Shown: piece after piece, positions 1 through 64,000 of the stretch
How the letters are laid out: each line of letters begins with the position of its first letter
Position numbering within the stretch: position 1 is the stretch's first letter
From: Halobacteriaceae archaeon
GTDB lineage: Archaea; Halobacteriota; Halobacteria; Halobacteriales; Halobacteriaceae
Direction: 5' to 3'
DNA: 64,000 nt
Assembly (NCBI GenBank): GCA_042216675.1
Contig: JBDGTS010000008.1
Location: 32,001 to 96,000 of the forward strand
The notes under the pieces: generated by a model
Told to the model about the DNA's origin: nothing
What the model saw: the letters and a program-made list of their open reading frames with translations, nothing else
Databases searched by the model: none
Position numbers and translations under genes: made by a program

Positions 1-1121
1 TCGGTGGCGTATGCGACGTTCTCGCGGACGCTGTGGTAGTCCGCGTGGGCCGCCGCCACGTCGCTGGCCGGTCGTTCGGCCACCAGTTCGAGGAAGCGCC
101 CGGCGATGTACGCGCCGTCCCGGGCGAGGCGGTACGGCGGGAACGCGACGCCGCCGTTGCCCTCGCCGGCGACGGGCACTCGTTCGCCCGCGCGTTCGAG
201 TTCGCGGACCCGCGCGAAGATGTAGGCGCTCCCGATGGGGGTGAGGTCCACCTGCCCGCCGGCGCTCTCGACGGCGTCGACCACTCGCTGGGAGACGTTC
301 ACCGCAGAGACGAGGGTGTCGCCGCTCCCCACCGCCGCGGCCGCGAACGCGGCGAACGAGGATTCCGGGGGGATTGTCGCGCCCGTCTCGTCCACGAACA
401 CCGCGCGGTCCGCGTCGCCGTCGTGAGCGACCCCCACGTCCGCGTCGGCGGCGCGCACCAGTCGCCGCAAGTCCCCGAGATGCTCCGCCACGGGTTCGGG
501 GTCCCGCCCCGGGAACCGCCCGTCCGGTTGCGCGTTCGTCGTCACCACCGAACAGCCGAGGCGACGCAGAATAGTCGGCGTCGTCGCGGCTCCGGCGCCG
601 TGGCCGGGGTCCACCGCCACTCTGAGGTTCGCGTTCGCGATGGTCGTCCGGTCCAGCGCGTCACACACCGTCTCGGCGTAGCGCTGGCCGGCGTCCTCGA
701 CGTGGCGGGTGTCGCCGACGGCGTCCCAGTCCGCCCGCCGCGCAGACCCGAACTCGTCCGCCACGGCGTCGTAGGCGTCGGGCGACAGTTCGTGCCCGGT
801 GTCGTCGTACAGTTTGATGCCGTTGTCGGCCGGCGGATTGTGCGAGGCGGTGACGACGACCCCGGGCACCCCCGCACGCTCGGCGTGGACCTGTAGCGAC
901 GGGGTCGGCTGGACGCCGAGGCGGTCCACGTCGGCGCCAGCACTGGCGGCGCCCGCGGCGACGGCGTTCGTCAGCAGCTCGCCGGTGGTCCGCGTGTCTC
1001 GCGCCACGGCGATGCGCTCGGCGTCCCACGTCGTCACCGCGGCGCGCGCCACCCGCGTCGCGAACGCGGGCGTCACCTCCGTCACCGGACCCCGCGTCCC
1101 GCTCGACCCGAACACGTCCAT
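1..1121 (-). CDS. Phosphomannomutase/phosphoglucosamine mutase family protein (3' end lies outside the window)
   Basis: Manual translation from ATG at 1121 gives MDVFGSSGTRG. The frame contains the catalytic TASHNP and the metal-binding HDGDADR motifs and is open to the window edge, so it is absent from the ORF track. Confidence 0.9.
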   Translation of the reverse strand, partial: MDVFGSSGTRGPVTEVTPAFATRVARAAVTTWDAERIAVARDTRTTGELLTNAVAAGAASAGADVDRLGVQPTPSLQVHAERAGVPGVVVTASHNPPADNGIKLYDDTGHELSPDAYDAVADEFGSARRADWDAVGDTRHVEDAGQRYAETVCDALDRTTIANANLRVAVDPGHGAGAATTPTILRRLGCSVVTTNAQPDGRFPGRDPEPVAEHLGDLRRLVRAADADVGVAHDGDADRAVFVDETGATIPPESSFAAFAAAAVGSGDTLVSAVNVSQRVVDAVESAGGQVDLTPIGSAYIFARVRELERAGERVPVAGEGNGGVAFPPYRLARDGAYIAGRFLELVAERPASDVAAAHADYHSVRENVAYAT

Positions 1122-1204
1122 GGTCGGGGCGACGGCGGCGGGGCGGAAAGCCGTTTTGACGCGCGTTCCGCAACGCTTTCGCCGGTCGGCGCGCCCCCTC
1201 CGGC

Positions 1205-1966
1205 ATGGACGAGCGCACCCAGATTGGGGCACAGCGCCAGCGAGTCCCGGTGGCCGTCGCGTCCGGCGTCGGCGTCGTCGTCGTACGCGTGGGGGGTGAC
1301 CGCGTCGGAGAGTTCACCCTCGACCACCGCTGTGAGGCCCGCGACGTGGCCGTCGCGGACGGGCGCCTCGCCGTCGCCACGCCGGAGGACGTTCTGCTCG
1401 GCGGCGACGCCACGCCCTCTGACTTCGGCCCGGCGGCCGTCGTCGGTGCCGACGGAGCGACCGTGGTCGCCGTCGACCCTGACGGGCGGGTGGCCCGCCA
1501 CGACGGCGCGTGGGAGACCTGCGTCCGCGTGTCGAGCGCTGTTCACGCCGCCGACGGGGGGTGGCTCGCCACGGCCGACGGCGTGCGCCGCATCGAAGAC
1601 GGCGCCGACCTCGGCCTCGGGGCCGTGCAGGACGTGGCCGCGCCGGGGTGGGCCGCGACGGACGACGGCCTCTATCGCCGCACCGAGAGCGGATGGGAGC
1701 GCGAGCGCCGGGGCGCGTTCGTCGCCGTCACCGTCGCGGACGGGGACGTGTTCGCTGCCACTACCGACGCGGTGGTGACGCGCATCGACGGCGCGTGGGC
1801 CGAGCGCGAGTCGCCGGTCGGAGAGCCAGTCGTCGACGTTTGCGCCGGCGAGGGCGTCTACGCTGTCACCGAACGCGGGACGTTCCTCGTCGACGCCGGC
1901 GACGGCTGGCGGTCGCGCGCGCTCGGCGTGCCGGACGTGGCGCGGATGGCGCCGCTCGGGCCGTAA
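1205..1966 (+). CDS. Conserved haloarchaeal beta-propeller-like protein
   Basis: 253-aa acidic ORF with repeated short beta-strand blades (WLATADGV, WAATDDGLY, FAATTDAV, YAVTERGT). Confidence 0.65.
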   Translation: MDERTQIGAQRQRVPVAVASGVGVVVVRVGGDRVGEFTLDHRCEARDVAVADGRLAVATPEDVLLGGDATPSDFGPAAVVGADGATVVAVDPDGRVARHDGAWETCVRVSSAVHAADGGWLATADGVRRIEDGADLGLGAVQDVAAPGWAATDDGLYRRTESGWERERRGAFVAVTVADGDVFAATTDAVVTRIDGAWAERESPVGEPVVDVCAGEGVYAVTERGTFLVDAGDGWRSRALGVPDVARMAPLGP

Positions 1967-2003
1967 CGCAAACGGATTTAATCAGGCCCCCGAATGCGGG
2001 CAT

Positions 2004-2852
2004 ATGATACTTCCCGGCTCCGCCTCCCAGTCGCTGGCCGCGGCGCTCGCGGCCGACTGCGACGAGGCGCTCGGCCGCGTCACCTACGAGAGTTTCCCCG
2101 ACGGCGAGCAGGTGGTTCGGGTGCCGGACCTGCACGGCGAACGCGCCGTCGTCGTCGCGTCGACGGCCAGCGACGCCGCACACGTCCAACTCCTGCAACT
2201 GCAGGACGCCGCGCGCGAGGCCGGCGCGAGCGAGGTGGTGACCGTCATCCCCTACATGGGCTACGCCAGACAGGACGAGGCGTTCCAGTCGGGCGAACCC
2301 GTGTCGGCGCGCGCCGTCGCCCGCGCCGTCGGAACCGGGGCGGACCGCGTCGTCGTCGTGGACCCCCACGAGGAGGGCGTCCTCGACTACTTCGGCGTCC
2401 CGGCCACCGCCGCCTCCGCCGCGTCCGTCCTCGCGGCCCCCCTCGACGGCCTCGACGAGCCGCTGTTCCTCTCGCCCGACGAGGGCGCCGTCGCCCTCGC
2501 GCGCACCGTTCGGGACGCCTACAGTCGGGGGACGGTCGACTACTTCCGAAAAGAGCGCGACTACGACACCGGCGAGGTGGAGGTGACGCCGGGCGACGTG
2601 GACGTGGCCGGGCGCGACGTGGTGGTGACCGACGACATCGTCGCTACAGGGTCCACGATGAGCGAAGCCATCGCGGCGCTTCGGGAACAGAACCCCGGCC
2701 GCATCGTCGTCGCGACGGTCCACGCGCTGTTGGCCGGGAACGCCAGAACGAAACTCGCCGCGGCGGGCGTGGACCGCGTCGTCGCGACGGACACCATCGA
2801 GGGCGCCGTCTCCTGTGTCTCCGCCGCGCCGGCCGTCGCCGACGAACTCTAA
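2004..2852 (+). CDS. prs: Ribose-phosphate pyrophosphokinase
   Basis: FPDGE, IPYMGYARQD and SPDEGA motifs plus the PRPP-binding DDIVATGST motif. Confidence 0.96.
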   Translation: MILPGSASQSLAAALAADCDEALGRVTYESFPDGEQVVRVPDLHGERAVVVASTASDAAHVQLLQLQDAAREAGASEVVTVIPYMGYARQDEAFQSGEPVSARAVARAVGTGADRVVVVDPHEEGVLDYFGVPATAASAASVLAAPLDGLDEPLFLSPDEGAVALARTVRDAYSRGTVDYFRKERDYDTGEVEVTPGDVDVAGRDVVVTDDIVATGSTMSEAIAALREQNPGRIVVATVHALLAGNARTKLAAAGVDRVVATDTIEGAVSCVSAAPAVADEL

Positions 2853-5800
2853 ACCGCGCGCACCGCGAGGTCGACGCGCACGCCTTCGACCTCTGCCTCG
2901 CGCGTCTCGTCGGGGTTCTCGACGTCGCCGAGGCGGTCCGCGCGCACCTCCTCGACGATGAGGTCCTCGCGTTCGCTGACGAGTTCGGCCACTCGCTCGT
3001 CGAAGACGGCCACGTCGAGGTGGATGCGCTCGTCCATCTCGAGGTCGAGGTCCTTGCGCATCTCCTGCACGCGCCGGATGATTTCGCGGGCGTACCCCTC
3101 GCTCTCGATGTCCTCGGTGAGGCTCGCGTCCACGAAGACGGTGCCGTTCTCGAACTCCGCGCCCGCCACGTCCTCGGGCGGTTGGCGGACGAACGAGACC
3201 ATCTCGGCGTCGAGGTCCACCCGCTCGCCCAGCGTCTCGGCCACCGCGTCCTCCAGCGCCGCGATGGTCGGCTCCTCGATGCGGGCCTCGTTGAGGGCGG
3301 TCATGACCTCGCCCGCCCGGTCACCGAACGCCGGGCCGAGAACGCTCATGTCGGCCTCGGCGCTGTACTGGAGCGCCTCGAACTCCTCGTCGGGGTCCAG
3401 AATCTCGACCGCACGGGCGTTGAGGCGGTCCGCGAGCAGGTCCTCGTGGGCCCGAATCGCGCTCGCCACGTCGTCCTCGGCGGCGTCCACGACGACGCGG
3501 CGGACGGGCCACCGGAGCTTTCGACCCGCCTGCTGGCGGGCGTGGGAGCCGGCCTCCTCGGCGGCGCGCACCGTCTCGATGCGGTCCTCCAGCGCCGGCA
3601 CGCGCAGGTCGCGGTCCACCGTCGGCCAGTCGCACATGTGGACGGTGTCGTGTTCCCTGTCGCCGGTGAGGGCGCCGTAAATCTCCTCGGTGACGTAGGG
3701 CGCGAACGGCGCGAGCAGGGCGACGACCTCGCGGAGCACCTCGTAGATGGTGGCGTAGGCCGCCGTCTTGCTCGCGGTGTCCTCCTCGGCCCACATCCGC
3801 TCGCGGACGACCTGCACGTAGTAGCGTGACACGTCCTCGACGACGAACTCGAGGATTGCGTCGAGGGCCTTGTCCTGTTCGTACGCCTCGAAGCGGTCGG
3901 TGGCCTCCCGCACCGTCGTCTGCAGGCGCGAGAGGACCCACTCGTCCACCGTCTCCAGTTCCACGTCCGCGACGTCGACGGCCGTCGGGTCGAAGCCGTC
4001 CATCCGCATGTAGGGGAGCGGGAAGCGGAAGACGTTCCACAGGATGTTGAGTCGGCGGACCATCTCGCCCGTCTCGTCGTAGGAGAACTGCGTGTCCTCG
4101 CCGCGGGCGGCCACCGAGAGCAGGAACAGCCGCATCGGGTCGGCGCCGTACTCCTCGATGACCTCTGCGGGGTCCACGCGGATGTCTTTGGACTTCGACA
4201 TCGCGCGGCCGTCGGGCATCAGCGCGTGGCCGTGCATCAGCACTCGCTCGTAGGGTGTCTCGTCGAGGGCGGCGGTGCCCATCCCGAGTTGCGACCAGAA
4301 CCACCCTCGCGTCTGGTCGTGGGCCTCGATGATGAGGTCCGCGGGCCACAGTTCCTCGAACTTCTCCTCCGTCTCGGGGAAGTCGATAGTCCCCCACGTC
4401 GCGACGGCGGAGTCCAGCCACACGTCGAAGACGTCCGGAACGCGGGTGTAGGTGGTGTCGTCCTCGGTGATGGTCAGGTCGTCGACGGTGCCCTTGTGCA
4501 GGTCCACCGACTCGGGGTCGATGTCTTGGTCGACCCGCGCCGCGAGTTCCTCCCGGTCGCCGATGACGATGGCGTCGTCCATCTCGCCGGACCAGTCGTC
4601 GGGGGTCCAGATTGGGATGGGCGTCCCCCAGTAGCGCTGGCGCGAGACGTTCCAGTCGGGCGCCTCCTCCACGAAGTCGAGAAAGCGGTTGTCGCGGGCC
4701 CACGAGGGGTACCACTCCGCGTCGTCGATGTTGTCCAGCAGGTCCTCCTTGATGTCGGTGATGGTGATGAACCACTGGTCGGTGACGATCTGGACGATGC
4801 CGGTGTCACACCGCCAGCAGTGGCCGTAGGAGTGTGTCGTCCTTCCGGACGCGAGGAGCAGCCCCTTCGCGTCGAGGTCTGCGATGACGTCGCCGTTGGC
4901 GTCGCGGACGAACTCGCCCGCGTACTCGCCGGCGGCGTCGGTGTACGTGCCGTCCTCCGCGACCGGACAGAAGGCGTCGAGGCCGAGTTCCTGCCCGCGC
5001 GCGAAGTCCTCCTCACCGTGACCGGGCGCGGAGTGGACGAGGCCCGTCCCCTCTCCCTCCGTGTCGACGTAGTCCGCGCCGTGGACTTCGAGTGCGCCCT
5101 CGCCGTCGGGGTGGGCCGGCACCTCCTCGGCGAGGGGATGCTCGTACTCGAAGCCGACGAGGTCCGCGCCGTTGAGTTCCGCCTCGACTTCGTAGTCGTC
5201 GTAGCGCCCCTCTCGCAGGACTTCCTCGACTTTCGGCTCGGCGACGTAGAGGAGGTCGCCGTCCGCGCGCACCGCCACGTAGTCGCCCTCGGTGTCGACG
5301 GCGACGAACGTGTTCGCGGGAATCGTCCACGGCGTCGTCGTCCAGATGACGAGCGACCCCTCGCGGTCGGCGAGGGGGAACTTGACGTAGATGGAGGGGT
5401 CCTCGACGTCCTCGTACTCGACTTCGTTGTTGGCGATGGCGGTCTGACAGCGGGGACACTGCGTGATGGAGCGCTTGCCCTGTTCCACGAGGCCGCGCTC
5501 GTGGGTCTGCTTGAAGCCCCACCACGCGGCCTCCATGTACGTCGGGTCCACCGTCTTGTACGGGTTCTCCCAGTCCATCCAGACGCCGAAGGACTCGAAG
5601 TCCGACTGCAGGGAGTCGAGGCTGTCCTCGGCGAAGTCCCGGCACTCCTCGATGAAGGACTCGACGCCGAACTCCTCGATGTCCCGCTTGTTCTCGAACC
5701 CCAGTTCCTCCTCCACGCGCGTCTCGATGGGCAGGCCGTGCATGTCGTAGCCGGGCCGGTCCGTGACGGCGTGGCCCTGCATCCGCTTGTAGCGGATGTA

Positions 5801-6007
5801 CACGTCCTTCAGGCTCTTGTTCCACGCGTGGCCCATGTGCGCGGACCCGGAGGTGTACGGCGGGCCGTCGACGAAGAAGAACGGGTCGCCGTCCGCCCGG
5901 TGCTCTACCGTCTGCTCGTAGGCGTTCACCTCCGCCCAGTGCTCGCGCACCCGCTCCTCCACGGCGTGCGGGTCGTACTGCTCCGCGACGTCGCCGAACT
6001 CGTCCAT
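2849..6007 (-). CDS. ileS: Isoleucine--tRNA ligase
   Basis: DGPPYTSG-HMGH (HIGH), WTTTPWT and GTGLVHSAPGHG editing-domain motifs, DWNVSRQRYWG, DQTRGWF, AMSKS (KMSKS). Confidence 0.98.
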   Translation of the reverse strand: MDEFGDVAEQYDPHAVEERVREHWAEVNAYEQTVEHRADGDPFFFVDGPPYTSGSAHMGHAWNKSLKDVYIRYKRMQGHAVTDRPGYDMHGLPIETRVEEELGFENKRDIEEFGVESFIEECRDFAEDSLDSLQSDFESFGVWMDWENPYKTVDPTYMEAAWWGFKQTHERGLVEQGKRSITQCPRCQTAIANNEVEYEDVEDPSIYVKFPLADREGSLVIWTTTPWTIPANTFVAVDTEGDYVAVRADGDLLYVAEPKVEEVLREGRYDDYEVEAELNGADLVGFEYEHPLAEEVPAHPDGEGALEVHGADYVDTEGEGTGLVHSAPGHGEEDFARGQELGLDAFCPVAEDGTYTDAAGEYAGEFVRDANGDVIADLDAKGLLLASGRTTHSYGHCWRCDTGIVQIVTDQWFITITDIKEDLLDNIDDAEWYPSWARDNRFLDFVEEAPDWNVSRQRYWGTPIPIWTPDDWSGEMDDAIVIGDREELAARVDQDIDPESVDLHKGTVDDLTITEDDTTYTRVPDVFDVWLDSAVATWGTIDFPETEEKFEELWPADLIIEAHDQTRGWFWSQLGMGTAALDETPYERVLMHGHALMPDGRAMSKSKDIRVDPAEVIEEYGADPMRLFLLSVAARGEDTQFSYDETGEMVRRLNILWNVFRFPLPYMRMDGFDPTAVDVADVELETVDEWVLSRLQTTVREATDRFEAYEQDKALDAILEFVVEDVSRYYVQVVRERMWAEEDTASKTAAYATIYEVLREVVALLAPFAPYVTEEIYGALTGDREHDTVHMCDWPTVDRDLRVPALEDRIETVRAAEEAGSHARQQAGRKLRWPVRRVVVDAAEDDVASAIRAHEDLLADRLNARAVEILDPDEEFEALQYSAEADMSVLGPAFGDRAGEVMTALNEARIEEPTIAALEDAVAETLGERVDLDAEMVSFVRQPPEDVAGAEFENGTVFVDASLTEDIESEGYAREIIRRVQEMRKDLDLEMDERIHLDVAVFDERVAELVSEREDLIVEEVRADRLGDVENPDETREAEVEGVRVDLAVRAV

Positions 6008-6053
6008 ACCGGGAGTGACGGCCCGGGAACCAAAACAGAACCGGTCTGGCCGG

Positions 6054-6284
6054 TCAGGCGCCGCGAGCGAGGACCGTACGGTAGCCGAGCATGTACGCGC
6101 CGACGTAGAGGACGACGCCGCCGAACGCCACCAGCCACAAGGCCGTCACCGTGTGGCCGGCGCTCAGTTCCTGCGCACCGGTGACTTCCGCCAGCAGGCC
6201 GACGCCGGTGATGACGAGGGCGACGGCCCCGAACACGATTGACGCCACGAGTTCGCCCGCGACTTCGGCGAGTACGTCGTACAT
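6054..6284 (-). CDS. Small membrane protein (2 TM)
   Basis: Start taken at MYDVLAE inside the 98-aa ORF; two hydrophobic segments. Confidence 0.6.
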   Translation of the reverse strand: MYDVLAEVAGELVASIVFGAVALVITGVGLLAEVTGAQELSAGHTVTALWLVAFGGVVLYVGAYMLGYRTVLARGA

Positions 6285-6379
6285 GACAGGAGATGAGCCG
6301 TCCCGTACCAAGAGCCTTCCGTGGGGGTGTGACCCATCCCCACGCAACATTTATGTGCCACATCCGACAACTCCGGGCG

Positions 6380-6604
6380 ATGACGTACAGTTCAGCGGAC
6401 TACGCACTGCTCGCGAAGCGCGGGTTCCTCGTCGGCGCCACCCTGTTGCTCGTCGGGGCCGGCGGCGAGATTCTCGGCCACGCGCTGTACGGGTCGCTCC
6501 CGGCCTGGGAGTCGACGCTGTTCACCGACATGGAGATTCTCGGCATCCTCATCGGCCTCTTCGCGCCGTTCGTCTTCGGCGTCGCCGCGCCGCTGATGGA
6601 CTGA
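6380..6604 (+). CDS. Small membrane protein (2 TM)
   Basis: MTYSSADYALLAKRGFLVG...; two hydrophobic segments; TATA-like TTTATG about 30 nt upstream. Confidence 0.7.
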   Translation: MTYSSADYALLAKRGFLVGATLLLVGAGGEILGHALYGSLPAWESTLFTDMEILGILIGLFAPFVFGVAAPLMD

Positions 6605-6661
6605 CGGACCGTGGTCTCCGGCCGGGAAACCTTCTTACTGTTGCCGGGCGACGACTCATAC

Positions 6662-7096
6662 ATGTCCGCCGACTGCCCGTTTTGTGCCATCGTCGCCGGC
6701 GAGATTCCGGCGCGCACCGTCCACGAGGACGAGACGGCGATGGGGTTCCTCGACGCGAACCCCCTCGCGCCGGGCCACACGCTCGTCATCCCGAAAGACC
6801 ACCACGAGCGAGTGGGTGACCTGCCCGCGGGCCTCGCCGAGAACGTGCTGACGACGCTCTACGACCTCGCGCCGGCCGTGGAGGCGGCCGTCGAGGCCGA
6901 CGGCACGACCATCGCGTTCAACGACGGCGAGGCCGCGGGACAGGAGGTGCCCCACGTCCACGGCCACGTCGTCCCGCGCTTCGACGACGACGGCGGCCGC
7001 CCGATTCACGCGCTGTTCGACTCGCGCCCGGACCTCGCGGAGGAGGAACTCGACCGCATCGCGGGCGACGTGGTCGAGCGCGTCTCGGACCGCTAA
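6662..7096 (+). CDS. HIT family hydrolase
   Basis: CPFCAI, GHTLVIPK and GQEVPHVHGHVVPR histidine-triad motifs. Confidence 0.93.
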   Translation: MSADCPFCAIVAGEIPARTVHEDETAMGFLDANPLAPGHTLVIPKDHHERVGDLPAGLAENVLTTLYDLAPAVEAAVEADGTTIAFNDGEAAGQEVPHVHGHVVPRFDDDGGRPIHALFDSRPDLAEEELDRIAGDVVERVSDR

Positions 7097-7129
7097 CCTT
7101 TTCGAGGGTGGGCGCGCCCAGTCCCGTCG

Positions 7130-7873
7130 ATGGCAGTCAGTTCAGCCGCGGTCCTCGGCGCCGTCGGCGGCGCGGGCGCGACCCGCCTCGCCGTCGAGTT
7201 CGGGGCGCTGTTGGCCCGCGACGACCGTGACGTGGCGATTCTCGACGCCGCCTACGCGACGCAGGGCCTCGCGCGCCACGTCGCCGACCGCATCGACCCC
7301 GACGTGACGGCGCTCGTGACAGCCGACGACCCGACGCTGGCCGACGCGCTCTCCGACCATCCACTCGACGTGCCGGGCCGCCTCGCGCTCTGCCCCGCAC
7401 ACGCCCCCTTCGAGCGCATCGCCCGCGCGAAGGCGCCCGAGGCGGCCCGCGCGTTCGAGGACCTCGTGGCGCAGGCCGCGGCCGACTTCGACCACGTTCT
7501 GCTGGACGTGCCGCCCGTCGCCGCGAACCAGTCCGTCGCCGCCGTCACCACGGCCGAGCGGGTCTGTGTGGCGTACCCGCCGACGGACCGGGGCGTCGAC
7601 GCCCTCCAGCGAACCCGGGGCCGCCTCGCCGACGTGGGCGCGGGTGCCGACCTCGTGGTGGCGAACCGCGCCGACCCGGACACAGTGCCGCCGGACGCCG
7701 ACCACGCGATACCGGCGAGCGACGCGACGACGGCCGCCGCGGCGCCGTCGTGTCTCGACGCCGGCGACCCGATGGGGCCAGCCGTCGCTGACGTCGTCAC
7801 TGCGCTGTTCGAGACGGGCCTCGACGTCGACGTGGCGGGCGGACTGCTCGACTCCGCGCGCCGCCGCCTATAG
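7130..7873 (+). CDS. ParA/MinD-like protein with degenerate Walker A
   Basis: GAVGGAGATRL in place of GGKGGVGKTT, followed by VAILDA, DHVLLDVPP and LVVANR motifs typical of the MinD/ParA fold. Confidence 0.75.
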   Translation: MAVSSAAVLGAVGGAGATRLAVEFGALLARDDRDVAILDAAYATQGLARHVADRIDPDVTALVTADDPTLADALSDHPLDVPGRLALCPAHAPFERIARAKAPEAARAFEDLVAQAAADFDHVLLDVPPVAANQSVAAVTTAERVCVAYPPTDRGVDALQRTRGRLADVGAGADLVVANRADPDTVPPDADHAIPASDATTAAAAPSCLDAGDPMGPAVADVVTALFETGLDVDVAGGLLDSARRRL

Positions 7874-8380
7874 AACGTCCTCGGGGTCGCCGACGGCGCC
7901 TGCGAGTCGGTCCCGCTTCGACGCCATCGACTCGGCGGGCGCGAGCGTCTCGTTCACCGCCTCGCGCGCCTCGGGAATCGGGTCGTGGGTCTCGACGAAC
8001 GCCCCAAGCGCGAACTCCGTCTCGCTCGCGCCCGTGAGCGAGAGCGCGTCCGTGCGTGAGAGGTCGGCCGAGAGCCAGTCACGGAGTATCTCGCGCTCCG
8101 TGGGCGAGAGCGGCGTTACGCCCTCGACGCCGAGGAGGTGGAGCGCCTTCGCCGCCGTCACGGGGACGACGCCCGCCTCGTCGGCGCTCTCGCCGACGCT
8201 CGCGCCGCCCGCGTACGTCCGCGCGACCGTCGCGGCCGCCTCGGGCGTGCAGGGTAGCGCTTCGGCCACGTCTCGCAACCGGTCCGCCAGCGAGCGGTCG
8301 GTCCGGTCGACGGACGCGACGCCCCGCGCCTGCTGTTCGGTCGTCGTCTCGATGCCGGCCGCGATGTCCGACAGCCCCAT
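7868..8380 (-). CDS. Conserved hypothetical protein, probable helix-turn-helix
   Basis: Acidic 170-aa ORF; SVGESADEAGVVPVTAAKALHLLG resembles an HTH. Confidence 0.7.
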   Translation of the reverse strand: MGLSDIAAGIETTTEQQARGVASVDRTDRSLADRLRDVAEALPCTPEAAATVARTYAGGASVGESADEAGVVPVTAAKALHLLGVEGVTPLSPTEREILRDWLSADLSRTDALSLTGASETEFALGAFVETHDPIPEAREAVNETLAPAESMASKRDRLAGAVGDPEDVL

Positions 8381-8448
8381 TACCGACTTCTGACACCTCT
8401 ATCCACTTCAAACCCTCGCACGACTGATACGCGGGCCGACAGACCGCG

Positions 8449-8483
8449 CCGAACCACCGACCGGTTACCGGTCGGTAGTTCGG
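8449..8483. promoter_or_regulatory. 35-bp near-perfect palindrome in the divergent promoter between the HTH gene and tfb
   Basis: CCGAACCACCGACCGGT-T-ACCGGTCGGTAGTTCGG: 17-bp arms with one mismatch, ending 37 bp upstream of the tfb TATA box. Confidence 0.6.
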
Positions 8484-8519
8484 TCGTAGTCACGCGGTTT
8501 CACCCGGTTTGCGGCGATG

Positions 8520-8527
8520 TTTAAATA
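8520..8527 (+). promoter_or_regulatory. TATA box of tfb
   Basis: TTTAAATA about 25-30 nt upstream of the start codon, consistent with a leaderless haloarchaeal transcript. Confidence 0.7.
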
Positions 8528-8551
8528 CTCCTTCCGGTCCAACCTTCAGGT

Positions 8552-9415
8552 GTGATGAGTCAGGCACGTTCGTCCTGTCCGGAATGCAGTGGCACCCTCA
8601 AAACCGCGCGCGACGAGACCGTCTGCGCCGAGTGCGGACTGGTCGTCGAGGAGAACCGCATCGACCACGGTCCCGAGTGGCGGTCGTTCAGCGACGACGA
8701 CACCAACCGCGAGCGAACTGGCGCACCCCTCACTCGCTCGCGTCACGACCGGGGGCTCTCGACGGAAATCGGCCGCGACACGCGGCTGAAGGGGCGCAAG
8801 CGCCGCCGCCTCGCCCGGATGCGTCGCGAACACAACCGCGCACAGATTTCCTCGAAGGCCGAGCGGAACAAGGTGTACGGCTTCACCGAAATCCGGCGGC
8901 TGGTCGGCGCGCTCTCGCTCCCCTGCGACGTGCGCGAACAGGCGTGTGTCCTCTTCGAGTCCGCGCAGACCGAGGACCTGCTCCACGGTCGCTCTATCGA
9001 AGGCTTCGCCGCCGCCGCGGTGTACGCGACGTGCCGGACGCGTGCTATCTCCCGCGGGGTGAACGAGATTCTCGACCCGGCACGCGCCGACGAGGACGAA
9101 CTCTCGGCGGCCTACGACGCGATGAATCGCGAACTCGGCCTCCCGACCGGTCCCATCGACCCCCGCGAGTACGTCCCCCGCTTCGCGACGGCCCTCGACG
9201 TGAGTGACGCGGTGGAGCGTTGTGCCATCGACCTCGCCGAGACGGCCCGCGAGGAGGGCCTCGACGTGGGCCGTAACCCGCGCGGCGTCGCGGCGGCCTG
9301 TCTCTACACCGCCGCCAAGCGCGTCGGCGCCGACCTCACGCAGGCCCGCGCCGCCGACGCGGCGGACGTGTCGCCCGCGACGCTCCGCAACACCTACACC
9401 GACCTGCAGAACTGA
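8552..9415 (+). CDS. tfb: Transcription initiation factor IIB paralogue
   Basis: Zn ribbon CPEC...CAECG, IDHGPEWRSF, ERTGAP, HDRGLSTEI, and two cyclin repeats (GRSIE; GRNPRGVAAACLY). Confidence 0.95.
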   Translation: MMSQARSSCPECSGTLKTARDETVCAECGLVVEENRIDHGPEWRSFSDDDTNRERTGAPLTRSRHDRGLSTEIGRDTRLKGRKRRRLARMRREHNRAQISSKAERNKVYGFTEIRRLVGALSLPCDVREQACVLFESAQTEDLLHGRSIEGFAAAAVYATCRTRAISRGVNEILDPARADEDELSAAYDAMNRELGLPTGPIDPREYVPRFATALDVSDAVERCAIDLAETAREEGLDVGRNPRGVAAACLYTAAKRVGADLTQARAADAADVSPATLRNTYTDLQN

Positions 9416-10053
9416 ACCGCGTCCGCCAGTTCTCGAAAGCGCGTCGCCGCCGTACTCGACGGCGCAGTCGCCGTCACCGGAACCCCACTCGCCTCAGCGA
9501 CGGCGTTCGACTCGGGAACCGCGACGACCGGCGCACCGAACGCCTCCGCGACCTGTTCTGTCGGCGCTTCGCCGCTGACCCGGTTGAGGACGACCCGGAC
9601 GAGGCCGGTGTCGAACTCCCGGGCGAGCGCCCGCGTCCGCAGGCCGTCGGCCAGCGCCGTCCGGTCCCGGGTCGTCACCGGCACGCAGGCGTCCGCCGCG
9701 AACAGCGGCAGACCGGCGTCGGCGCTCAGACCTGCGGGGCTGTCGACCACGACGGTGCCGTAGCGGGCCGCGACGGCGTCCAACACGTCCGTGAGCGCCG
9801 CGGGGTCGGCGGCGCGGGCGCCCGCCAGCGACCGGCCACACGGGAGCACGTCGACGGCGCCGCCCTCCCGCACGGCCTCGATGGGGTCCGCGCGGCCCGC
9901 CAACACGTCGTGGAGGTCCGGCCCGCGACTCGTCGGGAGGTCCGCCATCGTGAGGTCCGCGTCCACCACCACCGCGTCGAGGGCCGCGGCGAGGTTGAGC
10001 GCCGTCGTCGTCTTCCCGACGCCTCCCTTCCCACCCGCGACGGCGACGATCAT
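9394..10053 (-). CDS. MinD/ParA family ATPase
   Basis: Start MIVAVAGGKGGVGKTT (intact deviant Walker A); VVVDADL, VVVDSPAG and VVLNR motifs. Confidence 0.9.
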   Translation of the reverse strand: MIVAVAGGKGGVGKTTTALNLAAALDAVVVDADLTMADLPTSRGPDLHDVLAGRADPIEAVREGGAVDVLPCGRSLAGARAADPAALTDVLDAVAARYGTVVVDSPAGLSADAGLPLFAADACVPVTTRDRTALADGLRTRALAREFDTGLVRVVLNRVSGEAPTEQVAEAFGAPVVAVPESNAVAEASGVPVTATAPSSTAATRFRELADAVQFCRSV

Positions 10054-10565
10054 CGGTCCCGGAGGCGCTCGATTCGGTCGGCGACGGCGGCCAGCGCCGC
10101 GTCGGTTCTCGGGCCGGCGTCCCCGGCCGCCACGTCGTCGAGCCACGCCGCGACGGGAACCGGAACGGGGTCGCTCGGGGCCGAATCGGCCACTGTGGTG
10201 TCACTCAGGGCTGAGTCGACCGCCACGGCGTCCCGCGGGGGGCGCGGGTCGCCGAGTTCGGCCACCACGTCGGCGCCACACTGCGTCCCCCCGTCGCCGT
10301 CGACGCGCCGCACCTCCGCTGGGGGGTCGGCCGGCGGCGCTGGGGTGGCGTAGCCGAGTGCGAGCGCCCCCTCGGCAGGGACGTCGCCCTCGAAGCCGTC
10401 TTCGTCCCATCCCGGCGCCGCGTCGCCGTGTCTGCGCGGGTACCAGACGGGGCCGTCGAGGCAGTTCTCCACGCGGACGGTTCGCGGCGCGTCGGCGTCG
10501 GTGTGAATCTGTAGTTCGACCAGCGTCACGCCGTCGCGTCGTCGCGTCGTCGCGTCGAGGTGCAT
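10050..10565 (-). CDS. Conserved hypothetical protein
   Basis: Acidic ORF whose stop overlaps the minD start by 4 nt; contains a beta-rich segment VENCLDGPVWYPRRHG...GYA. Confidence 0.7.
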   Translation of the reverse strand: MHLDATTRRRDGVTLVELQIHTDADAPRTVRVENCLDGPVWYPRRHGDAAPGWDEDGFEGDVPAEGALALGYATPAPPADPPAEVRRVDGDGGTQCGADVVAELGDPRPPRDAVAVDSALSDTTVADSAPSDPVPVPVAAWLDDVAAGDAGPRTDAALAAVADRIERLRDR

Positions 10566-10630
10566 GGCCTCGGCTGGCCGCCCGTTCGGACTTAAACCTC
10601 GACACCGGCGGCCGGGTGCGTGCCCGCCCG

Positions 10631-11455
10631 TCAGACCAGCACCACCGGCGCGTCGAGGCAGTCCCGAGCGGCCGCGGCCGACCCGAACCGGTCGCAGGCG
10701 AGTACGACTGGCGCCCGAACGTCGGCCAGCCGAGCGGCCGCGAGCGCCGCGGTCACCGAATCGCCCTCGTACGCCGCCGGCGTCGGCCCGGGGTCGGCGT
10801 CGCCCGGGACGGCCGCGACGGCGTCTCGGAACGCGCCGTAGTGGTCCCGCGCGAGTCGCTCGCGCGCCTCCCGGCGTTTGTTGTCGGCCCTGTCTGCGAG
10901 TGCGAGGCGCCGCTCCCGGGCGTCCCGCGCGTCGCGGGCGACCCGCCGCGCCCGTTCGAGAGCCTGTTCGGCGGCGATGCGTTCGGTTTCCGCCTCCGAG
11001 AGGCGCCGCGTCGCGTCCGCGAGGGCGGCCTCCGCGTCGGCCGCGTCGGCGTCCAGTTCGCGTCTGGCCTCGATTTCCCCCCGGAGGCGCGCCACCTCCT
11101 CGCGCAAGTCGGCCACGTCCGCGCCGGCCGTCGCGGCCCGGCGCCGCGCCGCGGCCACGTCCGCTTCGGGCACGTCGATTCGCTCGCGGTCGGCGTCGAG
11201 TTCGGCCGCGTCCTCGTCCTCGGGCGCGGTGGCGCCACGGGACCGGGCCGCGGCGGCGACGGCCGCACGCACCGGCGTCGCCATCTCCGGCCGGACGTGG
11301 CCCACGTACTCGTGGACCGGGCCGGGGTCGGGACAGCGCACGCGCCCGTCGTCGGGGTCACGAACCGCCGCGGCGACGGCCGCGCCCGACACCTCGGCGC
11401 CGCGCGCGTCGACGGCCCGACCCGACGCGTCGAGGCCGTCGAACCGGAGTTTCAT
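10631..11455 (-). CDS. Coiled-coil hypothetical protein
   Basis: Long Ala/Arg/Glu heptad region; N-terminal CPDPGPVHEYVG motif; coupled to the upstream gene by a 4-nt overlap. Confidence 0.7.
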   Translation of the reverse strand: MKLRFDGLDASGRAVDARGAEVSGAAVAAAVRDPDDGRVRCPDPGPVHEYVGHVRPEMATPVRAAVAAAARSRGATAPEDEDAAELDADRERIDVPEADVAAARRRAATAGADVADLREEVARLRGEIEARRELDADAADAEAALADATRRLSEAETERIAAEQALERARRVARDARDARERRLALADRADNKRREARERLARDHYGAFRDAVAAVPGDADPGPTPAAYEGDSVTAALAAARLADVRAPVVLACDRFGSAAAARDCLDAPVVLV

Positions 11456-11796
11456 AGATCGGTGTTCCGCATCGCCGCGGGGTCGGGGTGGTCAGTGTTC
11501 GCCGCGAAGGCCGGATAGGGGGTGCTGGGCGCGTCCCGGTCGGCGTACGCCACCGCCGCTTTCCGCACTGACTCGGGCACGTCGGCGTACTCGTTGAGCG
11601 GTTCCGTGCGCTCTATCTGCACGTCGCCGCCGTGGTCGGCGCGCAGGCGCAGGGCGAGGAAGGCGCCAAACTCAGTTTCCCTGAGAAGCGCCGCGCGGCC
11701 GAACCGGCGCACCACGCTCCCCTCGTGGGCGTTGCAGACGTTCCGGAGTGCCTGTCTGGCCGCCTTCGAGTAGCACGCGACGAGCAGCACGCGCAC
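11452..11796 (-). CDS. Conserved hypothetical protein
   Basis: 114-aa ORF with an alternating beta/alpha pattern, in an operon context. Confidence 0.7.
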   Translation of the reverse strand: MRVLLVACYSKAARQALRNVCNAHEGSVVRRFGRAALLRETEFGAFLALRLRADHGGDVQIERTEPLNEYADVPESVRKAAVAYADRDAPSTPYPAFAANTDHPDPAAMRNTDL

Positions 11797-11836
11797 CCCT
11801 CGGATTTCCGACCACTAAAAACCACGCGACGGCGCG

Positions 11837-12115
11837 TCAGTCGATGCGCTCTATCTCGAACTCGGAGCCGTCTTCGGTGAGTGCGTTTGCGCGCTCGCGG
11901 GCCTCGCTGGCGCTCTCCGCGACCACCACGAGGTCGTCGGCCGGGTCCGGGCGCCCGGCGCGATAGGCACTCCGGCCGTCCTCGGCGTCGAACTCGGTGA
12001 CGTAGGTGCGGAGGACGCCCACGACGCGTCGCTCGGCCGTGGCGAGGTCAACCTCGCCGGTTTCGAGGTCCGAGAGCGCTTCCTCGACGTTCCGGAGCGC
12101 GGCGATTCGGTCCAT
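11837..12115 (-). CDS. Conserved hypothetical protein
   Basis: Start taken at MDRIAALRNVEEAL; acidic composition; first gene of the minus-strand run. Confidence 0.7.
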   Translation of the reverse strand: MDRIAALRNVEEALSDLETGEVDLATAERRVVGVLRTYVTEFDAEDGRSAYRAGRPDPADDLVVVAESASEARERANALTEDGSEFEIERID

Positions 12116-12168
12116 CAGCGGAGCAACGCCGGAGCGCGAAAAGAAGATGACGGTCAGGGTCCGGTAGC

Positions 12169-13560
12169 GTGAAGCCGCCCCCTCCCCTTCCGCGAGACGT
12201 GCAGACTGCCCGCGTCCGCGCGGTGTGGCGGCGCGTCCTCGGCCTCTCGTGGCCAATCATGGCCGAGCAGACGCTCCGGACGCTGATGCGCACGACGGAC
12301 GTCATCGTGACGGCGACGTTCTCGCCCGCGGCCGTCGCGGCCATCGGCCTCGCTGACTTGTACGCCCGCCTCCCCCTCCGCATCGGGTTGGGTCTCGGCG
12401 GCGGCGCCATCGCCCTCTCCAGTCAGGACACCGGGCGCGGCGCGGCGGCCGACCGCGACGAGGCCATCACGCAGGCTCTTTTCGTGGGCGTCCTCGCCGG
12501 CCTCCCGTTCGTCGCCTTCGGTCTGTTCCTCGGCGAGGCGGCCATCGCCGTCCTCGGCGCGCCGCCCGCCGTCGCGCGGATGGGCGGCACCTACCTCGCC
12601 ATCATCCTCCTGACAGCGCCGGCGCGCCACGTCGCTCTCATCGGCGCCCGCTCGCTGCAGGGCACCGGCGACACCCGCACGCCGATGTACGTCAACGTCG
12701 TCTCGAACGCCCTCAACATCGCCGGCTCCGTCGTCCTCGGGCTGGGCCTGCTCGGCGCGCCTCGCCTCGGCATCGTCGGGGTCGGCCTCGCCACCGCCGT
12801 CGGCAACGTCGTCACGGCGTCGGCGCTCCTCGTCGCTCTCGCGGGCCGGTGGACCGAGGCCGCCCTCGTCCGCCCGACGAACCCGGTCATCGCCCGGCAA
12901 CTCCTGTCCGTGAGCGCGCCGCGCGTCGGCGAGGGCCTCGTCGCCACCGTCGCGGCGTTCCCGTTCAACAGCCTCCTCCTCTCCTTCGGGACGCCGGTCA
13001 ACGCCGGCTACCAGATCGGGCGGCGGATGTATCAGCAGGTGACCGGACCGCTCTCGCGTGGCTACAACGTCGCGGCGAGCGTCGTCGTCGGGCAGGCTCT
13101 CGGAGACGAGGCCCCGGACCGCGCCCGTTTCGAGGGGTGGGCGACGGCGGCGCTGGGCCTCCTCACCGTCGGTACCGTCGGCCTCGCCCTGTTCGTCTGG
13201 GCCGACGCCTTCGTCCACCTGTTCACGGATGACTCCCAAATCGTCGGCCCGGCCGTCGGCTTCGCGCGGGCCTACGGCGTCTCCGCGCCGTTCCTCGTCC
13301 TCTTCGTCGTCCTCTCGGGCGCGCTTCAGGGGGGAAGCGACACCCGCACCCCGTTCGTCGCGCGGACGACGGGGCTCTTTGGCTTCATGCTGGGCTTCTC
13401 CGCGCTGACGGGCCTCGCCCTCGGGTGGGGCGCCCACGGCGCCTACGCCGGCATCGTCCTGTTCCACGTCTGGGCGGCGCTGGTCGTGGGCTACGGCTTC
13501 CGGCGCGGGGACTGGGTCGAGAAGGCGACGGCGATGATGGACGAGCGTGCGGCGGCCTAG
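12169..13560 (+). CDS. MATE family efflux transporter
   Basis: About 12 TM segments; LQGTGDTRTPM and LQGGSDTRTP MATE repeats. Confidence 0.92.
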   Translation: MKPPPPLPRDVQTARVRAVWRRVLGLSWPIMAEQTLRTLMRTTDVIVTATFSPAAVAAIGLADLYARLPLRIGLGLGGGAIALSSQDTGRGAAADRDEAITQALFVGVLAGLPFVAFGLFLGEAAIAVLGAPPAVARMGGTYLAIILLTAPARHVALIGARSLQGTGDTRTPMYVNVVSNALNIAGSVVLGLGLLGAPRLGIVGVGLATAVGNVVTASALLVALAGRWTEAALVRPTNPVIARQLLSVSAPRVGEGLVATVAAFPFNSLLLSFGTPVNAGYQIGRRMYQQVTGPLSRGYNVAASVVVGQALGDEAPDRARFEGWATAALGLLTVGTVGLALFVWADAFVHLFTDDSQIVGPAVGFARAYGVSAPFLVLFVVLSGALQGGSDTRTPFVARTTGLFGFMLGFSALTGLALGWGAHGAYAGIVLFHVWAALVVGYGFRRGDWVEKATAMMDERAAA

Positions 13561-16500
13561 AGCGTGCGGAAGTGGTCCGGCGAGGGCTGGTAGATTTCGC
13601 CCTTCTGCTTGAGGTTCTCGATTTCGTTCTCGGCCTTCGAGCGCTCCATCCCGTCGGCCTCGGCGGCGTCAAGCACTTTTTCGAGGGGCGCGCCCTCGTC
13701 GTACTCGTCCTGCAGGTCGTCGATGACGTCCTTGATGCCCCGGATGCGGTCACGCTGGCTCTTGGAGGTGCCCGTCTCGATGACGTCGGCGTCGAACTCG
13801 CCCGTCTCGGGGTCCATCCCGACGTCCTCCATCGTCTTGCGCACGATCTCGATGACGCGGTCGGCGTCGGCCTCGGTCACCTCGTCGGCGAGGCGCACCC
13901 GCGCGGAGGCCTCCGCGAGGCGGACCAGCGCTTCGAGTTTTCGGGCGGTCACCGGCACGGGGGCGTCCTCGCCGGTGCCCTGCGCCCGCAGGTCGACGTA
14001 GAACTCGCGGATGCGCGCCATCGCCGCCTCCGTCATCGTCGGGAAGATGTTGCGCCGCGAGTAGGCGACGTACTTCCGCAGGAGTTCGGGTTCGATGGCG
14101 GGCGCCACGTCGTCGGTGACGCTCTCGACTTCCGCCTCGGAGACGTTCGACTGGGTCATCTCCGTGCGGTGGGTGTTGAGTTCGCCCGCGTAGTTCGTCT
14201 TCAGGATGTGGTCGGCGAGTTCGGCGTCTCGCTCCTCGTCCGGTTGGTCCGTGACGGTGAAGATGAGGTCGAACCGGGAGATGAGCGCGGGTTCGAGGTC
14301 GATCTGCTCGCCGATGCCCTCGTACTGGTCGAAGCGGCCGTGTTTGGGGTTCGCCGCCCCCAGTAACGAGCATCGGGCCTTCAGCGTGGCGTTGATGCCC
14401 GCCTTCGAGATGGAGACGGTCTGCTGTTCGAGGGCCTCGTGGAGCGCCGAGCGGTCGCCGGCCTCCATCTTGTCGAGTTCGTCCACCGCCGCCACGCCCT
14501 TGTCCGCGAGGACGACGGCGCCGGCTTCCAGCGTCCACTGCTGGCCGTCGCCGAAGTCGTCGCGGACGGCGGCGGCGGTGAGACCGGCCGAACTGGAGCC
14601 TTTACCGGAGGTGTACACCGACCGGGGGCTGATGTGGCGGATGTACTGGAGCAGTTGGGAGTTGTGCGAGACGATTCCATTCGAGACGTAGCTGTGCGTC
14701 CCCCCGACTTCGAGGTCGTACACCCACTCGTCGTCCGGTTCGACCGTCTCGATGGACTCGATTCGGTCCCAGCGCACGTCGCTCTCGGCGAGCGACCGGA
14801 GCGCTCGCACGTCATCGGCGGCCGCGAGTGCCTCGTCGATGGTGTTGAGGACCGCGTCGCGAGCGTCCGTGGTGTGTCCGCCGTCGGGCGCCACGTCCTC
14901 GCGCTCGTAGTAGCTAATCGCCGTCTGGGTCACGTCCATCCCGTCGGCGAGCGTCTGTTGGGAGAGTCTGAGTTCCCGTCGCACCGCCGTGATGTCGTCC
15001 CAGTCTCCCGCAGCTATTTTCGCTCGCATCGTCCGGAGGTGTTCGAGGCGGTCCTCGAAGGCCGAAACGACGGCGTCGAGACTCTCTCGGCTCGGATTCC
15101 GGTCTCCTCGTTCGTAGTGCTGGTACGTCGTCCGGGGAACGCCACACTCCCGCTGAGACAGCGCCAGTGCCTCCCGAACTCGGCGGAGGTCATCGCCCAC
15201 GTCGGGCACTACATCCCGGTTCGTGTTCCGGTCGGCGTCCCCGAACGCCTCGGCGGCGGACGACTTCCGCTCCGTGACGAAGCCGACCGATTCGACGTAT
15301 CGAACGAAATCCTCGCCGCTGATGCGCAGTCGATAGCTCCCGTTGTGGCGAGATTCGAGGCTCGAACCGACGCCGAGGCTCAACAGCAGCGACCGCACTC
15401 CGCCGAGTAGCGTCTCGCTCATCGACGCCACCGTTATTTCACGCTCTGCCGACGAGACGTGCCCTTCGCCCTCGACGTACGCTTCGAGGAACGCCGCCTT
15501 GATTTCGGGGCTCGCGCGGAACAGCGATTCGGGAACGCGTTGCGCCGCGGAGCCGTCGAGAACTGCTGGCTCGATGCCGTGGAGGAAGCGCACGAGTTCG
15601 CTCGACGTGCAGATAATCTCGGCTGCGGCCGTTCCGCTTCGGCTGTTCCGTTCCGTCCAGTTGACGCCGAGACGGTCGAGCGCCTCCGTCACGTCGTCGA
15701 GTACCGCACGGTCGTTGTTCGTGACGCGAAGGTCTGCGGTGTTGTCGTCGTTCAGCGTCGCGTACCCCTCCGCAACGACGTATCCGACGAACCGGGCTAA
15801 CCACGGCGTCCACTCGCTCGGCGGGTCGAGTCGGACCGCGTTGGGCGACTTCGAGCGTCGGAACTCGATGGCTAGTTCGTCGTCCCCGGCTTCGGGGAGG
15901 TGTCGCGGCGTGGCGACGAAGTCGCCTTCGTCGAGGTCCGACGCCTCTATTGGCCTGAAATCCCCGCCTGACTGTACGAACAGAGGGTGTGACGGCGTCA
16001 CCGTCAGTACCCGACCGCTGGCGGTTGCGATGCGGTACATCTCCTCCGGCGCCTCGCGCTTCCACACTTTCGTCGCGCGTCGCGGTTCGATCCGTCCGTC
16101 GGGTGTGAGCGAGGGGACCTCGGCGTCAACCGTATCGTACACGCCGTCGTCAATCGGTTTCGGGTCGTCGAGGTTCGCCTCCACGAACTCCCGAATCCCG
16201 ACTTCCGAGCCGTCAGCGAGCGTGATGGGGGTGTCCCCGTCGAGACACTTCCCCGTACCCGGGTCCCCGATGAGGAGCATGTGGAGGTCCCCCCGCGTCC
16301 GGGAGCCGTCGGGGAGGTGCTTGGTGACGCCGGAGAACAACTGGAGCGCCATCGCCAACTTCGCCTGCCGGTGGCCGTAGATGGCGGGCGCGATGGAGTC
16401 CACCATCATCTCGTAGATGTCGTCGCTGTCGGACAGTTCGGCGATGTCGGCCTTGTCCTCGTCGTCGATGTCCATGTCCTCGTACTCCTCGTCCTCCACG

Positions 16501-17237
16501 GACACCGAGCGGCCGTCCATGTAGATGTCGAAGACGGGGCTGTCGTCCTGTCCGCCGCCCTGTTGGTCGAGTCGGAGGACGCCCGTGACGGTGACGTGGT
16601 CGCCGGGCGAGACGACGCCCGTCAGGTCGTCCTCGACGTTCACGTCGATAGACTGGGGCGTCTCGCCCCCGCGTAGGCCCTCGGGGCTCTCCTGAATTCG
16701 GAGTTTTTGGGAGTCCACGAACTCCGACTGGTCGACGTTGAGTTGGAACGGCCCCTGTCGCTCACAGCCCTCGCACTCGTGGGGTTCCTGATACGTGCCA
16801 CTGGACTGGGGGACGTAGGTGAGCGTGCCACAGCGCTGGCACTCGAAGGCCGCCTCCTGCACCTTCGGGCGCACGTCGGTGGCCTTGCGAATCATCCCCT
16901 TCACGGCCACCATCGTCGAGACGTGCTCTGAACGGAGGTCCCGAATCTCGGTGGCCTCGACGCCGGAGAGGCGGACGTGAGCCTGTCCGAGACTCACGTC
17001 GACGGGCAAATCGTAGAGGCGCAGGGCCTCCTCGGCGTACTCCTGCAGTTGGTCCGGTTGCGCGACGAAGTCCTCCGCGAGGTCCGGGTCGAACTGGTAC
17101 AGGTCCGCCCACTCGACCCCGAGGGACTTCTGCTCGCGCGGGTAGCGGCGCGCCAACTCACCGATGTCGTCGCTGTAGTAGCGTCGGTAGAACTGCTCGA
17201 ACCGTTCGACGAGTTCCTGATTCTCGGCGCGCGCCAT
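13557..17237 (-). CDS. mcm: Replicative helicase MCM, intein-containing (about 697-aa extein)
   Basis: Zn finger CQRC...CEGC, QESPE, RGDLHMLLIGDPGTGK|SQLL, GLTAA, LEAGA, DELDKM, AANP and the SRFD arginine finger. Confidence 0.98.
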   Translation of the reverse strand: MARAENQELVERFEQFYRRYYSDDIGELARRYPREQKSLGVEWADLYQFDPDLAEDFVAQPDQLQEYAEEALRLYDLPVDVSLGQAHVRLSGVEATEIRDLRSEHVSTMVAVKGMIRKATDVRPKVQEAAFECQRCGTLTYVPQSSGTYQEPHECEGCERQGPFQLNVDQSEFVDSQKLRIQESPEGLRGGETPQSIDVNVEDDLTGVVSPGDHVTVTGVLRLDQQGGGQDDSPVFDIYMDGRSVSVEDEEYEDMDIDDEDKADIAELSDSDDIYEMMVDSIAPAIYGHRQAKLAMALQLFSGVTKHLPDGSRTRGDLHMLLIGDPGTGKCLDGDTPITLADGSEVGIREFVEANLDDPKPIDDGVYDTVDAEVPSLTPDGRIEPRRATKVWKREAPEEMYRIATASGRVLTVTPSHPLFVQSGGDFRPIEASDLDEGDFVATPRHLPEAGDDELAIEFRRSKSPNAVRLDPPSEWTPWLARFVGYVVAEGYATLNDDNTADLRVTNNDRAVLDDVTEALDRLGVNWTERNSRSGTAAAEIICTSSELVRFLHGIEPAVLDGSAAQRVPESLFRASPEIKAAFLEAYVEGEGHVSSAEREITVASMSETLLGGVRSLLLSLGVGSSLESRHNGSYRLRISGEDFVRYVESVGFVTERKSSAAEAFGDADRNTNRDVVPDVGDDLRRVREALALSQRECGVPRTTYQHYERGDRNPSRESLDAVVSAFEDRLEHLRTMRAKIAAGDWDDITAVRRELRLSQQTLADGMDVTQTAISYYEREDVAPDGGHTTDARDAVLNTIDEALAAADDVRALRSLAESDVRWDRIESIETVEPDDEWVYDLEVGGTHSYVSNGIVSHNSQLLQYIRHISPRSVYTSGKGSSSAGLTAAAVRDDFGDGQQWTLEAGAVVLADKGVAAVDELDKMEAGDRSALHEALEQQTVSISKAGINATLKARCSLLGAANPKHGRFDQYEGIGEQIDLEPALISRFDLIFTVTDQPDEERDAELADHILKTNYAGELNTHRTEMTQSNVSEAEVESVTDDVAPAIEPELLRKYVAYSRRNIFPTMTEAAMARIREFYVDLRAQGTGEDAPVPVTARKLEALVRLAEASARVRLADEVTEADADRVIEIVRKTMEDVGMDPETGEFDADVIETGTSKSQRDRIRGIKDVIDDLQDEYDEGAPLEKVLDAAEADGMERSKAENEIENLKQKGEIYQPSPDHFRTL
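14661..16247 (-). mobile_element. 529-aa intein in the MCM Walker A motif, with LAGLIDADG homing endonuclease and two HTH-like domains
   Basis: Begins CLDGDT directly after GTGK and ends IVSHN before Ser+1. Contains block B VTPSHP, LAGLIDADG-type FVGYVVAEG and FLEAYVEGEG, and block F VYDLEV. Confidence 0.96.
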
Positions 17238-17276
17238 GCCGGCGTAGGTAGCGCCCCCTCCCCTATGAACCTAGCG

Positions 17277-18710
17277 TCAACGGTCGTCGAGGGCCGCGCC
17301 CACGTCAGTCGGGTACGTGTCGGGCAGATAGCGCCCCATGTCGAGTTCGCGGTACGGGAACTCGCGCAAGGCGTCGTTCTCGACGTGCGGGGAGTCGTGG
17401 CGCTGGAGGTGGTCGACGGCGGCCTCGCGCAGTCGCTCGACGACGGCCGGCCGTTCGGGGGCCTGATTGTCCGTCTCGCGTGGGTCCGCGGCCACGTCGA
17501 ACAGCTGCTCGCGACCGCCGTTGGCCATCCAGACGTACTTCCAGTCGCCCTCGCGCACCATCATCGTGAAGTTCGGGCCGATGCTGAAGTGACTCGTCTT
17601 CCGTGGCGTCTGGTGGACCGCGAACAGTCGGTCGTGGCTCTCGCCGCCCAGAACGTCCACGCCGTCGCGCAGGTCTTGGTCCCCCGCCGCCGTCGTGCAG
17701 ATGCCGAGGACGTCCGCCAGCGACACCAAGTCGTCCCGGCGCTCCCCGGCGGGGAGTTCCGCGGGCCAACTCACGAGGAACGGCACCCGCGACGACTGCT
17801 CGAACATCGACGTCTTGCCCCACCCGTGGTGGTCGCCGAGCATCTCGCCGTGGTCCGACGTGAAGACGATGAGGGTGTTCTCGCCGTCCTCGCGGGCCTC
17901 CACGGCGTCGAGGACGCGCCCGATTTCCCGGTCCAGTTGCGTGACGAGGCCGTAGTAGTACGCCCGGGCGACCCGGGCCGTGTGCGCGCCGGTGTCGTCG
18001 GTCCGGGCTTTCCACCAGTGGTAGTTCTGGGCCGGTATCTTCTCGTCCATCAGGTCCAGTTCCTGATTGTCACGGATGGGGTCGGGCACCGCGTCGGGGT
18101 CGTACAGTTCGTCGAACGGCGGCGAGGGGTTGAAGCGAGGATGGGGATTCGAGAAGGAGACGAAGCCGAAAAACGGCCCGTCGCGCTCCTCGATTTCGGC
18201 CGTCGCCCGGTCGGCAATCCACGCCGACTTGCGGTCTTCGGGGTCGAGCGGGCAGGACTGTGGGAGCATGTTCATCGCGCCCACCTTCCCGCCGTCCCAC
18301 GACGTGTCGGCGTCGACTTCGGCGGCGTAGTCGCCGCCGTCGAGTTGCAGGTCGTAGCCGAGGTCGATGTCGCCGGGGTGGGCGTGGTACTTCCCCACGC
18401 CGAACGTCTCGTAACCGCGTTCTCGCATCGCGCGGGCGAGGAACGGCCCGCACTCGTCTTCGAGGTGGTGGGCGTCCCGCTTGTCGTTGCCGAGGTAGCC
18501 CGTCCGGCAGGGGTCCGAGCCGGTGCGCACGACGTGTCGCGCGGGGACGCAGATGGGCGCTGGCGAGTAGGCGTTCGTGTAGGAGACGCCGCGGTCCACC
18601 AGCCGGTCGAGGTTCGGCGTGTGGACGTGGTCGTGGCCGAGCGCGTTGATGGTGTCGAAGCGCTGCTGGTCCGTCATCACGAGCAGGACGTTCGGCTGGT
18701 CCGCTGGCAT
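17277..18710 (-). CDS. Sulfatase (Cys-type, formylglycine-dependent)
   Basis: PNVLLVMTDQQRFD, TPNLDRL, the CVPAR (CxPxR) motif, GKYH, FTSDHGEMLGDH. Confidence 0.93.
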   Translation of the reverse strand: MPADQPNVLLVMTDQQRFDTINALGHDHVHTPNLDRLVDRGVSYTNAYSPAPICVPARHVVRTGSDPCRTGYLGNDKRDAHHLEDECGPFLARAMRERGYETFGVGKYHAHPGDIDLGYDLQLDGGDYAAEVDADTSWDGGKVGAMNMLPQSCPLDPEDRKSAWIADRATAEIEERDGPFFGFVSFSNPHPRFNPSPPFDELYDPDAVPDPIRDNQELDLMDEKIPAQNYHWWKARTDDTGAHTARVARAYYYGLVTQLDREIGRVLDAVEAREDGENTLIVFTSDHGEMLGDHHGWGKTSMFEQSSRVPFLVSWPAELPAGERRDDLVSLADVLGICTTAAGDQDLRDGVDVLGGESHDRLFAVHQTPRKTSHFSIGPNFTMMVREGDWKYVWMANGGREQLFDVAADPRETDNQAPERPAVVERLREAAVDHLQRHDSPHVENDALREFPYRELDMGRYLPDTYPTDVGAALDDR

Positions 18711-18792
18711 TACCCATCAGTCAGCGGCGGGCTACCTCAACGTTGCGCCGTCGTCCAGTAGAGTTATCTTTCCGTTCGCTCTCACCCCGTCC

Positions 18793-20052
18793 ATGTCGCT
18801 GCTTCGCCGCCTCTGGGACCGCCGCGAGTCGTCCCCGCTTTTCGTGGCGCTCTCAGTTCTCACCGTGGCCGTCCTCCTCTCGTGGCCCGTCGTCGACTTC
18901 TATCTCCGACAGGTCGGCGTCGGCATCCCGTTCGGATTCAACGACTTCGGGGCGTACATGAGCGCCATCCACCGCGTCCGAACCGGCGGCTCGCTGTACC
19001 AGATGACCCACGGTAGCTACCACGGCAGTTACCTCTACCCCCCCGTGACGGCCCTGATTTTCCACCCGTTCCTCGGCTTCGACTTCAAGACGGGCGCCAT
19101 CATCTTCGTCTCCGCCTCGCTCGTCCTCCTCTGGGTCGGCGTCGAGTCCGTCGCTCGCGTCCTCGGCTATGAACTCGGCGTCGCGGAGCGACTGCTCCTG
19201 TTGGTCGCGCTCTTTGGCTTCCAGCCCGCGCTTCGGGACTACAAGTGGGCGCAGATTTCCTCGCTCCTCGCCGCCCTCCTCTGTTTCGCGTTCTACACGG
19301 GCGAACTCGCCGAGGAGACGGACGACGACCGGTATCGCTACGCCAGCGGCGCGCTGACGACACTCGGAAGCGCGTTCAAGCTGTTCTTCGCCACCTCCGG
19401 CGCGCACCTCCTTCGGGACCGGAAGCGCTTCGCCGGCGCGATGGCCGCCGCGGGCGTCCTCGCCGTCGTCTCCGTCGTCGCGTTCGGCGTCGAGATGCAC
19501 CGCGACTACGTCGACGTGTTGATGTGGGGCAAGGGTTGGGGTGGCACCCGCGCGCCGTACCTCTGGGACACCTCCGCGGCGTACCGGCCGCTCTACATGC
19601 TCGGCAACCTCGGGATGGCCGCTCGCGTCGTGGGCGTGTTCGGCACCGTCGGCCTGACGCTGGCCGCCCGCCGCGACGACTCCGCCGCCGCGCGCCGCGC
19701 GACGTTCGCGCTCGGCGTCGCCGTCATTCCCCTATTGGCGCCGCTCGCCGACAGCCACGACCTCGTGGTGATGCTCCTCCCGGCGGTCATCCTCCTCGCC
19801 CTCGAACTCGACCGCCCGGACGGCTATCCGTGGATTCCGGTCCTCGCGGTCCTGCTCTTTCACCTCCACCGCTACTCCGTCGAGGTGGCGATAAATCGCC
19901 CGGACCTGCTCCCCGTCGGGTCGTCGTTCGTCCGCGCTCACGCGCCGTGGTTCCAGACCGGGATGTGGGCGACGTTCCTCCTCGTCGGTCTCGCGGCGGT
20001 CCGGGTCGCCGAACACGCCGCACTGCCGGACTGGGCGGACGCAGTGCGCTGA
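18793..20052 (+). CDS. GT-C membrane glycosyltransferase, GT87/DUF2029-like
   Basis: Multi-TM protein with NDFGAY, YLYPP, AQIS and FKL motifs. Confidence 0.8.
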   Translation: MSLLRRLWDRRESSPLFVALSVLTVAVLLSWPVVDFYLRQVGVGIPFGFNDFGAYMSAIHRVRTGGSLYQMTHGSYHGSYLYPPVTALIFHPFLGFDFKTGAIIFVSASLVLLWVGVESVARVLGYELGVAERLLLLVALFGFQPALRDYKWAQISSLLAALLCFAFYTGELAEETDDDRYRYASGALTTLGSAFKLFFATSGAHLLRDRKRFAGAMAAAGVLAVVSVVAFGVEMHRDYVDVLMWGKGWGGTRAPYLWDTSAAYRPLYMLGNLGMAARVVGVFGTVGLTLAARRDDSAAARRATFALGVAVIPLLAPLADSHDLVVMLLPAVILLALELDRPDGYPWIPVLAVLLFHLHRYSVEVAINRPDLLPVGSSFVRAHAPWFQTGMWATFLLVGLAAVRVAEHAALPDWADAVR

Positions 20053-20116
20053 CCGCTCGCGGCGCCCCGGCGCCGTGGAGACAGTTTTAACCGAGCGACC
20101 GTTCGCTTGGACAACT

Positions 20117-21436
20117 ATGGACTTCGACGGGCGACTGACTCGCCGGCGGTGGCTCTCTTCGCTGGCCGCCGCCACGGGGAGTATCGCTGGCTGCGCGGCG
20201 CCCCTCGGGGACGGCACGTCGGCCGACAGCGACGCGCCGTCGTCCGATTCCGACCCGACCACGAGGGCCGGCGGCGCCGGCGATGACTCGGCGTGGCCGA
20301 CGTTCCGTGGCGACGACAGAAACACCGGGTGCGCGCTGAACGACCACGCCCCGGCCGACTACCCGGAGCGGAAGTGGACCGTGTCCATCGGCGACGGCGT
20401 CTGGAGCAGCCCGGTCGTCGCCGACGGCCGTCTCTACATCGGCTCGATGGACTACAAGGTGTACGCGATAGACGCGGCCACCGGCGAGATAGATTGGACC
20501 TACGAGACCGACGGGCCGGTCCAATCGACGCCAACCGTCGCCGACGGCCGCGTGTACGTCGGCTCCTTCGACAAGCACGTCTACTGTCTCGACGCCGAGA
20601 CGGGCACGAAGCAGTGGTCTCACGAGACGGCCGGACTGGTCAACAGCAGTCCCACCGTGGACGACTCTCGGGTGTACATCGGCAGCGGCGTCATCGGCGT
20701 CGGGGAGGTACACTCGTATCTCGAATCGAGCGGCGTCGAACCGGAGGGTGGCGGGCTGTACGCCCTGAACCGCGAGACGGGGGCGCTCGAGTGGCGCCGG
20801 TATCCGACCTACCGAATCAGTAGCACGCCGGCGGTCGTGGACTCGACCGTCTACATCGGCCTCACGGACGGGGAGCCGAACCGGCCGCTGATAGCGGCGC
20901 TCGACGCTTCGAGCGGCGACGCCGAGTGGGAGTTCGAGACGAACAACGCGGCGATAACGAGTCCCTCGGTGCAGTCCGGTCGGGTCTACTGTGCGACGTT
21001 CTTCGGAACTGTCCACGCTCTCTCCACCGAGACTGGCGAGGAGGCGTGGGGCTTCAACATCGGTGACGGCGACATCCGGGGCTCGACCGCCGTCTGTGAC
21101 GGGTCCGTCTACGTCCCGGCGTCGGGCAACAAACTGGGGGAGCGCTCGGACAACCCGGTGCTGTACTCGCTCTCGGTGGACGGGGACGTGCAGTGGGAGC
21201 ACGAGATACCCGGCGCTCGGCAGATGGGGAGTAGCCCCGCCGTGACGAGCGACGCGATATACGTCGGCACGCACTTCCGCAACGGCGGCGGCGGGATGTA
21301 CGCCGTGAGCCACGCCGGTGAGCGCCTGTGGGGCAGAGAGGTCGAGGACGGGGAAGGCGTGGGGAGCAGCCCCGCCGTCGACGACGGCACGCTCTACTAC
21401 GGCGCGGACAACGGCATCGTGTACGCGCTGGAGTAG
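20117..21436 (+). CDS. Tat lipoprotein with PQQ-like beta-propeller repeats
   Basis: TRRRWL twin-arginine signal, IAGC lipobox, WPTFRGD, and repeated SSPVV/STPTV...YIGS...AIDAATG..W blades. Confidence 0.9.
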   Translation: MDFDGRLTRRRWLSSLAAATGSIAGCAAPLGDGTSADSDAPSSDSDPTTRAGGAGDDSAWPTFRGDDRNTGCALNDHAPADYPERKWTVSIGDGVWSSPVVADGRLYIGSMDYKVYAIDAATGEIDWTYETDGPVQSTPTVADGRVYVGSFDKHVYCLDAETGTKQWSHETAGLVNSSPTVDDSRVYIGSGVIGVGEVHSYLESSGVEPEGGGLYALNRETGALEWRRYPTYRISSTPAVVDSTVYIGLTDGEPNRPLIAALDASSGDAEWEFETNNAAITSPSVQSGRVYCATFFGTVHALSTETGEEAWGFNIGDGDIRGSTAVCDGSVYVPASGNKLGERSDNPVLYSLSVDGDVQWEHEIPGARQMGSSPAVTSDAIYVGTHFRNGGGGMYAVSHAGERLWGREVEDGEGVGSSPAVDDGTLYYGADNGIVYALE

Positions 21437-21494
21437 CCGCGCACCGCACGGAAATACGTCATTAACTATAATGTGGGTAGTGCCATAGGGAGTC

Positions 21495-24215
21495 GTGCCA
21501 CCAAACGATACTGGCGGGGACGAGGGACGCACAGCGACGACAGACGACCTCCGACTCACCCGACGGACAGCGATGGCACTGCTCGGCGTCGGCGGCGCGG
21601 CGGCCGCCGGCGCTGGCTCGGCGGCGGCGACACACGACAAGGGGAACTCCGGCGCGCCGACGCGGCCGTGGAATCAGCACGTCGACGCTCAGGACCACGA
21701 CCTGACGAACGTCAGGGACCTCTCGACGGAGACGCTCACCGTCGACAACGTCTACACGCGTGCCCGGTGTGCCGACGTGTTGGTGTGGCGAGACGAGAGC
21801 GGGACGCTGTTCGCGGACAGTGCCGAGGAGACGCTGTACGAGGGCGACGACTTCACGGCCGCCGTGCAGGCGGCTCTCGACGGTCTCACGGACGGCCGCA
21901 CGTCGAAAGAGCGCGTCGTCGTGGCCACGTCGGGGACGATGGGGCCCCACGAGTGGGACGGCGACGTCGAGGCCATCGACGTCCCGAGTCACACGATTCT
22001 CGACCTCTGCGGGACCATCTTCGTCGAGGACGAGGGGGAGGCGCTCGTGCGACCGCTCCGGGCGCTCAACGCCGAGAACATCGAGATTCCGCACGTCCGC
22101 ATCGTGGGCAACTTCCGCGCGGCCATCTGGTTCCGGAGCGTGTTCAACGTGAAGTTCGGGCACATCGACATTCGCACGCCCGAGGACAGCATCATCTCGG
22201 GCACGGGCGGCGGGGTCCGCATCGACGGTTTCGCGAACGGGCGCGGCGACGACACCGTTCGCTGTAAAGACATTCAGGTTGACAGCGCCTACATCGAGAA
22301 CACCGTCGGCCACGCCTTCGAGACGTACGCGGTGGACCGCATTCAGGTCGGACAGGTCATCGCGAACAGGCCGAACTTCGCGGGCGTCCTCCTCAACGAC
22401 ACGCGCGACGCGACGGTCGGTGCCGTCGTCGGGAAGGAGGTGGACGTGGGCGGCGGCTACGCCGCCTTCCGCGTCGCCAACGGCTGCAAGGACGTGACCT
22501 GCGACCAGGTCGTCTGCCGGCGCGGCGCGCGCGGCGTCTTCGGCGTCTCGGGGTGTACCGACATCACCGTCGGCGAGGTCAACATCCAGCAGACGGACGC
22601 CAACGGCATCCTCATTCAGGACTGCCAGCGCTTCTCCATCAACGGCGGCGTCGTGAAGAACTGCTTCGGCGACGCCATCCGCGTCGACTCGCGCGACTCC
22701 GACAGACACGACCCCGCGGAGGGCGTCTCGGTGTCGAACGTCCGCGTCGTGGACACCCGCGAGGAGAAACAGCAGACCAACGGCATCTACGAGTCCGGTC
22801 CCGACACGGGGAACAACCGCTTCGTGGACAACGACTTGCGCGACGCCGGCACGGAGGCGAACATGCGGCTCTTTTCGGCGAGCAGTGTCGTCCGCGACAA
22901 CATGGCCGGCGGCGTGGACCACGGCACGGTGACGCTCTCCAGTGGAAGCACGCCCGCCGCGCGCGTCACCGGCGTCACCGACAAAGGCCCCTCGACGCTC
23001 GCCCTCCGGGCGAAGACGCGGGAGCCGCCGTCGTCACCCTTCGGGTACGACCACCGGTTCGAGTGGACCGGCAGCCAGTGGGACCTCGTCATCGAGTGGC
23101 AGACGGACCCCGGCGAGGACGTGCCCCTCGACTACATCGTCGACCGGCCACAGGCCAACATCGGCGAGACGCCGACCATCCCGCCGATACAGTTCGAGGG
23201 CCCCATCACCGCCGGCACCTATCGGCTGAACGCCGTCCACTCGGGACTGGCGCTCGAAACGGCGGCCGCCGACGCCGCGCCGGGCACCAACGTCCAGCAA
23301 GGCATCTGGGAGGACACCGACTACCAGAAGTGGACGGCAGTTCCCCTCGACGCCTACGAGGACCAGTTCCGAATCGAGAACTTCGCCAGCGGCGCGGTGC
23401 TCGGCGTCGAAGGTGGTTCGATGAACGACGGTGCGAACGTCAACGTCCAGTCGTGGTCCGACGTGCCGCACCAACGCTGGACCATCGAGGAGTACGGGAA
23501 CGGCCAGTACGCCGTCCGCGCGGTCCACTCCGGGCAGGCGCTCAACGTCGCCGGCGAGGACACCAACGACGGCGCGAACGTCGTCCAGTGGCCCTACGGC
23601 GGCGAGGGCGCCGGCAACGAGCTCTGGGACTTCGAGCAACAGGCCGTCGGCGGCGTCAGCGCCGGCATCGTCGACGACTTCGAGGACGGGAATCTCGACG
23701 AGTACGACGGGCAGACCGGAAACTACACCGTCAACAGCGACGCGCCGGTGGCCTCCGGCAGTCAGAGCCTGAAGAGCGACTCGGGCGGCGCCATCATCTC
23801 GATGGATGGCCTCGACCGCTACCCTGCCGAGGGGACGACGTTCTCCGCGAAAGTGGGGTACACGTCGGCGAACCCGACCATGGGTATCGCTTTCGGCGCG
23901 CAGGACGCCTCGTCGTTCTACTTCGCCCGCGTCTACCGCCCGGACGACTCCGACCCCCGCCTCCAACTGTACTCCCCGGAGAGCGGGAAACTCATCGGCG
24001 GCACGCTCTCCGGCCCGCTCACCGCGAACGCGCTGTACGAACTGGTCGTGGACTGGGCCGAGGGCGGCGAGTTCACGCTGACCATCAACGACCCCGACGG
24101 CAACGAACTCGAATCCCGGACTGCGACCGACGACGTGGGCATCGTCGGCGGCGGCGTCGGCACGCGGAACACGGCCATCCTCGACGAGTATCGCATCGAC
24201 TCGGGCACGCAGTAG
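21495..24215 (+). CDS. Tat-secreted right-handed beta-helix protein with ricin-B (CBM13-like) lectin and C-terminal beta domain
   Basis: TRRTAM signal; parallel beta-helix repeats in the N-terminal half; QKW/QRW/ELW ricin repeats with HSG and GANV motifs. Confidence 0.8.
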   Translation: MPPNDTGGDEGRTATTDDLRLTRRTAMALLGVGGAAAAGAGSAAATHDKGNSGAPTRPWNQHVDAQDHDLTNVRDLSTETLTVDNVYTRARCADVLVWRDESGTLFADSAEETLYEGDDFTAAVQAALDGLTDGRTSKERVVVATSGTMGPHEWDGDVEAIDVPSHTILDLCGTIFVEDEGEALVRPLRALNAENIEIPHVRIVGNFRAAIWFRSVFNVKFGHIDIRTPEDSIISGTGGGVRIDGFANGRGDDTVRCKDIQVDSAYIENTVGHAFETYAVDRIQVGQVIANRPNFAGVLLNDTRDATVGAVVGKEVDVGGGYAAFRVANGCKDVTCDQVVCRRGARGVFGVSGCTDITVGEVNIQQTDANGILIQDCQRFSINGGVVKNCFGDAIRVDSRDSDRHDPAEGVSVSNVRVVDTREEKQQTNGIYESGPDTGNNRFVDNDLRDAGTEANMRLFSASSVVRDNMAGGVDHGTVTLSSGSTPAARVTGVTDKGPSTLALRAKTREPPSSPFGYDHRFEWTGSQWDLVIEWQTDPGEDVPLDYIVDRPQANIGETPTIPPIQFEGPITAGTYRLNAVHSGLALETAAADAAPGTNVQQGIWEDTDYQKWTAVPLDAYEDQFRIENFASGAVLGVEGGSMNDGANVNVQSWSDVPHQRWTIEEYGNGQYAVRAVHSGQALNVAGEDTNDGANVVQWPYGGEGAGNELWDFEQQAVGGVSAGIVDDFEDGNLDEYDGQTGNYTVNSDAPVASGSQSLKSDSGGAIISMDGLDRYPAEGTTFSAKVGYTSANPTMGIAFGAQDASSFYFARVYRPDDSDPRLQLYSPESGKLIGGTLSGPLTANALYELVVDWAEGGEFTLTINDPDGNELESRTATDDVGIVGGGVGTRNTAILDEYRIDSGTQ

Positions 24216-24872
24216 CAACTGCGGCCACCCCCTTTCGCGGGCCGGGGTCGGCGACGCACACCCCCCGACTGCACGTCCGTGAGCGGTTCGAGGATGGGGG
24301 TGTCACCGGCGGCGACGAGCACGTCGGCCACGGAGCGTTCCGACGCCCGACCGCGGTCGCCCCCGAAGCGATAGGTCGCGCTAGTCTCGTTGAGGGACAC
24401 GCTCTCGCGGTTTCGGACGATGCCGATGGCGTCGGTCGCGGCGTCGAGGACTGCCTCGACGCGCGCCCCCGCGTCGACGACGTCGCGCTGGTCGCGGTAG
24501 TACCTGACCGCGTCCGTGACGAGCGACGCGAGGTGGCCCCACTGGTCCTGGTGTCGCTCTCTGACGAGATAGTCGGTGACGCCGGCGGAGATGGCACGAC
24601 TCGCGACCGCTTCGGTCCCCTCGCCGGTGCACAGAATGAACGGCAGCGTCGGGACCGTCGCTCGAACGGCTTCGAGGAGGGCGACCCCGTCCGTCTCCGG
24701 CAGGTCGTGGTCGCTGACGACGCACTCGATTCGCGGTTCCCCCTCGATGACGTCGATGGCCGTCCCGACCGACGCCACGGGGACGACCTGAATCGGTCCG
24801 TGGTCTGGAAGCGCGCTCACAGGCGGCGAAGGCTTCGTCCGCCGTCACCACCAGAACACGGAGCGTCGGCAC
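24216..24872 (-). pseudogene. Frameshifted and truncated response-regulator receiver + PAS gene
   Basis: The N-terminal VPTLRVLVVTADEAFAA is in a different frame from the receiver body (CVVSDHDLPETDG, FILCTGEG, AISAGVTDYL). The body frame has no stop until 23933, inside the convergent gene. Confidence 0.7.
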
Positions 24873-24928
24873 GGCCCTGCCTCGAACGACTTCCGCACGG
24901 ACAATCAAACTGGCTAACGCCCGTCCGG

Positions 24929-27073
24929 TCAGTCCGCCTTCGACAGTTCGACGACGAAAACCGCGCCCTCGGGGTCGTTGTCTTCGACCCGGACCGTTCC
25001 CCCGTACGCGTCGACGAGTTGTTCGACGAGGTAGAGCCCGATTCCCGTTCCCCCGCTGTCGAGGCCCTTTTCGCCTTTCCCGAACACCGCGTCCTTCTGT
25101 GCGTCGGGCACGCCCGGTCCGTTATCGGCGATCCGGACCTCGACCACCCCGTCCCCTTCGCTCGCCGTGACGGTGACTTCGGGCACCTCCGAGTCGTTGT
25201 GCTGGATCGCGTTCGTGAGGAGGTTTCGGAACACGGAGTCGAGCAGTTCGTCCGCCAGAACCGAACAGCGTGGGATCGCCCCCTTGACGGTGACGGCGGC
25301 GCTCTGATACTCCGACCGGACCTCCTCGACCTCGGCGTGGAGCGTCGAGCGCAGTTCGACCGGCTTCAGGGTGTCGTCGGTCGAGCGCATCACGTCCGCG
25401 AGGTCGCGTGCCGTCTCGGTGAGTTCGACCGCGTGTGCGGCGCTCTCACGAATGGTCTCCAGATACCCCTGCCCCGCCTCGTCGACGTACGTGTCCAGTA
25501 CGTCCGCGTAGGCGGTCACGAGTTGGAGGTCGTTCCGGATGTCGTGACGGAGCATCTGGTTCATCAAGTCGAGGTTGTCGCGTTGCTCCGCGAGTTGCTG
25601 TTCGTACCGCTTGCGCGCCGTGATGTCCTGAATCACGCCGTCGTACAGGACTTCGCCGTCGTCCTCGTGAGCGATGGCCGTCACGCTCCCCCAGATCTCT
25701 TCGCCGTCGAGCGTGACGAGTTCGAGTTCTCTCTCGGTCACGGCCCCCTCCTCACGGAGCGTCTCGCTGAACGCCTCCCGCTGTTCGGGATCGGCGTACA
25801 GTTCCTTCACCGTCTGGTCGCGGAGCGCGTCGACCGAGTCCGCGTCGAAGATGTCCGCCATCGCTTCGTTCAGGAACCGAAATTCGCCGTCCGGCCCCGC
25901 GGTGTTCTGATAGACCCCGATCGGGAGGTTCTCGACGAGGCGCTCGTACCGCCTGAGTTCCGCTTCGCGTTCCTTCCGGTCGGTGATGTCCTGAACGACC
26001 TTGTGGAGATGCTCAGTCCTCGTCGCGTCTTCGGTGAGCGCGGCGGTGACGGCGACGTCCTTCGTCTCGCCGTCGAGGGTCTGGAACTCGACCTCGTGTC
26101 TGACCCGCTCCTGGTCCGACGAGCGGAGGGCCTCGATGAGGGTGTCGCGCTCCTCGGGGTCGGCGTACACCTCGGCGACGCGGTGGTCGCGGAGTTCCTC
26201 CGCCGACTCGGCGTTCAACAGCGAGACGAGCGCCGGGTTGACGTATTCGAACGTCCCGTCCGACGTCGCCTCGGTTCGCAGGACCCCACTCGGGACCGCC
26301 TCTAGAAGGCGTTGTGCGGCTTCGAGTTCCTGTTCGGACTGTTTTCGGTCCGTGATGTCCTGCTGGAAGCCGACGAAGTGCTCTACGGTCTCCCCCACCC
26401 GGACGGGCGCTATCGTGACGCGGTTCCAGAACTCGGTGCCGTCCCGTCGGTAGTTCCGCAGTTCGACCGTAACCGACTTTTCGGCGTCGACCGCCTCTCG
26501 AATCTCCTCGACCGGTTCGGACGCCGTCGCGTCCCCCTGCAGGAACCTGCAGTTGCGCCCGAGGACCTCCTCCTCGGCGTAGCCGGTCAGTTTCTGAAAC
26601 CCGTCGTTCGCGTAAATCAGGGGGTTGTCCTCACGACTGGGGTCGCTGACCGTGACGCCTATCGGTGCCGCGTCGACGGCCTGCACGAGTCGGTCACGGT
26701 CCCGAAGGCGTTCGCCCGGCGTCCTGATCGGCGAGACGCGCGCGAGGACGTGTGGCTCGCCATCGACGGTGACCGACGAGAGACGCGCCTCGACGAGCGG
26801 ACTCGCCCCCGAATCGGGGGTCACCGTCCACTTGTGCGTTTCACCCTCGGGGTCTTCTCGCCGGACGTGTGCCAGAATCCCGTCCGACGAGCGCTGACTG
26901 GCAGTCGCGACCGACGTGACCGTCTCCCCCCGAATCCGCTCGCGGTCGCGGTCGGCCAGTTCGCAGAACCGCCGATTGCACTCTCGAATCCGTCCCGTTT
27001 CCGATTCGATGAGCAACAGCCCATCGGGATTCTCGTCGAAGAGTGTCTGGTACGCCGCCTCGGAAACGCTCAT
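24929..27073 (-). CDS. Multi-PAS sensor histidine kinase with LOV domain
   Basis: DNPLIYANDGF, GRNCRFLQG and NYRRDG LOV motifs; LRHDIRN H-box; NLLTNAIQH, DNGPG and GTGIGL HATPase boxes. Confidence 0.93.
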   Translation of the reverse strand: MSVSEAAYQTLFDENPDGLLLIESETGRIRECNRRFCELADRDRERIRGETVTSVATASQRSSDGILAHVRREDPEGETHKWTVTPDSGASPLVEARLSSVTVDGEPHVLARVSPIRTPGERLRDRDRLVQAVDAAPIGVTVSDPSREDNPLIYANDGFQKLTGYAEEEVLGRNCRFLQGDATASEPVEEIREAVDAEKSVTVELRNYRRDGTEFWNRVTIAPVRVGETVEHFVGFQQDITDRKQSEQELEAAQRLLEAVPSGVLRTEATSDGTFEYVNPALVSLLNAESAEELRDHRVAEVYADPEERDTLIEALRSSDQERVRHEVEFQTLDGETKDVAVTAALTEDATRTEHLHKVVQDITDRKEREAELRRYERLVENLPIGVYQNTAGPDGEFRFLNEAMADIFDADSVDALRDQTVKELYADPEQREAFSETLREEGAVTERELELVTLDGEEIWGSVTAIAHEDDGEVLYDGVIQDITARKRYEQQLAEQRDNLDLMNQMLRHDIRNDLQLVTAYADVLDTYVDEAGQGYLETIRESAAHAVELTETARDLADVMRSTDDTLKPVELRSTLHAEVEEVRSEYQSAAVTVKGAIPRCSVLADELLDSVFRNLLTNAIQHNDSEVPEVTVTASEGDGVVEVRIADNGPGVPDAQKDAVFGKGEKGLDSGGTGIGLYLVEQLVDAYGGTVRVEDNDPEGAVFVVELSKAD

Positions 27074-27106
27074 GCGGGGGGTTCCCCTGTGTCAGTTTAA
27101 ATGCTT

Positions 27107-27402
27107 TGAGACCGCCCTGGACTCGCGATACTCGTCCGCGCGCTCTCGACTCGGTGTACTCGCGAGGCCGCCCGGAGTCGAATCTCAGTCACTCCCGTTC
27201 GCTCGTTTCACTCGCTCACCTCCCGCTCCCTGCGTCGAATCCGCGGCCCCGTGAGCCGCTCACGATGTTCGCGGCAGCATGGACCGCCCGGATTCGAACC
27301 TCGGTCGCTGGGTCGAACCCCTACGTGCGGTCTTTCTGCCCGCGTTTTTTGCGAGGGAGCGAAGCGACCGAGGAAAAAGCGGGATGGGGCCGCCGTGGCT
27401 CG
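27107..27402. repeat. Distal array of degenerate tRNA-Pro 3'-end repeats with hairpin spacers
   Basis: Copies of TGGGACCGCCCGGATTCGAACC at about 27107, 27166, 27280 and 27385. Segment 27226-27300 aligns with 28852-28928, and 27325-27392 aligns with 28729-28805. Confidence 0.85.
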
Positions 27403-27435
27403 CTGGACTCGTCACTCACGCCGCCCCGACGAGGT

Positions 27436-27453
27436 CGGGAACGGCCGTTCCCG
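27436..27453. other. Perfect 18-bp palindrome just downstream of the lipoprotein stop codon
   Basis: CGGGAACGGCCGTTCCCG; overlaps a second hairpin CCCGAC-GAG-GTCGGG at 27425-27439. Possibly a terminator or RNA-stability element. Confidence 0.45.
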
Positions 27454-27454
27454 G

Positions 27455-28528
27455 TCAGAATTCGGGGAAGCGTTCGAGTTCCCCCGTTGGGACCGTCTGC
27501 CTGCCGACGACGAAGTCCCCGTCCACGGATTCGGTGACCTCGAATCCCCCAATCTCCGTCGGCAGGAAGTCCTCGCTGTCAGCGGCGGCCGACGCGCGCG
27601 CCTCGTCGGTGAACGGAAACGCGAACACCTTCTCGGTCTCTTGGTCCCCGACTCTCCAGCCGATTCCCGTTCCGAGTGCGCCCTCGGGCAGGCTGTTCGT
27701 ACTCCCGCTCACGTACACCGTCCCGTACGTCACCCGAACAAACGTATCTGCCTGGACAATTTCGAATAGCCGAGCGACTTTCGCATCGACCTCGTGAGCC
27801 CGCGCAACCGCGCCGGCCCGAGCATCGACGAACGTCTCGAGCAGGTCGGCCCCCTCGGGGTCGAATACGGCGATGACGACCGAATCACTGACGCCGATCG
27901 CGTTTCCGGTCTCGTTGTTCTCGATGATAGTGACGCCCTCGTACTCCGTCGGGCCGCTGGCCCACCCCTCGTTCAGATACGCGTCGACGGCGCTCTGCTC
28001 GTCGAACGTCCCGAGGTAGACGTGCGCCGCAGCGCCGCTCTCGGACCCGTCTCGCCACGGTGTCCGGATGCGGATGGAATCGTTGACCTGTCCCGGTTCG
28101 ACGTGCTGTGGCGTGTGCTCGTCGCCCGGAAATTTGCCCGACTGACTCGATAGCAATCCGTCCTGAAGACTGGCCTTCATCGAGCGGATCGCTGCGGCGT
28201 CGACGTACCATAGCTCGAAGTTGACCGTCCCGTCGACTGTCGAGGCTGGCGCTGGTATCCAGTCGGCGTACGGATAGTCGCCGGGCGTTCTGGTTTCGGT
28301 ATCGGTCCCGCCGTCTTCAGTCTCTGTCGTGGCGTCGGTCGCGTCGCCTTCTGTCTCCGTTCCGGTTTCAGTCGTCGCCGTCGTCGCGGTGCTGTCACCG
28401 CCCCCGGGTAGCGTCGCTGTGTCCTGCGTCCGGTCGTCCGTCCCGTCACCGCTACACCCGGCCACCAGCACGGCCCCAACTAACCCGCCACGTTGGAGGA
28501 GTCGGCGTCGGCTGTAGTTGGCACTCAT
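27455..28528 (-). CDS. Tat lipoprotein of unknown function with Thr/Glu-rich linker
   Basis: SRRRLL twin-arginine signal, VAGC lipobox, T-rich stalk and an acidic globular domain. Confidence 0.85.
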   Translation of the reverse strand: MSANYSRRRLLQRGGLVGAVLVAGCSGDGTDDRTQDTATLPGGGDSTATTATTETGTETEGDATDATTETEDGGTDTETRTPGDYPYADWIPAPASTVDGTVNFELWYVDAAAIRSMKASLQDGLLSSQSGKFPGDEHTPQHVEPGQVNDSIRIRTPWRDGSESGAAAHVYLGTFDEQSAVDAYLNEGWASGPTEYEGVTIIENNETGNAIGVSDSVVIAVFDPEGADLLETFVDARAGAVARAHEVDAKVARLFEIVQADTFVRVTYGTVYVSGSTNSLPEGALGTGIGWRVGDQETEKVFAFPFTDEARASAAADSEDFLPTEIGGFEVTESVDGDFVVGRQTVPTGELERFPEF

Positions 28529-28531
28529 CGT

Positions 28532-28560
28532 GCTAATTGTGAACGTGAATCACAATTAGC
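28532..28560. promoter_or_regulatory. Operator-like inverted repeat upstream of the lipoprotein gene
   Basis: GCTAATTGTGA-N7-TCACAATTAGC: perfect 11-bp AT-rich arms, 3 nt from the start codon. Confidence 0.65.
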
Positions 28561-28682
28561 GTTTTGATAGGAATGATGACGGGCGTCCGAAAACTGGCCT
28601 CCCGGGACCTTTCCCGCAGAACGCTACACAGTTGGTGACCCGAACCGACGACGATTTGCCGAAGGGGGCTGGGGCCTTCCGG

Positions 28683-28906
28683 TGGTGCCCCGTGGATTCG
28701 AACCGGGGTCGCGACCCCGACTCCGACCGTGCGGTCTTTTTTCCCACGTTTTTGCGAGCGAGGTCGCTGCGCGACCGAGCGACGCCAAAAGTGGAATGGG
28801 ACCGCCCGGATTCGAACCTCAGTCGGACGCGCTCGCTTCGCTGTGCGCGACCTCCCTGCTTCGAATCCGGGGCCCCCATGCGCCGCTCACGGTGTTCGCG
28901 GCAGCA
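28683..28906. repeat. Proximal array of tRNA-Pro 3'-end repeats with hairpin spacers
   Basis: GGATTCGAACCGGGGTCGCG at 28694-28713 and ATGGGACCGCCCGGATTCGAACC at 28796-28818 duplicate the tRNA 3' region. An inverted copy TTCGAATCCGG lies at 28860-28870. Confidence 0.9.
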
Positions 28907-28977
28907 TGGGACCGCCCGGATTCGAACCGGGGTCGCGGGCACCCAAGGCCCGAAGTATACCACTAACCCACGGTCCC
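28907..28977 (-). tRNA. tRNA-Pro(TGG)
   Basis: GGGACCG acceptor stem pairs with CGGTCCC-A; anticodon arm CGGGC-CTTGGGT-GCCCG; T-arm GGTTCGAATCC; CCA not encoded. Confidence 0.97.
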
Positions 28978-29054
28978 GCGGATGGGACCCCACGAGCGTC
29001 GTGATGGTCCCGCTACACGCCGAGAGTCGGCCCGCCGCGCGGTAAGCGTTTCGC

Positions 29055-31109
29055 TTACCGCCGTTCGTCGTCCAGTTCGAGGTCCGCCACTACGTCGAAG
29101 GGGTCCCGGCCCTTGCGCACGCCGTCGAGAATCTGGAACGACTCCTCGGGCGAGAGGAAGTGGCGGGTCACCGCGCGACCCAGCGCCGTCGGCTCCAAGC
29201 CGTCGATGAACTCGTAGTCGAGGAGTTTCCCGACGGCCCACGTCGTGTCGATGTCGCCGACCATCCGGTCGTTGAGGCGCTTGGCGGCCGACCCGCCGAC
29301 GACGACGTTCGCCAGCGTCTCGGCGACGGCCTCGTCGGCGTCGTAGCGGGCCACCACGTCCTCCATGTCGCCCTTGAGGAGTTTGAACGCCGCCTCGTCC
29401 TCGGTCATCTCCATCGACCCGTGGTAGGAGCAGTCCGGTTCCACGAGGAGATACACTACCCCCCGGTCGTGGTAGTCCGGGCGGCCCGCACGGCCGAGCA
29501 TCTGGTGGAACTCCTGCACCGTGAGCCACTCGATGCCCATCGCCAGCGAGTCGAAGACGACCTGCGAGGCGGGGAAGTCCACCCCCGCCGCCAGCGCCGC
29601 CGTGGTGACGACGGCCGCGAGGTCCTGATTCAGGAACTGTCTCTCGACGGACTTCCGGCGACCGTAGTCGAGGCCGGCGTGGTACGGCGCGGCGTCGTAC
29701 TCCAGTTTCCGCGAAATCTCGTGACAGCGCCGCCGCGAGTTCGTGAAGATGATGGTCTGTCCCCGATACCCCTTCGAGGATTTTCGGTCGAACTCGCGCT
29801 TGACGAGGCGGTTGGCGATGCGGGGCTTCTCGCCCCCGTCGGCGAACGTGACGTGTCGCTCGACGGGGACCGGGCGCTCCTCGAACTCGATGAGTTTCGC
29901 TTCGAGACGGCGGGCGAGCCATTCGGGGTTGCCCACCGTCGCGGAGAGGTAAACCCACTGCGCGCCGCCGTAGGACGACCGATTTTCGGCGCGCGTCTCA
30001 CAGTAGTGCTTGAGCCGCGAGATGAGGCCGTCGAGGCGGTGGCCGCGCTCCTCGGCCTGCAGATTGTGTACCTCGTCGATGACGACGGTGCCGATGTCGC
30101 CCAAGTCCCGGCCCGTGCGGAGGGCGTGGTCGATGCCCTCGTAGGTGCCGACGATGACGTCGGCGTCGGGTTCGAAGCGCTCGCCGCCGTCGCGGATGCG
30201 ACTCGACCCGACGCGGATGCTCACCTCGCCGAGGTGGCCGTACTCGTCGCGGAAGTCCTCGTGCTTCTGGTTCGCGAGGGCGACGAGGGGCACCAGGAAG
30301 AGCAGTTTCCCGTCGCCGCGACACATCCGGTCGAGGCCCGCCATCTCGCCGACGAGGGTCTTCCCAGTCGCCGTCGCGGAGACGACCATCTGGTCGTCCC
30401 CGTCCAGCAGGCCGTTCTCGACGGCGAGGCTCTGGACCGGGAGCAAGGTGTCGAAGCGGTCCTCCAGCAGTTCCTGCACGTCGGGATGCAAATCGAGGTC
30501 GGAGACGGGGACGTTGTCCACGTCGTCCGTCGTCGCGCTGATCTCGTCGAACTTCGTCAGGTCGGGGTCGAGTTCGCCCGACAGCAGATTGACGACGCGT
30601 TCGAGGTCCTGCACCTCGAAGAGCAGTTCTTCGAGGCGTTCGACGGCGCTCCCGCTGACCTCGCCGTGAAAGGCGAGTTCGCGTTCGAGTTCCGCCACCG
30701 CGCAGTCGGGGCAGATGTACTCGTCGTCGGCCTCGATGGCGGTGTCGTCGGTGAGCGGCGAGTAGTCGCCGCTGTTGGCGCAGTACCGGCAGGTCCGCAC
30801 GACGGCGGCCTCCAGTTGGTAGCCGTCGAGCATCGCGCGGAGTTCGTCGCGGCCGCGCTGTGAGGTCTGCTCGGAGATGCGGATGCGCGAGGCGCGGCGC
30901 GCGATTTCCACGAACTCCTCGGGTGGCCGTGGCTCCTCGCTGTCGCCCTCTTGCACCCGGAACTTCCCGGGACGGGGGCCAGCGCTCGTCTCCTTCAGTT
31001 CGAGGACGCCGCCGAACACGCGGTCCCCGTCCCGGTACACCGCCGCGCGGTAGTCGTCGCCGGACTCGTGGAGGAACAGCGTGCCGACCTGCTGGGCCTG
31101 CGTCGCCAC
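29055..31109 (-). CDS. Archaea-specific SF2 DExH helicase (ASH-Ski2 type), apparently lacking its C-terminal Cys domain
   Basis: N-terminal CRYC...CPDC Zn motif; SATATGKT, VPLVALANQK, DEVH, LSAT, YHAGL and QMLGRAGRP motifs. GTG start at 31109 is inferred. Confidence 0.9.
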   Translation of the reverse strand: MATQAQQVGTLFLHESGDDYRAAVYRDGDRVFGGVLELKETSAGPRPGKFRVQEGDSEEPRPPEEFVEIARRASRIRISEQTSQRGRDELRAMLDGYQLEAAVVRTCRYCANSGDYSPLTDDTAIEADDEYICPDCAVAELERELAFHGEVSGSAVERLEELLFEVQDLERVVNLLSGELDPDLTKFDEISATTDDVDNVPVSDLDLHPDVQELLEDRFDTLLPVQSLAVENGLLDGDDQMVVSATATGKTLVGEMAGLDRMCRGDGKLLFLVPLVALANQKHEDFRDEYGHLGEVSIRVGSSRIRDGGERFEPDADVIVGTYEGIDHALRTGRDLGDIGTVVIDEVHNLQAEERGHRLDGLISRLKHYCETRAENRSSYGGAQWVYLSATVGNPEWLARRLEAKLIEFEERPVPVERHVTFADGGEKPRIANRLVKREFDRKSSKGYRGQTIIFTNSRRRCHEISRKLEYDAAPYHAGLDYGRRKSVERQFLNQDLAAVVTTAALAAGVDFPASQVVFDSLAMGIEWLTVQEFHQMLGRAGRPDYHDRGVVYLLVEPDCSYHGSMEMTEDEAAFKLLKGDMEDVVARYDADEAVAETLANVVVGGSAAKRLNDRMVGDIDTTWAVGKLLDYEFIDGLEPTALGRAVTRHFLSPEESFQILDGVRKGRDPFDVVADLELDDERR

Positions 31110-31232
31110 GACGCCGTGTAGGCCGTGGCGGTATTTCAGCGGTTCGCCTCGGCGGCGGTCGGACGCGCCGGTCATGGCCACCGATGGCTTTACCGCCGTC
31201 GTGTGAGAGAGACAACTCGATGGGTCGAAACC

Positions 31233-31631
31233 GTGGCCGATGAGTCGGGCGCCGCGCTCACGAGGCGCGGCGTCGTCTCGGGCGCCGTCGCCGCGCTCGC
31301 CGGCTGTGCGGCGCTCGACGGCGAATCGCGTCCGGACGCCGTGCCGCTCACGATGTACAGCAGTTCGTCAGAGCGTCAGCGGGTCACGGTCACGCTCACG
31401 ACGCCGGACGGCGACACCGATTTCGAGCGACACGTCACCCTCGACCCGGACGAGGCGCGGAAGTGGACGATTCAGGACCCCGCCTCCGAGTACGAGGTCC
31501 GGGTCGCCCTCGACGGCGGCCCGACGAAGACGGCGACGTGGGACGTGGGCCACTGTGTGAGCCGATTCAGTATCGCGCTCTTTCCGGAGAACTCCGACGA
31601 GGCCATCTCGTTCGGCGCGCCGGCCTGCTGA
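31233..31631 (+). CDS. Small Tat lipoprotein
   Basis: TRRGVV signal and LAGC lipobox followed by a small beta-rich domain with two Cys; GTG start inferred. Confidence 0.75.
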   Translation: MADESGAALTRRGVVSGAVAALAGCAALDGESRPDAVPLTMYSSSSERQRVTVTLTTPDGDTDFERHVTLDPDEARKWTIQDPASEYEVRVALDGGPTKTATWDVGHCVSRFSIALFPENSDEAISFGAPAC

Positions 31632-31675
31632 GTTGGGCCCCCGCTTTTATGCTCGCGGGCACCCGTCGTTCTCCC

Positions 31676-32860
31676 ATGCGAAGTTTCACCGTCGGTCGGA
31701 TCTACGGCATCCCCATCCGCCTCGACCTGACGCTCCTCCTGATTCTCCCCCTGCTGGCGTGGCTCATCGGGGGACAGGTCGAACTGTGGGTGACCAATCT
31801 CAACGGCATCGGTGCGAACATCGACGCCGCGCCGCTGACGAGCGGGTCGACCCCGATGATTCTCGGGGCCGCGGCCGCAATCGGTCTCTTCCTCGGGGTG
31901 TTGCTCCACGAACTCGGACACTCGGTGGTCGCCATCCACTACGGCTACCCCATCGACTCCATCACGCTCTGGATTCTGGGCGGCATCGCGCAGTTCACCG
32001 ACCAGCCCGAGGACTGGAAACACGAGTTCAGCATCGCCCTCGCCGGTCCCGTGGTCAGCGTCGCCCTCGGGGCGCTCTCCTATGGGGCCTTGATGGTCCT
32101 GCCCGCGTCGCTCGACACGGTGCGGTTCGTCGTCGGCTACCTCGCGTTGATGAACTTCGCGCTCGCGGCGTTCAACATGCTCCCCGGGTTCCCGATGGAC
32201 GGCGGGCGGGTCCTCCGGGCGCTGCTGGCACGCGACCGGCCCTACGCCAGAGCGACCCAGATCGCGGCCGAGGTGGGCAAACTGTTCGCCATCCTGCTGG
32301 GCATCGTCGGGCTCTTCGCCAACATCTTCCTCGTGCTCATCGCCCTGTTCATCTACGTCGGCGCGTCGGGTGAGGCCCAGCGCACGGTGATGAACGCCGC
32401 GTTCGCGGACGTGTCGGTGCGGGACATCATGACGCCGGCAGACGACCTCGAAACCGTCACGCCCGAAACCTCCGTCGCGGATCTGCTGGACCGGATGTTC
32501 CGGGAGCGCCACACGGGTTACCCGGTGCTGGAGAACGGGGGCCTCGTGGGTCTCGTGACGCTGGAGGACGCCCGCGAGGTGCCGGAGGTGGAGCGCGACG
32601 CCTACCTCGTCGAGGACGTCATGACGCGGGACCTGATCACCGTCTCCGCCGACAGAAACGTGATGGACGCCTTCGACACGATGACGGAGAACGGCGTCGG
32701 GCGCGTCCTCGTCGTCGACGACGACGGGAACCTCGTCGGCCTCCTCACCCGCACGGACATCATGACGGCGCTGAACATCATCCGCAACGCCGGGTTCGGC
32801 CCCGGTGCCGCCTCCGCCGCCGACGCCGCGGCCGTCGAGTCGGGTGCGAGCAGTCCCTAG
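31676..32860 (+). CDS. Site-2 protease (M50) with tandem CBS domains
   Basis: HELGH, AGP and FNMLPGFPMDGGR motifs; two C-terminal CBS repeats. Confidence 0.95.
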   Translation: MRSFTVGRIYGIPIRLDLTLLLILPLLAWLIGGQVELWVTNLNGIGANIDAAPLTSGSTPMILGAAAAIGLFLGVLLHELGHSVVAIHYGYPIDSITLWILGGIAQFTDQPEDWKHEFSIALAGPVVSVALGALSYGALMVLPASLDTVRFVVGYLALMNFALAAFNMLPGFPMDGGRVLRALLARDRPYARATQIAAEVGKLFAILLGIVGLFANIFLVLIALFIYVGASGEAQRTVMNAAFADVSVRDIMTPADDLETVTPETSVADLLDRMFRERHTGYPVLENGGLVGLVTLEDAREVPEVERDAYLVEDVMTRDLITVSADRNVMDAFDTMTENGVGRVLVVDDDGNLVGLLTRTDIMTALNIIRNAGFGPGAASAADAAAVESGASSP

Positions 32861-33921
32861 CTTTCGGTGTAGAGCGCCTTCAGCATCCCCCGGATGTAGC
32901 CCGCCGTGAAGCCGTTGGCGCGGTGGCCCCACTGCGAGTCACCCTCCATCCGCGGCACGTGGTCGGGGAGGAGCGCACCGGTGAATCCGACCTCGTGGAG
33001 CGCTCTGAGCGCGTCGTACTCGTCGAAGTTCCCCTCGTCCACGAACGTCTCGTTGAACGACGGCATCGTTCCGGCCACGTCGCGGAAGTGGACGAACACG
33101 ATGTCGTCGCGTTCGCCGAAGTACTCGATGACCTCGCGCACGTCCTCGCCCATCTCGGAGAAACACCCCAGACAGAGTTTCAGCCCGTGGTTGTCGCTCG
33201 GGACGATATCCATCGCCTTCTTGAAGCTCTCGAAGTCACGGAGGAGGCGCGGAATGCCGCCCATCCGCTCGATGGTGGGCGGGTCGGCGGGATGGACGGC
33301 CATCTGGACGCCGTGTTCCTCGGCCACGGGTAGGACTTCTTCGAGGAAGTACTGGTAGTTGTCCCAGAACTCCGCCTCGGAGTACTCCGCGTCCGTCTCG
33401 CCGAACGGTGCCTCCGGCGACTCGATGTCGTCGGCGTCGAAGCCGGTGGCGCGCGCGCCGCCCCGGACCCGCTTCGAGCGTGAGGTCCGCATCGGCACGA
33501 GACCCCGCGGGTTCCACTGGTAGCCCAGAATCGGAATCTTGGCCTTGCCGAGGTTGCGAAGGAGCTCCTTCACGACCCCGATCTGCTTCTCCGCGCCCTC
33601 TCGGTCGAACATGATGTCGCCGTACACCGAGTAGGGCAGGGAGTGAATCCCCTCCAACTGGATCCCGTGTTCCTCGATTTTCGTGCGCGCCTGCACCAAC
33701 TCCTCGACGGAGGGGATGGTGTCACCGTCGAGGGTGAGCCGGTCCGTCGACCCGGTGTTGTCGATGAACTCGTCCGGCTCCTCCTCCACGCTGGAGTGGT
33801 CGAGGAAGACGCTCTCGACGCCGAGTTGCTTGATGTACCGCAGCCGTTCGTCGGAGAACTCCTGCGTTCGGAACCCGACGTGCATCCGCCGTGACGCCCC
33901 GTCGCCGGACGAATCGTCCAT
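32857..33921 (-). CDS. uxuA: Mannonate dehydratase
   Basis: FWDNYQYFLEEVLPVAEEHGVQMAVHPADPP, FVHFRDV and PDHVP motifs. Confidence 0.9.
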   Translation of the reverse strand: MDDSSGDGASRRMHVGFRTQEFSDERLRYIKQLGVESVFLDHSSVEEEPDEFIDNTGSTDRLTLDGDTIPSVEELVQARTKIEEHGIQLEGIHSLPYSVYGDIMFDREGAEKQIGVVKELLRNLGKAKIPILGYQWNPRGLVPMRTSRSKRVRGGARATGFDADDIESPEAPFGETDAEYSEAEFWDNYQYFLEEVLPVAEEHGVQMAVHPADPPTIERMGGIPRLLRDFESFKKAMDIVPSDNHGLKLCLGCFSEMGEDVREVIEYFGERDDIVFVHFRDVAGTMPSFNETFVDEGNFDEYDALRALHEVGFTGALLPDHVPRMEGDSQWGHRANGFTAGYIRGMLKALYTES

Positions 33922-34029
33922 AGAAATTGATGGGGAATACCCGGCAAAAAGATTCCGCAACCGGGTGTCCTCACGTCACCGAATCGTACACAATTTTTAT
34001 GCGGTGTCCCGCGGGAGCAATCCCACGGG

Positions 34030-34497
34030 ATGAGCGACCCAAAACTCTCCGGCGCGGAGATGGAGCGTACGATACGGGACTACTTCGACGCGTGCAACGC
34101 CGGCGACGTGGACGCCATCGCGTCGTTCTTCGCCGAGGACGGCGTCCACTACTTCCCGCCGGGGATGTACCGTGGCCCCTTCGAGGGCGGCCGGACCATC
34201 GGCGAACGCTGGGCCGAGGCCGTCGAGGAGTTGGGGTCCGTGTGGACCGTCGATACGGTGCTGACCGAACCCGAAACCGCACGGGCCACCATCGAGTGGA
34301 CGCATTTCAAGACCGCCGAGGGCACCGTCCTCCGCGGCGACGAGTGGTACGAGTTCGACCCGGAGACGGGCCTCATCGAGGAGATTCGGGCGTACTACGC
34401 CTCCCCACAGTCGGACGAACTGGTGCGCAACGAACTCGGTGGCTTCGACTACGAGACGCGGGGCTACCCCACCGAGTCGCCCATCGACCGGGACTAA
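34030..34497 (+). CDS. SnoaL/NTF2-like protein
   Basis: YFDACNAGDVDAIASFFAEDGVHY N-terminus and ...GLIEEIRAYY C-terminal strand pattern. Confidence 0.85.
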   Translation: MSDPKLSGAEMERTIRDYFDACNAGDVDAIASFFAEDGVHYFPPGMYRGPFEGGRTIGERWAEAVEELGSVWTVDTVLTEPETARATIEWTHFKTAEGTVLRGDEWYEFDPETGLIEEIRAYYASPQSDELVRNELGGFDYETRGYPTESPIDRD

Positions 34498-34575
34498 GTC
34501 CTGTCACCGTCAGCGGGTTTTGCTACCACGACACACAGGGACAGGCTTATGTATTAATGATGGTGATGAACTCGT

Positions 34576-35715
34576 ATGTCTACGGACGAGGCGAGCGCCG
34601 ACGCCGAGACTGAACGTCCGACCGATGCGCCGCGAATCGAACTGCGTGACATCCGGAAAACGTTCAATCAGGGCAACGTCGTCGCCTGTGAGGACATCTC
34701 GCTCGAGATCGGGTCCGACGACTTCGTGGTGTTCCTCGGCCCCTCCGGCTGTGGCAAGACGACGACGCTTCGCTGTATCTCGGGTCTCGAAACGCCGGAC
34801 GAAGGCGCCATCCGCATCGACGGCGAGGACGTCACGGACCTGAAGCCCAAGGACCGTGACCTCGCCTTCGTCTTCCAGTCCATCGCGCTGTTCCCGCACA
34901 AGACGGTGCGGGCGAACATCCGCTTCGGCCTCGACATGAAGACGGACCTCCCGAAGGCCGAGAAGAACGACCGGGTCGACGAGGTAGCGGAGATGCTCGG
35001 CATCCGCGAACTCCTCGACCGGAAACCCGCGGCGCTCTCCGGCGGCCAGCAACAGCGGGTGAGTCTCGGCCGCGCGATGGTGATGGAGCCGGCGGCGTTC
35101 TTACTCGACGAGCCGTTCTCGGCGCTCGACGCGCAACTGCGGAGTCAGATGCGGACGGAGGTCAAGCGCCTCCAGCGGAAACTCGGGACGGCGATGGTGT
35201 TCGTCACCCACGACCAGGAGGAGGCGATGTCGCTGGGCGACAAAATCGTCATCATGAACGACGGCCGCATCCAGCAAGTGGGCGACCCACACGAGATCTA
35301 CAACGACCCGACCAACCTCTTCGTCGCGCGGTTCATCGGTTCCCCCTCCATCAACCAACTCGACGGCCGCATCGCCGACACGGACGGGGGCCTCACAGTC
35401 TCCACGGACCTGTTCGACGTGGACCTCACGACGGACGCGGCGCGCGCGGCGGCCGCCAGCGAGGGGGACGCGGTGACCCTCGCCGTTCGCCCGGAGCATC
35501 TCGACTTGCAGTCCGAGACGGCGCTGTTCGACGCGACCATCGACCTCGTCGAACCCCACGGCGACCGCGACGCCATCTACATCTCGGCCGGCGACGAGGA
35601 CCTCGCGGCCGTGGTCGATCAGGGCGCCCTCGGCAGCACGACCGGCCAGATTCAGGTCGACGTGGACCAAGCGGACGTCTGGCTCTTCGACGACCGCGGT
35701 GAGCGACTGGTCTGA
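34576..35715 (+). CDS. Carbohydrate ABC transporter ATP-binding protein (MalK-like)
   Basis: GPSGCGKTT, LSGGQQQR, LLDEPFSALD and VTHDQEEA motifs; C-terminal TOBE region. Confidence 0.96.
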   Translation: MSTDEASADAETERPTDAPRIELRDIRKTFNQGNVVACEDISLEIGSDDFVVFLGPSGCGKTTTLRCISGLETPDEGAIRIDGEDVTDLKPKDRDLAFVFQSIALFPHKTVRANIRFGLDMKTDLPKAEKNDRVDEVAEMLGIRELLDRKPAALSGGQQQRVSLGRAMVMEPAAFLLDEPFSALDAQLRSQMRTEVKRLQRKLGTAMVFVTHDQEEAMSLGDKIVIMNDGRIQQVGDPHEIYNDPTNLFVARFIGSPSINQLDGRIADTDGGLTVSTDLFDVDLTTDAARAAAASEGDAVTLAVRPEHLDLQSETALFDATIDLVEPHGDRDAIYISAGDEDLAAVVDQGALGSTTGQIQVDVDQADVWLFDDRGERLV

Positions 35716-35853
35716 ACGGGCCGGGCGCGCACCGATTCCGGAGATTTTCGCGGGTATCGGGCGCCGTCCCTCGGTTTCCTGTTATTCTATGGTCACTATT
35801 CTCAATTAACTATCAGGTAGGTTTATCAATGACCATGATATTGTTGGAACAGT

Positions 35854-37299
35854 ATGCCAGAAGATGCCAGTGGAGGCACGGACGATGCCGGCACAAACGA
35901 CGATAACCGACTCCTCGGTGCGTCGCGTCGGCGCGCCCTGAAGTCCATCGGGGCGGCGGGCACCGCGGGACTCGCAGGCTGTAGCGGTATCACCGGCGGT
36001 GGCGGCGGTGGCGGCGGCAACGGAAGCGGCACCACCATCACGCTCTGGACGACGCTCCACGGGCAGTCCTCGGTGGCCGAACAGTTCCTCGCGGACACGA
36101 TTTCCACCTACGAGGAGGAGACCGGCAACTCGGTCAAGTGGATCAAGGAGACAGTCGCCAACGTCCAGAACGGGAACTGGCGCCAGCGGATGTCGCAGGG
36201 CCAGATTCCGACGCTGTACCAGACGGCCCCCTCGCGCATCGGCGGCCTCATCGACGGCGGCTACTACACCGCGTGGGGGTCCATCATGGACCAGCTCAGC
36301 GAGGACGTGATTTCGGGCACCGAGTGGGCCCAACCCGTCGTCAAGAACATCTACCGCGGCTTCGGCGGCGACAAACTCAAGACGGCGCTCCTCGGGTTCG
36401 TGATGCAGGAGCCGTTCGTGGCCCGCGCGGACCACTTCCAGAAGGCGGGCCTGAGCATCGAGGAGGACTTCCCGCCGAAGAGCTACGACGAACTCATCGA
36501 CATCGCGACGACCCTGCAGGAGAACGGGCCGGGCGACATCGGCTTCCAGGTCCACGGCGCGCCGGGCGACCTGATGGACGAAATCACGCCGACGTGGGCC
36601 CACCAGATCGGCGGCGAGACGGGCCTCTACGTCAACGAGGACTGGTCCGACACTCACCTCGACTCCGAGGCGTGGAAGACCTCCCTGCGCCGGCAGGTGG
36701 ACATCCACCGGAACAAGAAGCTCTCTTCAGAGAACGCCGCGACCACGTCCGACGAGGACGCGTGTCGCCTCCTCGCCAACGGCACGGCGAGCATGAGTCA
36801 GGTCGGGATGCTCAACTACGGCCTGTTCCAGAACCTCGCCCCCGACCTCTTGGAGAGCGGAGACCTCCGGTATGGCGCGAGTTGGGAGGGACAGTCCGGC
36901 TTCCGCGGCGAGTTCAACGCCACGGCGATGGCGCTCGGCTCCAAGCCGCCGAACATGGCGGCCTCGAAGTGGGAGAAGAAGAAGGAAGCCGGCATCAAGT
37001 TCCTCGACACGATGCTCAGCACCGAGGTGCAAAAGCAGGCCTTCGAGAAGTGGGGTCTCCTCCCGTTCAACCGGAACGCGTGGGAGGAGATTCCGACCCT
37101 CGAAAACAACGCCGTCGATGCCGGCATCAAAATCGCAGAGGGGTCCCAGTTCGGCTGGCAGGCCTTCCCGGAGATGGCCGCGGTCCAGTACAACATCCCG
37201 GGCCCCATCTTCCAGCAGGCGATGACCGGCGAACTCACGCCTGAGAAGGCGTGTGACCGCGCCGCCGAGCGCATCCGGGCGCAGGTGTTCAACCGGTAA
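35854..37299 (+). CDS. Carbohydrate ABC transporter substrate-binding Tat lipoprotein
   Basis: SRRRAL signal, LAGC lipobox, Gly linker, PKSYDELIDIA motif, ABC operon context. Confidence 0.9.
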   Translation: MPEDASGGTDDAGTNDDNRLLGASRRRALKSIGAAGTAGLAGCSGITGGGGGGGGNGSGTTITLWTTLHGQSSVAEQFLADTISTYEEETGNSVKWIKETVANVQNGNWRQRMSQGQIPTLYQTAPSRIGGLIDGGYYTAWGSIMDQLSEDVISGTEWAQPVVKNIYRGFGGDKLKTALLGFVMQEPFVARADHFQKAGLSIEEDFPPKSYDELIDIATTLQENGPGDIGFQVHGAPGDLMDEITPTWAHQIGGETGLYVNEDWSDTHLDSEAWKTSLRRQVDIHRNKKLSSENAATTSDEDACRLLANGTASMSQVGMLNYGLFQNLAPDLLESGDLRYGASWEGQSGFRGEFNATAMALGSKPPNMAASKWEKKKEAGIKFLDTMLSTEVQKQAFEKWGLLPFNRNAWEEIPTLENNAVDAGIKIAEGSQFGWQAFPEMAAVQYNIPGPIFQQAMTGELTPEKACDRAAERIRAQVFNR

Positions 37300-37393
37300 C
37301 GCGCTCTCACCCGTGACCGCCCCGCTCCGCCGAATCGCACACAGCACGTCCGTTTCCAGCGGCGGGGTTCCGCCTGCCGAGTCCTAACTACAC

Positions 37394-38332
37394 ATGTCAA
37401 CAAACGTACTTACGCGCATCGCGAATCCCCGCGAGTCGTATCGGCGCGCCCGGGAGACGGTCCGGGAGCACTGGCTGTCGTATCTCCTGTTCGTCCCGAC
37501 GCTTCTGTTTTTACTCCTCGTCGTCTGGTTCCCGTTCTTCCGGGGCGTCTGGATGAGTTTCCACGTCTGGCCGGCGTTCGGCGAGACGAAGTTTGTCGGA
37601 CTGGAGAACTACGTCTACATCTTCGAGTGGGACACGTTCTGGGTGTCGGTGAAGGCGACGCTCATCTACATGACGATGACCGTCATCCAACTCGCCCTCG
37701 CGCTCGCGGCGACGCTGTCGGTGCGGAAACTCTCCCGCTTCGACGACCTCGCCGACGGCATCTTCCTCATCCCGTACACGATGCCGCCGGTGGTCACGGG
37801 GACCATCTGGCTGTACATCCTCAACCCGAACTACGGGCCGGTGTTCGGGTGGCTCACCGAGTGGGGGGTCCTGTCGAGTCCCATCTACTGGGGCATCAAC
37901 GGCGACTCCGCCATCACCGTCGTCACCCTCGTCGGCGCGTGGACGTTCTGGCAGTTCATGTACCTCATCTTCATCGCCTCGATACAGAGCATCCCGGACG
38001 AACACTACGAGACGGCGCGCGTCTACGGCGCGAACCGCATCCAGCGGTTCACCAACATCACCTTGCCGTACATGAAAAGCGCCATCCTCATCGCCATCAG
38101 CATCCGCATCATCCGCAATCTCGTGAAGGTGTCTCAACCCCTCCAGATGACCCAAGGGGGACCGGGCTACCAGTCGTCCGTGCTCGCGATTCTCCTGTAC
38201 CGCTTCACGCTGACCCAAGGGGACTACGGACTGGCGTTCACCATCGGCGTCATCATGTTCGTGCTCACCATCGGGTTCGCGTTCGTGTTCCTGCGTGAGT
38301 TCAACAAGAGCCGCGGAGGTGCAGGCGAATGA
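37394..38332 (+). CDS. Carbohydrate ABC transporter permease
   Basis: FVGLENY motif; EAA-like loop IPDEHYETARVYGA; TQGGPG. Confidence 0.94.
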   Translation: MSTNVLTRIANPRESYRRARETVREHWLSYLLFVPTLLFLLLVVWFPFFRGVWMSFHVWPAFGETKFVGLENYVYIFEWDTFWVSVKATLIYMTMTVIQLALALAATLSVRKLSRFDDLADGIFLIPYTMPPVVTGTIWLYILNPNYGPVFGWLTEWGVLSSPIYWGINGDSAITVVTLVGAWTFWQFMYLIFIASIQSIPDEHYETARVYGANRIQRFTNITLPYMKSAILIAISIRIIRNLVKVSQPLQMTQGGPGYQSSVLAILLYRFTLTQGDYGLAFTIGVIMFVLTIGFAFVFLREFNKSRGGAGE

Positions 38333-39159
38333 GCACCAGTAGCCGGTCGCTCTCCGACTGGTTCTGGACCCTGTCGAGTTACGGCGTCATCCTGTTCTTG
38401 GTGGCGCTCATCGTGGGTCCGTACCTCATCGTCGTCTCGTCGTCGTTCAAGTCGCCCCAAGCCGTCTTCGGCAGTCTCTACCTCATCCCGCAGGAACCGA
38501 CGCTGACGGCGTGGGAGAACGCCTTCGCGGACCTCAAACGGCCGCTCATCACGAGTTTCATCGTCGGCACGGGCACGGCGGTGCTGTCGCTGCTCATCTC
38601 CATCCCCGGCGCGTACGCCTTCGGCCGGAAGGACTTCCCCGGCAAGGAGGTGGGCTTCTACGTCATCATCGGGTCGCTTCTGTTCCCGTACATCATCCTC
38701 GTCATCCCCATCAGTTCGTGGTGGCTGGAGTACGGCCTCTACAACACCATCCCGGGCCTGTGGATCGCGTATCAGGCGTTCGTGACGCCGTTCGCGCTCT
38801 GGGTCCTGCGGGACTTCTTCGAGGGCCTTCCGGACAACTTAGAGGAGGCCGCACAGATGTACGGCTTGACGCAGTTTCAGGCGTTCGTGCGGGTCATCCT
38901 TCCGCTGGCCGGCCCGGCCATCATCGCCGTCGGGTTCCTCTCCTTTCTCTCGGGGTGGAACGACTTCCTGTTCTCGAACATCCTGACGAACAACCTCGGC
39001 CCCACCACGGCGCCGGTGGCCCTGTACAAGACGGTCCACTCCGGGGAGCAGATTCTCTGGAGTCGGATGATGGCTGCCACCATCATCATGGGGACGCCGC
39101 CGCTGGTGCTGTATCTGGTGGCGCGTCGGTACATCGGGAACGCGTTCGCGATGTCCTGA
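38329..39159 (+). CDS. Carbohydrate ABC transporter permease
   Basis: LEEAAQMYG EAA loop and WNDFLF motif. Confidence 0.94.
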   Translation: MSTSSRSLSDWFWTLSSYGVILFLVALIVGPYLIVVSSSFKSPQAVFGSLYLIPQEPTLTAWENAFADLKRPLITSFIVGTGTAVLSLLISIPGAYAFGRKDFPGKEVGFYVIIGSLLFPYIILVIPISSWWLEYGLYNTIPGLWIAYQAFVTPFALWVLRDFFEGLPDNLEEAAQMYGLTQFQAFVRVILPLAGPAIIAVGFLSFLSGWNDFLFSNILTNNLGPTTAPVALYKTVHSGEQILWSRMMAATIIMGTPPLVLYLVARRYIGNAFAMS

Positions 39160-39216
39160 CGCGTCCTGTCAGTTCTTCGCGAAAGCCGTTATGTCCATCC
39201 GTGCCCACCGGTACCC

Positions 39217-40146
39217 ATGACCGCTGCGGGACTCCGGGACGCCATCACCGGCATCGTGACGCCGTTCGACGACGACCTGAACGTGGACCACGCCGCCCTC
39301 GCCGCGAACGTCCGGGCGCTGTCGGGTCGCGGGGTGGACTCGTTTTTCGTCTGCTCGAACGTGAGCGAGTATCACTCGCTCTCGCCCGACGAACGCGTCG
39401 CGGTGACGGAGACGAGCATCGACGCACTTCCCGACGACGCGACGACGCTCGCGGGCGCCGGCGGATCCACGGCGGCCGCAATCGACTTCGCGACGACGGC
39501 CGAATCGCTCGGTGCCGACTACGTGATGGTGATGCCGCCCCACCACACGTACCGCCACGAGGGCGGCTTGCTCGACTACTACCGGAGAATCGGGGCCGCG
39601 GTGGACGTACCGCTGGTCCCGTATCTCCGCGGCTTCCGGCCGGACGCGTCGTTCGTCGCCGACCTCTCGCGTCTCGACTGCGTCGCCGGCATCAAGTGGA
39701 CGATTCCGGACGTGCCTCTGTTCGCCGAGGCCGTGGAGAAGGGCGGCGACGTGGTGTGGATAAACGGCCTCGGCGAACTCCACGCCGTCTCGCTCTACGC
39801 CGAGGGCGCGCGAGGGATGGCGACGGGCGTCGGGAACGTCTGGCCCGCCGTCGGACGCGCACTGTACGACGCCCTCGAGTGTGGCGACTTCGAGCGCGCC
39901 CGCGAGATTCGGGACGCGGTGGCGCCGTTCATGCGCTTCCGGCACGAGGCCGGGGAGGGCAACTCGCTCGGGCACGCCAACAGCATTCCCGCGCTGAAGG
40001 TGGCCCTCGAACGCGCGGGCCTCGCCGGCGGCCCGGTTCGGGAACCCCTCGTCGACCTCTCGGCGGCGGGCCGGGCGCGCGCCGAGAGTCTCTCCGACGA
40101 CGTGGCGGCCTTCGTCGACGCTGAACTGTCAGCCGACCCCCGATAA
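39217..40146 (+). CDS. DHDPS/NAL family lyase (keto-deoxy sugar acid aldolase or dehydratase)
   Basis: IVTPF, EYHSLSPDER, VMPP, catalytic Tyr (VPYLR) and Schiff-base Lys (GIKWT). Confidence 0.88.
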   Translation: MTAAGLRDAITGIVTPFDDDLNVDHAALAANVRALSGRGVDSFFVCSNVSEYHSLSPDERVAVTETSIDALPDDATTLAGAGGSTAAAIDFATTAESLGADYVMVMPPHHTYRHEGGLLDYYRRIGAAVDVPLVPYLRGFRPDASFVADLSRLDCVAGIKWTIPDVPLFAEAVEKGGDVVWINGLGELHAVSLYAEGARGMATGVGNVWPAVGRALYDALECGDFERAREIRDAVAPFMRFRHEAGEGNSLGHANSIPALKVALERAGLAGGPVREPLVDLSAAGRARAESLSDDVAAFVDAELSADPR

Positions 40147-40184
40147 CCCTCAACGCTTTTCGGCCCGGCTATGCATGGGAACAC

Positions 40185-40634
40185 ATGGCACTCGAAACGG
40201 TGTTGCTCGCGCTGAGCGAGAGCGACCGGGACCGCCTCGACCCCCTCCTCGAAACAGTCGTCGACGTCGCGGCCCCGGCGGACGCCGCGGTCGTCCTCAC
40301 ACACGTGTACACCCAGTCGGAGTTCGACGAGGTGGCGGCGAACCTCAATCTCGAGGGCGGCGGGGAACCGACGGCGGTGCAGGCGGCGCGCCGCGAGGCC
40401 GTCGTCCGAGACGTGAGCGAACGGCTGGACGACGCGGGCCTCTCGTACCGGGTCGAGTCCCAAATCGGCGACCACGGCGAGGCCATCGTCGACATCGCGA
40501 CACGGGAGGGGGTGGACCTCGTCGTCGTCAGCGGGCGGTCCCGCTCGCCCACCGGGAAGGCGGTGTTCGGGTCGACGGCACAGCGGGTGTTGCTGTCTTC
40601 GCCCGCGCCGGTCACCTTCGTCCGCGGCGACTGA
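40185..40634 (+). CDS. Universal stress protein
   Basis: DLVVVSGRSRSPTGKAVFGSTAQRVLLSSPAPV motif. Confidence 0.93.
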   Translation: MALETVLLALSESDRDRLDPLLETVVDVAAPADAAVVLTHVYTQSEFDEVAANLNLEGGGEPTAVQAARREAVVRDVSERLDDAGLSYRVESQIGDHGEAIVDIATREGVDLVVVSGRSRSPTGKAVFGSTAQRVLLSSPAPVTFVRGD

Positions 40635-40675
40635 GACGGCACACGATTTATAGCCGCGCACGGCGAATCGCCCAC

Positions 40676-40903
40676 ATGGAGGACTTCGAGCAACTCGTTT
40701 CGTCGCTCACCCCCCGCGAGGACACCGACTCCGTCAGCGTCTACCAGAACACCGTCGCCATCGCCTGTCCCGCCTGCGAGGAGCCGTTCGACGACATGAT
40801 CGTCTGCCGCGACGAGTACAACGAACTCGACTTGAGCGTCGCCCTCGACCTCTGCACGACTGTCCACGACGGCGACGTGGTGTTGTTCACGCACAAGCCC
40901 TGA
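40676..40903 (+). CDS. Small CPxC-motif protein (75 aa)
   Basis: MEDFEQLVSSL...CPACEEPFD...; acidic; TTTATA about 28 nt upstream. Confidence 0.75.
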   Translation: MEDFEQLVSSLTPREDTDSVSVYQNTVAIACPACEEPFDDMIVCRDEYNELDLSVALDLCTTVHDGDVVLFTHKP

Positions 40904-40942
40904 ACCGCGGGATTAAAGCCCGACCGTCGCCTTCCCCGTTCC

Positions 40943-41683
40943 GTGCGCGTCGAGAACAGTTTCATCGGTGTCGACGGCGTCGGCGAAGGGACCGAGCGGA
41001 CGCTCTGGGACCACGGCGTCAGACACTGGGACGACTTCGACCGCTCGGTGCCCGGCGTCGGCGACACCCGCGCCCGACGCATCGAGGCGTTCATCGAGGC
41101 GGGCCGGGAGGCCGTCGACGCGGGCGACGCCGCCTTCTTCGGCCGGCGCTTCCCCGACGACGCCCTCTGGCGCCTCCACGGCACCTTCGGCGACGACGCC
41201 TGCTTCCTCGACATCGAGACGACGGGTCTCGACCACTACGCCAACGACGTGACAACCGTCTCGCTCCACCGGGCCGGCGAGACGACGACGCTCGTGCAGG
41301 GCCGTGACCTCTCGGCCGCGGCGCTCCGGGCGGAACTCGACCCCGCGTCGTTTCTCGTCACGTTCAACGGCCGCCGCTTCGACGTGCCGTTCCTCGAAGC
41401 CGATCTCGACGTGGACGTGACCCTTCCCCACGTCGACCTCATGTACCCGTGTCGCCGCCTCGGCCTCACGGGCGGGCTGAAGGCCATCGAGCGCGAGATC
41501 GGCATCGACCGGGACGTGCCGGACCTCTCGGGCGAGGACGCGGTGCGCCTCTGGCGCGAGTACGAACGCGGCGACGACGACGCACTCGACACGCTCGTCG
41601 AGTACAACCGCGCGGACACGGTCAACCTCGCGACGCTTCTGGACCGCGTCGTCGCCGACCTGCGCGCCGACGTGTTCGAGTAG
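40943..41683 (+). CDS. RNase H-like 3'-5' exonuclease (YprB-like)
   Basis: FLDIETTGL, TFNGRRFDVPFL, GGLKAIE and YNRADT (DEDDy) motifs. Confidence 0.9.
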   Translation: MRVENSFIGVDGVGEGTERTLWDHGVRHWDDFDRSVPGVGDTRARRIEAFIEAGREAVDAGDAAFFGRRFPDDALWRLHGTFGDDACFLDIETTGLDHYANDVTTVSLHRAGETTTLVQGRDLSAAALRAELDPASFLVTFNGRRFDVPFLEADLDVDVTLPHVDLMYPCRRLGLTGGLKAIEREIGIDRDVPDLSGEDAVRLWREYERGDDDALDTLVEYNRADTVNLATLLDRVVADLRADVFE

Positions 41684-42025
41684 TCACTCCTCGGTCGCCC
41701 ACACGTCTGTCAGCCGGTACTCCTCGTGGTAGTGCGAGCCGTTGCCCTTGAGCGTCCGCCCGGCGGCGTACAGCACGTCGTCCAGCCACCCGAAGGCGAT
41801 GAGCGGCCCCATGCTCCGGGGGACGGCGGAACTCCGCCAGATGCTGTCGTCGCTGATGGAGAGGTCGAGGTAGAAGTCGACGCCGCAGTCGGAACAGACC
41901 GCTTCCGCAGTCACTTCCGGGAGGGGGACGCCGTCAGCGTGGAAGTCGCCACGGGGGTCCGCGAGTCGCCACTCGCCGGACCCACAGACGGGACAGCCGG
42001 GACCGAGGTCCGTCCGGGACTTCAT
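41684..42025 (-). CDS. Small CPxCG zinc-finger-like protein (113 aa)
   Basis: C-terminal part of a long shadow ORF, read from its own ATG at 42025: MKSRTDLGPGCPVCG...CSDCG. It fills the gap between two + strand genes. Confidence 0.6.
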   Translation of the reverse strand: MKSRTDLGPGCPVCGSGEWRLADPRGDFHADGVPLPEVTAEAVCSDCGVDFYLDLSISDDSIWRSSAVPRSMGPLIAFGWLDDVLYAAGRTLKGNGSHYHEEYRLTDVWATEE

Positions 42026-42106
42026 GTCGGCCCCCTCTCGGCGAACTGACTTATCTTCTCCGGGCGCTGTCGATACCCCTATCCGCCGCCGGCCCGACCC
42101 ACCGGT

Positions 42107-44479
42107 ATGACCGGGTGGCGCGACGTCTTCGGGCACGAGCGACCCTACGACGACCAGGTCGACGGCATCGAAACGGCCGTCGACACCGCCCGCGATGGCG
42201 GTTTCACCGTCGTCGAGGGCGCCTGCGGTACGGGCAAGACGATGCTGGCGCTCACCGCCGGCATCTCGCTCGTGCGCGACCCCGACACCCGATTCGAACG
42301 CGTGCTGGTCCTGACGAGCGTCAAACAGCAGCTCCGCCAGTTCGAGGCCGACCTCGCCACCATCAACGAGAACCGCCCCGACGACTGGGACCCCGTGTCG
42401 GGGCTGACCCTCGTCGGGAAGGGCGACCTCTGCCTGTACAACCGCGAGGGCGCGGGCGGCGTCACCGACGACAACGTGTACGAGCGCTGTGACTCGCTTC
42501 GGGACCGCACTCGCACGCTCACCGGCGACGGCGGCGCGACGACGGCCGCGGCCCTCGCGTCCGACGCCCGCCGCCAACAGGTCGGTCTCCAGTCCGACGC
42601 CGCTTACCTCGAAACCGCCGACGAACCGTCGCCGTACCCGCCGGGGATGCCCGAGTACGAGGACACGGAGTTCTGCCCGTTCTACGCGCAGTATCTCGAC
42701 GACGTGCCGGAGGACGGCGACCCGCGCGAGGCCGTCCCCATCGACCTCTCGTCGGCCGGACACCTCGACGCCGAGGCGCTGGTCGCGCGGTCCGTCGAAC
42801 ACGGCACTTGCCCACACTCCGTGATGGGCGCCGCGCTGGGGAGCGTCGAGGTCGTCGTCGGCAACTACTACCACGCGTTCGACCCGCGCACGACGTCGAC
42901 GATGACCGGCGCACTGCTCGACGACTCCACCTTCGTCGTCTGCGACGAGGCGCACATGCTCGAACCGCGGGTCAGGGACCTCGTGAGCGAGGGCGTCGGC
43001 GACCGAACCCTGCGGGACGCCGTCGCGGAACTCACCCGCGTCGTGCAGGCCGCGCGGGCCGCCGGCGAGGTGACCGGCCCCGCCGACCCCGCCATCGTGC
43101 GCGGCGAACTCGCGGACGCCGACCTCTCTGCAGACGACTTCGCCCGGACCCGCGAGTTCATGCGTGACCTCCGCGAGGAACTCGACCGGCGGGTGACGGC
43201 GCACCTCGATAGCGAACACGACGGCTGGCGCGGCAATCTCCGAAACCTTCCGGACGGCGAGATTCCGCTCCGAGACCCCGAGACGCCCGAACCCGACGAA
43301 CTCACCGAGTGGGCGGACGAGGCGGGGTATGCGGACGAGTGGGCGCGCGCCGAGGCCGTCGGTGCGATGGCCGCGCACGTCCTCGACGCCGCGGAGGACG
43401 AGGAGCGACAGCGTGCCTGCCTCGCCGCCGGCCGCGCCCTCGCGGCGTGGGGCCGCAACGACCACGAGCGCTACTTCCGGGAAATCAGTCTCGAACGGAC
43501 GTGGGACACCACCGAACCCGACGGCGCGTGGCGCCGCGCGTACAACGCCCGCCTCGACCTGCAGAACTGTCTCCCCGGCGACGCCATCGGCGAGCGAATC
43601 GCCGAGTTCGGCGGTGGGGTGCTGATGAGCGCGTCCCTCGCGCCCCTCGACGTGTTCGAGTCCGTGACGGGCCTCGACGACTTGCCCGAGGACCGCCCGG
43701 TCGCTGAGCGCCGCTACGGGCTCTCGTTCCCCGCCGAGAACCGGGCGAGTTTCGCCGTCGACGCGCCGAAGTTCACCTACGACAACCGCGGTGCGCCGGG
43801 CGAGTCGAATCGTACCCGGCGCACCTACGCCGACGCCGTGCGCGAGGTGGCGCGGAGCCCCGGCAACGTCCTCGTCGGGATGCCGAGTTACCGCGAGGCC
43901 GAGTGGATGGCGGGCGAACTCGACGGCGCCGTCGCGAAGCCGGTGCTGTTGGACGAGGCCAGCGACGACGGCGCGACGGAGCAACTGAAGGAGTCCTTCT
44001 TCGCCGGCGAGGCCAAGGTGCTGGTCACCAGCCTCCGCGGGACGCTCACCGAGGGCGTCGACTACCGCGGGGATCGTCTCGGCGCGGCGGTGGTCTGTGG
44101 CGTCCCGCTCATCAACACCGCCAGCCCACGGACGCGCGCGCTCCGCACTGCCTACGACGACGCGTTCGGCGACGGTCCCGCGAGCGGAGCGAGCGGGAGC
44201 CAGCGGGGCGGCACGTCCCGCAGCGGGTTCGAGACGGCGCTGACGGTGCCCGCCGTGCGCAAGGCCAGACAGGCGCTCGGGCGCGTCATCCGCGGTCCCG
44301 AGGAGGTGGGCGTCCGCGTCCTCGTGGACGGCCGCTACGCTCGCGATGGGTGGGACAGCGTGCGCGAGTTCCTCCCGCCGGAGGAACGAGAGGAGTACCG
44401 CACCGTCAGCCCGGACATGCTCGGACTGGGGCTGGACCGCTTCTGGGAGCGCCACGGTGAGACGCGCGAGAAACCGTAA
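42107..44479 (+). CDS. Rad3/XPD/DinG family Fe-S DNA helicase
   Basis: EGACGTGKT; Fe-S cysteines (LC...RC...CPFY...CPH); DEAH, MSAS, EGVDY and QALGRVIRG motifs. Confidence 0.94.
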   Translation: MTGWRDVFGHERPYDDQVDGIETAVDTARDGGFTVVEGACGTGKTMLALTAGISLVRDPDTRFERVLVLTSVKQQLRQFEADLATINENRPDDWDPVSGLTLVGKGDLCLYNREGAGGVTDDNVYERCDSLRDRTRTLTGDGGATTAAALASDARRQQVGLQSDAAYLETADEPSPYPPGMPEYEDTEFCPFYAQYLDDVPEDGDPREAVPIDLSSAGHLDAEALVARSVEHGTCPHSVMGAALGSVEVVVGNYYHAFDPRTTSTMTGALLDDSTFVVCDEAHMLEPRVRDLVSEGVGDRTLRDAVAELTRVVQAARAAGEVTGPADPAIVRGELADADLSADDFARTREFMRDLREELDRRVTAHLDSEHDGWRGNLRNLPDGEIPLRDPETPEPDELTEWADEAGYADEWARAEAVGAMAAHVLDAAEDEERQRACLAAGRALAAWGRNDHERYFREISLERTWDTTEPDGAWRRAYNARLDLQNCLPGDAIGERIAEFGGGVLMSASLAPLDVFESVTGLDDLPEDRPVAERRYGLSFPAENRASFAVDAPKFTYDNRGAPGESNRTRRTYADAVREVARSPGNVLVGMPSYREAEWMAGELDGAVAKPVLLDEASDDGATEQLKESFFAGEAKVLVTSLRGTLTEGVDYRGDRLGAAVVCGVPLINTASPRTRALRTAYDDAFGDGPASGASGSQRGGTSRSGFETALTVPAVRKARQALGRVIRGPEEVGVRVLVDGRYARDGWDSVREFLPPEEREEYRTVSPDMLGLGLDRFWERHGETREKP
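44176..44227. repeat. Double-hairpin palindromic element in frame within the helicase gene
   Basis: TCCCGC-GAGCGGAGCGA-GCGGGA followed by GCGGGGCG-GCA-CGTCCCGC; encodes the low-complexity peptide PASGASGSQRGGTSRSG. Confidence 0.7.
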
Positions 44480-44511
44480 ACGAAAACCCCCTTCCCTGTG
44501 TCGGGTGGAGT

Positions 44512-44679
44512 ATGGAATTCCGCACTCGCGTGGCCCTCGGCGCGGTGACGGCCGTCGCGGCCGTCGTCGCCGGGTTCGTCACGCTCGGTCCCGCGCCTCG
44601 CCTCGCCCTGTTCCTGACCCTGATCGTGTTGGCCTACGCGTACGGGCCGACGGTCTGGAACGGCGTCCCGTCTAACTGA
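44512..44679 (+). CDS. Small membrane protein (55 aa, below the ORF-track cutoff)
   Basis: MEFRTRVALGAVTAVAAVVAGFVTLGPAPRLALFLTLIVLAYAYGPTVWNGVPSN; two hydrophobic segments; GGAG immediately upstream. Confidence 0.6.
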   Translation: MEFRTRVALGAVTAVAAVVAGFVTLGPAPRLALFLTLIVLAYAYGPTVWNGVPSN

Positions 44680-44887
44680 CTCGCTGGACGCGGTAGTAGT
44701 CGGTGAACTTCACGAGGTCGTAGTCCGCGAGCGACGCCTCCGCGGCGTCGGCGACGTCCGCGGCGCCGTCCGCCGCCGCCAGCGCCGGCAGTTCCTCTTT
44801 CGCTTTCTCGCCGAGTTCGTCGTAGTGTCCGACTCGCGCGCTTTCAGGTACAGATTCGACCGTTCGGAGTTCGACTTTCGCGACCAT
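44672..44887 (-). CDS. Small hypothetical protein
   Basis: Acidic 71-aa ORF MVAKVELRTVESVP...VKFTDYYRV; AT-rich promoter-like region upstream. Confidence 0.7.
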   Translation of the reverse strand: MVAKVELRTVESVPESARVGHYDELGEKAKEELPALAAADGAADVADAAEASLADYDLVKFTDYYRVQRVS

Positions 44888-45107
44888 GTTATGCAATCAC
44901 TTGCCTCTACGTATGGAGTCGAACCATTTCAACCTTTTCTGGGGAAATAATTCGTGAACGTCATCCCGAACGGGGATATTTGCCGGGAAAATAGGCGTAT
45001 GTACACCTCCTGAGCCCTTCCCGACATTCGGTATCGATTGGCACTAGCGGCCGTGGCGCACCCTCTGCACGGCGATTTGGTGTCCCGAGTCGGCTCTTTG
45101 CGCCCGC

Positions 45108-45317
45108 TCGCCGTCCGGCTTTTCGACCCCTCTCTCCGGTCTCATCAGAACGCAGAGCGTTCTGGTTGGCTCACGAGACGCTCTGCGTCTCGCGAACGTC
45201 GCCAGAAAGGTCCGGGTGCGAGAATCGAACCCGATGGCGAGACTCGCGTCGCTCGTCTCGCGTGGTTCGATTTCGCTGTCCGGCTTTTCCACTCCTCCCG
45301 CTGGTCGTCGTGAAAAA
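45108..45317. repeat. tRNA-His 3'-end repeat with fold-back unit and twin hairpins
   Basis: Exact 24-bp duplicate GTCCGGGTGCGAGAATCGAACCCG at 45210-45233 versus 45318-45341. An inverted copy lies at 45264-45283, and hairpins lie at 45146-45164, 45174-45192 and 45237-45261. Confidence 0.9.
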
Positions 45318-45390
45318 GTCCGGGTGCGAGAATCGAACCCGCGTCCCAGCCTCCACAAGGCTGGAGGATAACCACTACCCCAACCCGGAC
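45318..45390 (-). tRNA. tRNA-His(GTG) with genome-encoded G-1
   Basis: G-TCCGGGT...ACCCGGA-C acceptor; anticodon arm CAGCC-TTGTGGA-GGCTG; T-loop GGTTCGATTC. Confidence 0.97.
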
Positions 45391-45469
45391 ACGCACCCGT
45401 CGCTTAGCCGGTTGACGGTAAAACGGTTACGTTACGCTTTTGCGCCGGGGTCGCCTAAGACCGGGCAAC

Positions 45470-45922
45470 GTGGCGATTACGGACAAAATCTACGTGAAGA
45501 ACCACCGGCAGTTGAGCGCGCAACTCGACACCAACATCCCCCGGAGCGCGTTCAGCGGCGCGACCCTCGACATGCTGTTTCAGGGCGAGAACCTCGCCAC
45601 CCTCGACAGCGCCACCCGGGACCGCGTGCTCGACTTCGCGGAGGACTTCCTCGATTGCGACTGCGACGCGAACCCCTACTGCGGCCACCCCGAGGAGAAG
45701 TTCATCCGCTACCTGCTGGAACTCCGCGCGCAAGGCCTCGACCCCGAGGCGATGGTCGACGTGATGACGGACGACTACATGGTGTACGCCTACAGCGGGG
45801 ACATCCTCTCCTTCCTCGACGACGCCGTGCGAACGCTCGACGCGGTGGAGTCGCTGGCGTCCGTCGAGGGGCACGACGAGGTGGCCGAGCGTGCGGACCA
45901 GCGCCGGCGCTCGCTCCTCTAG
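45470..45922 (+). CDS. DUF5814-like Cys-rich protein
   Basis: GTG start (M)AITDKIYVKNHRQL; CDCDANPYCGH and YAYSGD motifs. Confidence 0.75.
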   Translation: MAITDKIYVKNHRQLSAQLDTNIPRSAFSGATLDMLFQGENLATLDSATRDRVLDFAEDFLDCDCDANPYCGHPEEKFIRYLLELRAQGLDPEAMVDVMTDDYMVYAYSGDILSFLDDAVRTLDAVESLASVEGHDEVAERADQRRRSLL

Positions 45923-46332
45923 CGCTCGAACTCTATCTGGTCGAAAATCCGCTCCTCGTCGGCGGCGTCGAGGTCGTCGAGGTGGACGACCTCCTCGGCG
46001 TCGTCGGCGGATTCGAGGCGGTCCTGCAGGTGGGTGATGTACGCCTTGTGCTCTTCGAGTTGCTCGCGGAGGTGCTCGGCTTCGAGTTCGAGCCGTTCGT
46101 GCTCGCGGACGAAGCTCTTTGGCACCTCCACGGTCGGCGGGAACTCGTGGCCCTCCGTGGCGTCGTGGTCCTCCGGGACGACGTCGACTTGTCCCTCGTG
46201 GGCGACGAGGCTGTCCACGTAGTCGCGGAACACCGCCGACAGCGAGAGGTCACGCTCCTCGGCGATGTCGCGAAGCGCCTCGAAGGAGTCCTCGTCCACG
46301 CGGAACGAGACGGTTTTGTTCTTGCTCCCCAT
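45919..46332 (-). CDS. Ribbon-helix-helix (CopG-like) regulator with coiled-coil tail
   Basis: KTVSFRVDEDSFEALRDIAEERDLSLSAVFRDYV RHH signature. Confidence 0.88.
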   Translation of the reverse strand: MGSKNKTVSFRVDEDSFEALRDIAEERDLSLSAVFRDYVDSLVAHEGQVDVVPEDHDATEGHEFPPTVEVPKSFVREHERLELEAEHLREQLEEHKAYITHLQDRLESADDAEEVVHLDDLDAADEERIFDQIEFER

Positions 46333-46369
46333 CGACAAGGGATTCGCGGCGCGAAAACTTAAGGATTCG

Positions 46370-46966
46370 TCAGACGCCGTCCGCGACTTCGGCCGAAGAC
46401 TCCTCGTCGAGGCTCTCCAGCGCCGAGACGACCGAGTCGTGATACCGGCTCACCGGCACGTCGTACTGCTCTTCGGCCATCCGGGCGTACTCGTTGGCCT
46501 CGTCGTCGAAGGCCTCGATGCGGTCGAGGGTGCGCTCGGCCGTCTCCACGACCCAGCGGTCCCGCGTCGCTGCGTCGACTTCCGTGATGGATTCGGGTCG
46601 GAGAGAGACGTTCACGTCGCCCTCGTCCGTCTCGTAGGTCCGGGGTTTGCCGACGATGGCGACGTAGTGTGGCGGTTCGGCCTCGCGGAGGAAGCCCGCC
46701 GCGTCGGGCTGATACTGGCCGGCGTACATGTAGAACGTGCCGGAGGGGTCGACCACGCGACCCTGCCAGTACTCGCTGTCCTCGCCGACGTCTTCGGTTT
46801 CGGTCAGGGTGCCGACCACGAAGACGCGGTTGGCCTGTTCGCCCGTCGGGAGCAGGACGTACAGCGGCGCCCGCTCGTCGTCGGACTCCTTGAACGTGTA
46901 GTGTGCGTCGTTGAACTCGTCGGCGAAGACGCGGCGCGCGACTTCGCGGGTGGGTGTGGAACTCAT
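46370..46966 (-). CDS. RPA-associated OB-fold protein
   Basis: REVARRVFA, PTGEQANRVFVVGTL and YAGQYQP motifs; translationally coupled to the RPA gene. Confidence 0.88.
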   Translation of the reverse strand: MSSTPTREVARRVFADEFNDAHYTFKESDDERAPLYVLLPTGEQANRVFVVGTLTETEDVGEDSEYWQGRVVDPSGTFYMYAGQYQPDAAGFLREAEPPHYVAIVGKPRTYETDEGDVNVSLRPESITEVDAATRDRWVVETAERTLDRIEAFDDEANEYARMAEEQYDVPVSRYHDSVVSALESLDEESSAEVADGV

Positions 46967-47907
46967 TGGATCGACCTCGCCGTGATGAGGACGCTCTCGG
47001 CGTCCGCGGGTTCGTCGAGCAGCTCGGTGTCGTTCGCGAGCAGGTAGCGCCCCATCGTCGGGCCGGAGACGCGGTAGTAGCGCCCCAGCGTGTCGGCGGC
47101 CATCTCCTCGGCCACGACGGTCGTGTCGAGGGCGTCCATCGCCATGTCCTTGGCCTCCTCGAGTTCGATGCCGGTCAGGTCCTCGGTGGCCTCCCGGTCG
47201 AAGATGACCTCGTGGACCTCGGTGCCGTCGTCGATGACGCCCTTGATGCGCAGGTCGAACTCGCCCTCGACTTCACCGTGTTCCGAGCACCGGCCGTTCT
47301 GGAGGACGCGGGTGCAGTCCTCCTCGGGACAGCGCTTGATGAGGCCGCTTCCGGACTGGATGTCCACGAGTGCGCCCTCGATTTCCTCGTCGCCGTCGCC
47401 GACTTCGAGGTCCTCGTCCACCGCGTCGACGGTGGTGGTCCGGTTGAGTTTCACCGAGAACCGGCCCTCGTACTCGTCGGTCACGACGTTCTGTAGGTGG
47501 TACACCTCCCCCTCGGCGAGGTCGGGCAGGTCGGACTTGGCCCACGCGGTGAACTTCACCGTTCCCGTGGGGTCGCCGAGCAGTCCGACCTGTCCGACGG
47601 CGTCGCTTCGGGCCTCCCAGAGGTCGACGACCTTCGCGGTCAGGTCGACCCACTGTTCGGCCGCGTCGATGTCCTCGATCCGGACGGTCTCGTTGCCGCC
47701 GCCGCGCCCCCCGAGTTCGTCGCGTTCGAGGCCCGCCTCGTCGAGGTAGTGGCTGACGACGGAGCGGCGCGCCTCGTCGACGGGCACGCTGTACTCCTCG
47801 ACGAGCGTTTCGAGTCGGTCGAGTATCTCCTCGACGGTGACGTCGAGGTGGTCCGAAAACTGGTCGTGTACCTCGTCGGCGTGGGTACGTAGGTCTGTGT
47901 CGCTCAT
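46963..47907 (-). CDS. rpa: Replication protein A (OB folds + Zn finger)
   Basis: QVGLLGDPTG OB fold; GSGLIKRCPEEDC...CSEH Zn finger; DLRIKGVIDDG. Confidence 0.92.
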   Translation of the reverse strand: MSDTDLRTHADEVHDQFSDHLDVTVEEILDRLETLVEEYSVPVDEARRSVVSHYLDEAGLERDELGGRGGGNETVRIEDIDAAEQWVDLTAKVVDLWEARSDAVGQVGLLGDPTGTVKFTAWAKSDLPDLAEGEVYHLQNVVTDEYEGRFSVKLNRTTTVDAVDEDLEVGDGDEEIEGALVDIQSGSGLIKRCPEEDCTRVLQNGRCSEHGEVEGEFDLRIKGVIDDGTEVHEVIFDREATEDLTGIELEEAKDMAMDALDTTVVAEEMAADTLGRYYRVSGPTMGRYLLANDTELLDEPADAESVLITARSIQ

Positions 47908-47966
47908 GCGTGTGCTGTCTCCGCTCGTTTTTCCGATGGGAGACGGACGGAAGTTGGTCGCCTCCG

Positions 47967-47974
47967 TATTTAAA
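47967..47974 (-). promoter_or_regulatory. TATA box of the rpa operon
   Basis: TTTAAATA on the minus strand, 60 nt upstream of the start codon. Confidence 0.6.
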
Positions 47975-47999
47975 GTCTCGGGCGGCCGCCGTCCATCGA

Positions 48000-48785
48000 T
48001 TACGACCGCGTCCGGCCGCCGTCGACAGGTATCGCAGTACCCGTGACGAAACTTGCTCGCTCACTTGCGAGGAAGGCCACCACGTCGCCTAACTCCCGCG
48101 GGTCGCCGACCCGGTCGAGGGGGACGCTCGCGGCCTTGTCGGCGAGGCCCGCCTCGTAGTCCTCGTAGCGGCCCGCCTCGACGTCCGCCTCGATGATGTC
48201 CGCGAGGCGCCCCGTCTCGTGGGGACCGGGCATGACGACGTTTGCCCGCACGTCGGGCGCCCACTCCCGTGAGATGGTCTTGATGGTCCCGACGACGCCG
48301 CGGCGTACCGAGTTCGAGAGCGCGATGCCGTTTATCGGCTCTTTCACGCTCGTCGAGGTGATGGCCGTCACCGTCCCCGCGTCGCTCTCGACGAGGTGGT
48401 CGTGGCACTCGTGGAGGGCGTAGACCACGCTCATCACCAACAGGTCGTAGGCCTCCTGCCAGTCTTCGGGGTCGGCGTCGAGGACGGACCCCGGCGGCGG
48501 CCCGCCCGCGGAGGTGACGAGGTGGTCGACGCCACCGAACTCCTCGACGGCGGCTTCGACGACTGTCGCCACGTCGTCGCGGTCGGTGACGTCCGCCTGC
48601 ACGCCGCGGACACCCCCCGCGGCCACGTCGCGCACGTCCGCCACGCCGGCGTCCAGTCGGTCCGGGTCGCGTCCACAGAGGACGACGTTCGCGCCCGCGG
48701 CCGCCAGCGACTCGGCGCTGGCCTTGCCGAGGCCGCTCGAACTCGCCAGTACGACGGCCGTCTCGCTATCGAGTCCAGTGTCCAT
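48000..48785 (-). CDS. SDR family oxidoreductase
   Basis: ASSSGLG Rossmann motif; SAGGPP, SNSVR, PGPHET and VDGG motifs. Confidence 0.9.
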   Translation of the reverse strand: MDTGLDSETAVVLASSSGLGKASAESLAAAGANVVLCGRDPDRLDAGVADVRDVAAGGVRGVQADVTDRDDVATVVEAAVEEFGGVDHLVTSAGGPPPGSVLDADPEDWQEAYDLLVMSVVYALHECHDHLVESDAGTVTAITSTSVKEPINGIALSNSVRRGVVGTIKTISREWAPDVRANVVMPGPHETGRLADIIEADVEAGRYEDYEAGLADKAASVPLDRVGDPRELGDVVAFLASERASFVTGTAIPVDGGRTRS

Positions 48786-48835
48786 ACGCCCTCAAACACT
48801 CGTCGTCGCGTAAAACTGACGCCCTGTCGCCGGAA

Positions 48836-49321
48836 CTACCCGCCCCAGAAGTTGTCGCGACTGCCCAGTTCCGGCGGACGCCCGGGGCCGCTTTCCTCCT
48901 CGCCCTCGGTTTCCGCCTCGGATTCCGTCTCCTCGCTCTCGTCTTCTGCGCTTCCTTCCTGTTCCCCTTCTTCCCCCTCCTCGCCCTCCATCGGGAGGCG
49001 TTCGACCACGTCGCCGCGGGCGTAGTTGGGCTTCACCGTGTCCACCTTCACGCGGGCCCGCGCCTCGGGCAGGACGCCATCGACCATCACGACGAAGCCG
49101 TCCTCGGTGTGGCCGATGCCGGCGCCGCTCTCGTGGAGGTCCGTGATGTCCACGACGACTTCCTCGCCGGGCACGACGGGGGCCGTCTTCAGTTCCTCGA
49201 TGGGCTGTTTGTAGTGGTTACACCACTCCTTGCCCCCGCGGTCACCGTAGTACTGACACCCCATGCCCTCTATCCGCTCGGTGAAACTGGGGCAGTCGTC
49301 GGCGATAGGGCAGTCTGCCAT
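48836..49321 (-). CDS. TRAM domain protein with N-terminal Cys/His cluster and acidic tail
   Basis: APVVPGEEVVVDITDLHESGAGIGHTEDGFVVMV TRAM motif; start at MADCPIADDC. Confidence 0.85.
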   Translation of the reverse strand: MADCPIADDCPSFTERIEGMGCQYYGDRGGKEWCNHYKQPIEELKTAPVVPGEEVVVDITDLHESGAGIGHTEDGFVVMVDGVLPEARARVKVDTVKPNYARGDVVERLPMEGEEGEEGEQEGSAEDESEETESEAETEGEEESGPGRPPELGSRDNFWGG

Positions 49322-49454
49322 AGGACCATTAGCCGTGGCCGCGTCTAAACCCTTGCGCCTCCCCGTCTCCGGGCCGGCACGCTCCGCTCGCGGTCCCGCC
49401 CCCCTCACCCCCGGCCCCGAAGACAGATAAGGCACCACGGGCTACCTCCCGTCG

Positions 49455-50525
49455 ATGCTGCTGGTCCTCTGTGTCGACCTCGACGACGACATCGGCCGCA
49501 AGGCCGGCGTCGAGACGCCCGTCGTCGGCCGCGACGCCGTCGAGGAGGCGGCGGTGTCGCTCGCCACCGTCGACCCGGAGGACAGCGACGTGAACGTACT
49601 CTTCGAAGGCGTCCACATCTACGACGACATCACCGACGAGACGGTGGCCGTCGCCGCCGTCACCGGCGTCGAGAGCGGCGGCGTGACCGCGAACCGCCGC
49701 GTCGGCGAGGAGATCGACCAAGTGCTCGCGGGGCTGGAACCCGACGACCCCGTCCGAGCGCTCGTCGTCTCCGACGGCGCACAGGACGAGAGCGTCCTCC
49801 CGGTCATCCGCTCACGGATGGACGTCGACGGCGTCCGCCGCGTCGTCGTCCGGCAGGCCGAGGACCTCGAATCGATGTACTACACCATCAAGCAGGTCCT
49901 CGACGACCCCGAGACGCGCGGGACGATTCTCGTTCCGCTCGGCATCCTCCTGTTGGTGTACCCGTTCGCCCTCCTCGCCGACGTGGTGGGCGTCCGCGGG
50001 AGCGCCGTCGTCGGCCTCACGTCGGCGCTTCTGGGTCTCTACGCCCTGTTTCGGGGGCTGGGGCTGGAACGCGCCCTCGACGGCGTGGTGAGGCAGGTCC
50101 GCAACGCCCTCTACGCCGGCCGGGTGACCTTGCTCACCTACGTCGTCGCCACCGCCCTCCTCGTCATCGGTGGCGTCGAGGCCGTCGACCAACTGGAGGC
50201 CGTCCAGCGCCGCGGCGACCCCTCGGGAACCACGGTGTTGGCGGCGCTCGTGTACGGCGCTGTGACGTGGTTCGCCGCGGCCGGCCTCACGTCGAGCCTC
50301 GGCCAGATAACCGACGAGTATCTGGCCGGCCGGTTCGAGTGGCGCTATCTGAACGCGCCGTTCTACATCCTCGCCATCGCGGCCGTCCTCCACGCCGTCT
50401 CGGGGTACTTCCTCGGACGCACGTCTCTCACCTACCTCGCGGCGATGCTGACGGCGGGGACGCTGCTGGGCGTGATGAGCACGCTCGCGTTCGCCGTCGT
50501 GGAGTCGTGGCGGGCGCCCGCCTAA
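49455..50525 (+). CDS. DUF373 family membrane protein
   Basis: LCVDLDDDIG, DPEDSDVN, VSDGAQDE and RQAEDLESMYY motifs followed by several TM segments. Confidence 0.88.
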   Translation: MLLVLCVDLDDDIGRKAGVETPVVGRDAVEEAAVSLATVDPEDSDVNVLFEGVHIYDDITDETVAVAAVTGVESGGVTANRRVGEEIDQVLAGLEPDDPVRALVVSDGAQDESVLPVIRSRMDVDGVRRVVVRQAEDLESMYYTIKQVLDDPETRGTILVPLGILLLVYPFALLADVVGVRGSAVVGLTSALLGLYALFRGLGLERALDGVVRQVRNALYAGRVTLLTYVVATALLVIGGVEAVDQLEAVQRRGDPSGTTVLAALVYGAVTWFAAAGLTSSLGQITDEYLAGRFEWRYLNAPFYILAIAAVLHAVSGYFLGRTSLTYLAAMLTAGTLLGVMSTLAFAVVESWRAPA

Positions 50526-51385
50526 CGCTCTCGCTCGACGACGAAGCGCGCGAGTTCGGCGAGATAGCTCCGGGCGTCGGAGCTGGGCAAGTCGAGACTG
50601 TCGAGTGCGTCCTCCGCCGCGGCCGCACGCTCACGGGCCAGCGTGTCCGCCTCGGCGGGCGTGAGGTCGGTCACCTGAAGAATCGAGGGCCGTTCGAGTT
50701 CGGCGTCCTGCCCCGTCGGCTTGCCGAGGTCCGCCGCGTCGGCGGTGGCGTCGAGCACGTCGTCTCGGATCTGGAAGGCGACCCCGACGTGTTCGGCGTA
50801 CTCGCCGGCAGTTCGGATTGTCTCCTCGTCGCCGTCGACGGCGATGGCGCCGAGTTGGGCCGCCGCGCGGAACAGCGCCCCCGTCTTGCGCCGCGCGAGT
50901 TCCATGTACTCCCCCTCGTCGGTCGGTTCGGCGACCAGTTCCGTCGCCTCGCCCTCGCCGAGTTCGACCATCGCGTCGGCGACGGCCTCCGTCGCGCGCG
51001 GGTCCGCGGAGAACAGCGCGAACGCCTCTCCCAGAAGCCCGTCGCTCGTGACGATGGCCGGGCCGTGGCCGTACGCCGCCCACGCGGAGGGGTGGCCGCG
51101 GCGGAGTTCCGAGCGGTCGATGATGTCGTCGACGACGAGCGACGCGTTGTGGACCAGTTCGACGCCGACGGCGAAGTCCAGCGCCCGCTTCGGGTGACCG
51201 GTGTCCGAGAGGTCCCCGACGGCCTCACAGACCAGCAGGGTCACCGTGGGCCGCACGCGCTTCCCGCCCGCGAGGAGGACGTCCTCCATCTCCGCCGCGA
51301 GTTCCGGAGGGTCGACGCGCTCGATGACCTCGACCAGTCGCTCTTCGACCGCATCGCGGCGCCGTTCCACGTCAGCGAGCGCCAT
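50522..51385 (-). CDS. Polyprenyl diphosphate synthase (GGPP synthase family)
   Basis: GGKRVRP, HNASLVVDDIID (FARM), RKTG, FQIRDDVLD (SARM), GKPTGQD. Confidence 0.93.
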   Translation of the reverse strand: MALADVERRRDAVEERLVEVIERVDPPELAAEMEDVLLAGGKRVRPTVTLLVCEAVGDLSDTGHPKRALDFAVGVELVHNASLVVDDIIDRSELRRGHPSAWAAYGHGPAIVTSDGLLGEAFALFSADPRATEAVADAMVELGEGEATELVAEPTDEGEYMELARRKTGALFRAAAQLGAIAVDGDEETIRTAGEYAEHVGVAFQIRDDVLDATADAADLGKPTGQDAELERPSILQVTDLTPAEADTLARERAAAAEDALDSLDLPSSDARSYLAELARFVVERER

Positions 51386-51424
51386 TACCGGTCCTGAGGG
51401 GGCGCCGTGGAAATACGTGACGGC

Positions 51425-52513
51425 TCACTCTTCGTCGTCGGCCTCCGCACCGGGGAGCGAGATGAGGTTCTCGCGGCCGATGCGGAGTTTCTCGACCCTG
51501 TCCTCCTCGGCCATCGAGGAGAGGAGCTGGGACACCTTCGCGTTCGACCAACCGGTCTCCGTGACGATGTCGGCCTGCTTCATGCGCCCGCCGCGCTCTT
51601 CGAGCAGTCGCTCGACGCGCTCCTCGTCGCTCAACAGCGCCGGGTCGACGGCCTCCTCGGCGGCGTCCTCGGCTTCGGCCTCGGCGGAGGGGGCCGTCGC
51701 CTCGGTCGCGGCGTCGGCGTCTGCGGTCTCCTCCGCCACCGTCTCGCCTTCCCCGAACAGGCGCTCGCGCCGCGCCGCGACGTAGGCGAGGGCGCCCCCG
51801 AGCAGAAGCGCCCCGGCGACCGCCGCAAAGAAGCCGAGGTCCGGGCCGTTCGAGTCCGGCGCGGCGGGCGTCTCGGTACTCGTCTCCGTGCCCGTCACCG
51901 TCGGCGGCGGCGCGACGGACCGGGTGTAGGTCACCGAGGGCTGGCCCGCCGCGAAGGCGCGCCTGCCGGTCCACGTCAGCGTCCCGTTTTCGAGCGAGTC
52001 GGCGTCCGGATCGACGTTCAGCAGGCCGAAGTTCGACGGAGGATGAATCCGGAGTCGCTGCTCCTCGGTGAGCGTCCACGCGCCGAAGACGTCGCCGACG
52101 GTTATCGTGTCGCCGTTCGTCGCCGCGAAGTTCTGCCACGTGAACGTCAGCCGGACGACCCCCGTCGTGCCGTTGTCGGTGACGAAGGTGGTGTGCCGCG
52201 GATCCGACAGCGACATCTGTCGGCCCGTGTGCTGTTCCCCGGCCGCGACGAGTTCCTCCGCCGTGCGCACGTCGAAGCCGGGCGGGTCGGTGCTGTTCTC
52301 GATGTCGTCGGCGAGTCGTCGGAACGCTTCCCGGTCGGTTTCGCTGTCGAGCGCGAACGTCGTCGACACGTTCCAGACGGCGTCGCCGCTCTCGGCCACA
52401 AACACGTCGATGGTGGCGCCGTCTGTCGAGAGGTCGTCGCTCTGTGCGACGACGGCCGGTGACGCCGCGGTGAGCACGAGGACGACCGCGAGCGCGGCGA
52501 CGGCGACCCGCAT
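51425..52513 (-). CDS. Membrane-anchored protein with extracellular domain and cytoplasmic winged-HTH
   Basis: Signal peptide, Thr-rich linker, one TM segment, and C-terminal GGRMKQADIVTETGWSNAKVSQLLSSM...GREN wHTH. Confidence 0.85.
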   Translation of the reverse strand: MRVAVAALAVVLVLTAASPAVVAQSDDLSTDGATIDVFVAESGDAVWNVSTTFALDSETDREAFRRLADDIENSTDPPGFDVRTAEELVAAGEQHTGRQMSLSDPRHTTFVTDNGTTGVVRLTFTWQNFAATNGDTITVGDVFGAWTLTEEQRLRIHPPSNFGLLNVDPDADSLENGTLTWTGRRAFAAGQPSVTYTRSVAPPPTVTGTETSTETPAAPDSNGPDLGFFAAVAGALLLGGALAYVAARRERLFGEGETVAEETADADAATEATAPSAEAEAEDAAEEAVDPALLSDEERVERLLEERGGRMKQADIVTETGWSNAKVSQLLSSMAEEDRVEKLRIGRENLISLPGAEADDEE

Positions 52514-52651
52514 TGTCGTTTGGGTCGGCAGCACGGTTGAAAACCCTTTCTATGACTGAATAAAACGTTAGCGCCGCCTATGAACTGTCTCGGGATTTCT
52601 AATCCCGTTCCCTCGACGCCCATCTGACGCCCTCGTGACGCCGATATGACA

Positions 52652-53272
52652 TTATTTGGGGAGCGTGGCGTGCGTGACGATGGCTCGCGGCGACCCCGGG
52701 CGGGCCTGCAGGACGCGGTGTTCGACGTCGCCGTAGCCGGCCTCGCGGAACATCCGGTCGGCCTCCGCCTCGTCGTAGAACAGCATGATGGCGTCCGCGA
52801 CTTTTCGGAACAGCGTGTTCTTCGGGGCGTCCGGCCCCACGACGAGGACTTCCCCGCCCGGCCGCGTGACGCGGCGGAGTTCTCGGAGTGCCGTCACGGG
52901 GTTGGGCCAGTACTCGATGGACCCCGACGACCACACCACGTCGAAGGCGTCGTCGTCGTAGGGAAGCCGTTCGGCGTCGCCCCGGACGAACGAGACGGGG
53001 TCGTACTTCCCGAGTTTCGCCCACGCCTGTTCGAGTTGGTGTTCGCTCTGGTCGAGGCCGTGGACGTTCTCCGTCCGGTCGAGGAGCGCGTCCGTCGCGA
53101 ACCCGGTGCCACAGCCCACGTCGAGGACGCGGTCGCCGGCCGTGAGGTCGAGCATCTCGATGGCCTCGTCCCGCATCTCCTCGTTCCAGATGAAGGGGTT
53201 GACCCGGTCGTACACCGTCGACAGGTACCGATAGAAGAGCCGCGCGCGCCGCTTGTCTTCGAGGACTCCCAT
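52652..53272 (-). CDS. SAM-dependent methyltransferase (UbiE/MenG-like)
   Basis: Start MGVLEDK; VLDVGCGTG, GDAERLP and FDVVWSSGS motifs. Confidence 0.88.
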   Translation of the reverse strand: MGVLEDKRRARLFYRYLSTVYDRVNPFIWNEEMRDEAIEMLDLTAGDRVLDVGCGTGFATDALLDRTENVHGLDQSEHQLEQAWAKLGKYDPVSFVRGDAERLPYDDDAFDVVWSSGSIEYWPNPVTALRELRRVTRPGGEVLVVGPDAPKNTLFRKVADAIMLFYDEAEADRMFREAGYGDVEHRVLQARPGSPRAIVTHATLPK

Positions 53273-53375
53273 CCCGTCGGGGTTGGACTGCCCAGCCCAT
53301 AGTTCCCCCGGTACGACCGGGCGAACCTTTCGCAACGCCCTTATACGGCCCTTGCAAACGTCCTCGTGATCGAGA

Positions 53376-53708
53376 ATGGCGAGGCCGGAAGTTCTACAAG
53401 AGATAAAGGACGCCGAGGCAGAGGCCGACGACATCGTCGCCGAGGCGGAGGCCGAAGCCGAGGAGCGAATCGAGGAGGCCCGCGACCGCGCGGCCGAGAT
53501 TCGCCGTGAGGCCGAGGAAGAGGCCGAGGAACTCCGCGAGGAGCGACTCGAAGAGGCCCGCGAGGAAATCGAGGCGGAACGGGACCGCATCCTCTCGGAG
53601 GGACGCGCCGACCGCGAACGCCTCGTCGAGCGCGCCGAATCCAACCGCGAGGAGGCCACAGAGTACGTCCTCGACGCATTCACGGAGGCGGTACATGCTC
53701 AGACCTAG
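53376..53708 (+). CDS. atpH: A-type ATP synthase subunit H
   Basis: All-helical acidic protein, first gene of the atp operon. Confidence 0.92.
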   Translation: MARPEVLQEIKDAEAEADDIVAEAEAEAEERIEEARDRAAEIRREAEEEAEELREERLEEAREEIEAERDRILSEGRADRERLVERAESNREEATEYVLDAFTEAVHAQT

Positions 53709-55815
53709 CAAGATGAGCAAGGTCTCGGTGACCGGGACCAAGGCCGTGATGCCCGACGTCATCGAGGCCGCACACGAGACGAACCTCCTCCACCTCAGTG
53801 ACTACGGCGGGGAGTACGAGGGCTTCGACAACGGGTCGCCCGTCGAGGGCGCCGACGAGGCGTCGCAGAAACTCGTGACCGTGCGGTCGCTCCAGTCCAT
53901 CCTCGACGTCTCCGAAGAGGACGCCGGACCGACCCGCATCGTCACCGAGGAGGCCCTCGCCGAGGACTTAGAGGAGGTCCGACGGGCCGCGAACGACCTC
54001 GACGACCGCCGCGACGAGATCGCCGACGAACTCCGCTCGGTCGAGGAGCGCATCGACGCCCTCGACCCGTTCGTGTCCCTCGGCATCGACCTCGACTACC
54101 TCCGGGGCTACGACTCCCTCGACGTCGCCGTCGGTGAGGCCGACCCCGAGGCAGTCGAGGATGCACTCGCACACGCGAGCGACGTCGCGGCGTCCGAGGT
54201 CTTCAGCGGCGACGGCGTCGTCGCCGCGTTCGCCCGACCCGCCGAGAACGCCGAGTCGCCCCTCGACGAGGCGCTGGTGAACGTCGACTTCACCCGTCTC
54301 GACGTGCCCGACGAGGAGGGGTCGCCCTCGGACATCGTCGCCGAACTCGAACACGAGCGCGAGACGCTCGAATCCCGACTGGAGAGCGTCGAGTCCGAAC
54401 TCGACGACCTCCGCCTCGAACACGCCGGCTTCCTGCTGGCGGCCGAGGAGACGCTGACCATCGAGGTCCAGAAGCACGAAGCCCCGCTCTCCTTTGCGAC
54501 GACGGAGCACGCCTTCGTCGCCGAGGGCTGGGTGCCAAGCGAGGAGTACACCGACTTCGTGGAGACCATCCGCGACGCCGTGGGTGACAGCGTCGAAATC
54601 GAGGAACTCGAACGCGCCACGTACACGCCCTCGCACGGCCACAGTCACGAGGCCGGCGAGGACGCCGAGGCCGTCGCGGACGGCGGCCACCCCGACCCCG
54701 TCGACGAACCGCCGGTCGTGCAGGACAACCCGAAGCCGGCCAAGCCGTTCGAACTCCTCGTTCGGATGGTTAGCCGCCCGTCGTACTCCGAACTCGACCC
54801 GACGATTCTGCTCCTGTTGACGTTCCCGGCGTTCTACGGCTTCATGATCGGTGACCTCGGCTACGGACTGCTGTACTTCGCCGGCGGCTTCCTGCTGTGG
54901 AGCCGTCTCGACTCCGACGCGTTCCGAAGCCTCGGTGGCGTCGCGATGTGGGCCGGTGGCTTCACCGCGCTGTTCGGCATCCTGTACGGCGAAATCTTCG
55001 GCCTGCACCTCATCAGCACACATTTCTGGGAGGGTGCACTGAACATGCACGGCCCGCCCATCGAGAAGGGCCTGCACACCCGGGACATCGCGACCAAGTG
55101 GCTCGCGGTCAGCCTCGTGGTCGGCCTGATTCACCTCGGCATCGGCTACGTGTTCGGCTTCGTCAACGACTGGCGCGCCCACGGACTCGTCGAGGCCGTC
55201 ATGGAGGACGCCTCGAAGCTCATGCTGATGGGCGGCGTCGGCGTCTGGCTGTTCAGCGCGCACCTGCAGAGCGGTGGCGGCCCGCGCCCGCCGTTCCTCC
55301 TGAACCTCATCGAGTTCCCCGCGACGGTGGGCGTCGCGGCGCTCGTCGTCGCCGCCGTCGGCCTCGTCCTCCTGACGAAGGCCGAGGGCGCGGCCGGGTT
55401 CTTCGAGAGCCCCACGTACGCGCTGGTCAACACCGTCTCCTACACCCGAATCGCGGCGGTGCTGCTGGCGAAGGCCGGGATGGCGTTCGTCGTGAACCTC
55501 CTCGTGTTCGGCGCCTACGAGTACCACGGCGAGGTTCACTTCATGCTCTCTCACGGTCCGAGCTACGTCAAAGGCCACTACGGTGCGGAGGCCATCATGT
55601 TCCCCGGACTGGTGAACGCGGGCGTCGCCGGCATCGTCGGCGGCCTCGTGATTCTCGTCCTGGGACACGCCCTCGTCCTCGCTCTCGGCGTCACGAGCGC
55701 CGGCCTGCAGGCCGTGCGCCTCGAGTACGTCGAGTTCTTCGGCAAGTTCTACGAGGGCGGCGGGACCGAGTACGACCCCTTCGGCCACGCCCGCACCTAC
55801 ACCACGGAGGAGTGA
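53695..55815 (+). CDS. atpI: A-type ATP synthase subunit I (a)
   Basis: MLRPSKMSKV start; FYGFMIGDLGYG, SYTRIAA and RLEYVEFF motifs. Confidence 0.96.
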   Translation: MLRPSKMSKVSVTGTKAVMPDVIEAAHETNLLHLSDYGGEYEGFDNGSPVEGADEASQKLVTVRSLQSILDVSEEDAGPTRIVTEEALAEDLEEVRRAANDLDDRRDEIADELRSVEERIDALDPFVSLGIDLDYLRGYDSLDVAVGEADPEAVEDALAHASDVAASEVFSGDGVVAAFARPAENAESPLDEALVNVDFTRLDVPDEEGSPSDIVAELEHERETLESRLESVESELDDLRLEHAGFLLAAEETLTIEVQKHEAPLSFATTEHAFVAEGWVPSEEYTDFVETIRDAVGDSVEIEELERATYTPSHGHSHEAGEDAEAVADGGHPDPVDEPPVVQDNPKPAKPFELLVRMVSRPSYSELDPTILLLLTFPAFYGFMIGDLGYGLLYFAGGFLLWSRLDSDAFRSLGGVAMWAGGFTALFGILYGEIFGLHLISTHFWEGALNMHGPPIEKGLHTRDIATKWLAVSLVVGLIHLGIGYVFGFVNDWRAHGLVEAVMEDASKLMLMGGVGVWLFSAHLQSGGGPRPPFLLNLIEFPATVGVAALVVAAVGLVLLTKAEGAAGFFESPTYALVNTVSYTRIAAVLLAKAGMAFVVNLLVFGAYEYHGEVHFMLSHGPSYVKGHYGAEAIMFPGLVNAGVAGIVGGLVILVLGHALVLALGVTSAGLQAVRLEYVEFFGKFYEGGGTEYDPFGHARTYTTEE

Positions 55816-55891
55816 GCGATGCACTCCCCTACCGTCTCGACGCCTGAAACGCCTGTGAACGCCTCTCTCACGGCCGGGCGTTTTGAGAAGC

Positions 55892-55899
55892 TTTATGAA
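55892..55899 (+). promoter_or_regulatory. Probable internal TATA box upstream of atpK
   Basis: GAGAAG-C-TTTATGAA (BRE-like + TATA-like) in the 163-nt atpI-atpK gap. Confidence 0.5.
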
Positions 55900-55978
55900 T
55901 ACGGTAGGGCGAATTACCAACCGTTCGGTTCCGACCGACCTCACGCCACAGAGGACCCATAAAACTCAACTCACAACT

Positions 55979-56269
55979 ATGGCACTCGAATTCGCAAACG
56001 CCGTCGCGGACGCCGCAACGCTTCTCGCAAGTAACTCGTCGCTCAGCGCCGAGGCCGCCCAGAACCTCGGGAACGGCTACAAATCGGCCGCCGCGGCACT
56101 CGCCGTGGGCCTCGCCGCGCTCGGGGCAGGCTACGCGGAACGCGGTATCGGTAGCGCTGCCGTCGGCGCGATCGCCGAGGACCAGGACCTGTTCGGTACC
56201 GGCCTCATCCTGACGGTGCTCCCCGAGACACTCGTCATCCTGGCCCTCGTCGTCGTCTTCGTCGTCTAA
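55979..56269 (+). CDS. atpK: A-type ATP synthase subunit K (c proteolipid)
   Basis: Hairpin TM protein with GYAERGIGSAAVG and LPETLVI motifs. Confidence 0.96.
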   Translation: MALEFANAVADAATLLASNSSLSAEAAQNLGNGYKSAAAALAVGLAALGAGYAERGIGSAAVGAIAEDQDLFGTGLILTVLPETLVILALVVVFVV

Positions 56270-56281
56270 CTCGTTCCTATC

Positions 56282-56866
56282 ATGAGTTTGGAAACGGTAG
56301 TCGAAGACATCCGGGATCGGGCGCGCGCGCGTCGGGACGAAATCCTCGCCGAGGCCGACGAGGAGGCCGAGGAGATCGTCGCCGAGGCCGAGGAAGAGGC
56401 CGAGGAGATCGTCGCCGAGGCCGAGGCGGCCGTCGAGAGCGACATCGAGCAAGAGCGCGAACAGCGCCTGTCGAGCGCCAAACTCGAGGCCAAACAGGAG
56501 CGCCTCGAGGCGCGACGCGAGGCTCTCGCGGAGACTCGCGCCGAAGTCGAGGACCGCATCGCGGCCCTCGACGGCGACGAGCGCGAGAAACTCACCCGCG
56601 AACTCGTCGCGGCCGCCAGCGAGGAGTTCGACGAGGGCGCCACGGTGCGCATCTACACGCGCCCCGAGGATCAGGACCTCGTCGCGGACATCCTCGACGA
56701 CTACGACGGCTACTCCGTCGCCGGCGAGGAGGACTGTCTCGGCGGCCTCGTCGCCGAGAGCGACGAGTCCCGCGTTCGCGTGAACAACACGTTCGACTCG
56801 GTCCTCGAGGACGTCTGGGAGGACGAACTCAAGGACGTGAGTGGCATCCTGTTCGAGGAGCAATGA
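56282..56866 (+). CDS. atpE: A-type ATP synthase subunit E
   Basis: MSLETVVEDI start; coiled coil; LGGLVAES...VNNTFDS. Confidence 0.95.
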   Translation: MSLETVVEDIRDRARARRDEILAEADEEAEEIVAEAEEEAEEIVAEAEAAVESDIEQEREQRLSSAKLEAKQERLEARREALAETRAEVEDRIAALDGDEREKLTRELVAAASEEFDEGATVRIYTRPEDQDLVADILDDYDGYSVAGEEDCLGGLVAESDESRVRVNNTFDSVLEDVWEDELKDVSGILFEEQ

Positions 56867-57924
56867 GCGCAAAATCCGACGAGGCCGCGAACTACGAGTA
56901 CGTGACCGCGCGGGTCCGACACCGCCGCGCGTCGCTTTTCGCCCCCGAGGACTACCGGAAACTCCTCCGGATGGGGCCGGGCGAAATCGCCCGCTTCATG
57001 GAGGAGACGGAGTACGAGGACGAGATCAACGCTCTCGGCTCCCGCCACTCCGGGGTTGACCTCGTCGAGTACGCGCTGAACCGCAATCTCGCGCGGCACT
57101 TCGACGACCTCCTGCGCTGGAGTCAGGGGGAACTGTACGCCCGCATCGCCCGTTACCTCCGGAAGTTCGACGCGTGGAACGTGAAGACCGTCCTGCGCGG
57201 CATCTACTCCGGCGCGGAGCCCGAAACCATCGAGGACGACCTCATCCGCGCGGGCGAACTCGGCGACCAACTCCTCGACCGCCTCACGCAGGTACAGGAC
57301 GTCGAGGAGGCCGTCGAACTGCTCGACGGGACGCTGTTCGGCGACTCGCTGGCCGACGCGTTCGAGGACTACGAGGACAGCGGCCTCCTCGTCCCCCTCG
57401 AGAACGCGGTCGACCGCGCGTACTACGAAGGGCTACTGGAGGGCGTCGAGGACCACACGGCCGACCGCGCCACCCAGCTCTACGTCGAGTTCCTCGAAGC
57501 GGAAATCGACTTCCGCAACGTCCGTAACGCCCTGCGACTCGCACGGAGCGGGGCGGACATCGACCCGGCGGAGTACTACATCGAGGGCGGCCAACTGTTC
57601 GATGCGGCCGACCTCCAGCGCCTCGCCGGCAACGAGGACGAACTCGTCGAGTACCTCCGGGACAGCACGTACGGTGACGAACTGTCCGCCCCCCTCGACG
57701 ACTTGGCCGAGGCGGAGAGCCTCACCAGCTTCGAGCGGGCACTAGAGGAGGCCCTCTTGGAGTACTCCGAACACCTCTCCTATCAGTTCCCGCTGTCGGT
57801 GTGTCCGGTGTTGGCTTTCGTGCTCGCGAAGGAGCGCGAAGTCGACAACGTCCGCGCCATCGCACGCGGTCGCGAGGCGGGGCTGAGCGAGGACGAAATC
57901 GAGGACGAACTGGTGATGCTATGA
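56863..57924 (+). CDS. atpC: A-type ATP synthase subunit C
   Basis: YEYVTARVR and [14 protein letters not shown] motifs; operon position. Confidence 0.95.
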
Positions 57925-58238
57925 GCCAGGAAATCGCCGTCGCCGGCAGTCCGGAGTTCACGACTGGGTTCCGACTCGCCGGCGTCCGCAAGTTCGCCAA
58001 CGTACCGGCCGACGAGAAATCCGACCGGCTCGACGACGCCGTTTCGGATCTGCTCGACGACGCCGACGTGGGCATCCTCGTGATGCACGAGACCGACCTC
58101 GATCACCTCTCGCGGAACGTCCGCGAGCGGGTCGAAACGAGCGTCGAACCGGTGGTCGTCACCGTCGGCGGCAGCGGGTCGAGTGGCCTGCGGGAGCAGA
58201 TCCGGCGCGCCATCGGCATCGACCTCATGGAAGAGTAA
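57921..58238 (+). CDS. atpF: A-type ATP synthase subunit F
   Basis: [22 protein letters not shown]...IRRAIGIDL. Confidence 0.95.
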
Positions 58239-58240
58239 CT

Positions 58241-60007
58241 ATGAGTCAGGCAACCACATCCGAAGATACGGCTGAAGGCGTTATCGAGAGCGTCAGTGGC
58301 CCGGTCGTGACTGCGACCGGCCTCGACGCCAAAATGAACGACGTCGTCTACGTCGGCGACGAAGGGCTGATGGGCGAAGTCATCGAGATCGAGGGCGACG
58401 TGACGACGATTCAGGTGTACGAGGAGACGTCCGCCGTCGCCCCCGGCGAACCGGTCGAGAACACCGGCGAACCGCTCTCGGTGGACCTCGGTCCCGGCAT
58501 GCTGGACTCCATCTACGACGGCACTCAGCGCCCGCTGGACGTCCTCGAAGAGCAGATGGGCGCGTTCCTCGACCGCGGTGTCGACGCACCGGGCATCGAC
58601 ATGGAGAAGGAGTGGGACTTCACGCCCGCCGTCGAGGAGGGCGACGAAGTCGAGCCCGGCGACCGGGTCGGCTCCGTGCAGGAGACCGAGAGCATCGAGC
58701 ACCACATTCTCGTGCCCCCGGGCTACGAGGGCGGCGAAGTCGTGGACGTGAAGTCCGGCGACTACACCGTCACCGACCCCATCGTCGAACTCGACTCCGG
58801 CGAAGAGGTCACGATGCATCAGGAGTGGCCGGTCCGCGAGGCCCGGCCGACCGTCGAGAAGCAGACGCCGACCGAACCGCTGGTCACCGGTCAGCGCGTG
58901 CAGGACGGCCTGTTCCCCCTCGCGAAAGGCGGGACGGCCGCCATCCCCGGTCCCTTCGGGTCCGGAAAGACGGTCACCCAGCAGCAACTCGCCAAGTGGT
59001 CCGACGCCGACATCGTCATCTACATCGGCTGTGGCGAGCGTGGCAACGAGATGACGGAAGTCATCGAGGACTTCCCGGAACTGGACGACCCCAAGACCGG
59101 GAAGCCCCTGATGTCCCGGACGTGCCTCATCGCGAACACGTCCAACATGCCCGTCGCGGCCCGCGAGTCCTGTATCTACACGGGCATCACCATCGCGGAG
59201 CACTACCGCGACATGGGGTACGACGTGGCGCTGATGGCCGACTCCACCTCGCGGTGGGCAGAGGCCATGCGCGAAATCTCCTCCCGACTCGAGGAGATGC
59301 CCGGCGAGGAGGGCTACCCGGCCTACCTCGCGGCGCGCCTCTCGGAGTTCTACGAGCGCGCGGGCCTGTTCGAACTCCTGAACGGGCAGGAGGGCTCCAT
59401 CTCCGTCGTCGGCGCGGTCAGTCCGCCCGGCGGCGACTTCTCGGAGCCGGTCACCCAGAACACCCTGCGCATCGTGAAGACGTTCTGGGCGCTCGACGCC
59501 GACCTCGCGGAACGGCGGCACTTCCCCTCCATCAACTGGGACGAGTCCTACTCGCTGTACAAGGAGCAACTCGACCCGTGGTGGATCGACAACGTCGAGG
59601 AGGACTTCCCGGACCTGCGGCAGTGGGCCGTGGACGTCCTCGACGAGGAGAGCGAACTGCAGGAGATCGTCCAACTGGTCGGCAAGGACGCGCTCCCCGA
59701 GGACCAGCAGCTCACCCTCGAAGTGTCCCGGTACATCCGTGAGGCGTTCCTGCAGCAGAACGCCCTCCACGACGTGGACACGTACTGCCCGCCGGAGAAG
59801 ACGTACCTCATCCTGCAGGCAATCAAGACGTTCCACGACGAAGCCTTCGAGGCACTCGACAACGGCGTCCCCGTCGACGAGATTCAGGACATCGACGCCG
59901 CGCCGCGCCTGAACCGCATCGGCACGACGCCCGACGACGAGGCCGACGAGTTCGTCGCGGAACTGGAGGACGACATCGCCAGCCAACTGGAGGACCTCTA
60001 CACATGA
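58241..60007 (+). CDS. atpA: A-type ATP synthase subunit A
   Basis: [10 protein letters not shown]-loop, [23 protein letters not shown]; no intein. Confidence 0.98.
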
Positions 60008-61422
60008 AAGAGTACCAGACGATCACGGAGATCAGCGGACCGCTGGTGTTCGTCGAGACGGACGAGCCCATCGGCTACGACGAAATCGTCGAGATCGAAC
60101 TCGAGAACGGCGAGACGCGCCGCGGACAGGTGCTCGAGTCCGAGACGGACCTCGTCGCCATTCAGGTGTTCGAGGGCACGTCGGGCATCGACCGCAACGC
60201 GTCGGTTCGATTCCTCGGCGAGACGCTCAAGATGCCCGTCACCGAGGACCTCCTCGGGCGGGTGCTGGACGGCTCCGGCAACCCCATCGACGGCGGCCCG
60301 GAAATCGTCCCCGAGGAGCGTCAGGAGATCGTCGGCGCCGCCATCAACCCGACGGCGCGCGAGTTCCCCGCGGAGTTCATCCAGACCGGCGTCTCCGCCA
60401 TCGACGGCATGAACACGCTCGTGCGCGGCCAGAAGCTCCCCATCTTCTCGGGGTCCGGTCTGCCGCACAACGAACTCGCACTGCAGGTCGCCCGACAGGC
60501 GTCCGTTCCGGAAGAGGCGGAGGCCGCCGAGGAAGCGGGCGAAGAGGACACGGAGTTCGTCGTCGTCTTCGGCGCCATGGGCATCACGGCCGAGGAGGCA
60601 AACGAGTTCATGGACGACTTCGAGCGCACAGGCGCGCTCGAACGCTCCGTCGTCTTCATGAACCTCGCCGACGACCCGGCCGTCGAGCGGACGATTACGC
60701 CGCGGCTGGCGCTGACCACCGCGGAGTACCTCGCCTTCGAGAAGGACTACCACGTGCTGGTCATCCTCACGGACATGACCAACTACTGTGAGGCGCTCCG
60801 CGAAATCGGCGCCGCGCGCGAGGAGGTCCCGGGTCGCCGTGGCTACCCCGGCTACATGTACACCGACCTCGCGCAGCTGTACGAGCGCGCCGGCCGCATC
60901 GAGGGGGAGGAGGGCTCCATCACGCAGATGCCCATCCTCACGATGCCCGGCGACGACGACACGCACCCGATTCCGGACCTCACCGGCTACATCACCGAGG
61001 GTCAGATCTACGTCGACCGCGGTCTGAACTCGCAGGGCATCGAGCCCCCCATCGACGTGTCGCCCTCCCTCTCCCGACTGATGGACGAGGGCATCGGCGA
61101 GGGCCTCACTCGCGAGGACCACGGCGACGTGTCCGACCAGCTGTTCGCCGCGTACGCGGAGGGCAAGGAACTCCGCGACCTCGAACAGATCGTCGGCCGC
61201 GAAGCGCTCGGCGACGTCGAGAACATCTACCTCGACTTCGCGGACCGCTTCGAGGAGGAGTTCGTCCAGCAGGGCTTCGACACGAACCGCGACATCGAGG
61301 AGACCCTCGACATCGGTTGGGACCTCCTCTCGATGCTCCCGCCGGAGGAACTCAACCGCATCGACGAGGACCTCATCGAGGAGCACTACCGCGAGGACGT
61401 GGCCGTCGAGGCCACCGACTGA
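60004..61422 (+). CDS. atpB: A-type ATP synthase subunit B
   Basis: [27 protein letters not shown] and [11 protein letters not shown] motifs. Confidence 0.98.
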
Positions 61423-61469
61423 CGCGGGTTCCATTTTCGCGGCGACGCGCGCACCGACCAGCGGCGCGG

Positions 61470-62528
61470 CTACGCCGACGCGCGCTGGAGTCGAATCCGC
61501 ACGCGGTTGCCGCCCGCGTCGCTCTCCCCGAAGGCGAGGTCGCCGCCGAAGCGCTCGGCGGTCCACGCCGCGAGCCAGAGCCCCAGTCCGCTGCCGTGGT
61601 AGGTCTGTGAGATGCGCCGGTCGCCGGTGACGATGTCCCGCTCCATCGCCGGGATGGGCGGGGCGTCGTCTGCGACGACGAGGTCCACCCAGTCATCGCT
61701 CACGGACGACGCGCTGACTCGGAGCCACGGCGACGGGGCGGGATTGTGTTCGATGGCGTTCTCGATGAGGGCGGCGACGGCGCTCCCGAGTCGCTCCGTC
61801 GCGGCGACGGTGAGCGACTCGGGGAGGTCAGTTTCGATGGTCGCCTCCGGATGGTCCGTCCGGAACGTCGCCACCACGTCTCGGACGAGGGCCGCGCAGT
61901 CGACAGCGGGACTCGTCTCTGCCGCCTCATCGAGGAGGCGGTGAATCTCGCTGGCCTCCTCGGAGAGCGTCTCCAGCGACGAGATGGCGTCTTCGATGCG
62001 GGCGAGTTCCTGCCGAACGGCCGGGTCGGGGTCGTCGACCTCGCGCCTGAGTTTGCCGGCCGCGCCGTCGAGGACCGTCACCCGGTTCCGGAGGTTGTGC
62101 CGGAGGACCCGGCTGGTCACTTCGAGGCGGCGCTCGCGCCGCGACCGGTCCGTGAGGTCGGTGTAGACGGCGAACCCGGCGCGGCTCCCGTCCGCGGATT
62201 CGTAGGGGATGCCGCGGTAGAGGAACTCTCGGAGGCCGTCGGTGGTCTCCCGCCTGACGCGCCGGTAGTTCACCTCGCCGGCCGCTGTCCGCTCGTCCAG
62301 CGTCTCGGCTTGCTCGACGAGCCACGACGGGACGATGAAGTCGTTCAGCTCTTGGCCGACGATTTCGGCCGGTTCGTAGCCGAACACCTCGACGAACGCC
62401 GGGTTCACCGAGCGGACGATCGGTTCCCCGTCCTCGATGTCGAACTCGACGACGGCGTCCTGCAGGTGGTCGATCAGATACTCGAAGCGGTCCTCGGCGC
62501 CGGGCGCGGAGAGTTCGTCACGTGGCAT
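61470..62528 (-). CDS. PAS-domain sensor histidine kinase
   Basis: VNPAFVEVFGY PAS motif; LRHNLRN H-box; ENAIEHN; HGSGLGLW. Confidence 0.9.
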   Translation of the reverse strand: MPRDELSAPGAEDRFEYLIDHLQDAVVEFDIEDGEPIVRSVNPAFVEVFGYEPAEIVGQELNDFIVPSWLVEQAETLDERTAAGEVNYRRVRRETTDGLREFLYRGIPYESADGSRAGFAVYTDLTDRSRRERRLEVTSRVLRHNLRNRVTVLDGAAGKLRREVDDPDPAVRQELARIEDAISSLETLSEEASEIHRLLDEAAETSPAVDCAALVRDVVATFRTDHPEATIETDLPESLTVAATERLGSAVAALIENAIEHNPAPSPWLRVSASSVSDDWVDLVVADDAPPIPAMERDIVTGDRRISQTYHGSGLGLWLAAWTAERFGGDLAFGESDAGGNRVRIRLQRASA

Positions 62529-62674
62529 GGGCGACGACGGCGCGGCGAGCGCCGTCTGTGCGACACACTCACACCCACGCGGTTTAACGCCCCCTCTGAC
62601 GGCAACATTCGACGGTCCCCGGCAGACCCGAAAACAAAACGTTAACCCGCTCGCCGCACAATTTTTCTCCCAAG

Positions 62675-63361
62675 ATGGCCGAGGACGTCAAGCCCACACG
62701 CAAGAACCTGATGGAGATCAAGGAGCGCATCGACTTCTCCGAGCGCGGGCACGACACGCTCGAGCAGAAGCGGGACGCGCTCATCATGGAGTTCATGGAC
62801 ATCCTCGATCAGTCGCGGGACGTCCGAACCGGGTTGGAGAACGCCTACGACGACGCCCAGAAGAGCATCAACATGGCGCGGGCGATGGAGGGCGACGTGG
62901 CCGTCCGCGGCGCCGCCGCGGCCCTGAAGGAGCACCCAGAAATCACCACCCAGTCCAACAACATCATGGGCGTCGTGGTGCCCCAAATCGAGTCCTCGAA
63001 GGTCAAGAAGTCCCTCGACCAGCGCGGGTACGGCGTCCTCGGCACGAGCGCCCGCATCGACGAGGCGGCGTCGGCCTACGAGGAACTCCTCGAACAGGTC
63101 ATCCTCGCCGCCGAGGTCGAGACGGCGATGAAGAAGATGCTCGACGAAATCGAGCAGACCAAGCGCCGCGTCAACGCCTTGGAGTTCAAGCTCCTGCCCG
63201 AACTCCGCACGAACCGCGACTACATCGAGCAGAAACTCGAGGAGCAGGAGCGCGAGGAGATCTTCCGCATGAAGAAGATCAAGGCCAAAAAAGAGGAGCA
63301 GGAAGCCGCCGAGGCACGTGCCGAGGCCGAGTCCGCCGAAGCGTCGTCTGCGGACGACTGA
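62675..63361 (+). CDS. atpD: A-type ATP synthase subunit D
   Basis: [18 protein letters not shown] and TKRRVNALE motifs. Confidence 0.97.
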
Positions 63362-63409
63362 ATCTGCGTTCCGGAGGCTATTTCTCCCGCGGCCCGATGG
63401 GAAGGGAGC

Positions 63410-64000
63410 GTGAGCGAGGACTCACAGGTCTCCGACGCCGAGCGGGAAGCCCTGCTGTCAATCGCGCACGGCGCCGTCGTCACGGGCGGCGGCGCTACCC
63501 TCCGGCAGGCGCTCTCGGCGCTCACGGAGTTCGTCCTCGCGCGCGGCCTCGGACCGGTGCTGTACGGCGTCTTCGCCTTCGGCTGGCGGGTCGTCGGGCT
63601 CCTCCTGCGCTTCGTGACGCTGGGGACGATGGGGACCCTCCAGCGCGACGTGCCCGCGTTCGCGGACGAACCGACCCGACGCCGCCGCGTCGCGGGACTG
63701 GCCTACGCCACGACGCTCGCAACGGGGGCCGCCATCGGCCTCGGGATGGTCCTCGGTGCCGACTGGCTCAACGCGGCGACCGTCGCCCACCCCGAGTTCC
63801 CCGTCGCTTTCCGCCTGTTCGCGGCGGTGGCGCTGGCACTCGGCGTCCTCCGCATCCACGTCGCCCTCCTCCGTGCGGTGGGACGGGCCGGCCCCGCGGT
63901 GTTTCTGAACCGCGTCCTCAGGCCGGGGGTGCGCCTCGTCACCGCCGCCGGAGCGCTGGCGCTTGGCTACTCCGTGGCGGGCGTCGTCGCCGGACTCGCC
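63410..64000 (+). CDS. Oligosaccharide flippase (Wzx/polysaccharide export family), partial
   Basis: Manual translation from GTG gives (M)SEDSQVSDAEREALLSIAHGA...LARGLGPVLYGVFAFG; multi-TM; open to the window edge. Confidence 0.8.
   Translation, partial: MSEDSQVSDAEREALLSIAHGAVVTGGGATLRQALSALTEFVLARGLGPVLYGVFAFGWRVVGLLLRFVTLGTMGTLQRDVPAFADEPTRRRRVAGLAYATTLATGAAIGLGMVLGADWLNAATVAHPEFPVAFRLFAAVALALGVLRIHVALLRAVGRAGPAVFLNRVLRPGVRLVTAAGALALGYSVAGVVAGLA

What the first reader, a model, noticed from the sequence alone, without database searches (positions are those of the whole stretch)
27107..28977. Modular array of ~110-bp hairpin cassettes delimited by copies of the tRNA-Pro 3' end, with a cargo gene in the middle
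Seen: behind tRNA-Pro(TGG) its 3' end (plus strand TGGGACCGCCCGGATTCGAACC) recurs about six more times, at about 28797, 28683, 27385, 27280, 27166 and 27107. Several adjacent copies are 105-114 bp apart. The spacers are of two reusable types. Type A is GTGCGGTCTTT followed by a T-run/A-run stem with a central mini-hairpin (28729-28796; 27325-27384). Type B is a fold-back unit plus GCCGCTCACG.TGTTCGCGGCAGC (28819-28906; about 27185-27279). On the plus strand the order is B-A, lipoprotein gene, A-B, tRNA, so the unit order differs on the two sides and a single block duplication does not explain it. No integrase or transposase gene is present in the window. Inference: small non-coding cassettes, and once a gene-sized one, integrated repeatedly at the tRNA end through a trans-acting enzyme, giving an integron-like or CRISPR-like array anchored on a tRNA.
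Basis: partly seen in the sequence, partly recalled or inferred. Interest (0 to 1): 0.85.

Follow-up and report, generated by a model that had tools for sequence, protein, structure and literature searches.

The report
Hairpin repeats copying tRNA gene ends
Behind tRNA-Pro, and behind about half of all tRNA genes in this and most other salt-loving archaea, lie short hairpin-forming DNA units, each built from a forward and a reversed copy of that tRNA's own tail, a widespread pattern that fits no repeat system I could test it against.

Summary
Behind tRNA-Pro(TGG) (28907-28977, minus strand) there are two strong copies of its last 22 nt (28797: 22/22; 27279: 20/22). Three more are weak (28683, 27163, 27107) and one is at chance level (27385). 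The A and B spacer types and the B-A/gene/A-B order are real.

The locus is not special. In this genome 14 of 32 tRNA genes are followed by 1-3 units of 80-170 nt, each ending in that tRNA's own last 20-22 nt. Each unit is a small trailer hairpin plus a long hairpin: an imperfect reverse complement of the tRNA end, a family-specific core, then the tRNA end itself.

A diagnostic pattern occurs in 21 of 25 sampled genomes of the haloarchaeal order and in 1 of 126 from the rest of the phylum. Unit number and order differ between two species of one genus.

Cas1, Y1/HUH transposase, IS110 transposase, reverse transcriptase and integron integrase are each absent from unit-rich genomes. This rules out membership of the integron, CRISPR and REP/RAYT families.

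Best reading: non-autonomous, attachment-site-like hairpin modules. They accumulate, duplicate and exchange by recombination at the T-loop-to-3'-end block. A co-transcribed structured RNA remains a live rival. I found no description in seven literature searches.

The parts
28907..28977 (-). tRNA-Pro(TGG) gene. Its last 22 nt (28907-28928) are the repeated block, called e here.
   Evidence: ARAGORN; Rfam RF00005 61.2 bits.
28797..28906 (-). Unit B, near copy, 110 nt. It has a trailer hairpin (about 28879-28906) and a long hairpin (28797-28878). The 3' arm of the long hairpin is an exact 22/22 copy of e (28797-28818). Its 5' arm is an imperfect reverse complement of e.
   Evidence: RNA fold of the tRNA-sense strand: -64.5 kcal/mol, z -4.89. 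Antisense strand: -52.8 kcal/mol, z -2.53.
28729..28796 (-). Type A element, near copy. It is a T-run, a purine-rich middle and an A-run, ending in a conserved GACCGC tail. It is a dispersed repeat and probably a two-way terminator module (my inference).
   Evidence: Sequence. The same element is at C18:15735-15790 and at the ends of contigs C10, C51 and C50. It is also behind tRNA-Gly genes of another genus.
28683..28728 (-). Short GC hairpin plus e', a variant tRNA-end copy (17/22). It matches tRNA-Pro for 20 nt upstream of and through the T-loop, but not in the T-stem or acceptor part.
   Evidence: (D1). Its tail was not found elsewhere in about 4 Mb of held sequence.
27455..28528 (-). Accessory gene for a predicted Tat-signal lipoprotein, 357 aa.
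   Evidence: ORF. No Pfam family. No match at E<=1e-8 in 55 other genomes of the family. The nearest Atlas clusters are archaeal hypothetical proteins.
27325..27384 (-). Type A element, far copy.
   Evidence: D3, D7, D13; hit at C1:59327.
27279..27324 (-). Short spacer plus a copy of e at 27279-27300 (20/22).
27163..27278 (-). Unit B', the far and decayed copy of unit B, 116 nt. Its e copy lies at 27163-27184 (17/22).
   Evidence: D2, D4, D5.
27107..27125 (-). Possible last, degenerate copy of e (17 of 18 letters with one gap). It overlaps the upstream region of the histidine kinase gene.
   Evidence: Its score of 12 equals that of a few background hits, so this part is uncertain.
45209..45316 (-). 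A unit of the same kind behind tRNA-His(GTG) (45317-45390), 108 nt. It ends in a 1-mismatch copy of the tRNA-His 3' end.

Best explanation
The finding is one local case of a family of 'tRNA 3'-end snap-back units' found across the haloarchaeal order.

What is shown:
- A unit of 80-170 nt sits directly behind a tRNA gene.
- It consists of a short trailer hairpin and a long imperfect hairpin.
- The 3' arm of the long hairpin is a copy of that tRNA's own last 20-22 nt, from the T-loop to the discriminator base.
- The 5' arm is the imperfect reverse complement of that copy.
- The two arms enclose a core that belongs to one of a few families shared between different tRNAs and genera.
- Units stand in arrays of 1-5.
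- The tRNA-end copy marks every unit boundary, and identity to the tRNA starts at T54, give or take two bases.

What is inferred:
- The units are non-autonomous, attachment-site-like DNA modules.
- They accumulate behind tRNA genes and are duplicated, lost, reordered and exchanged by recombination at the T-loop-to-3'-end block.
- The recombination could be done by tyrosine recombinases acting in trans, by homologous recombination, or by slippage between the 22-nt copies.
- The hairpin keeps its two arms matched through intrastrand templating.
- The same process occasionally traps a gene. Here it trapped the lipoprotein gene, at the tRNA-near edge of an 11.7-kb insertion between tRNA-Pro and the MCM gene.

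The array is not an integron, a CRISPR array, a REP/RAYT system or a retroelement. The description is close to certain; the confidence given is for the mechanism.
For: The pattern holds across the whole genome:
- 14 of 32 tRNA genes have at least one copy of their own last 22 nt (up to 5 mismatches) within 2.5 kb downstream.
- At up to 3 mismatches the count is 13 of 32 downstream and 0 of 32 upstream. Copies of the tRNA's first 22 nt downstream: 0 of 32.
- Two intron-bearing tRNAs have units as well.

Anatomy:
- The left arms track unusual T-loops, as at His, Val, Lys and Gly.
- The whole tRNA-end copy is paired in predicted folds. T-loop positions are paired in 85-100% of 54 units, and 35 of 54 have at least 5 of the last 8 nt paired.
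- There are compensatory changes in the first T-stem pair (10 of 46 sequences) and in a core stem pair (23 of 46).
- Identity to the tRNA extends a modal 2 nt (18 of 42 units), and 1-5 nt in 34 of the 42, beyond T54. The other 8 rows show 7-12 nt because the script anchored them on a later TTC.

Distribution:
- The pattern occurs in 18 of 31 relatives, with 0 hits of the reversed control.
- It occurs in 21 of 25 genomes of the order and in 1 of 126 from the rest of the phylum.
- The type I core gave at least 118 stretches of DNA. All 80 listed titles are haloarchaea or unclassified haloarchaeal MAGs.

Turnover and shuffling:
- Unit number differs at 6 of 16 tRNA loci between two congeners. Filled and empty sites are aligned.
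- Behind tRNA-Pro the two congeners carry the same modules in the orders a-b-c and c-b-a.
- 7 of 20 relatives have units behind tRNA-Pro(TGG), and the types differ.
- Identical tandem copies occur at L087 (3 copies), L099 and L102. One array reads X-Y-X-Y-Z.

Gene-scale accretion:
- MCM starts 82-1182 nt behind tRNA-Pro in 6 relatives, against 11,670 nt here.
- The lipoprotein gene was not found in 55 genomes of the family.

Architectural precedent:
- In viral contigs, 27 of 32 loci with a palindromic T-loop site carry a tyrosine integrase of about 275 aa (PF00589, E 1e-19 to 1e-20). It starts 58-110 nt from a site built as reversed T-loop and T-stem, palindromic core, then a tRNA-like 3' end.
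- Tyrosine recombinases are present in all 5 unit-rich genomes tested and in the window's genome.
Against: - No enzyme is tied to the units.
- Only 2 of 80 type-I-bearing 8-kb stretches hold an integrase-like hit, using a panel of 22 haloarchaeal recombinases.
- In the complete genome G016, 21 of 42 tRNAs have units. No copy of a tRNA end lies farther than 618 nt from its tRNA although 15 kb were searched, so there are no full-size elements there.
- The type I pattern has 0 hits in 2.9 million viral contigs.
- There was no BLAST match in the phage records.
- The viral integrase family with the look-alike site has no close relative in 31 haloarchaeal genomes.
- How the left arm comes to match each tRNA is not explained by any demonstrated step.
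- Flanking direct repeats are sometimes longer than the tRNA end: e plus 33 nt at contig C45, and e plus an A element in G003. This fits plain homologous recombination or duplication as well as it fits a site-specific process.
- The tRNA-sense strand folds much better than the antisense strand, which points to selection on a single-stranded sense molecule, possibly RNA.
Confidence: 0.5

Rival explanations
1. The units are functional structured RNAs. They are transcribed as tRNA 3' trailers and fold into hairpins that mimic the acceptor and T-arm stack of their own tRNA. They would be cut out by the tRNA end-processing enzymes. They could act as decoys, antisense regulators or processing and termination aids. 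Their DNA-level variability would then be secondary.
For: - The sense strand folds better than the antisense strand in 75 of 78 type I hairpins (mean difference -6.6 kcal/mol), 47 of 55 whole units and 53 of 75 trailer hairpins.
- Unit B has z -4.89 on the sense strand and -2.53 on the antisense strand.
- Stems covary.
- The type I core sequence is kept across many genera.
- The tRNA-end copy runs exactly to the discriminator base, which is a boundary defined at the RNA level.
- In Haloferax volcanii a stable 3' trailer of about 60 nt from the tRNA-His precursor was seen by Northern blot (PMC3495736, passages read). That is a different organism, and the trailer was not shown to be such a unit.
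Against: - Units are missing behind about half of the tRNAs and from 4 of 25 genomes of the order.
- Their number differs between congeners at 6 of 16 loci.
- Orthologous units diverge at least as fast as their flanks, by my reading of the alignments.
- Copies of the tRNA end decay, here at 27163 and 28683.
- A run of 4 or more T lies within 14 nt behind the tRNA in 12 of 35 arrays. T-runs are no rarer inside arrays (3.45 per kb) than after them (3.05 per kb).
- The fold asymmetry may come from purine-rich loops shared by descent.
Confidence: 0.25
2. No mobility and no dedicated site is involved. Each array arose locally by replication slippage, fold-back synthesis and unequal crossing-over around a highly transcribed tRNA gene, and then decayed. 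The similarity between arrays would reflect convergent sequence bias.
For: - Identical tandem units occur at L087 (3 copies), L099 (2 copies) and L102 (2 copies).
- A block duplication X-Y-X-Y-Z is seen in G016.
- Flanking repeats are sometimes longer than the tRNA end.
- Some arrays end in a left-half-only unit: 4 of 21 in G016 and 1 of 14 in G000.
- No associated enzyme was found.
Against: - The same core families occur behind many different tRNAs and in many genera, with the arms matched to each tRNA. One example is the type I core with near-identical sequence at Arg, Asp, Thr and Lys in this genome.
- An identical 30-nt trailer module is combined with different cores at two tRNA-Gly genes.
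- The order of the same modules is permuted.
- The junction at T54 is sharp.
- The pattern is restricted to one order, although tRNA genes are highly transcribed everywhere.
Confidence: 0.15
3. A dedicated trans-acting machine, integron-like, CRISPR-adaptation-like or HUH/RAYT-like, inserts cassettes one by one at the tRNA end.
For: - The array has a cassette-like look.
- Hairpins with inverted 7-8-nt arms sit at the 3' end of each unit.
- The junction lies at G|TTC, which resembles the integron G|TT junction. That resemblance is recalled from memory, not tested.
Against: - Integron integrase TIGR02249: 0 of 5 unit-rich complete genomes over the cut-off, best 43.7 bits against 265.
- Cas1 is absent from the window's genome (80% complete) and from G003 and G019, both 99% complete.
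- Y1 transposase is absent from G010, G015, G023 and G024 (99% complete, units present). It is present in G004, G011, G017, G022, G029 and G030, which have no pattern hit.
- IS110 transposase is present in 4 of 31 genomes.
- Reverse transcriptase is present in 0 of 31.
Confidence: 0.05

Closest known systems
Attachment-site repeats of tRNA-targeting integrative elements, and their decayed cis-mobilisable remnants (tandem accretion at a tRNA 3' end)
   Same: - Direct repeats of the tRNA's 3' part, from the T-loop to the end, bound each module.
- Modules pile up behind the intact tRNA gene.
- A gene-sized accessory insert sits among them.
- Haloarchaeal examples of such att repeats are a 27-bp repeat of the tRNA-Lys end in Halobacterium R1 (PMC7002104, passages) and a 14-bp core in tRNA-Met for virus SNJ2 (PMC5861418, passages).
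   Different: - The units are 80-170 nt and non-coding.
- They occur behind about half of all tRNAs.
- The same core families occur at many tRNAs.
- Every unit also holds a reversed copy of the tRNA end.
- Integrase genes are almost never nearby (2 of 80).
- No full-size element was seen at 21 arrays of a complete genome.
Integrase-adjacent palindromic T-loop sites in viral contigs
   Same: The architecture is the same: reversed T-loop and T-stem, palindromic core, T-loop, T-stem, then an acceptor-like 3' end.
   Different: - There the site is single and lies 58-110 nt from a 275-aa tyrosine integrase.
- The tRNA-like end includes CCA.
- The integrase has no close relative in 31 haloarchaeal genomes.
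- The haloarchaeal type I pattern is absent from the viral collection.
Integron cassette arrays with attC hairpins
   Same: - Each cassette has an imperfect inverted repeat at its 3' end.
- The order is modular and variable.
- The boundary lies inside a conserved G|TT-type core.
   Different: - There is no integron integrase.
- There is no single attI platform; instead there are dozens of arrays, each on its own tRNA.
- The cassettes are almost all non-coding.
- The hairpin arms are copies of the host tRNA end.
REP/BIME/REPIN hairpin repeats with RAYT (Y1) transposases (PMC3116915, seen in a search listing only)
   Same: These are hairpin-forming intergenic repeats of about 100 nt, in families, without a coding gene of their own.
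   Different: - Copies are confined to the 3' side of tRNA genes and tailored to each tRNA.
- The Y1 transposase distribution does not match.
The repeated units behind the Escherichia coli tyrT tRNA gene, each containing the tRNA-Tyr 3' end
   Same: Tandem units behind a tRNA gene each end in a copy of the tRNA's 3' end.
   Different: That is one locus in one species. As far as I recall, those units lack a reversed copy and a shared core family across tRNAs.
CRISPR arrays
   Same: There is a repeat-spacer look, growth at one end is conceivable, and no enzyme gene lies next to the array.
   Different: - The repeated part is each tRNA's own end.
- The 'spacers' are a few hairpin families.
- Cas1 is not required.
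- No CRISPR array was found in this genome by a simple scan.

Membership tests
Integron | An IntI-type integron integrase is encoded in the genome. | tested here: not met
   TIGR02249: 0 of 5 unit-rich complete genomes over the 265-bit cut-off; best 43.7 bits.
Integron | A single attI/Pc platform sits next to intI, with mostly ORF-bearing cassettes. | tested here: not met
   At least 14 separate arrays lie behind tRNA genes in one genome. The units are non-coding, and there is one gene among the modules of this window.
Integron | An attC-like imperfect inverted repeat lies at the 3' end of each cassette. | tested here: inconclusive
   A hairpin with inverted arms is present in every unit. The arms, however, are tRNA-derived, and the attC consensus was not scored.
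CRISPR-Cas array | The Cas1 adaptation integrase is present. | tested here: not met
   PF01867: no hit in G000, which is 80% complete. It is absent from G003 and G019, both 99% complete and unit-rich.
CRISPR-Cas array | One constant repeat alternates with unique spacers of uniform length. | tested here: not met
   The repeated block differs for every tRNA. The intervening parts fall into a few shared families.
REP/REPIN with RAYT, or IS200/IS605-derived palindromic elements | Occurrence goes together with a Y1 (HUH) transposase. | tested here: not met
   PF01797 is absent from G010, G015, G023 and G024, which have units. It is present in 6 genomes without pattern hits. It is also absent from G000.
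IS110 family with bridge RNA | A DEDD transposase of the IS110 type is present. | tested here: not met
   PF01548 is present in 4 of 31 genomes. It is absent from G016, which has 23 pattern hits.
tRNA-derived retroelement (SINE-like) | A reverse transcriptase is available in the genome. | tested here: not met
   PF00078: 0 of 31 genomes.
tRNA-targeting integrative element or its remnant | Direct repeats of the tRNA 3' part flank the inserted DNA. | tested here: met
   Copies at 22/22 and 20/22, with chance expectation 0. The same holds at 13 of 32 tRNAs.
tRNA-targeting integrative element or its remnant | An integrase gene lies inside the element or beside it. | tested here: not met
   None among 27 ORFs around the array. 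Found in 2 of 80 type I stretches.
tRNA-targeting integrative element or its remnant | The element excises as a circle and the empty site is restored. | not testable with these tools
   Only assembled contigs of DNA runs were available. Raw reads or outward PCR are needed.
tRNA-like or minihelix RNA element | A helix mimicking the acceptor and T-stem stack ends at the discriminator base. | tested here: inconclusive
   T-loop and T-stem positions are paired in 85-100% of 54 units. The acceptor strand is paired in 35 of 54 (at least 5 of the last 8 nt). The T-loop itself is paired, unlike in a true minihelix.
tRNA-like or minihelix RNA element | The unit is transcribed and processed at its boundaries. 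| not testable with these tools

The most novel reading that the evidence does not exclude
Haloarchaea carry a so far undescribed, order-wide system in which each tRNA gene seeds an array of snap-back copies of its own 3' end. A T-loop-directed recombination activity, using a host or widely shared tyrosine recombinase or an unknown enzyme, would cut at the T54 edge of both hairpin arms. That would let it swap cores between tRNA loci as cassettes, add and remove units, and now and then capture genes. The hairpins, single-stranded on the tRNA-sense strand, would be the recombination substrate. They may double as tRNA-specific decoy attachment sites or as RNAs.
Probability: 0.3. Interest if true: 0.88.

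Novelty: new variant of a known kind. Interest (0 to 1): 0.74.

Why it matters
If the units are attachment-site-like modules, they show that tRNA 3' ends in a whole archaeal order act as standing landing and shuffling pads. That would bear on how genomic islands form next to tRNA genes, and on how integrases change target.

If the units are RNAs, each tRNA would carry its own tailored hairpin partner. I found no such class of tRNA-linked RNA described.

Either way the pattern has practical consequences:
- It breaks assemblies at tRNA genes, as seen here at contig ends and in the laid contigs, whose pieces end inside the repeats.
- It can mislead tRNA and pseudo-tRNA annotation.
- It gives a simple, testable marker: 21 of 25 genomes of the order against 1 of 126 outside it.
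- Many cultured species carry it, so experiments are feasible.

Tried and rejected
- Rfam: nothing but the tRNA above threshold in the region. The sub-threshold hits (a microRNA precursor and tmRNA pieces) are T-arm look-alikes. There was nothing at the viral sites.
- RNA evidence: no RNA holder was listed for the stretch.
- Laying four DNA runs kept as contigs:
  - The laid pieces of the two source-like runs end inside the repeats, at 27350-27375 and 28906-28934.
  - There was one weak joint (27242 to 28730, one contig, depth 9.6, side 29, six extra letters, at 85% likeness), which I do not interpret.
- BLAST of the tRNA plus two units: no match in the phage records, and one 45-nt match on a Haloarcula megaplasmid.
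- Test of G·T against A·C mismatches in the hairpin arms:
  - A·C-type mismatches outnumbered G·T (69 to 16).
  - The free-end alignment gave 64% Watson-Crick pairs even with shuffled partners, against 72% observed. I draw no conclusion.
- T-run census: it did not separate the RNA and DNA readings.
- CRISPR lead:
  - The start of many trailers (AAC, 2-5 nt, GTGAG) recalls the two mid-repeat motifs of haloarchaeal CRISPR repeats (PMC4872114).
  - That motif occurs 59 times in the genome against 7 for a reversed control, many of them inside genes.
  - Cas1 is dispensable. I kept this as a lead only.
- Idea that e' (28683) is the native end of a type I element: its T-stem would pair with the conserved CGTGG of type I cores, but its tail occurs nowhere else in about 4 Mb of held sequence.
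- A copy of the tRNA-Pro end at the MCM-side edge of the 11.7-kb insertion: none found. The score-12 hit near 18813 lies inside a glycosyltransferase gene.
- 'Left-half-only' units as the primary state: they are rare, at 4 of 21 and 1 of 14 arrays, and 1 of 21 and 2 of 12 unit-less tRNAs.
- Literature: seven full-text searches found no description of such units.
  - Subscription journals and older papers are not covered.
  - Supplements were closed. Supplementary tables of the Haloferax small-RNA paper may list trailer RNAs that bear on the RNA reading.


Full report
**The observation**

tRNA-Pro(TGG) lies at 28907-28977 on the minus strand. I call its last 22 nt 'e'.
- With up to 3 mismatches, e occurs three times in the 64-kb window: in the tRNA, at 28797-28818 (0 mismatches) and at 27279-27300 (2 mismatches). 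None is expected by chance.
- The copies at 28683 and 27163 have 5 mismatches each.
- The copy at 27107 aligns over 18 letters with one gap.
- The local scores of these three (12-13) are matched by a few unrelated places in the window. Only their clustering and orientation speak for them.
- The copy at 27385 is at chance level.
- The two spacer types and their swapped order (B', A', gene, A, B, tRNA on the plus strand, all in direct orientation) are confirmed.

**The locus is not special**

I scanned the whole assembly: 2.15 Mb, 58 contigs, 80% complete.
- 14 of 32 ARAGORN tRNA genes are followed within 2.5 kb by at least one copy of their own last 22 nt (up to 5 mismatches).
- With up to 3 mismatches the count is 13 of 32 downstream and 0 of 32 upstream. 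For the tRNA's first 22 nt it is 0 of 32 downstream.
- Four of the 18 negatives have fewer than 70 nt of sequence behind them.
- Two intron-bearing tRNAs missed by the first scan, Arg-TCT and Lys-TTT, carry two units each.
- tRNA-His in this window has one unit.

**Anatomy of a unit**

Read in the direction of the tRNA, a unit has four parts:
- It starts right after the discriminator base with a short, often T-rich stretch and a small hairpin. The loop of that hairpin often reads CGAAC, 2-5 nt, GTGAG.
- Next comes an imperfect reverse complement of e.
- Next comes a core hairpin of one of a few families. Type I is bounded by CAGGGAG and GACCGTGG. Types II to IV have other conserved stems.
- Last comes e itself.

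The left arm follows unusual T-loops: His TTCGATT, Val TTCAACT, and Lys and Gly TTCAATT. It is therefore truly matched to each tRNA.

Identity to the tRNA begins at T54, give or take two bases. The upstream extension is 1-5 nt in 34 of 42 units, with a mode of 2 nt (18 units). The remaining 8 rows show 7-12 nt because the script anchored them on a later TTC.

Folding results:
- In predicted folds of 54 units, the T-loop and T-stem positions of e are paired in 85-100%. 35 of 54 have at least 5 of the last 8 nt paired.
- Unit B of the window folds to -64.5 kcal/mol (z -4.89) on the tRNA-sense strand. On the other strand it folds to -52.8 kcal/mol (z -2.53).
- An alignment of 46 type I hairpins from named species shows compensatory changes in the first T-stem pair (10 sequences) and in a core stem pair (23 sequences).
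- The sense strand is the better folder in 75 of 78 type I hairpins and in 47 of 55 whole units. These sequences are related, so the counts are not independent.

**'Type A' is a different thing**

It is a dispersed element with a T-run, a purine-rich middle, an A-run and a conserved GACCGC tail.
- It also lies behind tRNA-Arg(TCT) on contig C18, behind a protein gene at the end of C10, at the start of C51, and behind tRNA-Pro(GGG) at the end of C50.
- It lies behind tRNA-Gly genes of another genus.
- With T-runs on both strands it looks like a two-way terminator module. That is my inference.
- It often closes an array, and it can be followed by a further copy of e.

**Distribution**

- A pattern made of a reversed and a forward T-loop 20-50 nt apart hits 18 of 31 relatives, with 0 hits of the reversed control.
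- In a phylum-wide sample it hits 21 of 25 genomes of the haloarchaeal order and 1 of 126 others. That one hit is AT-rich and unlike a unit.
All 80 listed titles are haloarchaea or unclassified haloarchaeal MAGs.
- In the complete genome G016, 21 of 42 tRNAs have units in arrays of up to 5.

**Turnover**

- Two species of one genus (G003 and G016) differ in unit number at 6 of 16 tRNA loci.
- Filled and empty sites can be aligned.
- Behind tRNA-Pro the two species carry the same three modules in the orders a-b-c and c-b-a. This mirrors the B-A against A-B order of the window.
- Only 7 of 20 relatives have units behind tRNA-Pro(TGG), and the types differ.
- Identical tandem units and an X-Y-X-Y-Z array show that block duplication also happens.
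- Flanking direct repeats can be longer than e.

**Gene-scale insertion here**

- In 6 relatives the MCM gene starts 82-1182 nt behind tRNA-Pro. In this genome it starts 11,670 nt behind it.
- The stretch in between holds the array, the lipoprotein gene, a PAS histidine kinase, a response regulator, a lectin-domain protein, a PQQ propeller protein, a glycosyltransferase and a sulfatase.
- The lipoprotein gene was not found in 55 other genomes of the family at E<=1e-8. It does belong to archaeal clusters of hypothetical proteins.
- Its GC content is not deviant.
- No copy of e marks the MCM-side edge of the insertion.

**Candidate machines**

| Enzyme family | Result |
|---|---|
| Cas1 | Absent from G000 and from 2 of 5 unit-rich complete genomes |
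| Y1/HUH transposase | Absent from G000 and from four 99%-complete genomes with units; present in six without pattern hits |
| Reverse transcriptase | 0 of 31 genomes |
| IS110 transposase | 4 of 31 genomes |
| Integron integrase | 0 of 5 over the cut-off |
| Tyrosine recombinases | Present in every genome tested |

- An integrase-like hit lies in only 2 of 80 type-I-bearing 8-kb stretches.
- In G016 no copy of e lies beyond 618 nt, although 15 kb were searched behind each tRNA. One artefactual row is set aside.

**A precedent for the architecture**

- The generic pattern also hits viral contigs.
- 32 of the 80 listed loci have a fully palindromic site. 27 of these carry a related tyrosine integrase of about 275 aa, whose start lies 58-110 nt from the site (PF00589, E 1e-19 to 1e-20).
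- The site reads: reversed T-loop and T-stem, palindromic core, T-loop, T-stem, then an acceptor-like end with CCA. In some loci a terminator-like hairpin follows.
- These contigs are not haloarchaeal relatives, and the haloarchaeal type I pattern is absent from the viral collection.
- This shows only that integrase attachment sites can have this snap-back build.

**Reading**

Shown:
- the anatomy of the units;
- the matching of each unit to its own tRNA;
- the restriction to one order;
- the turnover and reordering;
- the lack of a tie to the enzyme families tested.

Inferred:
- The units are attachment-site-like, non-autonomous modules.
- They are added, duplicated, lost and exchanged by recombination at the T-loop-to-3'-end block.
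- The hairpin keeps its arms matched by intrastrand templating.

The strong sense-strand fold bias keeps open that the active form is single-stranded sense DNA or an RNA trailer. A stable 3' trailer of tRNA-His is known in Haloferax volcanii (PMC3495736, passages). How the reversed copy is first made remains unexplained.

**Novelty**

Seven full-text searches found no description. Older and subscription literature, and the supplements, were not visible. I file the finding as a new variant of a known kind, namely tRNA-end attachment repeats and hairpin repeats. I give a 0.3 chance that it is a distinct system of its own.

Noticed in passing
window 13557-17237 (-): The MCM helicase gene holds an intein with LAGLIDADG and HTH domains, giving 1226 aa in all.
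   Followed up: no
window 17238-28906: An 11.7-kb stretch with eight genes lies between tRNA-Pro and MCM. In 6 relatives the two are 82-1182 nt apart. This looks like a tRNA-flank island without a recognisable far-side repeat.
   Followed up: partly
window 45209-45390 (-): tRNA-His(GTG) is followed by a 108-nt unit of the same kind and by further hairpins.
   Followed up: partly
G000 C2:39375, C19:27191, C45:3499: This is another intergenic repeat. A 7-bp stem (GCGAGGCG/CGCCTCG) closes the same CGAAC...GTGAG loop that is seen in unit trailers, and GCGAGCGGGGAG-like stretches flank it.
   Followed up: no
G000 contig ends: C10 end, C51 start, C50 end, C8 start, C2 end, C37/C41: Several contigs of the assembly end inside type A elements or units. 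The laid pieces of the metagenome contigs likewise end at 27350-27375 and 28906-28934. These repeats seem to break the assembly at tRNA genes.
   Followed up: partly
L259, L260, L268, L304 and 28 more viral-contig loci: This is a family of viral contigs (GC 0.61-0.65). A 275-aa tyrosine integrase starts 58-110 nt from a palindromic site made of a reversed and a forward T-loop and ending in a tRNA-like 3' end.
   Followed up: partly
window 28683-28728: The copy e' matches tRNA-Pro for 20 nt upstream of and through the T-loop but not after it. That is the opposite of all other copies. Its T-stem part would pair with the conserved CGTGG of type I cores. This is unexplained.
   Followed up: partly
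G000 C18:15411-15524 and C45:10393-10507: Intron-bearing tRNA-Arg(TCT) and tRNA-Lys(TTT) were missed by the default ARAGORN run. Each is followed by two units.
   Followed up: partly
unit trailers genome-wide: The first 20 nt or so of many units carry an AAC...GTGAG motif pair. It is spaced like the two mid-repeat motifs that guide repeat duplication in haloarchaeal CRISPR adaptation (PMC4872114). This may be coincidence.
   Followed up: partly

Follow-up and report, generated by a model that had tools for sequence, protein, structure and literature searches.

Introduction

At tyrT-tyrV of Escherichia coli, the RtT repeats (RF00391) are arranged as 178-bp units, with a 19-nt copy of the tRNA-Tyr 3' end that occurs five times. 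A 10-nt antisense copy (GGGGAAGGAT) is likewise part of each unit; in the predicted fold of the RttR RNA it pairs with the sense copy and so closes the unit, and the interior carries GAGCGAAGCGA-like motifs. RttR is an RNA cut out by the tRNA-processing enzymes; to our knowledge, the function of the RtT repeats themselves is not known. Folded DNA with inverted arms is in turn used in recombination by CTX phage, which recombines a folded single-strand attP at dif, and by integron cassettes, which use folded attC sites. REPIN/REP doublets are short intergenic inverted doublets mobilised by RAYT transposases. In haloarchaea, partial copies of tRNAs have been documented next to integrative elements, as excerpts of two papers describe (PMC3119063, PMC7002104), and in Methanopyrus kandleri, according to the available portion of the source, half of the tRNA genes are followed, at a distance of about 10 bp, by a palindrome (CGTTA N9 TAACG) (PMC5217627).

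Here we analyse a 64-kb stretch of DNA (64,000 nucleotides, “the window”) from a metagenome-assembled genome of 2.15 Mb (69% G+C, 80% complete), whose relatives in a scan of species genomes are named haloarchaea. A fold-back unit next to its tRNA-Pro(UGG) gene may well be the core of one copy of a haloarchaea-wide non-coding family, of about 85-115 bp and present singly or in tandem, a reading that we put forward tentatively. We will refer to the copies as “cassettes”; they are found immediately 3' of tRNA genes and are confined to that side. Full-text literature searches found no published description of haloarchaeal tRNA 3' cassettes, and the family is apparently new to the literature.

The cassette behind tRNA-Pro(UGG)

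The host gene and the parts of the cassette that follows it are, in tRNA sense:

28907..28977, minus strand: tRNA-Pro(UGG), the host gene, CCA not encoded (ARAGORN; Rfam tRNA model, 61.2 bits)
28796-28906, minus strand: whole cassette, about 111 bp, directly 3' of tRNA-Pro(UGG)
28879..28906, minus strand: trailer hairpin H, 28 nt, sense TGCTGCCGC GAACACCGTGA GCGGCGCA (RNA and single-stranded DNA folds)
28860..28878, minus strand: antisense arm, an inverted complementary copy of the T-loop and of the 3' strand of the T-stem of the tRNA, extending imperfectly into the acceptor 3' strand (sequence)
28819..28859, minus strand: conserved centre, 41 nt, sense GCAGGGAGGTCGCGCACAGCGAAGCGAGCGCGTCCGACTGA (pattern scans, alignment, pair counts)
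28796..28818, minus strand: sense arm, an exact 23-nt copy running from tRNA positions 52/53 to the discriminator plus 1 nt (sequence, 19/19)

The trailer hairpin thus comes first, then the two copies of the tRNA 3' end, one antisense and the other an exact 23-nt sense copy, with the conserved centre between them; a T run (TTCCACTTTTGG) comes after the sense arm. The 23-nt direct repeat is exact (28796-28818 equals 28906-28928), and the ~87 bp between its two copies contain no ORF. The antisense arm matches the reverse complement of the tRNA-Pro T-loop plus 5 nt at 12 of 12 positions. Hairpin H forms the middle of a long palindrome, the halves of which are the tRNA 3' end and the antisense arm. 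The centre is made up of an AGGGAG box, an imperfect hairpin with a GCGAAGC cap, and a box preceding the sense arm, which reads GACTGA in the tRNA-Pro(UGG) cassette and GACCGT in most units.

An earlier, sequence-only reading of this DNA had singled out perfect inverted repeats around an inner core, and its letters and coordinates are correct: on the plus strand, 28806-28816 (CCGGATTCGAA) and 28860-28870 (TTCGAATCCGG) are exact inverted repeats, and the inner segment holds GCTCGCTTCGCTG at 28831-28843. The antisense segment had been placed about 30 nt after the discriminator; because tRNA-Pro(UGG) occupies 28907-28977 of the minus strand, the arm begins ~27-30 nt past it. The extent given to the unit, 28797-28880, was too small, the functional unit being 28796-28906. 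That reading had also considered that the inverted match might be no more than the self-complementarity of TTCGAA plus chance, an explanation that fails. The exact 11-mer occurs four times in the 64 kb, three times on the tRNA strand (in the tRNA and in two sense copies) and once on the opposite strand; when up to one mismatch is allowed the count rises to 7, whereas 100 shuffles give 1.99 +/- 1.64 and none of them attains 7, and the covariation of 104 units given below speaks against chance as well.

The long hairpin is predicted both as RNA and as single-stranded DNA (ssDNA) of both strands, with z-scores from -3.7 to -4.9. The trailer RNA is predicted to form H together with a single long hairpin (-65.9 kcal/mol, z -4.5), and the ssDNA folds of the two strands contain the long hairpin with z -3.7 and -4.9. 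When the tRNA is folded together with its trailer, the minimum-energy structure instead spans H and joins the antisense arm to the 3' arm of the tRNA itself. Two equal alternative hairpins are predicted, arm1-H-antisense and antisense-centre-arm2: the tRNA 3' arm and the downstream sense arm can both pair with the antisense arm, and therefore two equivalent hairpins compete on paper.

These folds bear on a role in tRNA maturation put forward in the sequence-only reading, in which the antisense arm would compete with the T-arm/acceptor fold, or would offer decoy RNase P/tRNase Z sites, and in this way tune maturation. The minimum-energy fold and the two equal hairpins agree with such a role, as does the scarcity of immediate T runs, since TTTT within 10 nt of the tRNA end is found in only 6/60 first trailers. 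Nonetheless, the folds are thermodynamic predictions that ignore co-transcriptional folding and tRNA tertiary structure, and the antisense arm, which can pair just as well with the sense arm downstream, has no need to contact the tRNA. The proposal leaves the conserved centre, the arrays and the existence of the sense copy unexplained. What stands of it is the competition with the T-arm as an in silico minimum-energy alternative; the mismatch statistics presented below do not favour a constraint on tRNA-sense RNA, and we regard modelled tuning of this kind as quite improbable.

With respect to read support, the cassette and the adjoining 3' part of the tRNA lie on one unitig, with no differences, in two metagenome runs, one of them possibly the window's source. 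Four DNA runs gave look-alike units of other organisms together with unitig breaks; no excised or empty form of the window strain was seen in these four runs, in which contigs cannot show rare forms. None of the RNA runs carries the window stretch, and the two RNA matches share only 7% of the sampled words.

A second cassette and its surroundings

Further along the same strand lie a second cassette and several related pieces:

27164-27279, minus strand: second cassette (sequence, repeat comparison)
27251-27279, minus strand: its trailer hairpin, H'
27234-27250, minus strand: its antisense arm
27185-27233, minus strand: its centre
27164-27185, minus strand: its sense arm
27280..27300, minus strand: fragment B, a displaced tRNA-Pro 3'-end copy that heads the second cassette (repeat comparison)
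28683..28712, minus strand: fragment C (sequence, repeat comparison)
28731..28795, minus strand: hairpin module Y, CCACTTTTGGCG...CGCAAAAACGTGG, after the sense arm of the first cassette (repeat comparison)

The sequence-only reading had described the second unit as a decayed sister of the first. In its hairpin and antisense arm it shares 92% identity with the first cassette, and a copy of hairpin H, 92% identical, is found at 27247-27282. The centre, however, is of a purine-rich subtype (AGGGAGCGGGAGGTGAGCGAG...CGAGCGAACGGGAG), which recurs on contig C18 of the window genome and in other genomes. Because its centre subtype differs and recurs elsewhere, 27164-27279 is, judged by its sequence, another cassette type and not a decayed copy of the first.

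In fragment C, 19 nt reproduce tRNA-Pro exactly, from the variable loop through the 5' strand of the T-stem to the T-loop, and are followed by a foreign 3' end (CCACGGGGCACCA); the fragment thus looks like a hybrid with its junction inside the T-loop. Further copies of module Y occur at ~27330-27400, on contig C50, where it follows tRNA-Pro(GGG), and in other genomes. Between the two cassette clusters are module Y, fragment C and one orphan ORF of 357 aa, which matched no Pfam family. The second tRNA in the window, tRNA-His, is likewise followed, at a distance of 108 nt, by a sense copy of its own.

Occurrence across haloarchaeal genomes

Within the window genome, 30 tRNAs with a recognisable T-loop were searched for a sense copy (at least 16/19 nt within 300 nt) and for an antisense arm (at least 10/12 nt). 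A sense copy was present downstream of 14/30 tRNAs (12 of them 19/19) and upstream of 0/30, and an antisense arm downstream of 12/30 and upstream of 0/30; the corresponding foreign-arm controls gave 13/570 and 68/570.

A strict pattern, composed of inverted T-loop, core and direct T-loop, was searched in 401 genomes of the order and was found at 36 places in 32 of them, the reversed control giving 0. A tRNA lies just upstream in 27 of the 30 loci fetched, always in the same orientation. Scanning species genomes with a 24-nt core returned at least 120 stretches, 80 of which had their DNA examined. Among the matches listed, a same-orientation tRNA was located within 400 nt in 61/80, 1/80 had a convergent tRNA only, and 18/80 had no tRNA called, 7 of these 18 being an unrelated bacterial repeat. 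The hosts among the matches listed include Arg, Leu, Val, Gly, Ser, Pro, His, Lys, Phe, Met, Gln, Thr and Glu tRNAs, and the carrier genera among them include Haloarcula, Haloferax, Halorubrum, Natronomonas and Natrinema. Furthermore, a generic pattern independent of the core (GATTCGAA, 30-60 nt, GGTTCGAATC) occurs in 37/46 sampled genomes of the order and in 0/254 others of the phylum (control 0), related genomes being non-independent samples in these family counts. At the tRNA-Pro(UGG) loci of relatives, cassettes were judged by eye to be present in 5/15.

Broadly, some 20 tRNA species serve as hosts in various haloarchaeal genera, and the arms are fitted to each of them. The sequence-only reading had made its case depend on comparable inverted copies at other tRNA loci; these exist at many, so the objection falls, and the finding is more general than that reading held.

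Integration scars and other candidate identities

A directly repeated tRNA 3' end is the classic mark of integration, and the cassette has such a repeat. Cassettes could in this case be ordinary attL/attR scars, left in tRNA genes by former proviruses or plasmids that carried an integrase. Fragments B and C and the nearby 1.6-kb stretch with its single orphan gene would be in line with this origin, as would the partial tRNA copies reported beside haloarchaeal integrative elements in the excerpts already cited (PMC3119063, PMC7002104). On the other hand, 14 of 30 tRNAs carry a downstream sense copy in a genome of 2.15 Mb that has only two matches to the Phage_integrase family, on contigs C28 and C30, with none on the window contig. 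Neither integrase nor cargo lies between the repeats, the centre is shared among loci, and a search of 50,697 phage records returned no cassette match (a plasmid search gave one partial match). An att duplication cannot produce the antisense arm, and the antisense copy is real, host-specific and beyond ordinary att duplication, as had been claimed from the sequence. A classical att scar is rejected for this cassette, and scars of past integration are hardly probable as the explanation of the family.

Several other identities were tried and rejected. The unit is not a tRNA or a tRNA pseudogene, as 28907-28977 is the only tRNA that ARAGORN and the Rfam tRNA model recognise in the region. A viral origin finds its sole candidate in the IMG/VR contig L059, which is a different, alphaproteobacterial-type repeat sharing only the 24-nt core. 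In a MITE reading, the inverted arms would not be expected to vary by locus and to copy the host tRNA, as they do here, where the duplicated segment is 20-23 nt of tRNA; since the arms are host-specific, and since the IS200-type Y1 transposase PF01797 gave 0 matches in the genome (80% complete), the cassettes are neither MITEs nor REPINs. An Rfam match to a herpesvirus microRNA precursor reaches 24.6 bits against a cut-off of 70 bits and mirrors the alternative hairpin. A tRNA intron/BHB motif, a casposon-type target duplication, an IS200/IS605-type element and a protelomerase product all lack their defining signals. The predicted folds do contain what would be expected of a folded ssDNA att site, that is, an imperfect hairpin with a stem mimicking the duplex target.

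Pairing of the arms and tailoring to the host tRNA

The covariation alignment comprises 104 distinct units collected with the 24-nt core pattern, and conservation of the core among them is partly by construction, because these 24 nt of the centre were the search pattern. Over the arm helix and the centre helix, 79.6% of the cells are paired, against 71.2% in shuffled alignments (0/500 as high) and 28-45% in slid controls. Double-sided changes amount to 237 cells versus 99.6 in the shuffles, again with 0/500 as high. The arm pair at T-loop position 57 is C-G in 59 units, U-A in 28 and U-G in 9.

The arms also follow their host. Antisense arms match their own host tRNA at 9.89/12 positions, compared with 8.49 +/- 0.11 when hosts are permuted (0/1000 as high); host position 57 is concordant with the sense arm in 57/60 units and with the antisense arm in 43/47, and rare host T-loops (TTCGATT, TTCAACT, TTCGACT, TTCGAAC) are mirrored in the arms. 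Covariation and host tracking support selection for arm pairing, as far as can be read from the sequences; this was one of the two explanations that the sequence-only reading had offered for the inverted copy. The other, an origin of the inverted copy by strand-switch or hairpin-primed copying, is possible, the copy being half of a palindrome that includes non-tRNA trailer.

The limits of the copied segment are sharp. Sense-arm identity to the host rises from 7-52% on the 5' side of G52 to 85-100% from T54 to the 3' end (60 units), and the T-stem 5' strand of the tRNA is not copied in the cassettes. The antisense copy is one half of the long palindrome, and the tRNA 3' end with the first part of the trailer is the other. 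Counted from the T-loop start in 62 units, palindrome positions 0-9 are paired in 85-98%, positions 10-14, an internal loop, in only 37-60%, and positions 15-28, the acceptor end and trailer, in 55-89% against 39-59% in chimera controls.

The mismatches give contradictory indications of the strand under constraint. In the arm1-H-antisense palindrome, transition mismatches comprise 24 G.T on the sense strand versus 53 A.C, which are wobble pairs on the other strand, and in the antisense/sense helix 32 G.T versus 23 A.C. The hairpin has two near-fixed imperfections, T.T in 75/104 units and, in the centre, C.A in 99/104, of which C.A is a wobble only on the antisense strand. A constraint on tRNA-sense RNA is not favoured by these mismatches, and therefore a folded ssDNA site and neutral template switching stay live rivals.

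Centres, arrays and the two DNA-level rivals

An identical 40-nt centre is present in 15 of the 104 units, beside tRNA-Arg(CCU), tRNA-Arg(UCG), tRNA-Arg(UCU), tRNA-Leu(UAG) and tRNA-Leu(UAA); the trailer hairpins at these loci are completely different, yet self-complementary. Two boxes recur in all centre subtypes: AGGGAG, which follows the antisense arm, and GACCGTGG, which precedes the sense arm. Derivation of the centre from the host tRNA body was tried and found too weak, the local alignment being only 10/11 (TCCGACCGTGG versus the variable loop/T-stem of one species' tRNA-Arg(CCT)). Cassettes also form arrays of near-identical units, with three units at one locus (L033) and four at a 111-nt period in one genome (G212). 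Behind tRNA-Leu(UAA) of Halorubrum species, one unit, recognised by its matching hairpin and centre, sits at differing array positions. No cargo longer than ~45 nt was seen between tRNA and antisense arm in the loci compared.

Tandem inversion duplication and ODIRA are the kind of event that could have generated cassettes as functionless by-products of replication. Template switching at short quasi-palindromes near a heavily transcribed gene would yield a direct-inverted-direct triplication of the tRNA tail, the arms of which would then be kept by templated correction. The sense-antisense-sense order with junctions at hairpins fits this scheme, the antisense copy runs on through the non-tRNA trailer to give one long palindrome, and the strand-specific wobble signal for RNA was not found; template switching at inverted repeats is described as a source of inverted triplications in the accessible part of one paper (PMC11790251). 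Nonetheless, such a by-product would hardly have a centre that does not come from local sequence, is conserved across families and is identical beside five tRNA species, nor the same two boxes in every centre subtype. Besides, the family is limited to one order although T-loops are universal, and the sense arms stay tRNA-identical, whereas the trailer hairpins diverge fully with compensatory changes. We give a replication by-product little probability.

The same features can be read as those of a miniature integrative element. By analogy with folded recombination sites, the arms would rebuild in ssDNA the duplex T-loop/T-stem, and a tyrosine recombinase (host Xer-type or unknown) would recombine the element with the tRNA gene. 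Host-specific arms with a sharp T-loop boundary, conserved boxes abutting both T-loop copies and the near-fixed imperfections of the hairpin are consistent with this reading; so are the basal stem, internal loop and upper stem, which resemble the attC layout, the tandem arrays, the shuffling of cassettes, the identical centres beside different tRNAs, the resemblance of fragment C to a T-loop-joined hybrid, and the mismatch bias towards the strand opposite the tRNA. Against it, the two integrase-family matches are on other contigs only, and the genome, 80% complete, contains no Y1 transposase; cargo above ~45 nt, a match among phage records and circular or excised forms in the contigs are all absent. 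We consider such an element improbable. The broader claim, that cassettes are miniature elements able to enter any tRNA gene and that E. coli RtT would be the same class of tRNA-gene parasite, extending over both prokaryotic domains, appears improbable to a similar degree.

Proposed mechanism

In the explanation that we favour, cassettes would be gained, lost and shuffled by recombination via the sense copies or the T-loop, and the antisense arm would stay complementary since the cassette must fold into the long hairpin. The base of this hairpin would mimic the acceptor/T-arm helix and end at the discriminator. Within this explanation, the folded molecule is perhaps the 3'-trailer RNA of the tRNA precursor, excised by tRNA-processing enzymes in analogy with E. 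coli RttR, which we propose with reserve. The few TTTT trailers, the T run after the last arm, the stable fold and the likeness to the RttR helix point in this direction. In Haloferax volcanii (H. volcanii), the portions available of two reports describe a stable tRNA-His 3' trailer of ~60 nt (PMC3495736) and two RNA 3' ends behind tRNA-Pro (PMC7237163). A single-stranded DNA recombination intermediate is, within the same explanation, a somewhat less likely identity of the folded molecule. No recombinase or other partner protein linked to the cassettes was identified in the window genome (80% complete). Plain gene conversion of the sense arms, together with templated quasi-palindrome correction of the antisense arms, could maintain the arms without any function.

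Significance

If the favoured explanation is true, many haloarchaeal tRNA genes bear a structured appendage made from their own 3' end and ignored by genome annotation. The RtT puzzle of E. coli, now 45 years old, would gain a large, diverse and genetically tractable counterpart, the carriers listed including Haloferax, Haloarcula and Halorubrum, with culturable species such as Haloferax larsenii, Haloferax elongans, Haloarcula japonica, Haloarcula vallismortis and Halorubrum lipolyticum. The cassettes are also relevant to the role of tRNA genes as recombination hotspots, and may represent either a novel type of tRNA-trailer RNA or a novel type of minimal mobile DNA. From the practical point of view, they break assemblies and can pass for integration scars.

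Comparison with known systems

Like the cassettes, the M. kandleri motif is an archaeal palindrome that is specific to its lineage and lies just 3' of roughly half of the tRNA genes. It differs from them as a single short motif, which is not made from tRNA sequence and does not form arrays. REPINs are likewise many-copy, short intergenic inverted doublets forming long hairpins; a REPIN, however, is one repeated sequence, whereas cassette arms are specific to the host tRNA and always lie 3' of a tRNA gene. The likeness to attC and to CTX attP consists of paired inverted arms that mimic a duplex target, a conserved basal stem, an internal loop, a variable upper part and the formation of arrays, and it is architectural only, since the GTTRRRY or dif core is absent and the cargo is nil. 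With the partial-tRNA repeats of archaeal attL/attR sites, the cassettes share the duplication of the tRNA 3' end downstream and the possible accumulation of several copies. Unlike these repeats, they have neither integrase nor cargo, they possess an antisense arm and a conserved centre, and they are found at many of the tRNAs of a genome.

The greatest likeness is to E. coli tyrT-tyrV RtT, in which tandem non-coding units also lie directly 3' of the tRNA, each ending with a copy of the tRNA 3' end. The likeness extends to the antisense copy that pairs with this sense copy in the predicted fold, and to the GAGCGAAGCGA-like motifs of the interior. The Rfam RtT model gave nothing at E <= 1 in positions 24000-32000 of the window or at four other cassette loci (L009, L025, L030 and L033), and in the positive control the four E. 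coli units score 133-138 bits. The two kinds of repeat differ in several respects: RtT is tied to enterobacterial tRNA-Tyr, whereas the haloarchaeal cassettes follow many tRNA species; the RtT sense copy begins within the T-loop and has CCA, whereas the haloarchaeal one begins at G52/53 and has none; and the haloarchaeal antisense arm also copies the T-loop. Of the systems described, the RtT repeat behind E. coli tRNA-Tyr is the closest relative of the cassettes, which are a variant of the RtT kind of tRNA-end repeat.

Repeats and Genes Around the Cassettes

Next to the two cassettes, the tRNA-Pro(UGG) region holds a second repeat, repeat Y, made of a hairpin (CCACTTTTGGCG...CGCAAAAACGTGG) followed by GAAAAAAGACC, and a partial tRNA copy, fragment C, among the following features:

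28731-28795 and ~27330-27400: copies of repeat Y
28683-28712: fragment C
27455-28528, minus strand: 357-aa ORF
21495-24215: ricin-type lectin-domain protein
24929-27073: multi-PAS histidine kinase
29055-31181: DEAD/DEAH helicase

Repeat Y is also present on contigs C50, C51 and C18 of the same genome, on C50 behind tRNA-Pro(GGG), and returns in related genomes with identities of up to 96%. Fragment C has 19 nt in common with tRNA-Pro (variable loop, 5' strand of the T-stem and T-loop) and continues into a foreign 3' end, CCACGGGGCACCA; from its sequence, it looks like a hybrid with the junction in the T-loop.

The 357-aa ORF, situated between both cassette clusters, encodes a twin-arginine, lipobox-like N-terminus and a linker rich in Thr, Asp and Glu, and no Pfam family was found for it; it may represent a small insertion at the tRNA. 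The other three neighbors appear ordinary. Unitigs of the public runs end exactly at the repeats at 27350-27375 and 28906-28934, and the arrangement of the segments on either side of these repeats in the assembled contig reflects a choice made by the assembler.

Related Modules and Repeats

A further module is found in the window at another tRNA:

45317-45390, minus strand: tRNA-His(GUG)
45206-45390: tRNA-His(GUG) module

A 28-nt copy of the tRNA-His 3' end (45206-45233; 27/28 identical) lies 108 nt downstream of the gene; the interval separating gene and copy contains an antisense arm, which is weaker.

The haloarchaeal cassette center has a 24-nt core, GACG.GC.CAGCGAAGCGAGC.CGTC, in common with an alphaproteobacterial-type repeat (at L059, which is an IMG/VR contig, and at L061, L074, L090, L110, L114 and L132), in which CCTCCCC/GGGGAGG hairpins flank the core; no tRNA was found near the repeat at these seven loci. 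Among known systems, the RtT units of Escherichia coli K-12 (tyrT-tyrV-rttR; L180) carry 10 nt of the tRNA-Tyr 3' end in antisense orientation, together with GAGCGAAGCGA-like motifs, and their interior partly resembles the tRNA-Tyr D-arm (CGAGCGGCCAAAGGGAG).

Follow-up and report, generated by a model that had tools for sequence, protein, structure and literature searches.

Behind tRNA genes of haloarchaea we found short non-coding units, here termed tail cassettes, in which a hairpin-rich interior is followed by a copy of the adjoining tRNA gene's 3' end. In the sense of the tRNA, the cassette order is a pyrimidine-rich trailer, hairpin A, the tRNA tail in degenerate antisense form, hairpin B, and an exact copy of tRNA positions 52-73. 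The explanation that we favor, and to which we give about an even chance, is that these units form a family of small, hairpin-rich, non-coding and non-autonomous mobile cassettes that use the 3' tail of tRNA genes as their insertion site.

The tRNA-His locus

The stretch of DNA analyzed as a whole (the window) comprises 64 kb of a Halobacteriaceae archaeon (GCA_042216675.1 JBDGTS010000008.1:32001-96000), of which the locus at positions 45,108-45,390 is shown. The following features were annotated at this locus, with coordinates counted from the first letter of the window:

45318-45389 (-): gene of tRNA-His (GTG), which serves the cassettes as platform (Rfam RF00005, 49.7 bits; gathering threshold 29)
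45317-45390 (-): tRNA-His as called by ARAGORN (anticodon GTG)
45318-45341 (-): tail copy D0, inside the gene; positions 52-73 (45318-45339) and two more matching bases
45284-45317 (-): cassette start, T-rich trailer TTTTTCAC and module A (from sequence and fold)
45264-45283 (-): antisense segment, in which the tRNA-His tail is present as a degenerate reverse complement with the exact inverted T-loop AATCGAA
45234-45263 (-): module B; hairpin at 45237-45261 and CCATCG at its end, directly before the next tail copy
45210-45233 (-): tail copy D1, displaced or duplicated tRNA-His 3' end, exact 24-mer
45142-45201 (-): twin-hairpin element, about 57 nt long, that interrupts the older cassette (fold z -5.6)
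45100-45141 (-): older cassette remnant that retains module A and, of the antisense segment, the part on the acceptor side

The locus is one complete 108-bp tail cassette together with one older cassette that is truncated or decayed. The first-pass annotation of this DNA had reported an exact 24-bp direct repeat of the tRNA-His 3' end at a distance of 108 bp, and this repeat was present: the 24-mer GTCCGGGTGCGAGAATCGAACCCG has exactly two matches in the 64-kb window (45210-45233 and 45318-45341; repeat family of 28 nt at 96%), start to start 108 nt apart with the second copy downstream in the sense of the tRNA, and it was matched in none of 100 dinucleotide shuffles, even at 3 mismatches. The similar spacing that had been noted at tRNA-Pro was likewise recovered, with a copy of the tRNA-Pro tail 110 nt downstream. 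The duplicated block proper corresponds to the 22 nt of tRNA positions 52-73; its start is G52 in 73 of the 122 units described below, and the two extra matching bases at tRNA-His may therefore be accidental.

The interior between the two tail copies is 84 nt long and contains no gene. Its hairpin B was found where it had been placed earlier (45237-45261), with a 7-bp stem GCGAGAC/GTCTCGC and a conserved 11-nt loop GAGCGACGCGA, and the inverted degenerate copy of the tRNA-His end at 45264-45283 was confirmed as a segment that can pair with either flanking tail copy, D0 or D1. In the predicted fold, the far arm of module A, GTGGAAAAG, pairs back onto the trailer. Folded as single-stranded DNA, the part composed of tail, A and antisense segment (45264-45341) reached -22.3 kcal/mol (z -4.8) and the part composed of antisense segment, B and tail (45210-45283) reached -22.1 kcal/mol (z -3.9); in both cases none of 200 shuffles folded as well.

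The remnant of a further unit was also borne out, as the match of 45108-45124 to 45273-45289 at 16/17 nt could be read directly and extends to 82% identity over 34 nt (45108-45141 against 45273-45306). This older remnant (45100-45141) is without an inverted T-loop, without B and without a third tail copy. A T5 tract lies directly after tRNA-His, and in relatives the tRNA keeps as its neighbor the gene on its other side (45440 onward). Among Rfam families only tRNA reached the threshold at this locus.

Occurrence in this genome and in other haloarchaea

For the genome of the window (G000) a set of 32 tRNA genes was used, consisting of 30 Rfam hits and 2 further ARAGORN genes; ARAGORN with introns allowed returned mostly false genes, and Rfam tRNA hits were therefore used. 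Testable tRNAs were the 28 whose downstream flank measures 150 nt or more, and a tail copy was defined as the tRNA's own last 21 nt with at most 3 mismatches. In this search, which the first-pass annotation had proposed, 15 of the 28 testable tRNAs carried one to three copies of their own tail, giving 22 complete units, and an exact inverted copy of the tRNA's own T-loop 7-mer was present in 17/22 units. The same inverted 7-mer occurred in only 2/28 control stretches that follow the last tail copy and are at least 100 nt long (32 listed, of which 4 were shortened by contig ends and 28 were comparable). The genome-wide test supports the earlier suggestion of a general process fitted to each tRNA instead of one fixed repeat. 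In this genome tRNA-Lys(TTT) (contig C45:10402-10507) and tRNA-Arg(TCT) (C18:15409-15512) have a short intron after the anticodon and two cassettes each; both genes were missed by ARAGORN without the intron option.

Searched across the genome, tail copies were local, downstream and in the same orientation as the tRNA. The distant exceptions were a decayed tRNA-Pro unit about 1.6 kb from the tRNA-Pro gene and, at about 10 kb, a sequence matching the tRNA-Pro(GGG) tail with 2 mismatches; the other hits came from the tails of similar isoacceptors, and three isolated ones had 2 mismatches. An autonomous parent element, for which the search for distant tails was also used, was rejected as the tail copies were local apart from these few exceptions.

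The other 4 of the 32 tRNA genes in the assembly have less than 150 nt of flank before a contig end, which is consistent with assemblies breaking at cassette arrays. Such arrays probably interrupt short-read assemblies: contig ends lie within or just after the tRNA genes C26:4-88, C37:39-111, C37:22420-22490 and C50:15872-15942, and cassette motifs were seen at the contig ends C41:19849, C42:56 and C42:91.

Among relatives, 10 of the 22 tRNA-His loci with enough flank have a tail copy, and among named haloarchaeal species the count was 40/79 tRNA-His loci, from Haloferax and Halorubrum to Natrinema and Haladaptatus. As a probe of breadth a 19-nt motif was used that joins the inverted T-loop to the start of hairpin B. 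It matched in Haloferax marinum, Halorubrum vacuolatum, Halorientalis regularis and two Halobacteriales MAGs, and in all five haloarchaeal genomes the motif lies behind a tRNA gene and is followed by that tRNA's tail copy, variably decayed; four bacterial matches look like chance. A search of 50,697 phage and 72,556 plasmid records turned up no homolog of the cassette. Matches in phage records were confined to the tRNA body; among the plasmid records, three matched at the tRNA gene and 11 at the twin-hairpin element.

Among the sequencing matches listed, the stretch occurs in DNA contigs of salt-lake metagenomes only and in no RNA dataset, and contigs from four metagenome runs end inside the repeats. 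Contigs of two runs (X1 and X2; window 45218-45339) carry a related variant of the tRNA-His cassette with 15 differences as well as 3 gaps across about 120 nt. This variant is the more abundant one in these two runs, and a related population carries a homologous unit. Metagenome joints such as 45231 to 45318 were considered as signs of excision and are not readable in this way, having short sides and unknown letters between them. A published description of tail cassettes was not found in the literature searched, which lies outside subscription journals.

Anatomy of the cassettes

The anatomy was compiled from 122 units at 88 loci, after exclusion of copy pairs separated by over 260 nt and of those in which over 2 mismatches were present. 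The median period was 118 nt (range 91-200), with interiors of about 70-180 bp. The tail copy was exact in 94/122 units, and identity ended 0-3 nt past the discriminator in 91/122. The orientation of a cassette is always that of the tRNA; it starts directly after the discriminator and ends directly before the second positions 52-73, and the gene is therefore left intact and its T-rich trailer kept. A T-rich tract follows every tail copy, and the first 8 nt of the cassettes are 76% pyrimidine, compared with 42% for whole interiors (n = 122). Arrays contain one to five cassettes, and terminal inverted repeats were not visible by eye in the cassettes.

The 11-nt core that had been noted as shared between loci is real and corresponds to the loop of hairpin B, AGCGANGCGA. 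It is present in 23/122 units and in 42/122 under a relaxed pattern, with 0.0014 expected per interval scanned (relaxed 0.0063), and only one unit has it in antisense orientation. Around this loop 11 different, perfectly complementary stems were counted, a covariation pointing to a hairpin that is read as a single strand or as RNA. The loop of module A is often GAACGNAGTGA, and the loops of A and B share the consensus GARCGNAGYGA. The B stem and loop type of the tRNA-His cassette is also present at two further tRNA-His loci (L144 and L164) and behind tRNA-Arg(TCT) in this genome.

Of 26 loop-core hairpins whose stems have 4 bp or more, 19 lie away from tRNAs, some of them in tandem, and modules A and B may for this reason be independent small repeats that accumulate behind tRNA genes. 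Hairpins with a GARCGNAGYGA loop were seen in tandem far from tRNAs in this genome at C13:46286, 46359 and 46432 (period 73) and at C2:111738 and 111839 (period 101).

Turnover, arrays and movement between tRNA genes

Two congeners (G016 and G003) were compared using the 30 best-scoring tRNA loci of each, which include 26 tRNAs of identical sequence; the number of cassettes differs at 15 of these 26. At tRNA-Glu(CTC) a filled locus (L095) has an 80-nt interior and a 22-nt tail copy that are both absent from the empty locus of the congener (L063), while both loci have the same trailer and, distal to it, an older decayed unit. The interior of the filled locus is related to the tRNA-Glu(TTC) cassettes of the other congener, with its halves at 95% and 88%. 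The difference between the filled and the empty locus can equally be a precise loss through recombination between tail copies. A third congener was tried to polarize gain and loss and was rejected, the matching locus there being tRNA-Gly.

Interiors within an array had a median identity of 62% (46 pairs), compared with 58% for random pairs, and reached at least 90% in 3/46. Since neighbors are hardly more alike than random pairs, the arrays are collections of different cassettes and not amplified units, and tandem amplification was ruled out on the same comparison. Distal units are decayed.

Closely similar cassettes were found behind different tRNAs. Unit 2 of tRNA-Leu(TAG) and unit 2 of tRNA-Val(CAC) are 92.6% identical over 122 nt, and unit 3 of tRNA-Lys(TTT) and unit 1 of tRNA-Arg(CCG) are 92.1% identical over 76 nt within one genome; each of these cassettes has the local tRNA's own tail on both sides. 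Beyond two loop bases, the differences in the Lys/Arg pair lie in the acceptor side of the antisense segment, where each fits its own tRNA. In the Leu/Val pair the antisense segment behind tRNA-Leu is largely Val-like, and only its outermost bases, next to hairpin A, are refitted.

The fit of the antisense segment to positions 61-73 of the unit's own tRNA was ranked for 59 units of three genomes. The mean rank was 0.28 compared with 0.5 expected, with 41% of the units ranking below 0.1 and a Wilcoxon p of 7e-7, in which related units are not independent of each other. When a smaller set of 18 units, all from this genome, was tested first, the antisense segment showed no locus-specific signal on its acceptor side (mean rank 0.41). 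The earlier claim that the arms are specific to each locus accordingly holds for the direct copy, exact in most units, and for the preference of the antisense segment for its own tRNA; it does not hold throughout, as the antisense segment partly travels with the cassette.

Tracts of 100% identity, comprising the tail and 24-80 nt, adjoin diverged sequence and point to gene conversion that would keep the tails exact. Tail identity is thus no proof of target duplication, because gene conversion could make a tail local that was brought in by an element. At tRNA-Lys(TTT), unit 3 of G016 and the trailer of G003 (loci L050 and L080) are about 90% alike in A and the antisense segment and have unrelated B hairpins, and local matches between cassettes of different tRNAs cluster at the B end (71/156 at relative position 0.8). 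From both observations, B seems to be exchanged on its own.

Other small elements at the cassettes

The twin hairpins described by the first-pass annotation exist at 45146-45164 and 45174-45192 (z -5.6), and it is their place in the tail architecture that was not upheld: judged by its matches, the element is a separate dispersed repeat. The stretch covering it (query positions 194-268) matched 11 haloarchaeal plasmid records at 77-88%, including Haloferax volcanii DS2, and a second copy lies behind tRNA-Ser(GGA) at the same relative place in a cassette.

At the junction of the twin hairpins with the old cassette (window 45115-45165, minus strand) the sequence CUGAUGAG, with a short helix and CGAAA, forms a perfect hammerhead core. 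Rfam Hammerhead_3 (RF00008) scored 26.1 bits on 45115-45165 (-), below its threshold of 48.5, with the 5' strand of helix III and the cleavage site deleted in the alignment, and no further hammerhead core was found elsewhere in the genome or in 230 fetched loci. A type III hammerhead ribozyme was therefore rejected as sub-threshold, without its cleavage strand and unique, and the match was treated as chance.

The decayed tRNA-Pro cassette, downstream of its gene (window 27140-27300, minus strand), has a tail, A, an inverted T-loop, a long B and a tail remnant. It is separated from the gene-proximal units by an open reading frame of 357 codons (27455-28528, minus strand), so that a protein gene sits between tail copies; the predicted start of this reading frame reads like a twin-arginine signal. 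Another recurring element, a long palindrome with an A/T tip (CCACTTTTTCC...GCAAAAACGTGGGG-AAAAGACCGC), follows the last tail copy of several tRNAs (window 28700-28796 and 27330-27390 (-); C18 about 15730-15800 in this genome; loci L045, L067, L074 and L098 of congeners). Some distal tail copies are interrupted at about position 60/61 or 64/65 by inserts of a different type, which end in ...CGGGAGT (L081, tRNA-Ala(CGC) of G003; L058, tRNA-Arg(CCG) of G016), and tail copies hence receive more than one kind of small element.

Proposed mechanism and alternative explanations

Under the favored reading of mobile cassettes, insertion would take place at a tail copy, either through cuts made at both ends of the 22-bp tail segment or by way of a folded single strand. 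The antisense segment would pair with the tail and so place hairpins A and B at the two junctions, a pairing that may be akin to that between guide and target in IS200/IS605 elements or to the folded attC and CTX sites. After insertion, gene conversion would keep the tail copies identical to the gene. The antisense segment would be owned by the cassette and refitted only later and gradually to a new tRNA, through hairpin-templated (quasi-palindrome) correction across hairpin A, and the putative enzyme would act in trans. A further-reaching version, which we regard as possible and rather doubtful, is an undescribed cassette system with integration of a folded strand by a candidate host or helper enzyme, in which the guide is rewritten from each new target; the element would then reprogram its own target recognition at each change of tRNA.

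Several readings without such mobile cassettes were weighed. That the units are scars of integrase elements at the T-loop, either attP arm regions left after loss of the interior or miniature attP sites moved in trans, with a tail borne by the element, is improbable. Repeats of this kind are known from the group: extracts of PMC3119063 and PMC7002104 give, respectively, a 22-nt duplication of a tRNA tail at the end of a Haloquadratum prophage and a 27-bp repeat at tRNA-Lys of Halobacterium R1. The repeat of the cassettes also reaches the tRNA 3' end, as expected if an element must restore the gene, and gene conversion, which is evidently active, could erase a foreign tail. Against this stand the 84-nt interior without a gene and the range of the retained units of 91-200 bp (pairs more than 260 nt apart having been excluded beforehand), since random deletion would not yield such a narrow range of sizes; the phage (50,697) and plasmid (72,556) records, in which no homolog of the units was found; and the Leu/Val and Lys/Arg cassettes, each of which has the local tail at either side. 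Moreover, the first product of a crossover in the T-loop would be a chimeric tRNA, and a classical attP gives the internal antisense copy no role.

The fixed orientation relative to the tRNA, the T-rich tract after every tail copy, the conserved hairpin loops with covarying stems and the two alternative antisense pairings of equal stability would all suit an immobile, functional trailer in which antisense pairing sets termination or 3' processing and arrays arise by local duplication. We hold this to be unlikely, as about half of the tRNAs are without cassettes, the number and identity of the cassettes vary between congeners with identical tRNAs, and distal units decay; the neighbors in an array are unrelated, so local duplication fails to explain the arrays. 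Oligo-T terminates archaeal transcription, and the T5 after tRNA-His would probably stop it before the cassette; nor does any Rfam family other than tRNA reach its threshold. Least probable, in our view, is that there is no element at all and that the units result from template switching during replication or from fold-back repair at the palindromic T-arm, as in inverted triplications. The zig-zag layout of tail, antisense segment and tail around two hairpin centers, and the hairpin-templated correction that seems active on the antisense segment, would agree with such an origin, whereas modules A and B do not derive from the locus and are common to several tRNAs and genera, whole cassettes recur behind other tRNAs, the junctions are precise, and the antisense segment is imperfect even in young-looking cassettes. 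The interior at tRNA-Glu(CTC), too, is not locally derived, being related to the tRNA-Glu(TTC) units of a congener.

Candidate enzymes

Profiles of three enzyme families were followed across 41 genomes. Cas1 (PF01867) was present in 10/41 and not found in G003 (99% complete, with many cassettes) or in this genome (80% complete). The IS200 Y1 transposase (PF01797) was present in 22/41 and not found in this genome, G015 or G040, of which the latter two nonetheless have tail copies at 13/30 and 5/30 tRNAs; among relatives, the presence of Y1 showed at most a weak, non-independent trend with cassettes at the tRNA-His locus. The reverse transcriptase profile RVT_1 (PF00078) was found in 0/41 genomes. 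Cas1, the Y1 transposase and reverse transcriptase were rejected as the cassette enzyme, as their profiles do not track the cassettes. A circular or excised intermediate of a cassette was not seen in this analysis, nor was an insertion event.

Comparison with known systems

Tyrosine-integrase elements that target tRNA genes were reportedly divided by Williams in 2002 into classes by sublocation, including the T-loop. The attL/attR sites of integrase elements resemble the cassettes in having a repeat of about 22 nt from the tRNA 3' part that runs to the end of the tRNA, an intact gene and an insertion downstream. Unlike these elements, the cassettes have only 70-180 bp between the repeats, no integrase or other gene, unrelated members within an array, an internal antisense copy of the tail, and the same interior with the tails of different tRNAs. 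As to whether a tail is carried by the element, the cross-tRNA pairs show the local tail on both sides, where gene conversion could have replaced the tail of the donor.

Some casposons target tRNA 3' ends. Casposons are inserted by Cas1-family integrases (PMC4046053). With Cas1-type insertion the cassettes share the duplication of a fixed segment of two helical turns, the 22 bp being repeat-like, and arrays of new and old members. They differ from CRISPR arrays and casposons in being structured cassettes and not captured spacers, with neither terminal inverted repeats nor a polymerase gene seen, and from Cas1-type insertion in general in that Cas1 was not found in two genomes that bear cassettes.

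Integron attC and the attP of CTX phage and IMEX are folded single-strand sites, and the ends of IS200/IS605 elements use pairing between a guide and the cleavage site. Similarly, the cassettes have an imperfect palindrome (antisense segment, B and tail) at their end, a conserved structure with variable stems and an internal segment complementary to the joining site, and they stack at one platform. Unlike integron cassettes they carry no genes (none fits the 84-nt interior) and their platform is a tRNA gene; unlike folded-site systems in general they duplicate a 22-nt block, and Y1 is not consistently present. The insertion of IS200/IS605-derived elements (PATE) and of RAYT-REP takes place without target duplication, in contrast to the tail copy on both sides of a cassette.

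The trailer of E. coli tyrT (rtT/tpr) has 178-bp units repeated 3.14 times, each of which ends with the last 19 nt of tRNA-Tyr, and these units are copies of one another. As at tyrT, the cassettes are units behind a tRNA gene that each end in a copy of the tRNA 3' end, but the members of cassette arrays are 62% alike, near the random level, and half of all tRNAs are affected. With REP and BIME sequences the A and B hairpins share a conserved loop (GARCGNAGYGA), variable stems, and dispersed as well as tandem occurrence elsewhere in the genome, whereas REPs are not bound to tRNA tails and have neither a 22-nt target duplication nor an antisense copy.

If the cassettes are mobile, they would imply that tRNA genes are read at their T-arm end by a recombination activity so far unknown, and that there is a route by which an element's target-pairing segment is adapted to new targets; should they instead be functional, tRNA gene structure in a model archaeal group would have a widespread layer that annotations lack. 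They turn over faster than species diverge. They offer a fast-evolving marker for strain typing, and they could be mistaken for the scars of prophage attachment sites. To our knowledge, the inserters into tRNA genes that duplicate the 3' end carry genes, including their own recombinase; the unit described here is non-coding and of about 100 bp, present at about half of the tRNAs checked and in many haloarchaeal genera.
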